Under the pieces are notes generated by a model that had not been told where the DNA came from, did no database searches, and saw nothing but the letters and a program-made list of their open reading frames with translations. Shown here piece by piece: positions 1 to 14,968 of a stretch of 14,968 nucleotides of DNA. The stretch's first letter is position 1. The number at the start of each line of letters is the position of its first letter. Origin of the DNA: a virus (taxonomy: Duplodnaviria; Heunggongvirae; Uroviricota; Caudoviricetes). The stretch lies in the IMG/VR virus record IMGVR_UViG_2529292834_000017. The stretch is one strand, 5' to 3'. Both the position numbers and the translations under genes were made by a program.

Positions 1-1269
1 ATGCCAAAACTCACAGATATGCAGATCCGCGCATGGATAAAGGCGGGAGACAGATTTGATGGCAAGGCAGACGGCAACGGCCTTTATATTTGCTACCCCA
101 AAAACTACACAGTCCCGTTCTGGCGATTCCGATATAAGCTCGCAGGAAAACAGCGGGCTATGGTTATCGGCTCTTACTCCGAACTGTCACTATCAAAAGC
201 CAGAGAAACAGCAAAAGAGCTGTCAGCCAGAGTTGCTCTTGGCTATGACGTAGCAGCAGAAAAACAGGAACGAAAAGCTGAAGCACTGGCAAAAATGGAG
301 GCTGAGAAAAACGCCATGCGCGTTTCAGATCTGGCCGCCGAATACTTCGAGCGACAGATACTTCCGAGATGGAAACATCCCGATATCCTTCGCCGGAGAA
401 TTGATAAGGATATTAACCCCTGCATTGGGCATATGAAGGTAGAGGACGTTAAGCCACGTCACATTGACGACATGTTAAAAGGTATCGTTGACCGAGGAGC
501 ACCAACGATAGCAACAGATGTATTACGCTGGACACGCCGTATCTTTGACTATGGGATAAAACGCCACGCTCTGGAGATAAACCCTTGTTCAGCGTTTGAA
601 GTATCTGATGCTGGTGGTAAAGAGGTTTCCCGCGACCGTTGGCTAACTCGCGATGAGCTTATCAGGCTATTCGAGGCTATGCGCACCGCAAAAGGATTCA
701 GCCGCCAGAACGAACTGACATTTAAGCTATTGCTGGCACTATGCGTTCGTAAGATGGAGTTATGCGCCGCACGATGGGAAGAGTTTGATTTAGATGGTGC
801 GGTATGGCATTTGCCGGAAGAACGCAGCAAAAACGGAGACCCTATTGATATACCTCTACCTTCCCCAGCCGTTGAATGGTTGAGAGAGCTACACACCTTT
901 TCATGTAATAGCGCATGGGTGCTTCCGGCCAGGAAGATGCAAAACAGAATGATCCCACATATTCAGGAAAGCACTTTACCCGTAGCACTGGCTAAGGTTC
1001 GCGCCGAAATGCCGGATGTGCCTAATTTCACGATTCACGACTTCCGACGCACCGCACGTACTCATTTAGCAGCATTGGGTGTTGATCCTGTCGTGGCGGA
1101 ACGATGCCTCAATCATCGCATTAAGGGCGTAGAGGGGATTTATAACCGTCATCAGTATTTTGATGAGCGTAAAGCAGCACTGGCACAGTGGGCAGATCTG
1201 CTGGTGGCACTGGAAAGCGGGAAAGACTACAACGTAACGCCATTCGATAAAGCCCGGAGGCAAATGTGA
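1..1269 (+). CDS. int: Site-specific tyrosine recombinase, P4-type integrase
   Basis: 422-aa ORF starting at base 1. N-terminus (LTDMQIRAW...GNGLYICYPKN...WRFRYKLAGKQRAMVIGSYSELSLSKARE) fits the arm-binding domain pattern of P4-family integrases. C-terminal region carries the recombinase signature: Arg in LLLALCVRKMEL, HDFRRTA (H-x-x-R), LNH, and GIYNRHQY containing the catalytic Tyr. Family assignment from remembered hallmarks, not a database search. Confidence 0.93.
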   Translation: MPKLTDMQIRAWIKAGDRFDGKADGNGLYICYPKNYTVPFWRFRYKLAGKQRAMVIGSYSELSLSKARETAKELSARVALGYDVAAEKQERKAEALAKMEAEKNAMRVSDLAAEYFERQILPRWKHPDILRRRIDKDINPCIGHMKVEDVKPRHIDDMLKGIVDRGAPTIATDVLRWTRRIFDYGIKRHALEINPCSAFEVSDAGGKEVSRDRWLTRDELIRLFEAMRTAKGFSRQNELTFKLLLALCVRKMELCAARWEEFDLDGAVWHLPEERSKNGDPIDIPLPSPAVEWLRELHTFSCNSAWVLPARKMQNRMIPHIQESTLPVALAKVRAEMPDVPNFTIHDFRRTARTHLAALGVDPVVAERCLNHRIKGVEGIYNRHQYFDERKAALAQWADLLVALESGKDYNVTPFDKARRQM

Positions 1270-1916
1270 ACAACATCTTGAGAAAATCGCCAATCGAACG
1301 GCTTTGTTCATCTGTATCGATTACCCCTCATGAAATGGCTGTGGCCTTGGCTGGCCTAAACCCATCTATGCGCATTAGCGATGTGCCTGAGGAAAATTTC
1401 GAATATGTCGATTTTGTCAGAACTCATCTTGCCAGAGCTATCAAGGTGTACAGAGGTGAAAAAACTAGTAAAGATGAGCCTTGCCATGCCCTTGATATTT
1501 TCTTAGCTTCTTACCCATTTATTGACACAAATACACCAGAAATAATTGTTCAGAAAATATCAGAAGCGATTGATGATTTGCGTGGCACCAAGGGCTGGGA
1601 AGAAAAAGCCCGAAACCTTGGAGGACTCCAGTTAGTAAACTACATCAAAGAAACCAACCGCAGCGGACGTGGGCAGCATAGAAAGCAGGATGAGGAAAAC
1701 GGGACAATGAAAATGATGGGGTTGATAGTACATCTGCTGATAAAAAAATCAGGCTCATCTTCCTACATCCAAAATGGGAAACCTAATCGCACAGCTATAT
1801 ACCGTGACATAGAAACCTTAATCAAGGATGAAGGGATATCCCATAAAGGAATAGCAAAAGCCACATTCCTAGAAAAAATCTCACGGGCTTTATTAGCTGT
1901 CCACGATCTCGACTAA
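1266..1916 (+). CDS. Hypothetical protein, translationally coupled to int (unknown function)
   Basis: 216-aa ORF using GTG at 1266, which overlaps the int stop codon (TGA 1267-1269) and is preceded by GGAGG at 1255-1259. First internal ATG is at 1335 (193 aa) but has no SD. Codon usage is noticeably more AT-rich than int. No motif I can recognise. Confidence 0.55.
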   Translation: MNNILRKSPIERLCSSVSITPHEMAVALAGLNPSMRISDVPEENFEYVDFVRTHLARAIKVYRGEKTSKDEPCHALDIFLASYPFIDTNTPEIIVQKISEAIDDLRGTKGWEEKARNLGGLQLVNYIKETNRSGRGQHRKQDEENGTMKMMGLIVHLLIKKSGSSSYIQNGKPNRTAIYRDIETLIKDEGISHKGIAKATFLEKISRALLAVHDLD

Positions 1917-2069
1917 TCACTTTTCACGCCCCTCCAAAGCAATGGCGGGGCATTACCTGTTTACCCATCTCCACCAGCATAGATAATTCTATGCCTAGCC
2001 ATTGCTATATCTGTTCGGCTTAGTTCATCTGTAATCACCCCATCTCTAAAAGATACGCCAGCTATCATT

Positions 2070-2109
2070 AGCCATTTTAAGCCATCATGAGCCATCATGA
2101 GCCATTATA
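2070..2109. repeat. Four tandem 10-bp repeats AGCCAT(T/C)(T/A)T(A/G) at exact helical phasing; probable protein-binding array in the int-alpA intergenic region
   Basis: AGCCATTTTA AGCCATCATG AGCCATCATG AGCCATTATA at 2070, 2080, 2090 and 2100, plus an isolated AGCCATT at 1997. Lies in an AT-rich, non-coding 480-bp spacer (1917-2397). Confidence 0.5.
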
Positions 2110-2285
2110 AACCGACTCAACCAATTGAATAATAAAAGATAAAAAGAAATGTAAAAACATGATGAATGACGATGAAAGATATAACTCTTTGATAAAACAA
2201 TGATTTTTTAAACTGGTAACTAATTGAAAATAAAGAAAATAATTATCCCACCTGCATTTGCAATCTTTCAGTGGATCGGTATTTT

Positions 2286-2318
2286 TTCAATAGATTTATA
2301 ATTTCTTTCAATAGATTC
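2286..2318 (+). promoter_or_regulatory. Direct repeat TTCAATAGATT x2 (22 bp apart) overlapping a weak sigma70-like promoter upstream of alpA
   Basis: TTCAATAGATT at 2286-2296 and 2308-2318. Possible -35 TTTCAA (2306-2311) and -10 TAGAAA (2328-2333) with 16-bp spacing, about 65 bp upstream of the alpA ATG. Promoter assignment is inference. Confidence 0.3.
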
Positions 2319-2397
2319 TAGTCTTAATAGAAATACTGTATGGGCAACCACTAAACTTTAAGTAACTTCATGAGCTATCAGAGAGGTTACTAGAGAC

Positions 2398-2616
2398 ATG
2401 ACAGTACACAAGCCAGCATCATCAGCTATCCCAACAACTGGATACATCCGTCGCTTTCGCATGCCGGAATTGCTAGGTGTTTCACTGCCTACTATTGATA
2501 GATGGGTTAAAAATGGCACTCTTCCACGCCCAGTGAAGCTAACAGATAACGTGACTGCGTTTGATGCGGTGGAAATTAATAACTGGCTGGCAGAACGCCG
2601 CGGGAAGGTGGCCTGA
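2398..2616 (+). CDS. alpA: AlpA-family phage transcriptional regulator (HTH, excisionase-like)
   Basis: 72-aa ORF with SD AGAGAGG upstream. Sequence ...YIRRFRMPELLGVSLPTIDRWVKNGTLPRPVKLTDNVTAFDAVEINNWL... matches the AlpA/prophage CP4-57 regulator HTH pattern. Position directly downstream of a P4-type int is typical. Confidence 0.88.
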   Translation: MTVHKPASSAIPTTGYIRRFRMPELLGVSLPTIDRWVKNGTLPRPVKLTDNVTAFDAVEINNWLAERRGKVA

Positions 2617-3047
2617 TGGAAAAGAAAAACCGCCCATTACAGGCGGCTAATTCAGATATTCGCGTATCTGATATTACGCCCCTTACAAAATCCCTTCAAG
2701 CACCAAAGCGCACACCGAAAAAGCATCGTGCCCGAGTCTATATGCTGCGTACTGGTATAGAGGGATGGACAGAAAATGACATTCTTCGCTACTGCCGTCT
2801 GTCTTCTGGTCGTAACTATGCAACAGAGTTAGAACGCCAGCTTGGAATCACTCTGGAGCGTATCGACGAAAAGAATCCTGATGGTATCGGAACACACCTT
2901 CGCTACCGTTTCTCCTGCCGTGGTGATGTTCTGAAAGTGATCACTCATGTTAACCATCTTGCGAACATAAATGATCACAACGGACTTTCTCAGCAGGAAA
3001 TTGCCGACATTCTGAAACTCTACCCGGACGCGTTTAACGCCGCCTAA
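2616..3047 (+). CDS. Hypothetical protein with basic N-terminus, coupled to alpA
   Basis: 143-aa ORF. Its ATG overlaps the alpA stop (TGATG) and is preceded by GGAAGGTGG. N-terminal basic stretch KRTPKKHRARVYMLRTG. No recognisable catalytic motif. Confidence 0.7.
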   Translation: MEKKNRPLQAANSDIRVSDITPLTKSLQAPKRTPKKHRARVYMLRTGIEGWTENDILRYCRLSSGRNYATELERQLGITLERIDEKNPDGIGTHLRYRFSCRGDVLKVITHVNHLANINDHNGLSQQEIADILKLYPDAFNAA

Positions 3048-3059
3048 CGGAGACTAAAA

Positions 3060-3893
3060 ATGAACATCGAAAAAAGCAGATTAATTTCTGAGGCCGCCCC
3101 TCATCTGAACGCCTCTCTGGGCACAATTAACGGTAATGAATTTGCCGCAATTGTCCCGGTTATTTCTGGTCATATAGGCGGGCGTGAAACCAATATTGTT
3201 AGCGCAAAAGCGTTACACAAAGCGTTGGGCGTGGGAAAAGACTTCTCTACATGGATCACTGATCGCATCTCTGAATATGACTTCACCATTGGGCACGATT
3301 ACTCAGTCCATAAAACAATTTCCCCAAATTTGGGGAAAAGCCCGAATGACGCGGCTTACAGCAAGATTAAGCAGTCTGGCAGACCCGGCAAAGACTATCT
3401 GTTAAGTGTCGGAATGGCGAAAGAACTGGCAATGATCGAACGCAATGATCAGGGTCGCGCTATCCGCCGTTATTTCATCCAGTGCGAGAAAGAATTACAG
3501 CGTAGCGTGCCTGAAATCGCCGCCCGCTATCGTCGCCAGCTAAAAGCCCGTATCAGTGCCGCAAACAACTTCAAGCCAATGTGCGATGCGCTGAATATGG
3601 CCCGTGCCGAGATGGGGAAAACGACGCAGCAACACCACTACACAAACGAGAGCAATATGATTTCTCGTATCGTTCTTGGTGGGCTAACTGCTAAGCAGTG
3701 GGCGCGGATAAATGGCTATTCTGGCGAACCTCGCGACCATATGAACGCAGAACAGCTTGAGCACCTCTCATATCTCGAAAGCACCAATATCACGTTAATT
3801 GATATGGGCATGGAATATGAGCAGCGCAAAGGAGAACTCACCCGCCTGTCGCAACGCTGGCTCGCCAAGCGTCTGGAGGCGGTCCATGTTTAA
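3060..3893 (+). CDS. Phage antirepressor-like protein (AntA/AntB-type N-terminal domain)
   Basis: 277-aa ORF with SD ACGGAG upstream. N-terminal segment IVSAKALHKALGVGKDFSTWITDRISEYDFTIGHDY fits the AntA-type pattern (A..LH..LGV...FS.WI..RI..Y.F.EG.D) as I remember it. Product call is moderate; coding call is good. Confidence 0.75.
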   Translation: MNIEKSRLISEAAPHLNASLGTINGNEFAAIVPVISGHIGGRETNIVSAKALHKALGVGKDFSTWITDRISEYDFTIGHDYSVHKTISPNLGKSPNDAAYSKIKQSGRPGKDYLLSVGMAKELAMIERNDQGRAIRRYFIQCEKELQRSVPEIAARYRRQLKARISAANNFKPMCDALNMARAEMGKTTQQHHYTNESNMISRIVLGGLTAKQWARINGYSGEPRDHMNAEQLEHLSYLESTNITLIDMGMEYEQRKGELTRLSQRWLAKRLEAVHV

Positions 3894-4068
3894 GCCGACA
3901 GGAACACCACAACCTCAAAAACGCTACAAAGATGCCCACGGAGCACTCGTTACTGTCGAAAGCGTGTCTCACAACCGAGTGACGTTTTATCGCGACGGGT
4001 ATCAATCGCCATGCGTACAACCGCTGGCACGTTTCATGAAGGAGTTCGCGGAGGTTAACAAATGCTAA
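3886..4068 (+). CDS. Small hypothetical protein (60 aa), coupled to upstream gene
   Basis: ATG at 3886 overlaps the stop of the upstream gene (ATGTTTAA), the same overlap style as the other junctions in this operon. Protein [60 protein letters not shown]. The ORF track extends to 3799 but that would overlap the upstream gene by 95 nt. Confidence 0.5.
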   Translation: MFKPTGTPQPQKRYKDAHGALVTVESVSHNRVTFYRDGYQSPCVQPLARFMKEFAEVNKC

Positions 4069-5129
4069 CCGCCCAGAAGAAGATATTTTCACTGGCTGGT
4101 ATGTCGCCAAAATCCAGCAATATGACAGCAAAGTCAGACATTAATACAGCAGATACAAGCAAAGTTTATCATTTGCTGGTGGTAGGAGCGGATGCCTTAA
4201 CTATGTCAGAAATTACGGTCGATGGTGTTAGCGTTGAGAAGGTCAGCGGCTATGCCAGAGAATTTCTGGTCGTAGATGGCTTTCTCTGCTCGTGTAGTGA
4301 CTCCACAAAAACCTTCGTCCACGCGCGTGACGTTAACGAAATGAGCGCGATGTACTGTGCTTCTGGTTCTTCCAATAGTGAGTTTTCGGAGTCCATAAAA
4401 AAGAGCTTGCCGTTATGCGGCAACACGGTTTATGGTTATAAGGCACCTCATAAAACGGGTGCCGGGATTGGCGTCCTAAAAATTCTGAAGGCGACATATG
4501 ACGCGCCAAGCGTCTTTTTTTATGTCGTAGGTCTGACTCACCCATTTTTTGGGCGTTGGTGTATAATCCAGCGCCTTTGTCAATCAATGGTGGCTCAGGC
4601 GGGGGCTTCTTCGGAAGCGCCGGTATCCTTCAGAGCCGGTTACGCCAACCCTGTCTGGGCTACCACCAGCGAAATTGGCGTTTCCGGTGGTAGCGTAACC
4701 TGCTATCTGAAGGAGGCTGCCACATGCTGGCTACTACCCCTACCCAAAAAACGCAATTTATCTGGATTATCGCCGCAGTTCGCCGCGATTGCCCGACAAT
4801 TACCGCCAAAATTCATCATATTGCTGCCGAGTCTGAACGCGATGCTCGCCGTTCTCTGGTGCGCGATCACGTCTGCTTTTTTGCTGGTCGTATCCGCATG
4901 GAGGTGGCACATGATTAAAACCTACGATGTGCATATGGATCCCCTCGAACGCACAAGCCAGATCATCACACTGACAGAAGTGATTAACGACATTCTGGTG
5001 AGCAACTCTCCCTCACGAGACGAAAGACTGAAGGCGTTACTCGCGATATTGGATCTCGCCGTTCGTGACGTTCATTTCCTGCTGGAAGGTGGCGAAATGC
5101 CAGTAAAAACGGGGGCAACCAATGAATAA
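4062..5129 (+). CDS. Questionable 355-aa ORF, probably not one gene
   Basis: The first ~145 codons (4062 to ~4500) look protein-like. The ORF then reads through a hairpin+U7 terminator (4500-4521), a perfect TATAAT (4562-4567), a UUCG-tetraloop hairpin and a 9-bp hairpin, and the SD/ATG of a better ORF in another frame (4724). Its last 72 codons coincide with the separate gene 4911-5129. An annotation pipeline could still call it as one hypothetical protein. Confidence 0.3.
4381..4403 (+). promoter_or_regulatory. Copy 1 of conserved promoter-proximal motif AGTTTT-N2-GAGTCCATAAAAAA (putative early-operon promoter element)
   Basis: GAGTCCATAAAAAA at 4389-4402 is identical to 10237-10250 (14/14), with matching AGTTTT upstream in both. 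Followed by a perfect palindrome TTGCCG-N5-CGGCAA (4406-4422) and, about 100 nt downstream, a hairpin terminator. Confidence 0.35.
4500..4521 (+). terminator. Intrinsic terminator-like hairpin in the immunity leader (timm-like)
   Basis: GACGC-GCCAA-GCGTC stem-loop followed by TTTTTTT. Immediately preceded by TCTGAAGG (4484-4491), a seqA-like target complementary to 4628-4635. Confidence 0.45.
4530..4567 (+). promoter_or_regulatory. Sigma70-type promoter with perfect -10 TATAAT (4562-4567), weak -35
   Basis: TGTATAAT at 4560-4567. No good -35 hexamer at 17 bp, so activity is uncertain. Confidence 0.35.
4568..4700 (+). ncRNA. Candidate P4 CI / P1 C4-type antisense immunity RNA region (boundaries approximate)
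   Basis: Non-coding leader with a GCTTC-TTCG-GAAGC tetraloop hairpin (4605-4618) and a 9-bp perfect stem GCTACCACC/GGTGGTAGC (4659-4667 with 4686-4694). TCCTTCAGA at 4627-4635 is perfectly complementary to TCTGAAGGA at 4706-4714, which overlaps the SD (AGGAGG 4711-4716) of the Icd-like gene, and 8/8 complementary to 4484-4491. Family membership would need a covariance-model search. Confidence 0.4.
4724..4918 (+). CDS. Icd/Kil-like small protein (cell-division-inhibitor family of P1 icd / P4 kil position)
   Basis: 64-aa ORF with SD AAGGAGG (4706-4712). Motif [10 protein letters not shown]...[25 protein letters not shown] resembles Icd-like proteins as I remember them. Its stop overlaps the next ATG (ATGATTAA). 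Sits immediately downstream of the antisense-RNA-like leader, as in P1 immI and P4 immunity regions. Confidence 0.55.
   Translation: MLATTPTQKTQFIWIIAAVRRDCPTITAKIHHIAAESERDARRSLVRDHVCFFAGRIRMEVAHD
4911..5129 (+). CDS. Small hypothetical protein (72 aa), translationally coupled
   Basis: ATG at 4911 preceded by GGAGGTG; overlaps the upstream stop and the downstream start (ATGAATAA at 5122). Protein [32 protein letters not shown]... Confidence 0.5.
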   Translation: MIKTYDVHMDPLERTSQIITLTEVINDILVSNSPSRDERLKALLAILDLAVRDVHFLLEGGEMPVKTGATNE

Positions 5130-5316
5130 CTCAATTAATACCCCTCGCCTTACGTCCGCACTTCAATTAATCGAGCAAGCAGCGGCTGTCCTGGTTGCTG
5201 TCAGTCTTTCGGCTGAAGAAATGGACGCTGCTGATGTCGTGGATGCGATTAAAGCGTGCTCATCTTTGGTTAACGATGCCCGTGCAGAGCTGGTAATTCT
5301 TGGTGGTGAAAAATGA
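5122..5316 (+). CDS. Small acidic hypothetical protein (64 aa)
   Basis: SD GGGGGC upstream. Start overlaps the previous stop and the stop overlaps the next start (ATGA at 5313). Acidic, helical-looking sequence. Confidence 0.65.
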   Translation: MNNSINTPRLTSALQLIEQAAAVLVAVSLSAEEMDAADVVDAIKACSSLVNDARAELVILGGEK

Positions 5317-5576
5317 ATATCAACTTAATTTATCGTCATCCGTGTGAGCTGGAAATTGAATCATTGCTGGGGCGCGAAGAGCCATATCCAGACACATTCA
5401 CTCCCGCAGATTGCGCGACTGAACGGCTTACCAGAGCGCGCACAGGTCTGGTTCATGTGATGAATGAGATTATTCCCTCGGTGGGAGGGGAACAGGCGAC
5501 AGTAATCAATAGCTGGCTACAAAAAGTTACCTCCCTGATAGATATCAGTTTAATCGATGTGGAGAGTGCGAAATGA
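5313..5576 (+). CDS. Small hypothetical protein (87 aa)
   Basis: SD GGTGGTGA upstream; ATGA overlaps at both ends (5313 and 5573). Confidence 0.65.
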   Translation: MNINLIYRHPCELEIESLLGREEPYPDTFTPADCATERLTRARTGLVHVMNEIIPSVGGEQATVINSWLQKVTSLIDISLIDVESAK

Positions 5577-5794
5577 CCAACATCCAGCTCATTGAAGCGC
5601 AATGTCGCATCGAACAGGTTCAGACTGTTTTAGGGTTCTGGCTTGAAGGGGCCAGCCCAAGCAACAGAGACAAGTTAATGATTGGCGCGGTTATGTCACT
5701 GCTCAATGGCGTACCAGAAGCTATTCAGGAAGCGGACGAATTGTTGGGCAAATATGAGTTACAGAATCATTCAGGCGAGGCGAAACATGAATAA
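5573..5794 (+). CDS. Small hypothetical protein (73 aa)
   Basis: SD GAGAGTG upstream; the stop overlaps the next gene start (ATGAATAA at 5787). Confidence 0.65.
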   Translation: MTNIQLIEAQCRIEQVQTVLGFWLEGASPSNRDKLMIGAVMSLLNGVPEAIQEADELLGKYELQNHSGEAKHE

Positions 5795-6389
5795 TTTCTT
5801 AACTTTCCATGCAGAAGCAACGCCTGGCGGCGTAAACATCATGTACCGCAGCAACGATGGCATGACAGAACGCGTTGAGGCCGTCTCATATATTGATGCC
5901 GTAAATCGTCTGGATGCCGGGGATTATGACGATAAACCAGATGAAGGTATGTCAATACATCTCGCTATTGCCGATGGCGGCAACCAGGGATATTTCGATT
6001 ACACATCACAGCATAACGTCATTATGTGGAGATGGCTGATCGCAACAGTATTCATGCTGGAAATGAGAGAGGAAAACGGCACCGTCAGCATTATTGATGA
6101 CAGTGGCAATCATTCCGTGGTTTCTGTTTATTCCAATGGCATCGTCGCCATGCCGCTGTATCCAGTAGCAGAGCGCCTCGCTATGGCAAACAACATTGAG
6201 GGCGCAATGATCGAGAAATATGGTGTTGATGTCGGAACAAAGAATGCCATCATTTTTTACAGCAACATGTTCGATGTCGAACAGGGAACACTCACTTCGT
6301 TTGGGCGAGAAGTGCTTGCCGATCTTCACAACAGCTTTATTGCCGAACTAAACGAAAACGGCATCCCAGAAGCACCAGTGACGCACTAA
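5787..6389 (+). CDS. Hypothetical protein (200 aa from ATG 5787)
   Basis: ATG at 5787 with GAGGCG upstream, coupled to the previous gene. The ORF track start at 5682 would overlap the upstream gene in another frame. No recognisable motif. Confidence 0.65.
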   Translation: MNNFLTFHAEATPGGVNIMYRSNDGMTERVEAVSYIDAVNRLDAGDYDDKPDEGMSIHLAIADGGNQGYFDYTSQHNVIMWRWLIATVFMLEMREENGTVSIIDDSGNHSVVSVYSNGIVAMPLYPVAERLAMANNIEGAMIEKYGVDVGTKNAIIFYSNMFDVEQGTLTSFGREVLADLHNSFIAELNENGIPEAPVTH

Positions 6390-6401
6390 ACGGGGGCCAG
6401 A

Positions 6402-8753
6402 ATGCGAAACATTGATCTTATCCGTCAGGTTATCAGTGCGTCTGAAAACAACTGGCCTCATGTGCTGGACTGCCTGAACATAAATGTCCCTGACTCTCCG
6501 CGCCGTCATGCTCCCTGCCCTGCATGTGGGGGCAAAGATCGATTCCGGTTCGATGACAACGGGCGCGGTAGCTTCATCTGTAATCAGTGCGGCGCTGGTG
6601 ATGGGCTGGATTTAATTAAACGCGTAAATAACTGCGACACAACAGAGGCGGCGCTTCTTGCCGCTGATGTTCTGGGTATTGATTACCGGACAACGGAAAC
6701 ACCAGAAGCCACCAGCCAGAAACGGGAACAACTGGAAACCGAGCGCCAGCGACGCGAACAGGAGCGCCTGAAAAGGGCAGAGAAGGACGAACAACAAAGA
6801 CGGGATACGTTTTCCCGTCAGTTTGATGACATGCGCAGAAAGGCTGTAAACGGCAAATCTGATTATCTGGTTGCGAAAGGGGTAGGTGATTTTACATTCC
6901 CTGTGTTGCCCGATGGATCTCTGTTGCTGGCGCTGGTGGATAAATCCGGCGCAGTCACAGCAGCACAGACTATTACCTCACATGGTGAAAAAAGACTCCT
7001 GACAGGTTCAGCAAAGCGAGGGGCATATCACGCCATAAACGCACAGAAACGACCTCACAGCATCATAATTGCTGAGGGGGTGGCTACCGCCCTGTCGTGC
7101 CATTTAATTCGCCCTGACGCAATGACAGTGGCAGCAATCGACGCTGGCAACCTGTTGCCAGTAGCGGAAGTCATGCGCAGAACATATCCACAGGCACAAA
7201 TCATCATTGCCGCAGATAACGATCACCAGCAAGGAAACTCCGAAAGTGGAGGGATCAACACGGGGAAAGATGCCGCAGAGAGGGCCGCTATTTCCGTAGC
7301 TGGCTGGGTGTCTCTGCCACCGACTGACTATAAAGCCGACTGGAACGACTATCACCAACAACACGGGCTGGCGGCAGCCACAGCAGCATTTAAAGATTCG
7401 ATGTACCAGCCACGGGGGAAAGGGGCGCAGGTGAAAAATCACAAACAGTCAGTCGGGGCGCTGAATGAGATCAGTTCTGGCGAGGTGTTAAGCGATGATG
7501 AAATTGCTGTCCTCGAAGAAATCAACCGGACGTTTACGCATGTCACCATCGGCGGGAAACACAAGGTGGTGTCGCTAAAGCCTTCTCAAACCGGCGGTGT
7601 ATCGCACGTTTTCGAGGATTTATCACAATTTCAGCATTATTTTCATCATAAACCGAGAGTCGCCAGAAAGCTGGCGGGATCGGCGTGGCTGTCATGGAGT
7701 GGGAAGAACTACAAGCCAGGAGGCGTAGGATTTTATCCAGTACCAGACAAATGCCCTGACGATGTTTTTAATCTGTATGAGGGGCTGGCACTGGAACCAA
7801 TTGAAGGAGATTGCACGGTATACCTTAATCACCTGTTGCAGGTTGTCTGTGCCGGTAATGAAGAGGCATACCAATATCTTATCCAGTGGATGGCGCACAT
7901 TATCCAAAAGCCTGATGAAAAACCGTCCGTGGCAATCGTGATGAAATCTGTCCCGGGCACAGGGAAAGGCACAACGGTTAAACCGCTGCTGCAAATACTG
8001 GGGCAGTACGCCGCCCACATTAACGGGGCGGGACATATTTCAGGGCGCTTCAATTCAATACTTGCTAACAAGCTACTGGTATTTGCTGACGAAGTGACGA
8101 TCCACAAGCCGTCTGAAGCTGACAGACTTAAAGCGATTATTAGCGAACCGACGTTTAACCTTGAGCGCAAGGGAATTGATGCTGAACCAATGCCGAATTT
8201 TGCCCGGTTGATATTTGCCAGTAACAGCACACAGGTATTACAGGCAGGGATAAGAGAGCGCCGCTATCTCGTGCTTGAGCCATCTCCTGAAAAAGCACAG
8301 AGCCGGGAGTATTTTGATCGGCTGTACAGTTGGCTTAATGATGGCGGTGCCGCAAAGTTGCTTTGGCATCTTAAAGGGGTGGATCTCTCAGGTTTTGACC
8401 CTCAACGAGCGCCACAGACCGATGCCTTACGTGAAGAAATCTTGCTGGGGCTGTCTGGCGTTGAATTGTTTCTTTATGGCGAGCTAATCAATGAACCTCC
8501 GTTTAATGGCGAAGTCCGTTTGTTTGCAAAGGATATGGTTAGTCGATTTGTAGCGTGGTCGCTTGAGCGTGGGGAAAAGCTTAAAGAACCAGCTGCCAGA
8601 TCACTACTGGGTAAATCACTTGCACAAATGGGGCTGGTGAAGCATGGAAGACCAGACCGAGGGAATGGCGTGTTCTACGAACTACCAGAGGTCGGAGTTC
8701 TACAGGCTGCGTTTGCCCGTCTGATCGGTATGGGGGGGTATGATGTTTTTTAA
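6402..8753 (+). CDS. P4 alpha-type bifunctional DNA primase / SF3-like helicase (zinc ribbon + Toprim + D5/P4-family NTPase)
   Basis: 783-aa ORF with SD GGGGGC. N-terminal zinc ribbon CPACGGKDRFRFDDNGRGSFICNQCGAGDGLDLI (CxxC...CxxC), near-diagnostic of P4-alpha-like primases. Toprim-like IIIAEGVATAL and AADNDHQ (DxD). P-loop-like SVPGTGKGTT, Walker B-like LLVFADEV, sensor-like LIFASNS. Size matches P4 alpha (777 aa). Confidence 0.93.
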   Translation: MRNIDLIRQVISASENNWPHVLDCLNINVPDSPRRHAPCPACGGKDRFRFDDNGRGSFICNQCGAGDGLDLIKRVNNCDTTEAALLAADVLGIDYRTTETPEATSQKREQLETERQRREQERLKRAEKDEQQRRDTFSRQFDDMRRKAVNGKSDYLVAKGVGDFTFPVLPDGSLLLALVDKSGAVTAAQTITSHGEKRLLTGSAKRGAYHAINAQKRPHSIIIAEGVATALSCHLIRPDAMTVAAIDAGNLLPVAEVMRRTYPQAQIIIAADNDHQQGNSESGGINTGKDAAERAAISVAGWVSLPPTDYKADWNDYHQQHGLAAATAAFKDSMYQPRGKGAQVKNHKQSVGALNEISSGEVLSDDEIAVLEEINRTFTHVTIGGKHKVVSLKPSQTGGVSHVFEDLSQFQHYFHHKPRVARKLAGSAWLSWSGKNYKPGGVGFYPVPDKCPDDVFNLYEGLALEPIEGDCTVYLNHLLQVVCAGNEEAYQYLIQWMAHIIQKPDEKPSVAIVMKSVPGTGKGTTVKPLLQILGQYAAHINGAGHISGRFNSILANKLLVFADEVTIHKPSEADRLKAIISEPTFNLERKGIDAEPMPNFARLIFASNSTQVLQAGIRERRYLVLEPSPEKAQSREYFDRLYSWLNDGGAAKLLWHLKGVDLSGFDPQRAPQTDALREEILLGLSGVELFLYGELINEPPFNGEVRLFAKDMVSRFVAWSLERGEKLKEPAARSLLGKSLAQMGLVKHGRPDRGNGVFYELPEVGVLQAAFARLIGMGGYDVF

Positions 8754-8782
8754 TATAGTCTTTTTACAAGAAGATCGTTTTT

Positions 8783-8795
8783 ACCTGTACCACCT
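8783..8795 (-). repeat. Single iteron-like copy (reverse complement AGGTGGTACAGGT) 30 bp after the primase stop
   Basis: ACCTGTACCACCT on the + strand matches 13/14 of the GGTGGTACAGGTGG repeat clustered at 9809-9911. Confidence 0.45.
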
Positions 8796-8844
8796 ATACC
8801 ATTAACAAACGCATTTCTTCTGGCTGGCTGAGAGGGAACAACCA

Positions 8845-9075
8845 ATGATGAGCACACCATTTTACAAAGTGCGCCAGTTAGCTTCTTCCTCTGGCTGGCA
8901 GCTACGGTTTGAGGGGCGTTCAGACTGGCTACCCATTGCGGCATGGGCGAATGTTGAAATGTGTATTGACGGCGATACCGTTGAAATCATTATTCCCTGC
9001 GTGGCAAGTCGGGACGGCTGTATAGAGCCAACAGATATGGCAGCAGAAATCAGAGAGGTAAAACATGAACAATAA
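8845..9075 (+). CDS. Hypothetical protein (76 aa)
   Basis: SD GAGAGGGAA before the ATG at 8845. Overlaps the next gene by 11 nt. No recognisable motif. Confidence 0.55.
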   Translation: MMSTPFYKVRQLASSSGWQLRFEGRSDWLPIAAWANVEMCIDGDTVEIIIPCVASRDGCIEPTDMAAEIREVKHEQ

Positions 9076-9802
9076 CTATTGCATACTGCAGGGAATGACC
9101 AGAACGGAGCGCGAAGAATTAAAAAGTTTCGCTACACAGTGCGGGAATGCTGGCGACATCCAAAGTCTGGAACGCACTTTAATTATGATTGCGCACTGGA
9201 TGCGCCAGGGGCAAAGAGTTTCATTTACTGAATATGCCAGCCAGTGGACAGAGGCACAGCGCGAACGGAGCGACGGTAATCACTCAACACCCGAAATGGC
9301 GAAGCAATGGCCTTTCAGTGGTAAACGCTGTATCAGTCCCGGTGGTTCAGATTATTACCCTGCTGGTGTGGGAGATGAGCCATGTTGTGACGAGACTGAA
9401 ATCCGCCACGCAGTGACAGTAATTACCGCTGAATACCCACAATTTAACCTTGACGGACTGGCGCTCCACAACCGGAATGCGGACTGGGAAAACCCGCTTG
9501 ATAACCCGTCATTTATCGTATCGGCGAAAAGCTGCCTGAGATGGATCAGAGACAACGGGATGAGTAATGCCCAGATTGAGAGCTTCCCGCAGGATAACCC
9601 CACATCTGACACGTTGAAGCATGAAGTGGAGCGATATAACCAGATAAACCACCAGCACAGTGATCACCCGCACTATATCCCCAACGGAGCATTTATTGCG
9701 GCGATGGTGGCAAGCGGCTACAAGGTTAAGCCAGCGGGAAGAATGAACGCATTTTTCAATATTTCAAAAAAGGGATTATGTGCTGCTATGGGTAAAAATT
9801 AA
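9065..9802 (+). CDS. Hypothetical protein (245 aa), Cys/His-containing
   Basis: SD GAGAGG before the ATG at 9065. Contains CCDETEIRH and HQHSDHPHY segments. No recognisable family. Confidence 0.65.
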   Translation: MNNNYCILQGMTRTEREELKSFATQCGNAGDIQSLERTLIMIAHWMRQGQRVSFTEYASQWTEAQRERSDGNHSTPEMAKQWPFSGKRCISPGGSDYYPAGVGDEPCCDETEIRHAVTVITAEYPQFNLDGLALHNRNADWENPLDNPSFIVSAKSCLRWIRDNGMSNAQIESFPQDNPTSDTLKHEVERYNQINHQHSDHPHYIPNGAFIAAMVASGYKVKPAGRMNAFFNISKKGLCAAMGKN

Positions 9803-9808
9803 ATAAAT

Positions 9809-9911
9809 GGTACAGGTCTGTACAGGTGGGGAGAGGTCATTTTTACCCACCTGTACCACCTGCAGGCCGCGCCACACAAGGGTTTGTGACATGGTGGTAC
9901 AGGTGGTACAG
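9809..9911. repeat. Iteron cluster: at least 3 copies of GGTGGTACAGGTGG in both orientations, including an 11-bp perfect inverted repeat; candidate replication origin / crr-like site
   Basis: GGTACAGGT at 9809-9817; GTACAGGTGGG at 9820-9830 is perfectly inverted to CCCACCTGTAC at 9846-9856 (15-nt spacer); GGTGGTACAGGTGGTACAG at 9893-9911. Non-coding position downstream of the primase-helicase. The origin role is inference by analogy to P4 alpha binding iterons in ori/crr. Confidence 0.5.
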
Positions 9912-10228
9912 CAAAAACAGCGATTTTCTTTATAAGGTATGTTTTGCTCATCTGGCAGACGGAGGTATTCGCTGCGGTTTGGCACATAGCCCAGAACAGC
10001 AAAGAGTTTTACGAGACTTTTGTAAAATCCAGTGTACAAGGGCGTGACGTTTTTGAAGGTGAGCACTACGAAATTTTCGTAGTTCAAAAAATAGCCTCTG
10101 AGATGTTGTTATGCCTGTTCAGCAAACCATCCGCATAGCTGATCGCGAATCAAATTACCAATGGAGCCAGAAGCAAGGGCAGAACTGGAAAGCGCCTGCC
10201 GTGAAGAGTAATGCGACTCCATAAATAT

Positions 10229-10251
10229 AGTTTTTAGAGTCCATAAAAAAA
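10229..10251 (+). promoter_or_regulatory. Copy 2 of conserved motif AGTTTT-N2-GAGTCCATAAAAAA (putative promoter of the cargo operon)
   Basis: 14/14 identity of 10237-10250 with 4389-4402, plus matching upstream AGTTTT. A degenerate third copy GACTCCATAAA is at 10215-10225. Followed within 30 nt by a strong hairpin terminator. Confidence 0.35.
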
Positions 10252-10276
10252 CTGTCAAAACCTGACATACAGAACG

Positions 10277-10309
10277 ATGCCACCAGCTACTGAACGGTGG
10301 CATTTTTTT
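10277..10309 (+). terminator. Rho-independent terminator / attenuator in the leader of the cargo operon
   Basis: 8-bp stem ATGCCACC / GGTGGCAT (10277-10284 with 10296-10303), 11-nt loop, then a run of 6 T. The ORF-track ATG at 10277 lies inside the stem, so the 100-aa ORF 10277-10579 is an over-extension. Confidence 0.55.
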
Positions 10310-10405
10310 GTGCTATTTGTTTCATATTTTGCAATCACAATGATGAATGTTGCGTTTTATGAAACTATAATGACTGTTGTTTTATACAGTTCTAAGGGGG
10401 GCGTT

Positions 10406-10579
10406 ATGGCTATTTCAGTAAAGCCAGTATTGATAAGTGAGAAGCAAATGGAAGCGATAAAGAAAATTCAGGAGGAGCAGCGTAAAAAATCAGAGGTAGG
10501 AGTTGCGCCAACGATCCACGAAATTGCTCGGGGATTAATGGATAAGGCGCTGGCTTACACTTTAACTGGACGTGGGTAA
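10406..10579 (+). CDS. Small hypothetical protein (57 aa), first gene of the cargo operon
   Basis: Strong SD AAGGGGGG 6 nt before the ATG at 10406. Protein MAISVKPVLISEKQMEAIKKIQEEQRKKSEVGVAPTIHEIARGLMDKALAYTLTGRG, charged and helical-looking. Possible small regulator or partner protein; inference only. Confidence 0.6.
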   Translation: MAISVKPVLISEKQMEAIKKIQEEQRKKSEVGVAPTIHEIARGLMDKALAYTLTGRG

Positions 10580-10583
10580 ATTT

Positions 10584-11927
10584 ATGGCTACGTGGCAACA
10601 GGGTATTAATTCTGGTGGTTTTCTGGCTGGCATCGGTGCGCAAAATGAGAATGCGCCAAAGGCAAGCGACATTAACGCAACGCTTGGTCTGATCCGCGAA
10701 AACAATGAACTGGCTCGCTCAGGTGCAAATAACGTTGCTCTGACAGGTCTTCGTGGTCTGGCTGGAGTTGCTGACATTTATAAGCAGCAGCAACAGCAGG
10801 AACGTAAAGCGGCATTCCAGAAAGGTTATGCAGATGCTTATGCGTCCGGTGACAGGGAGCAGATGCGTAATCTTATTACAGCATTCCCAGAAGAGTTTGA
10901 GGAAGTCCGTAAAGGGATGAGTTATGTCGATGATGCTCAAAGGGATGATTATGGCAATCTGGCGCTCAAAGCACAGGTAGCCTCATCGCTTGGTCAGGGC
11001 GCATTTGGCAGGTTCATGATGGATAATGAGCAGGAGATGCGTCGTTTAGGTATCCCTCCAGAAACTATTGCTGAAATGCAGGTTAATGACCCGCAGGGCT
11101 TCCAGCATTTCGCAGGTAATCTGGCGCTGTTTTCTCTCGGTCATGAGAAGTATTTCGATATCAAAGATCAAATGGAAGGTCGTCGACTTGAGCAAGGGCG
11201 ACTGGATGAAAGTATGCGTCAGGCTGACATGGAGAACGCGAGAGGATGGGCAAATATCCAGAACGCTCAACTAGACAGGGCTCAGCGAGCACAAATTCAC
11301 TCAGATGAGATGGGATTGAAGCTAATGGAGCTGGGGCAAAAAGGTAAGCCGTCAGCAGACTTAATTAAGGGATTAAATTCTGACATTACCAATTTTGGCA
11401 AAAATTATAACTCTGTCAGAGCGGCGGCAAACTCTCTGCAAGCCCTTAGCAAGGTAAATACTGGCGCTGCCCAACTTGGGATTATCTTCAACTACATGAA
11501 ATCTCTTGACCCGCAGTCAGTCGTTCGTGAAGGCGAACAGGTTCAGGTAATGCGGTCTGATGGCATATGGGGACAAATCAAAGGATACATAGACCAGCTT
11601 AATGCTGGAAACGGCCTGTCGCAGGAGGCAAAGGATAACATTGTTAACGCCGCAAAAATCAACGCCAATGCTATGGGGCAGCAGTTTAACCAGCAGGTTG
11701 ACGAGTATCTCGATACATATGGAGAAACTATTCCTCAGGGGCTAAGAAAAAGCCTTGAAAGAAGGAAAGCGAAGCTATTTGACGATGTTTCCGGGCAGCC
11801 TACATCACAGGCTGGCACTGGACAGGCAAAAGCGGCAACCGGAGGAATATCAGAAGGCGCAACGGCAACCAACCCTAAAACTGGTCAGAAAATCATTTAC
11901 AGGAACGGAAAATGGCAGCAAATGTAA
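10584..11927 (+). CDS. Hypothetical coiled-coil-rich protein (~448 aa; 451 aa if GTG 10572 is used) with Gly-rich N-terminus
   Basis: Long ORF with coding-like composition. N-terminal Gly/Ala/Asn-rich segment (GINSGGFLAGIGAQNENAPK), then a Q/E/R-rich probable coiled coil (QADMENARGWANIQNAQLDRAQRAQIH). No Walker, nuclease or other catalytic motif seen. Start ambiguous between GTG 10572 (overlapping the upstream stop) and ATG 10584. Confidence 0.8.
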   Translation: MATWQQGINSGGFLAGIGAQNENAPKASDINATLGLIRENNELARSGANNVALTGLRGLAGVADIYKQQQQQERKAAFQKGYADAYASGDREQMRNLITAFPEEFEEVRKGMSYVDDAQRDDYGNLALKAQVASSLGQGAFGRFMMDNEQEMRRLGIPPETIAEMQVNDPQGFQHFAGNLALFSLGHEKYFDIKDQMEGRRLEQGRLDESMRQADMENARGWANIQNAQLDRAQRAQIHSDEMGLKLMELGQKGKPSADLIKGLNSDITNFGKNYNSVRAAANSLQALSKVNTGAAQLGIIFNYMKSLDPQSVVREGEQVQVMRSDGIWGQIKGYIDQLNAGNGLSQEAKDNIVNAAKINANAMGQQFNQQVDEYLDTYGETIPQGLRKSLERRKAKLFDDVSGQPTSQAGTGQAKAATGGISEGATATNPKTGQKIIYRNGKWQQM

Positions 11928-14029
11928 TCTTACCGGAAGGTTTTGTGCTCGATGAACAACCTGATAACTCACAGTTTCCTGATAGTTCACAGCTTCCTGA
12001 TGGTTTTGTGCTTGATGCCCAACCAGAACAGCAGCAATCACCTTTGGTTTCACCAGAGGAAAATTCCAGACAGGAAAATGTTGTTAATAATGCTAACGGT
12101 TTCGACCGTTTTATGTATGGCGTTCTCAGTGGATTGATGGATGTTGGTAAAGGTGTTGGCCTGTTTCAGGATATGACACCAGAAGAGCAAGCCGCAATTC
12201 AGTCTCTACAGCAGAAGTTAGCGGCAAAACCATCAACCGCACAAGATGTTGGTGAGTTCGTTGGACAAGCAGCGCCATTTGTTAGTGGTGGTGGGATTAT
12301 TTCTCAGGTTCCCAAAGGGGCGGCAAGACTGGCTGCCGCCGCAGGGCTTGGTGCTGGAGAAGGGGCTATTGTAGCCAATGGAACAAATAGCGATGTTGCT
12401 TCCGGCGCTGCTATTGGCGCTGTGGCTGGCCCTGTAGCCGAACTTGCTGGCCCTGCAATTAATAAAATAGCTGGGAAATTAACCAAGAAGAATGTTTCTT
12501 CGATTCCAGATATTGAGGGGATTACTCCTGCCGAAGAGAAAATTCGTAAGTTATCTGCACAAGGCAACCCAAATCTTGCCTCTTCGCTTGAAGGGCTAGA
12601 TCTAAAACCTCAGAAAGAAATTGTTGAGGCTGCAAATAGGCTTCATGTTGATTCAGTTCTTCCTTCTCATTTATCAGGAAATGAGCAATACCAAGCTGTA
12701 GAGCAAGCCCTAAAGTCACGGACAGGATCAGCGTTAAAAGCTCAAGAAGATAAAGCAATAAGCGAATTAGCCTCTAGTGCTGGCAAGATAATCGATGATG
12801 TTGCTGGTGCGCCAGATGCGTTAGCTATGAGCGAAAAATATATTTATCAGATAAATAGTAGAATGGAAGCACTAAAAAACCGTAGTGATCAGTTATATAA
12901 ACGTGTTGATTCCGCTCTATCACCAAGAACAAAAGTCGAAGCAAATAACACAAGCACTATGCTGGAAAAAATCGCTGATGATTTAGGAGGGTGGGATAAT
13001 CTTGACCCAATAGAAAAGCGAGTTTTTACAGCAATAAACCCCGGCCCAGATAGCATCCTAACGTATGCAAATTTAAACAGGCAAAGGCGTTTAGTTGGTG
13101 ATGCCCTAAATAAAAAGCAGGGGCCATACAAAGATGCTGATAAAGAAGCGCTATCAAGACTATATGGAGCTTTAGCTGAAGACCAAAAATCTGTCTTATC
13201 CAATACTGGATACTTGCGAGATTTCGAAGTCGCACAACGCCTTGTAGCTATGAGAAAAAACTTAGAAAGGCAAATGGTAAATCTTCGCGGGAAAACACTT
13301 AATGGGGATATAGCGTATAAAGTAACGAATTCTCTTCAATCTATGGCAAAAGGTGATGCGAGAGGGTTTCGTGAGATTATGCAAAATACTCCATCAAGAA
13401 CATTGCGAAGGGAGCTAGTAGGAACAGCATTAAGAGATATGCTTTCCTCTGGGAAGCGTGGGGCCGACTTTAATCCATCTGGCTTCGCAGATTGGTGGCA
13501 AAACTTGCAACACAGTGGACAGCTAAAGACTTTGGCTGAACATTTGCCAAAAGAAACAATGAGCGGACTATATGATGTATACAAAGTTGCCAGAGCAATA
13601 AAAAATGCTAAAGCGCATGAAATATCTACTGGTAAGCTGAATGAGTTTGTAAACAGATTTAATCGGGTAACAGCTCCATACGAACTAGCAGCAAAACACA
13701 TTCAAAAAATAGGCACGATGGTAGGCGCTCATTTTGGATCGCTTGGAGCCATTGCTGGGGCTGATATTGGAGCAAGATTGGCGAGTAAAGCTCGATTAGC
13801 TGGTGGAGCAGGGGCGGCTGATGCTGCGGATAAATTAATTGCCTCGCCAGCCTTCCAGAGCGCAGTAAAAAATCTACACGGAAAAGCGCCTGGGCACATT
13901 GTTGATTCACGTATCAGGCGCTCCCCTCAATGGAAGAGTTTTTTTAACTCTCTTCCTGAACAGGAAAAACGGACCATCGCCAGACTGGGCATCATTACTT
14001 GGCTATCTAATGATCCAGATAATGACTAG
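11912..14029 (+). CDS. Hypothetical 705-aa protein with N-terminal tandem repeat and Gly/Ala-rich amphipathic segments
   Basis: ATG at 11912 with AGGAA 6 nt upstream; overlaps the end of the upstream gene by 16 nt. N-terminus has a tandem repeat LPEGFVLDEQP / LPDGFVLDAQP. Gly/Ala-rich stretches at residues ~125-180 (AARLAAAAGLGAGEGAIVANG...AIGAVAGPVAELAGPAINKIAGKL) and near the C-terminus (GSLGAIAGADIGARLASKARLAGGAGAADAADKLIASPA). No enzymatic motif recognised. GC content drops sharply after ~12500. Confidence 0.85.
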   Translation: MAANVILPEGFVLDEQPDNSQFPDSSQLPDGFVLDAQPEQQQSPLVSPEENSRQENVVNNANGFDRFMYGVLSGLMDVGKGVGLFQDMTPEEQAAIQSLQQKLAAKPSTAQDVGEFVGQAAPFVSGGGIISQVPKGAARLAAAAGLGAGEGAIVANGTNSDVASGAAIGAVAGPVAELAGPAINKIAGKLTKKNVSSIPDIEGITPAEEKIRKLSAQGNPNLASSLEGLDLKPQKEIVEAANRLHVDSVLPSHLSGNEQYQAVEQALKSRTGSALKAQEDKAISELASSAGKIIDDVAGAPDALAMSEKYIYQINSRMEALKNRSDQLYKRVDSALSPRTKVEANNTSTMLEKIADDLGGWDNLDPIEKRVFTAINPGPDSILTYANLNRQRRLVGDALNKKQGPYKDADKEALSRLYGALAEDQKSVLSNTGYLRDFEVAQRLVAMRKNLERQMVNLRGKTLNGDIAYKVTNSLQSMAKGDARGFREIMQNTPSRTLRRELVGTALRDMLSSGKRGADFNPSGFADWWQNLQHSGQLKTLAEHLPKETMSGLYDVYKVARAIKNAKAHEISTGKLNEFVNRFNRVTAPYELAAKHIQKIGTMVGAHFGSLGAIAGADIGARLASKARLAGGAGAADAADKLIASPAFQSAVKNLHGKAPGHIVDSRIRRSPQWKSFFNSLPEQEKRTIARLGIITWLSNDPDND

Positions 14030-14048
14030 TGAATGGCCACGGATGGCC

Positions 14049-14474
14049 TCAATCTTTATTCTTTGAAATAGAGTCATTGATCTTTTCGAAACACCAATGA
14101 AATCCACAAAAGAGAGCTACACCAATATAACAATACAAAACTATCAACCACCTTTCAGTGTCCGAAGGGTAAAAAACATCAATTACATAAGCAACACCAA
14201 TTGGTATTAATGCTAGTAATAACATCGACACAGGACGTACAAACTTCTGAACTATATCAATTTTATAGAACCACAAGGCGGTATGTTTAATGATATAAGT
14301 AAAGATGGCTGCGCCAATAATGGCAAAAAACACCATCGATAAAGTCGGGTATAACTTTGCGACAATTAAACCCAACAAAATAATTATAACTGCCTGCCCC
14401 CTCACACCAACCCTCCCTTTAGCTTTGTTTAGAATGGCAATCATCATATATCCAAGACATGGCATTTGGTACAT
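14049..14474 (-). CDS. Small integral membrane protein (141 aa, ~4 predicted TM helices), low GC
   Basis: Minus-strand ORF convergent with the 705-aa gene. Hydrophobic stretches VIIILLGLIVAKLYPTLSMVFFAIIGAAIFTYII, VSMLLLALIPIGVAYVIDVF and LIVLYCYIGVALFCGF. Very AT-rich codon usage. No clear SD at any of the candidate starts (14474, 14465, 14447). Confidence 0.65.
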   Translation of the reverse strand: MYQMPCLGYMMIAILNKAKGRVGVRGQAVIIILLGLIVAKLYPTLSMVFFAIIGAAIFTYIIKHTALWFYKIDIVQKFVRPVSMLLLALIPIGVAYVIDVFYPSDTERWLIVLYCYIGVALFCGFHWCFEKINDSISKNKD

Positions 14475-14598
14475 AGCTTGGGTCGGGATTTCAAATCCGC
14501 TCCCCGTTGATGGGGCCGTTACAGTACGCGCATATCCGCTTTATGTGAAACAGGAAGATTTTTCTGATATCACTGCCACAGCAAAACACCAATTTCGT

Positions 14599-14668
14599 GA
14601 CCAGTACGCGCGCGAGGTGTATCAGTTGCAAAATTTTTTGCAGCTGTGTCCGACCAGTACGCACGCGA
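14599..14668. repeat. Two 17-bp direct repeats GACCAGTACGC(G/A)CGCGA flanking a 24-bp AT-centred palindrome
   Basis: GACCAGTACGCGCGCGA at 14599-14615 and GACCAGTACGCACGCGA at 14652-14668 (16/17). Between them CAGTTGCAAAA-TT-TTTTGCAGCTG (14623-14646), 11-bp arms with 1 mismatch. A partial third copy CAGTACGCGCA is at 14522-14532. Confidence 0.5.
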
Positions 14669-14721
14669 TGGCGGGGAGCACCATAAAACTGTTCTCTACA
14701 TAAGACAGAGTGGTGGTGATG

Positions 14722-14968
<247 letters not shown>

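What the first reader, a model, noticed from the sequence alone, without database searches (positions are those of the whole stretch)
14049..14474. Low-GC small membrane protein convergent on the cargo operon
A ~141-aa polytopic membrane protein encoded on the opposite strand immediately after the 705-aa gene, with much lower GC than its surroundings. Small membrane proteins in this position in mobile elements are often superinfection-exclusion or abortive-infection factors. It could also be a functional partner of the Gly/Ala-rich proteins.
Basis: inference. Interest (0 to 1): 0.5.

Follow-up and report, generated by a model that had tools for sequence, protein, structure and literature searches.

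The report
Membrane protein in the phage sieA slot
A real, AT-rich gene for a small four-helix inner-membrane protein lies exactly where phage P22 keeps its superinfection-exclusion gene sieA, so it probably blocks DNA injection by P22-like phages, although it is unrelated in sequence to SieA and untested.

Summary
It is on the minus strand, has 35% GC against 47% for the window, has four hydrophobic helices, and its stop lies 19 nt from the stop of the 705-aa gene.

The coding start is almost certainly the GTG at 14405, giving 118 aa. It is not the ATG at 14474 (141 aa). All relatives start at that aligned codon, each behind a strong ribosome-binding site.

The two "Gly/Ala-rich" upstream genes are homologues of phage P22 ejection-protein genes 20 and 16. 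In P22-like prophages, the slot convergent on gene 16 (the "ant moron") holds sieA. [quoted passage not shown]

This protein belongs to a tiny family: 13 representatives among 1.84 billion proteins. Members occur in Escherichia, Salmonella and Serratia. In every locus I examined the member sits in that slot, and never together with sieA.

It shows no sequence or profile similarity to SieA types A or B, lacks the SieA motif, and has no informative fold match.

Best reading (about 0.45): a non-homologous functional analogue of SieA. Here it is carried by a primase-type integrative island that has captured the gene 20/16 module.

Function is inferred from position, not shown. Interest is moderate.

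The parts
14049..14405 (-). Probable true CDS: a 118-aa inner-membrane protein with four transmembrane helices and a GTG start. In 118-aa numbering the helices are about 5-19, 22-39, 59-79 and 86-106. The predicted topology is N-in/C-in.
   Evidence: Searches give the hydrophobic segments, helices and charge bias. Searches place the start codon by alignment with relatives and their Shine-Dalgarno sequences.
14411..14417 (-). Shine-Dalgarno sequence GGGAGGG, 5 nt upstream of the GTG start.
   Evidence: Read directly from the sequence. Equivalent GGAGG-type sites precede the aligned start codon in 8 of 8 loci.
14406..14474 (-). The 5' extension of the 141-codon ORF, probably not translated. It is part of the conserved flank.
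   Evidence: The same 'MMIAILNKAKGRVGV' reading precedes unrelated cassettes, P0015 and the secreted P0016. Megablast break points fall at 14401/14402. Relatives such as P0008 have no such extension.
14406..14731 (-). Conserved 5' flank, presumed regulatory. It is shared by at least 535 complete E. coli genomes upstream of different cassettes. It holds two copies of a 17-nt motif, GACCAGTACGCGCGCGA, at 14599-14615 and 14652-14668.
   Evidence: No convincing sigma-70 promoter was found.
14030..14048 (.). The 19-nt gap between the two convergent stop codons. It holds a 5-bp GGCCA/TGGCC hairpin that is not significant.
   Evidence: z = -0.94. P22 has a 22-nt gap between gene 16 and sieA.
11912..14029 (+). 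Homologue of P22 gene 16, the inner-membrane ejection / DNA-transfer protein. It is of the Sf101/E212/Kapi1 sequence type.
   Evidence: phrog_6704 1.4e-174 and phrog_770 'DNA transfer protein' 1.2e-50. tblastn gives 41-63% identity to Lederbergvirus gene 16 homologues.
10572..11927 (+). Homologue of P22 gene 20, the periplasmic conduit ejection protein.
   Evidence: Pfam Inj_translocase 2.5e-73. phrog_917 4.2e-132. 54% identity to P22 gp20 over the N-terminal 212 aa.
14733..14968 (.). End of an IS100kyp (IS21-family) insertion sequence. It interrupts the island about 327 nt upstream of the start codon.
   Evidence: The uninterrupted island sequence is in L001 and L013.

Best explanation
The gene is a 'moron' from the variable region between genes 16 and 9 of P22-like phages (the 'ant moron', which is the sieA slot). 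It encodes a 118-aa inner-membrane protein with four transmembrane helices and an N-in/C-in topology.

Most likely it is made constitutively at a low level from the resident element and acts as a superinfection-exclusion protein. At the inner membrane it would prevent the gp20/gp16 ejection-protein conduit of an incoming P22-like podophage from assembling or opening. Phage DNA would then fail to reach the cytoplasm. That is the mechanism shown for SieA, reached by an unrelated protein.

In this window the gene travels, together with genes 20 and 16, inside a primase-type integrative island rather than a complete prophage.

Shown:
- the gene is real, and its start and membrane character are established;
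- its neighbours are identified;
- the slot is conserved, and the family is narrow and diverse.

Inferred:
- inner-membrane location and topology;
- expression from the resident element;
- the exclusion activity and its target.
For: 1. The neighbours are P22 genes 20 and 16.
2. P22 sieA and the type B sieA of prophage HS1 lie convergent on gene 16 in the same way. [quoted passage not shown]
3. Family members in all loci examined sit convergent on a gene 16 homologue: L005-L008, L010, L011, L014-L017, L021 and L025-L027. In L014 the member lies between gene 16 and the tailspike. In L011 it lies downstream of Arc/Mnt-type genes. In L026 it lies in a 43.5-kb viral contig with the full virion gene set.
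4. None of 22 loci with a family member carries the SieA motif, and the two sieA loci lack the family.
5. There are four transmembrane helices with a positive-inside bias.
6. The gene has 35% GC, its own strong Shine-Dalgarno sequence and a mosaic junction exactly at the start codon. These are typical of a moron.
7. The family has only 13 representatives among 1.84 billion proteins. Identity to the window protein is 23-48% in the eight-member alignment A2, behind a conserved N-terminal helix. Rapid divergence of this kind is expected for a protein in a phage-phage arms race.
8. Members sit next to at least three gp16 sequence types. SieA likewise works against divergent E-proteins.
9. The same arm of the island carries an Abi-family gene in some strains.
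Against: - There is no sequence or profile similarity to SieA. BLASTP gives E = 1.7. hhalign gives probability 0.4% against type A and 2.4% against type B.
- The conserved SieA motif FxRYPxEAxxFNK is absent.
- PADLOC and PHROGs give no hit. There is no informative structural neighbour.
- The ant moron is known to hold many unrelated genes of unknown function (PMC2629481). The same slot here also holds secreted proteins, so position alone does not prove function.
- No promoter was identified. In this window an IS100 sits 327 nt upstream and may affect expression.
- No isolated phage in the phage collection carries the family.
- There are no experimental data.
Confidence: 0.45

Rival explanations
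1. It is an envelope 'lysogenic-conversion' moron with a function unrelated to phage exclusion. Examples would be a change in membrane physiology, stress tolerance, colonisation or virulence of the host. It would simply ride in a high-flux slot.
For: The ant moron holds many unrelated genes of unknown function and turns over rapidly (PMC2629481). Alternative cassettes in the same slot are secreted proteins. The island also carries a PerC-family regulator and occurs in pathogenic lineages such as ETEC H10407. No defence model matches.
Against: The family is confined to the slot next to gene 16 in P22-like prophages and derived islands. A general host-fitness gene would be expected in other contexts too. 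Divergence is extreme for such a small protein.
Confidence: 0.25
2. It is an abortive-infection or holin-like effector. The small membrane protein would depolarise or permeabilise the inner membrane when triggered by infection, killing the cell before phage release.
For: It is a small polytopic membrane protein on a mobile element. An Abi-family gene lies in the same island arm in some strains. One relative gives a very weak hit to a holin family (P0030, E = 0.063).
Against: No sensor or partner gene is conserved with it. It lies outside any lysis cassette. The holin hit is far below threshold and is not shared by other members. PADLOC finds nothing. The exact protein is carried on at least 1000 contigs.
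Confidence: 0.1
3. It is a partner or immunity factor for the adjacent ejection proteins. It would protect the producing cell's inner membrane from its own membrane-active gp16/gp20, or help to handle them, rather than block incoming phages.
For: It is tightly linked to genes 20/16 in every locus. The island keeps intact genes 20/16 together with this gene at several integration sites.
Against: Many P22-like phages have no such gene and still make E-proteins (Sf101, E212 and Kapi1). Family subtypes do not track gp16 type strictly: the L026 member has a window-like C-terminal half but sits beside a P22-type gp16. The gene is transcribed convergently, so it is not part of the late operon.
Confidence: 0.1
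4. It is a truncated BI-1/YccA-type 'FtsH-binding integral membrane protein', as some IMG records label it.
For: There is a weak Pfam Bax1-I hit: E = 4.4e-5 and 23.8 bits for the 141-aa form. IMG uses this label for cluster members.
Against: The score is below the gathering threshold of 34.1 bits and falls to 18.8 bits for the 118-aa form. None of seven relatives hits the family, even at E <= 1. The protein has 4 helices and 118 aa. BI-1/YccA proteins have about 7 helices and 200 or more aa (general knowledge). The match covers hydrophobic helices only.
Confidence: 0.03
5. It is not a functional gene, but a chance or decaying ORF.
For: No promoter was found. An IS lies upstream in this window. 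The gene 20 homologue is a pseudogene in H10407.
Against: An ORF of this length is rare by chance. The start codon and Shine-Dalgarno sequence are conserved across 23-48% identical relatives. The four-helix pattern is conserved. The protein is identical in islands whose flank differs by 14 substitutions.
Confidence: 0.03

Closest known systems
SieA superinfection-exclusion protein of phage P22 and P22-like prophages (types A, B and C; Leavitt et al. 2024, PMC10883804)
   Same: - The genomic slot is the same: convergent on gene 16, a 19-22 nt gap, inside the ant moron.
- Both are small, polytopic, predicted inner-membrane proteins.
- Both are carried by P22-like elements of Enterobacteriaceae.
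- Both families are highly divergent.
- The two are mutually exclusive in the loci examined.
   Different: - There is no detectable sequence or profile similarity.
- It lacks the conserved cytoplasmic motif FxRYPxEAxxFNK.
- It is shorter: 118 aa against 162-212 aa.
- It has four closely packed helices and no long cytoplasmic loop or tail.
- The activity is untested.
Other genes of the 'ant moron' of P22-like phages (Villafane et al. 2008, PMC2629481)
   Same: It lies between gene 16 and the tailspike side of the late operon. It has a deviant composition. It is apparently expressed independently. It is swapped as a cassette between related elements.
   Different: Most ant-moron genes are regulators (mnt, arc, ant) or unique soluble or secreted proteins. 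This one defines a small recurrent membrane-protein family. Here it has left the phage and sits in an integrative island.
HK97 gp15 and similar prophage membrane proteins that block DNA entry (as discussed in PMC10883804)
   Same: These too are prophage moron-encoded small membrane proteins thought to block genome entry at the inner membrane.
   Different: I did not compare their sequences with this protein. They act on long-tailed phages through tape-measure or tail-tube proteins and sit in different genomic slots. This comparison rests on the paper's discussion and was not tested here.

Membership tests
SieA (P22 superinfection exclusion A; Pfam PF26849 in the precomputed tables) | Sequence homology to SieA type A, B or C | tested here: not met
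   BLASTP against P22 SieA gives E = 1.7. hhalign of the family profile against 9 type A sequences gives probability 0.4%, and against HS1 type B 2.4%. Type C was not tested. The local Pfam copy lacks PF26849, because P22 SieA itself gives no hit.
SieA | Conserved motif FxRYPxEAxxFNK near the C-terminus | tested here: not met
   The motif is present in P22 and HS1 SieA. It is absent from the window protein and from all 22 loci with family members.
SieA | Gene lies between the homologues of genes 16 and 9 of a P22-like prophage, convergent on gene 16 | tested here: met
   In the window the gene is convergent on the gene 16 homologue with a 19-nt gap. Relatives lie in complete P22-like prophages. 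In the window itself the tailspike side is replaced by island DNA.
SieA | Integral inner-membrane protein with 3-4 transmembrane helices | tested here: inconclusive
   Four helices are predicted. Localisation is not testable in silico.
SieA | Blocks DNA injection by P22-like phages; escape mutations fall in gp16/gp20 | not testable with these tools
   This needs plating, K+ efflux and escape-mutant experiments as in PMC10883804.
Ant-moron cassette of P22-like phages | Variable, non-morphogenetic gene inserted between gene 16 and the tailspike gene, differing between related elements | tested here: met
   At least 535 genomes share the flank, and 87 carry this cassette. Break points fall at the start codon. 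Alternative cassettes are seen. The definition is in PMC2629481.
BI-1 / YccA (Pfam Bax1-I PF01027; IMG label 'FtsH-binding integral membrane protein') | Score above the Pfam gathering threshold, shared by relatives | tested here: not met
   The scores are 23.8 and 18.8 bits against a threshold of 34.1. None of 7 relatives hits the family. Four helices are predicted.
CBO0543 family (NCBIfam NF041644) | Score above the curated cut-off | tested here: not met
   23.9 bits against a cut-off of 35.
GtrA-like flippase (small four-helix protein of P22-like phages) | Pfam GtrA match and an adjacent gtrB/gtrC | tested here: not met
   No GtrA hit appears, even at E <= 1, for the protein or its relatives. 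No gtrB or gtrC lies nearby.
Known anti-phage defence proteins (PADLOC-DB 2.0) | Match to any defence-system model | tested here: not met
   No hit at E <= 0.01.

The most novel reading that the evidence does not exclude
The membrane protein and the adjacent genes 20/16 may form a mobile 'injection-conduit plus exclusion' module. A primase-type, satellite-like integrative island would have captured it from P22-like phages. The island would load helper virions with its own ejection proteins. It would also protect its host, and so itself, with a new non-SieA exclusion protein. That would make it a phage satellite that brings its own DNA-delivery proteins, a feature I did not find described in the paper searches.
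Probability: 0.15. Interest if true: 0.75.

Novelty: new variant of a known kind. Interest (0 to 1): 0.4.

Why it matters
If the protein excludes P22-like phages, it would be a second, unrelated solution to the task that SieA performs. It could be used to probe how the gp16/gp20 conduit crosses the inner membrane, which is still an open mechanistic question (PMC10883804).

It would also show that the slot next to gene 16 is a dedicated site for envelope-acting anti-injection genes.

The carrier is unusual as well. It is a widespread E. coli island with a P4-type primase, and it keeps intact ejection-protein genes. This hints at an undescribed kind of phage-satellite interplay.

If the protein does not exclude phages, it is one more uncharacterised prophage moron.

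Tried and rejected
- **Family libraries.** Pfam, NCBIfam, PHROGs and PADLOC gave only sub-threshold hydrophobic matches (Bax1-I, CBO0543). Relatives do not share them.
- **Phage genomes.** tblastn of the protein and of relative P0030 against 50,697 phage genomes found nothing.
- **SieA comparisons.** Pairwise and profile comparisons with SieA types A and B were negative.
- **RNA families.** Rfam on 9700-14968 gave only chance-level hits.
- **Promoters and terminators.** The scans found no promoter on the minus strand upstream of the start and no terminator. The intergenic hairpin is not significant.
- **Species representatives.** A scan of GTDB species-representative genomes with the family profile gave no confirmed locus.
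- **Overlapping ORF.** The plus-strand ORF at 14305-14703 was rejected as a gene. It is frameshifted in L019, and most changes in L013 are non-synonymous.
- **Coupling to gp16 type.** I considered strict co-variation of family subtype with gp16 type and rejected it, because of L026.
- **Literature.** Searches found no description of this protein or of islands carrying ejection-protein genes.

Full report
**1. The observation**

The window has an ATG-to-stop ORF of 141 codons at 14049-14474 on the minus strand. It lies in the most AT-rich stretch of the right half of the window. Its GC is 35-36%, against 47% for the whole window, 43.9% for the 705-aa gene and 46.6% for the sequence just upstream of it.

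A stop-free run this long is unusual even for AT-rich DNA. One of 5000 shuffles reached 141 codons, and 26 of 5000 reached 118. The stop codon lies 19 nt from the stop of the convergent 705-aa gene.

A Kyte-Doolittle scan shows four hydrophobic segments. An AlphaFold2 model built on eight family members gives four long helices with mean pLDDT 73.

Lys and Arg concentrate in the loop between helices 2 and 3 (four K/R) and in the C-terminal tail. The loop between helices 3 and 4 is acidic. By the positive-inside rule this gives an N-in/C-in topology with very little exposed to the periplasm. This is an inference, since no dedicated topology predictor was available.

**2. The start codon**

The 141-aa reading is probably too long.

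- Every relative recovered begins M/V-x-G/A-Q-x-I/V-I-I/M-I/V-L/F-L-G/S-L-I/V-V-x-K-L-Y at the codon that aligns with the GTG at 14405.
- In 8 of 8 loci a GGAGG-type Shine-Dalgarno sequence lies 5-8 nt upstream. In the window it is GGGAGGG at 14411-14417.
- The peptide read from the upstream extension ('MMIAILNKAKGRVGV') also precedes quite different proteins. These are P0015, a divergent four-helix protein, and P0016, which carries a classical signal peptide starting at the same GTG.
- Megablast alignments of other E. coli genomes to this region break at 14401/14402.

The CDS is therefore 14049-14405, giving 118 aa. Positions 14406-14731 are a conserved non-coding 5' flank. RefSeq's 131-aa call from 14444 is probably also too long.

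**3. The surroundings**

The window matches an island of E. coli that is present in ETEC H10407. Its left part encodes, in order:

- a tyrosine integrase;
- an AlpA-type regulator;
- an AntA/AntB antirepressor-like protein;
- an Ash-family protein;
- a primase with Zn-ribbon, Toprim and DUF5906 domains.

The two 'Gly/Ala-rich' genes are homologues of the ejection-protein (E-protein) genes of phage P22.

- The 451-aa protein matches Pfam Inj_translocase at 2.5e-73 and is 54% identical to the N-terminal 212 residues of P22 gp20.
- The 705-aa protein matches phrog_6704 over its full length (1.4e-174) and phrog_770 'DNA transfer protein'. It is 41-63% identical to the gene 16 homologues of the Lederbergviruses Sf101, E212 and Kapi1, where it follows genes 14, 7 and 20.

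The last 236 nt of the window are the end of an IS100kyp (IS21-family) element. It is inserted about 327 nt upstream of the start codon. Uninterrupted copies of the island continue with a 66-aa gene, a 147-aa gene and a PerC-family regulator.

**4. The slot**

In P22, sieA is the gene convergent on gene 16, with a 22-nt gap. It is followed by orf59a, mnt, arc, ant and the tailspike gene. In the E. coli HS1 prophage the type B sieA lies in the same place.

Villafane et al. call this region the 'ant moron' and describe it as the fastest-changing part of the late operon (PMC2629481).

Leavitt et al. established the following about SieA (PMC10883804):

- It is an inner-membrane protein.
- It alone blocks DNA injection by P22-like phages.
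- Escape mutations fall in the C-terminal parts of gp16 and gp20.

**5. The family**

A word-indexed search of 5.8 billion proteins gave 16 hits, mostly near-identical E. coli sequences. A full HMMER profile search of 1.84 billion cluster representatives found 13 proteins at E <= 0.001. Named members come from E. coli, E. albertii, Salmonella enterica and Serratia fonticola. The exact protein is on at least 1000 contigs.

Members are 115-147 aa, and all have four hydrophobic helices. Identity to the window protein is 23-48% in the eight-member alignment. The N-terminal helix ending in K-L-Y-P is almost invariant, and the rest is highly variable.

In every locus I could read, the member is convergent on a gene 16 homologue.

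- L005-L008 and L010 hold the P0015 type. L005 also carries portal, scaffold, coat, gp4, gp10, gp26, gp14 and gp7. L009 is cut short in its convergent neighbour, which has no family call.
- L011 holds P0008, downstream of four Arc/Mnt-type genes.
- In L014 the member lies between gene 16 and a Head_binding tailspike, next to the integrase.
- L015-L017 show the same convergent arrangement.
- L026 is a 43.5-kb IMG/VR contig with the full P22-like virion set.

None of 22 loci with a member contains the SieA motif, and the two sieA loci lack the family. Members sit beside at least three gp16 sequence types. Subtype and gp16 type are not strictly coupled. The L026 protein has a C-terminal half like the window protein's, but its neighbour is 51% identical to P22 gp16.

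**6. Is it SieA?**

No, by every test available.

- BLASTP against P22 SieA gives E = 1.7.
- Profile-profile comparison of the family with nine type A SieA proteins gives probability 0.4%.
- The same comparison with HS1 type B gives 2.4%.
- The motif is absent.
- Type C was not tested.

The local Pfam copy lacks the SieA model, so the Pfam scan is not a test.

Other candidate families also fail.

- Bax1-I scores 23.8 bits against a gathering threshold of 34.1, and none of seven relatives hits it. This weak hit explains the IMG label 'FtsH-binding integral membrane protein'.
- CBO0543 scores below its cut-off.
- No GtrA hit appears, even at E <= 1, and no gtrB is nearby.
- PADLOC and PHROGs give nothing.
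- Structure searches return only generic helical hairpins.

**7. Distribution and mosaicism in E. coli**

Of 5426 complete genomes, 87 carry the gene with its flank. A total of 535 carry some part of the queried stretch (window 14040-14731). In those that lack this gene, the match is the upstream flank, joined to another cassette. Seventy-nine carry at least 80% of the whole island as in the window.

The block 57-aa ORF / gene 20 / gene 16 / membrane gene / 147-aa gene / PerC recurs in islands with different integrases and primases at two chromosomal sites. The 66-aa gene lies between the membrane gene and the 147-aa gene in most copies, and an Abi-family gene takes its place in L020.

- One site is next to the thrW tRNA-Thr gene (shown for L028). 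H10407 (L001) carries the island next to the pao genes.
- The other site is between yicC and dinD (L013, L019, L020).

The block is therefore part of the mobile island and not a chance remnant.

Variants exist.

- Some carry genes 14-7-20-16 (L022).
- Some carry a P22-type gene 16 with the P0015-type membrane protein (L021).
- Some carry a ~200-aa secreted protein in the slot (L028).
- Some carry an Abi-family gene beside the slot (L020, L021).

The coding sequence is identical between the window and strain 702/18, although the flank at 14505-14713 differs at 14 positions.

**8. Mechanism**

The best-supported reading is a functional analogue of SieA. A small inner-membrane protein made by the resident element would stop the gp20/gp16 conduit of an incoming P22-like phage from assembling or opening at the inner membrane.

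The position, the membrane character, the restriction to P22-like contexts, the exclusivity with sieA and the fast divergence all fit. None of these proves it. The slot also holds unrelated envelope proteins, and no experiment exists. I put this reading at 0.45.

Rivals, with my estimates:

- an unrelated lysogenic-conversion envelope function (0.25);
- an abortive-infection or holin-like effector (0.10);
- a partner or immunity factor for the element's own E-proteins (0.10);
- a BI-1/YccA-like protein (0.03);
- a non-functional ORF (0.03).

Expression is unresolved. No sigma-70-like promoter was found in the flank. The flank holds repeated 17-nt motifs, which could be operator sites. The IS100 in this window may cut the gene off from upstream signals.

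**9. Novelty and verdict**

The slot and the kind of function are known. The protein family is uncharacterised and unrelated to SieA, and I found no paper that mentions it. I rate it a new variant of a known kind, with moderate interest (0.4).

The more surprising point is the carrier, which lies outside the finding. It is a common primase-type island that keeps intact P22 ejection-protein genes. I did not find this described.

Noticed in passing
window 1-14731 (genes 20/16 at 10572-14029); L001, L013, L019-L022, L028, L029: The carrier is an island of about 16 kb, not a prophage. It runs integrase, AlpA, AntA/B, Ash, P4-type primase, and it keeps intact P22 ejection-protein genes 20 and 16. 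Some variants carry genes 14-7-20-16. It occurs at two or more chromosomal sites with different integrases and primases. 79 of 5426 complete E. coli genomes carry at least 80% of it, and many more carry related versions. I found no description of it in the literature searches.
   Followed up: partly
window 14733-14968: This is the end of an IS100kyp (IS21-family) element, inserted about 327 nt upstream of the membrane gene's start. It splits the conserved flank. It separates the gene from the 66-aa and 147-aa genes and from the PerC regulator found in intact islands.
   Followed up: partly
window 14599-14615 and 14652-14668; L001 16688-18362: A 17-nt motif, GACCAGTACGCGCGCGA, occurs twice in the window's flank, against 0.03 expected by chance. 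It occurs four times in the right arm of the intact island, including once beyond the PerC gene. It may be an operator or other protein-binding site.
   Followed up: partly
window 14401-14405 (junction at the start codon): At least three unrelated or very divergent cassettes share the same flank, Shine-Dalgarno sequence and start-codon position in different E. coli genomes. They are the 118-aa four-helix protein, the 116-aa four-helix protein and a ~190-aa secreted protein. The mosaic break therefore falls exactly at the start of translation.
   Followed up: partly
window 10406-10579 (+): A 57-aa ORF lies directly upstream of gene 20 and is conserved in most islands examined (WP_001018522). 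One variant, L022, has a related 53-aa protein (WP_001018524) upstream of gene 14 instead. It has no family hit. By eye its sequence looks like a ribbon-helix-helix regulator.
   Followed up: no
window 14305-14703 (+): This 132-aa ORF overlaps the membrane gene and its flank on the other strand, and some pipelines call it. It is frameshifted in strain Nord122, and most of its changes in strain 702/18 are non-synonymous. It is probably not a gene.
   Followed up: yes
L001 12685-14028 (ETEC H10407) against window 10572-11927: The gene 20 homologue is annotated as a pseudogene with an internal stop in H10407. It is intact in the window and in other strains.
   Followed up: no
L020 13188-14150; L021 16377-17339: In some islands an Abi-family gene replaces the 66-aa gene next to the membrane gene. 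This suggests that this arm of the island collects anti-phage cargo.
   Followed up: no
window 9803-10405: About 600 nt between the 245-aa ORF and the 57-aa ORF have no annotated gene in RefSeq copies. They contain only short overlapping ORFs on both strands. I did not examine this stretch.
   Followed up: no

Follow-up and report, generated by a model that had tools for sequence, protein, structure and literature searches.

What is the function of two short direct repeats placed symmetrically around an AT-centred palindrome close to the right end of a stretch of phage-like DNA, just inside its junction with an insertion sequence? The structure lies in a stretch of 14,968 nucleotides (IMG/VR record IMGVR_UViG_2529292834_000017, hereafter 'the window', meaning the whole of the DNA that we analysed). 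The original prediction offered three readings of this architecture – an operator, a site for transfer or packaging, or a core flanked by arm sites for a recombinase – and suggested that it may mark the original right end of the island, later abutted by the IS element.

The window is an EcCIMP1-type island of Escherichia coli

By gene content and DNA homology, the window is an EcCIMP1-type phage-inducible chromosomal island (PICI) of E. coli. It displays the int, alpA, primase, P22-like ejection genes and perC layout of these elements as well as DNA homology to EcCIMP1; perC itself is located outside the window, beyond the IS. The main genes are as follows.

1–1269, tyrosine integrase, with an arm-binding domain
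2398–2616, AlpA-type regulator
3060–3893, AntA antirepressor
4062–5129, Ash-family protein
6402–8753, primase-helicase (DUF5906)
10572–14029, homologues of the P22 ejection proteins gp20 and gp16
14049–14474, minus strand, predicted membrane protein of 141 aa, at the site of sieA in P22

EcCIMP1 excises only upon induction of the P22-like phage vB_EcoP_Kapi1, its proven helper, which transduces the island specifically and at a very low level (Pick, Stadel & Raivio 2025, PMC11773190). The island encodes no terminase or capsid-redirection genes, and the authors of this study, the only experimental one on the island family, could not determine how it is packaged; the island confers immunity to Kapi1 superinfection, with no known defence system found, and does not reduce the Kapi1 titre on induction (PMC11773190). 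A satellite that is packaged specifically by a P22-like phage without a terminase of its own needs a site in cis that the small terminase (TerS) of the helper accepts.

Islands of this type are common. The 291 bp around the repeats were found in 535 of 5,426 complete E. coli genomes, every time on the chromosome: the single match labelled as a plasmid is a 4.9-Mb record, and thus a chromosome. In the enterotoxigenic (ETEC) strain H10407 and the enteroaggregative (EAEC) strain 042, the islands are about 20 kb long and run rightwards to a perC-family gene and past it. The capsid-less satellite nonetheless keeps the ejection-protein homologues gp20 and gp16, and within this region a 1.27-kb segment (approximately 11166–12432) is 89% identical to Kapi1 DNA. 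The 141-aa membrane protein has a weak Bax1-I match in Pfam; we considered it as a homologue of P22 SieA and rejected this, as the two share a position and no similarity. EcCIMP1 has a different gene at this position. In some island variants, the membrane protein could account for the superinfection immunity that has been reported.

The repeats belong to a same-strand array interrupted by IS100kyp

The elements around the palindrome, in the order in which they occur in the window, are listed below.

14513–14534, plus strand, degenerate motif copy A, GCCGTTACAGTACGCGCATATC, with the core CAGTACGCGC at 14522–14531
14593–14614, plus strand, motif copy B, TTTCGTGACCAGTACGCGCGCG
14599–14615, direct repeat 1, GACCAGTACGCGCGCGA, within copy B
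14623–14646, AT-centred palindrome, CAGTTGCAAAA tt TTTTGCAGCTG, separating copies B and C
14646–14667, plus strand, motif copy C, GTGTCCGACCAGTACGCACGCG
14652–14668, direct repeat 2, GACCAGTACGCACGCGA, within copy C
14732–14968, end of the IS21-family element IS100kyp, istB side, with the breakpoint taken from alignment to intact islands

The individual elements that had been described in the window are all present. The two 17-bp repeats are identical at 16 of 17 positions and spaced by 53 bp; the 24-bp near-perfect palindrome between them has arms (14623–14633 and 14636–14646) that are complementary at 10 of 11 positions around a 2-nt centre; and the partial third repeat upstream corresponds to the core of copy A, which is unchanged in 11 variants of the surrounding sequence. 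We estimated chance levels by resampling the window 500 times with a first-order model. By chance, a window should contain 0.02 pairs of 17-mer direct repeats that differ at no more than one position and lie within 100 nt (7 of the 500 resamples had such a pair), and the repeats are thus not due to chance. For palindromes of equal quality, by contrast, the chance level is 0.65 per window, with 205 of the 500 resamples containing one, so that the palindrome alone is not remarkable; the window has three. Its core, GTTGCAAAA / TTTTGCAAC, is perfect in most relatives, with variation at the centre and the outer positions. It has no counterpart in the Kapi1 and P22 genomes, and the strength of the potential hairpin or cruciform is not exceptional (fold z-score of -0.75).

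The IS21 junction is located as predicted: the window matches uninterrupted islands up to position 14731, the IS starts 63 bp right of the second repeat, and the remaining 14732–14968 are 100% identical to annotated IS100kyp istB ends on many plasmids. In intact islands, a further copy of the motif (copy D, GACAAGTACGCGCGCGT) follows on the same strand 233 bp right of the second repeat. The IS100kyp insertion therefore falls between the third (C) and the fourth (D) copies, cutting the module, which is why copy D is missing from the window. A fifth copy (E) is found about 1.4–1.75 kb further right, after perC, in both H10407 and EcCIMP1; EcCIMP1 itself thus carries copies A, B, C and D plus copy E. 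Overall, the array comprises at least four same-strand copies, with the fifth further right.

The proposal that the structure marks the original right end of the island, with the IS abutting it, does not survive comparison with intact islands, which run 3.4–3.8 kb past the repeats; the IS landed inside the array. In 042, we identified att repeats at 2347–2370 and 22252–22275 of the island record (L002), and the repeats at 18160–18229, in a conserved block spanning 18031–18470, are 3.8 kb inside the element; in EcCIMP1, the ends of which have been sequenced, they are 3.4 kb inside. Neither are the repeats part of the IS or of a general intergenic repeat family: they lie outside the IS, occur only in this island family, and the block that contains them is free of the IS in the relatives that we examined and is present in about 520 genomes in total.

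The array is embedded in a conserved, portable non-coding block

14480–14731, plus strand, conserved module, its left approximately 250 bp; the full block of about 430 bp corresponds to 18041–18470 of the H10407 record (L001)

The full block is present at 95–100% identity in 523 of 5426 complete E. coli genomes (about 10%), and the similarity ends just past copy D. It is kept with differing neighbours on either side. In EcCIMP1, the left neighbour is an unrelated gene in the opposite orientation to the membrane gene, and the block can therefore not be explained as a mere promoter for the membrane protein. Among natural variants there are indels of 53, 11, 2 and 1 bp, arguing against a coding function, and the ORFs that overlap the block belong to no PHROG or Pfam family. 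The GC content of the block is 0.45–0.50.

The segment from copy B through the palindrome to copy C is the most variable part of the block. In strain 18SZHZ655Rt (L003 9165–9190), an exact recombination between the two repeats has produced the 53-bp deletion, leaving a single hybrid repeat copy and no palindrome. Two further small palindromes, GGATTTCAAATCC (14486–14498) and CCCCGTTGATGGGG (14502–14515), are located at the left edge of the block, and this stretch is one of its few strain-variable spots.

Searches for known functional elements were negative. Rfam returned nothing at E≤1 for either the window or the intact block, and we detected no terminator-like or sigma-70-like promoter sites in the block. 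A tRNA or att remnant near 14480–14500 was considered and dropped, as ARAGORN finds nothing there. The block has no DNA homology to phages at E≤1e-5; a 65-nt query around position 14554 matched phage DNA by chance in Streptococcus phages only, and the B–C pair, searched against one genome per species, gave chance matches only, in GC-rich taxa. Across the collections searched, the B–C structure is confined to E. coli islands.

The motif matches the small-terminase gene of the helper phage

We built a 22-nt consensus, TTTCGNGACMAGTACGCGCRCG, from the island copies alone, and then scanned it over the Kapi1 genome. The best match, 20 of 22 positions at 18875, is inside terS (18704–19132), a gene that makes up 1.1% of the genome; the next-best score in the 39-kb genome is 16 of 22. 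First-order resampling of the Kapi1 genome, repeated 300 times, gave no score above 18, and in the genome of P22, which has another TerS type, the consensus reaches 16 at most. Local alignment of the block to terS gave a score of 33, reached at copy D with 19 identities and a single gap in 20 columns, as compared to 20.3 ± 2.3 under the null, where the highest of 500 scores was 29 (z of about 5). The terS match arose by exploration, and the probabilities quoted are thus optimistic.

The matched codons, D57 to A63 of Kapi1 terS, read GAT TTT CGC GAC AAG TAC GCG. In the terS frame, all island copies spell a form of F-x-D-(Q/K)-Y-A-(R/H), the conserved motif of the Pfam family Sf6_terminase, to which Kapi1 TerS belongs. 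Copy B matches Kapi1 terS (TTTCGCGACAAGTACGCG) at 16 of 18 positions, and the likeness continues upstream across a one-codon gap (GCAAAACACCAA / GCAAAGCATGAGGAT), so that about 33 nt in all are terS-like; the four upstream codons read A-K-H-Q, as compared to A-K-H-E-D in terS. With this extended likeness, copy B seems to descend from a genuine piece of terS. When translated as a whole, the block shows no detectable similarity to TerS or Sf6_terminase.

Approximately 25 of the 76 non-island viral-contig matches to the motif fall in TerS-like ORFs of 130–210 aa, which carry the pattern ..FRWL....F.DQYARAREaQAD... The 17-nt pattern also matches a stretch coding for DPDKYAHVW in viral contigs (including L008, L010, L011 and L013), in ORFs of about 270–460 aa, mostly 410–440, with the look of large-terminase genes; codon usage thus makes short, GC-rich motifs such as this one recur in coding DNA.

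Synonymous-site conservation across the 80 Sf6-type terS genes that we compared (L091–L170) is uninformative, as these represent only two haplotypes. The two haplotypes have many synonymous differences over codons 6–59 and are almost identical from codon 60. The mosaic boundary, at about codon 59, falls inside the motif copied by the island repeats: motif codons 57–63 are located where the variable N-terminal module of terS gives way to the constant part. The pac site of Sf6 is reportedly located in the part of gene 1 that encodes the DNA-binding domain. The motif would then sit at the 3' edge of this part, which we count among the weak points of a packaging interpretation.

A P22-type terS fragment and a pac-like core are also present

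The island carries material from a second small-terminase family.

4210–4316, minus strand, P22-type small-terminase gene fragment of 107 nt, corresponding to nt 268–374 of gene 3
14554–14575, plus strand, P22-pac-like site, GAAGATTTTTCTGATATCACTG, with an exact match to the core AAGRTTTWTCTG at 14555–14566

Read from 4316 to 4210, the fragment is 85% identical to P22 gene 3, and it is present at 85–87% identity in the window, H10407, 042 and EcCIMP1. The pac site of P22 is a 22-bp asymmetric site in gene 3, that is in terS (Wu, Sampson & Casjens 2002, annotated in NC_002371), and nt 268, at which the fragment starts, is the first base of the annotated site. The fragment matches 115 phage records; among the 25 matches listed, the boundaries are essentially the same and nearly all fall under a terS annotation. 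The 22-mer of the fragment that corresponds to pac, GAAGGTTTTTGTGGAGTCACTA, most resembles that of E. coli phage Louie (17 of 22). The fragment may constitute a second packaging signal. It lies, in antisense orientation, within an N-terminal extension of the 'ash family' ORF, the start of which may be over-called, the Ash domain beginning only at about nt 4431.

The site at 14554–14575, located between copies A and B and invariant across all block variants, matches P22 pac at 16 of 22 positions and the Louie variant at 17 of 22, and agrees with 16 of the 17 positions of the published pseudo-pac pattern. When we searched the window, allowing one mismatch, with the core AAGRTTTWTCTG, written from the P22 and Louie variants, the sole other match was in the gene-3 fragment (4304–4315); such matches are expected 0.33 times per window, and 7 of 200 shuffles contained at least two. 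This is weak evidence for a P22-type pac site, and the element could just as well be a degenerate copy of the Sf6-type motif, namely of its 5' half (K-Q-E-D-F-S-D vs K-H-E-D-F-R-D).

Homology between P22 gp3 and Kapi1 TerS would have made P22 pac and the island motif positional homologues. We rejected it: BLASTP finds nothing and the Pfam families differ (GP3_package vs Sf6_terminase), and the common E-D-(L/F) start is a visual resemblance only. We likewise discarded 12-mer matches of the block upstream of P22-type terminase genes, which occur by chance in unrelated contexts.

The repeats as putative packaging signals

We propose that the repeats are captured and amplified mimics of terS-derived pac sites, a putative signal for packaging of the island into helper capsids; given the evidence on both sides, we consider the chances of this being correct to be about even. 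P22-like phages keep pac within terS, and the best match of the motif in the helper genome is inside this gene. The proposal follows from the combination of a conserved, non-coding, co-oriented multi-copy array derived from the terS of the helper with a pac-bearing piece of another TerS family. A broader version, in which satellites lacking a terminase collect pac-bearing terS pieces of two unrelated TerS families (P22 gp3 and Sf6 gp1) and amplify the core into a non-coding cassette of several copies that include allelic variants, we put forward more tentatively, as a possibility that is rather doubtful at present. If true, it would allow one satellite to be packaged by P22-like helpers of different specificities, or to titrate their terminases.

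Several observations count against the packaging reading. The 3' CGCG that is common to the island copies is absent in Kapi1 terS; this extension is present in other alleles of the Sf6-type terS family. TerS–pac binding in such phages is weak and hard to show in vitro. Finally, the very low transduction of EcCIMP1 by Kapi1 is odd for an element with five pac sites.

Alternative readings of the repeats

The alternative that fares best, though we regard it as unlikely, is that the repeats and the palindrome form an operator or enhancer-like binding array for a transcription regulator, or for some other DNA-binding protein encoded by the island or the helper, controlling the membrane gene in the sieA position, alpA_1 or perC. 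Operators typically show direct repeats plus palindromes, the block is located directly upstream of the minus-strand membrane gene in both the window and H10407, the two additional small palindromes at 14486–14515 would be in keeping with such an array, and the island encodes several HTH proteins. However, the block is retained in EcCIMP1, where an unrelated co-directional gene replaces the membrane gene, and lacks a sigma-70-like promoter; the copies keep no constant offset to gene starts, with D abutting a 3' end and E following perC; and the motif is absent from the promoter regions of alpA and int, and from Kapi1 with the exception of terS. Regulation would also leave the terS match unaccounted for.

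That match would be explained without any present function if the copies were inert, decayed fragments of terS, picked up from helpers and then duplicated, a reading to which we assign a low probability. The 33 nt of terS-like sequence with a one-codon gap in copy B and the terS frame kept in all copies are compatible with such debris; the P22 gene-3 fragment demonstrates that the island picks up terS pieces, and the most variable segment, from B through the palindrome to C, tolerates a 53-bp deletion. What decaying genes would not be expected to yield is a core of about 12–22 nt kept in five places amid unrelated flanks, and translation of the block gives no Sf6_terminase signal. Furthermore, a block that is 95–100% conserved over about 500 genomes and moves as a unit between gene contexts does not behave as debris.

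We consider it very unlikely that the block is transcribed leftwards to give an RNA with antisense seeds against helper terS mRNA, tuning or blocking packaging. Such an RNA would be complementary to terS codons 57–63 over 14–19 nt several times over, it could arise by read-through from the minus-strand neighbour genes, and it would offer an account of the immunity to Kapi1 superinfection that EcCIMP1 confers without a known defence system. Yet we found no promoter, terminator or Rfam family on either strand of the block, pairing would suffer from the variable position at the motif centre, and no reduction of the Kapi1 titre on induction was reported (PMC11773190).

Direct repeats around an AT-rich centre also resemble the origins of PICIs and plasmids, and the island has a primase-helicase. 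In PICIs and SaPIs, iterons flank an AT-rich region 3' of pri-rep, a layout that is alike; position and the absence of co-variation with the primase set the island repeats apart, and that they are replication-origin iterons flanking an AT-rich unwinding element is, in our view, highly implausible. The AGTACGCGCG repeats do not differ between the two island types and are separated from the primase gene by about 6 kb, and the block, with its GC content close to one half, is not AT-rich. Better candidates adjoin the primase gene and change with the primase type: islands with the DUF5906 primase carry direct and inverted CCTGTACCACC repeats (8783–8801 in the window, directly 3' of the gene, and, 1 kb beyond, 9808–9911), and those with the DUF927 primase carry, in the same place, GTTGGTTCA repeats around an AT-rich spacer (L002 12202–12314). 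These primase-adjacent repeats are probably the replication origin of the island. In H10407, the primase gene is followed by a further 85-bp repeat unit, which is missing from the window. Upstream of perC (L001 19348–19382), H10407 also has two TGTTGGTTCAAWAT repeats similar to the origin-type iterons GTTGGTTCA; these resemble the DUF927-type iterons, though the island has a DUF5906 primase.

Least tenable, to the point of being negligible, is the reading as arm-type integrase or excisionase sites that mark where the island once ended on the right (attR). The layout, with a symmetric element between the repeats, does resemble arms around a core, and the integrase has an arm-binding domain. Arm-type sites would be expected in both arms, within about 200 bp of the att core, but the vicinity of int and attL contains no copies, and the true attR, 3.4–3.8 kb further on in 042 and EcCIMP1, has none at the usual distance of arm sites; the palindrome shares nothing with the reported EcCIMP1 att core (TCCTATTATC) or the 042 att repeats, and the IS inserted into the array rather than abutting it. 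Of the options originally offered, the evidence thus favours a packaging site and leaves the arm sites unsupported.

Discussion

Taking the repeats as captured pac mimics, we envisage the following scenario. The satellite would have acquired short pieces of terS by recombination with its helpers and then amplified the core. Oligomers of helper TerS would bind the motif copies and recruit the large terminase, TerL, and headful packaging would be initiated by the helper TerS on the replicated DNA of the satellite. Packaging would run rightwards on the plus strand, that is, in the sense direction of terS. Copies B and C, in phase at 53 bp or about five helical turns, may form a bipartite site around the palindrome; that this site is presented on one face of the helix is speculation, and a natural variant without the palindrome exists. 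In a variant of this scenario, the motif array could serve as a TerS decoy and contribute to the reported superinfection immunity.

How does the candidate compare with known packaging sites? Similarly to the motif, which matches the middle of terS of a P22-like helper, P22 pac is a short asymmetric recognition sequence within terS, and a true homologue of the pac-bearing segment of the P22 gene is also present in the island. However, P22 has a single site in coding DNA, whereas the island has four to five copies in non-coding satellite DNA. The two also relate to different terminases, TerS of P22 belonging to GP3_package and the terS matched by the island motif to Sf6_terminase.

The arrangement, rather than the sequence, is reminiscent of two other phages. 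In SPP1 (pacL/pacC/pacR), repeated boxes flank the cleavage zone and are proposed to wrap the TerS ring, and the pac site of phage P1 contains hexamer repeats. The island likewise has direct repeats on either side of a central element (copies B and C, 53 bp apart, around the AT-rich palindrome). It bears no sequence relation to SPP1 or P1, and at least one natural variant of the block can dispense with the palindrome.

Satellites that exploit the terminase of their helper are well known in cos systems. The cos site of P4 is that of P2, and SaPIbov5 carries cos. The common principle is that an element without full packaging machinery uses a site in cis that the helper terminase recognises; the difference is that these satellites need either cos sites or a protein of their own (TerS or Rpp). 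The E. coli PICI EcCICFT073, for example, has its own cos and Rpp (cited in PMC11773190). The island candidate, in contrast, is of the pac type, multi-copy and terS-derived, combines pieces of two TerS families and comes without a satellite terminase gene. While satellites that carry a helper cos or redirect the helper terminase by a protein of their own are thus already known, an amplified terS-derived pac-type cassette in a PICI of P22-like phages is not described in the literature that we searched.

EcCIMP1-like islands are carried by roughly a tenth of complete E. coli genomes, including the ETEC and EAEC reference strains, and encode virulence regulators such as PerC. A candidate region in cis of about 430 bp with a 22-nt motif makes the question of how EcCIMP1 is packaged directly testable. 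Should the packaging reading be wrong, the block would be a strongly conserved, portable non-coding element in need of another explanation. If it is true, the motif would pinpoint the recognition sequence of Sf6-type small terminases, which has been hard to define biochemically, and capture and amplification of terS fragments would constitute a route by which satellites can gain or widen their helper range without encoding a packaging protein.
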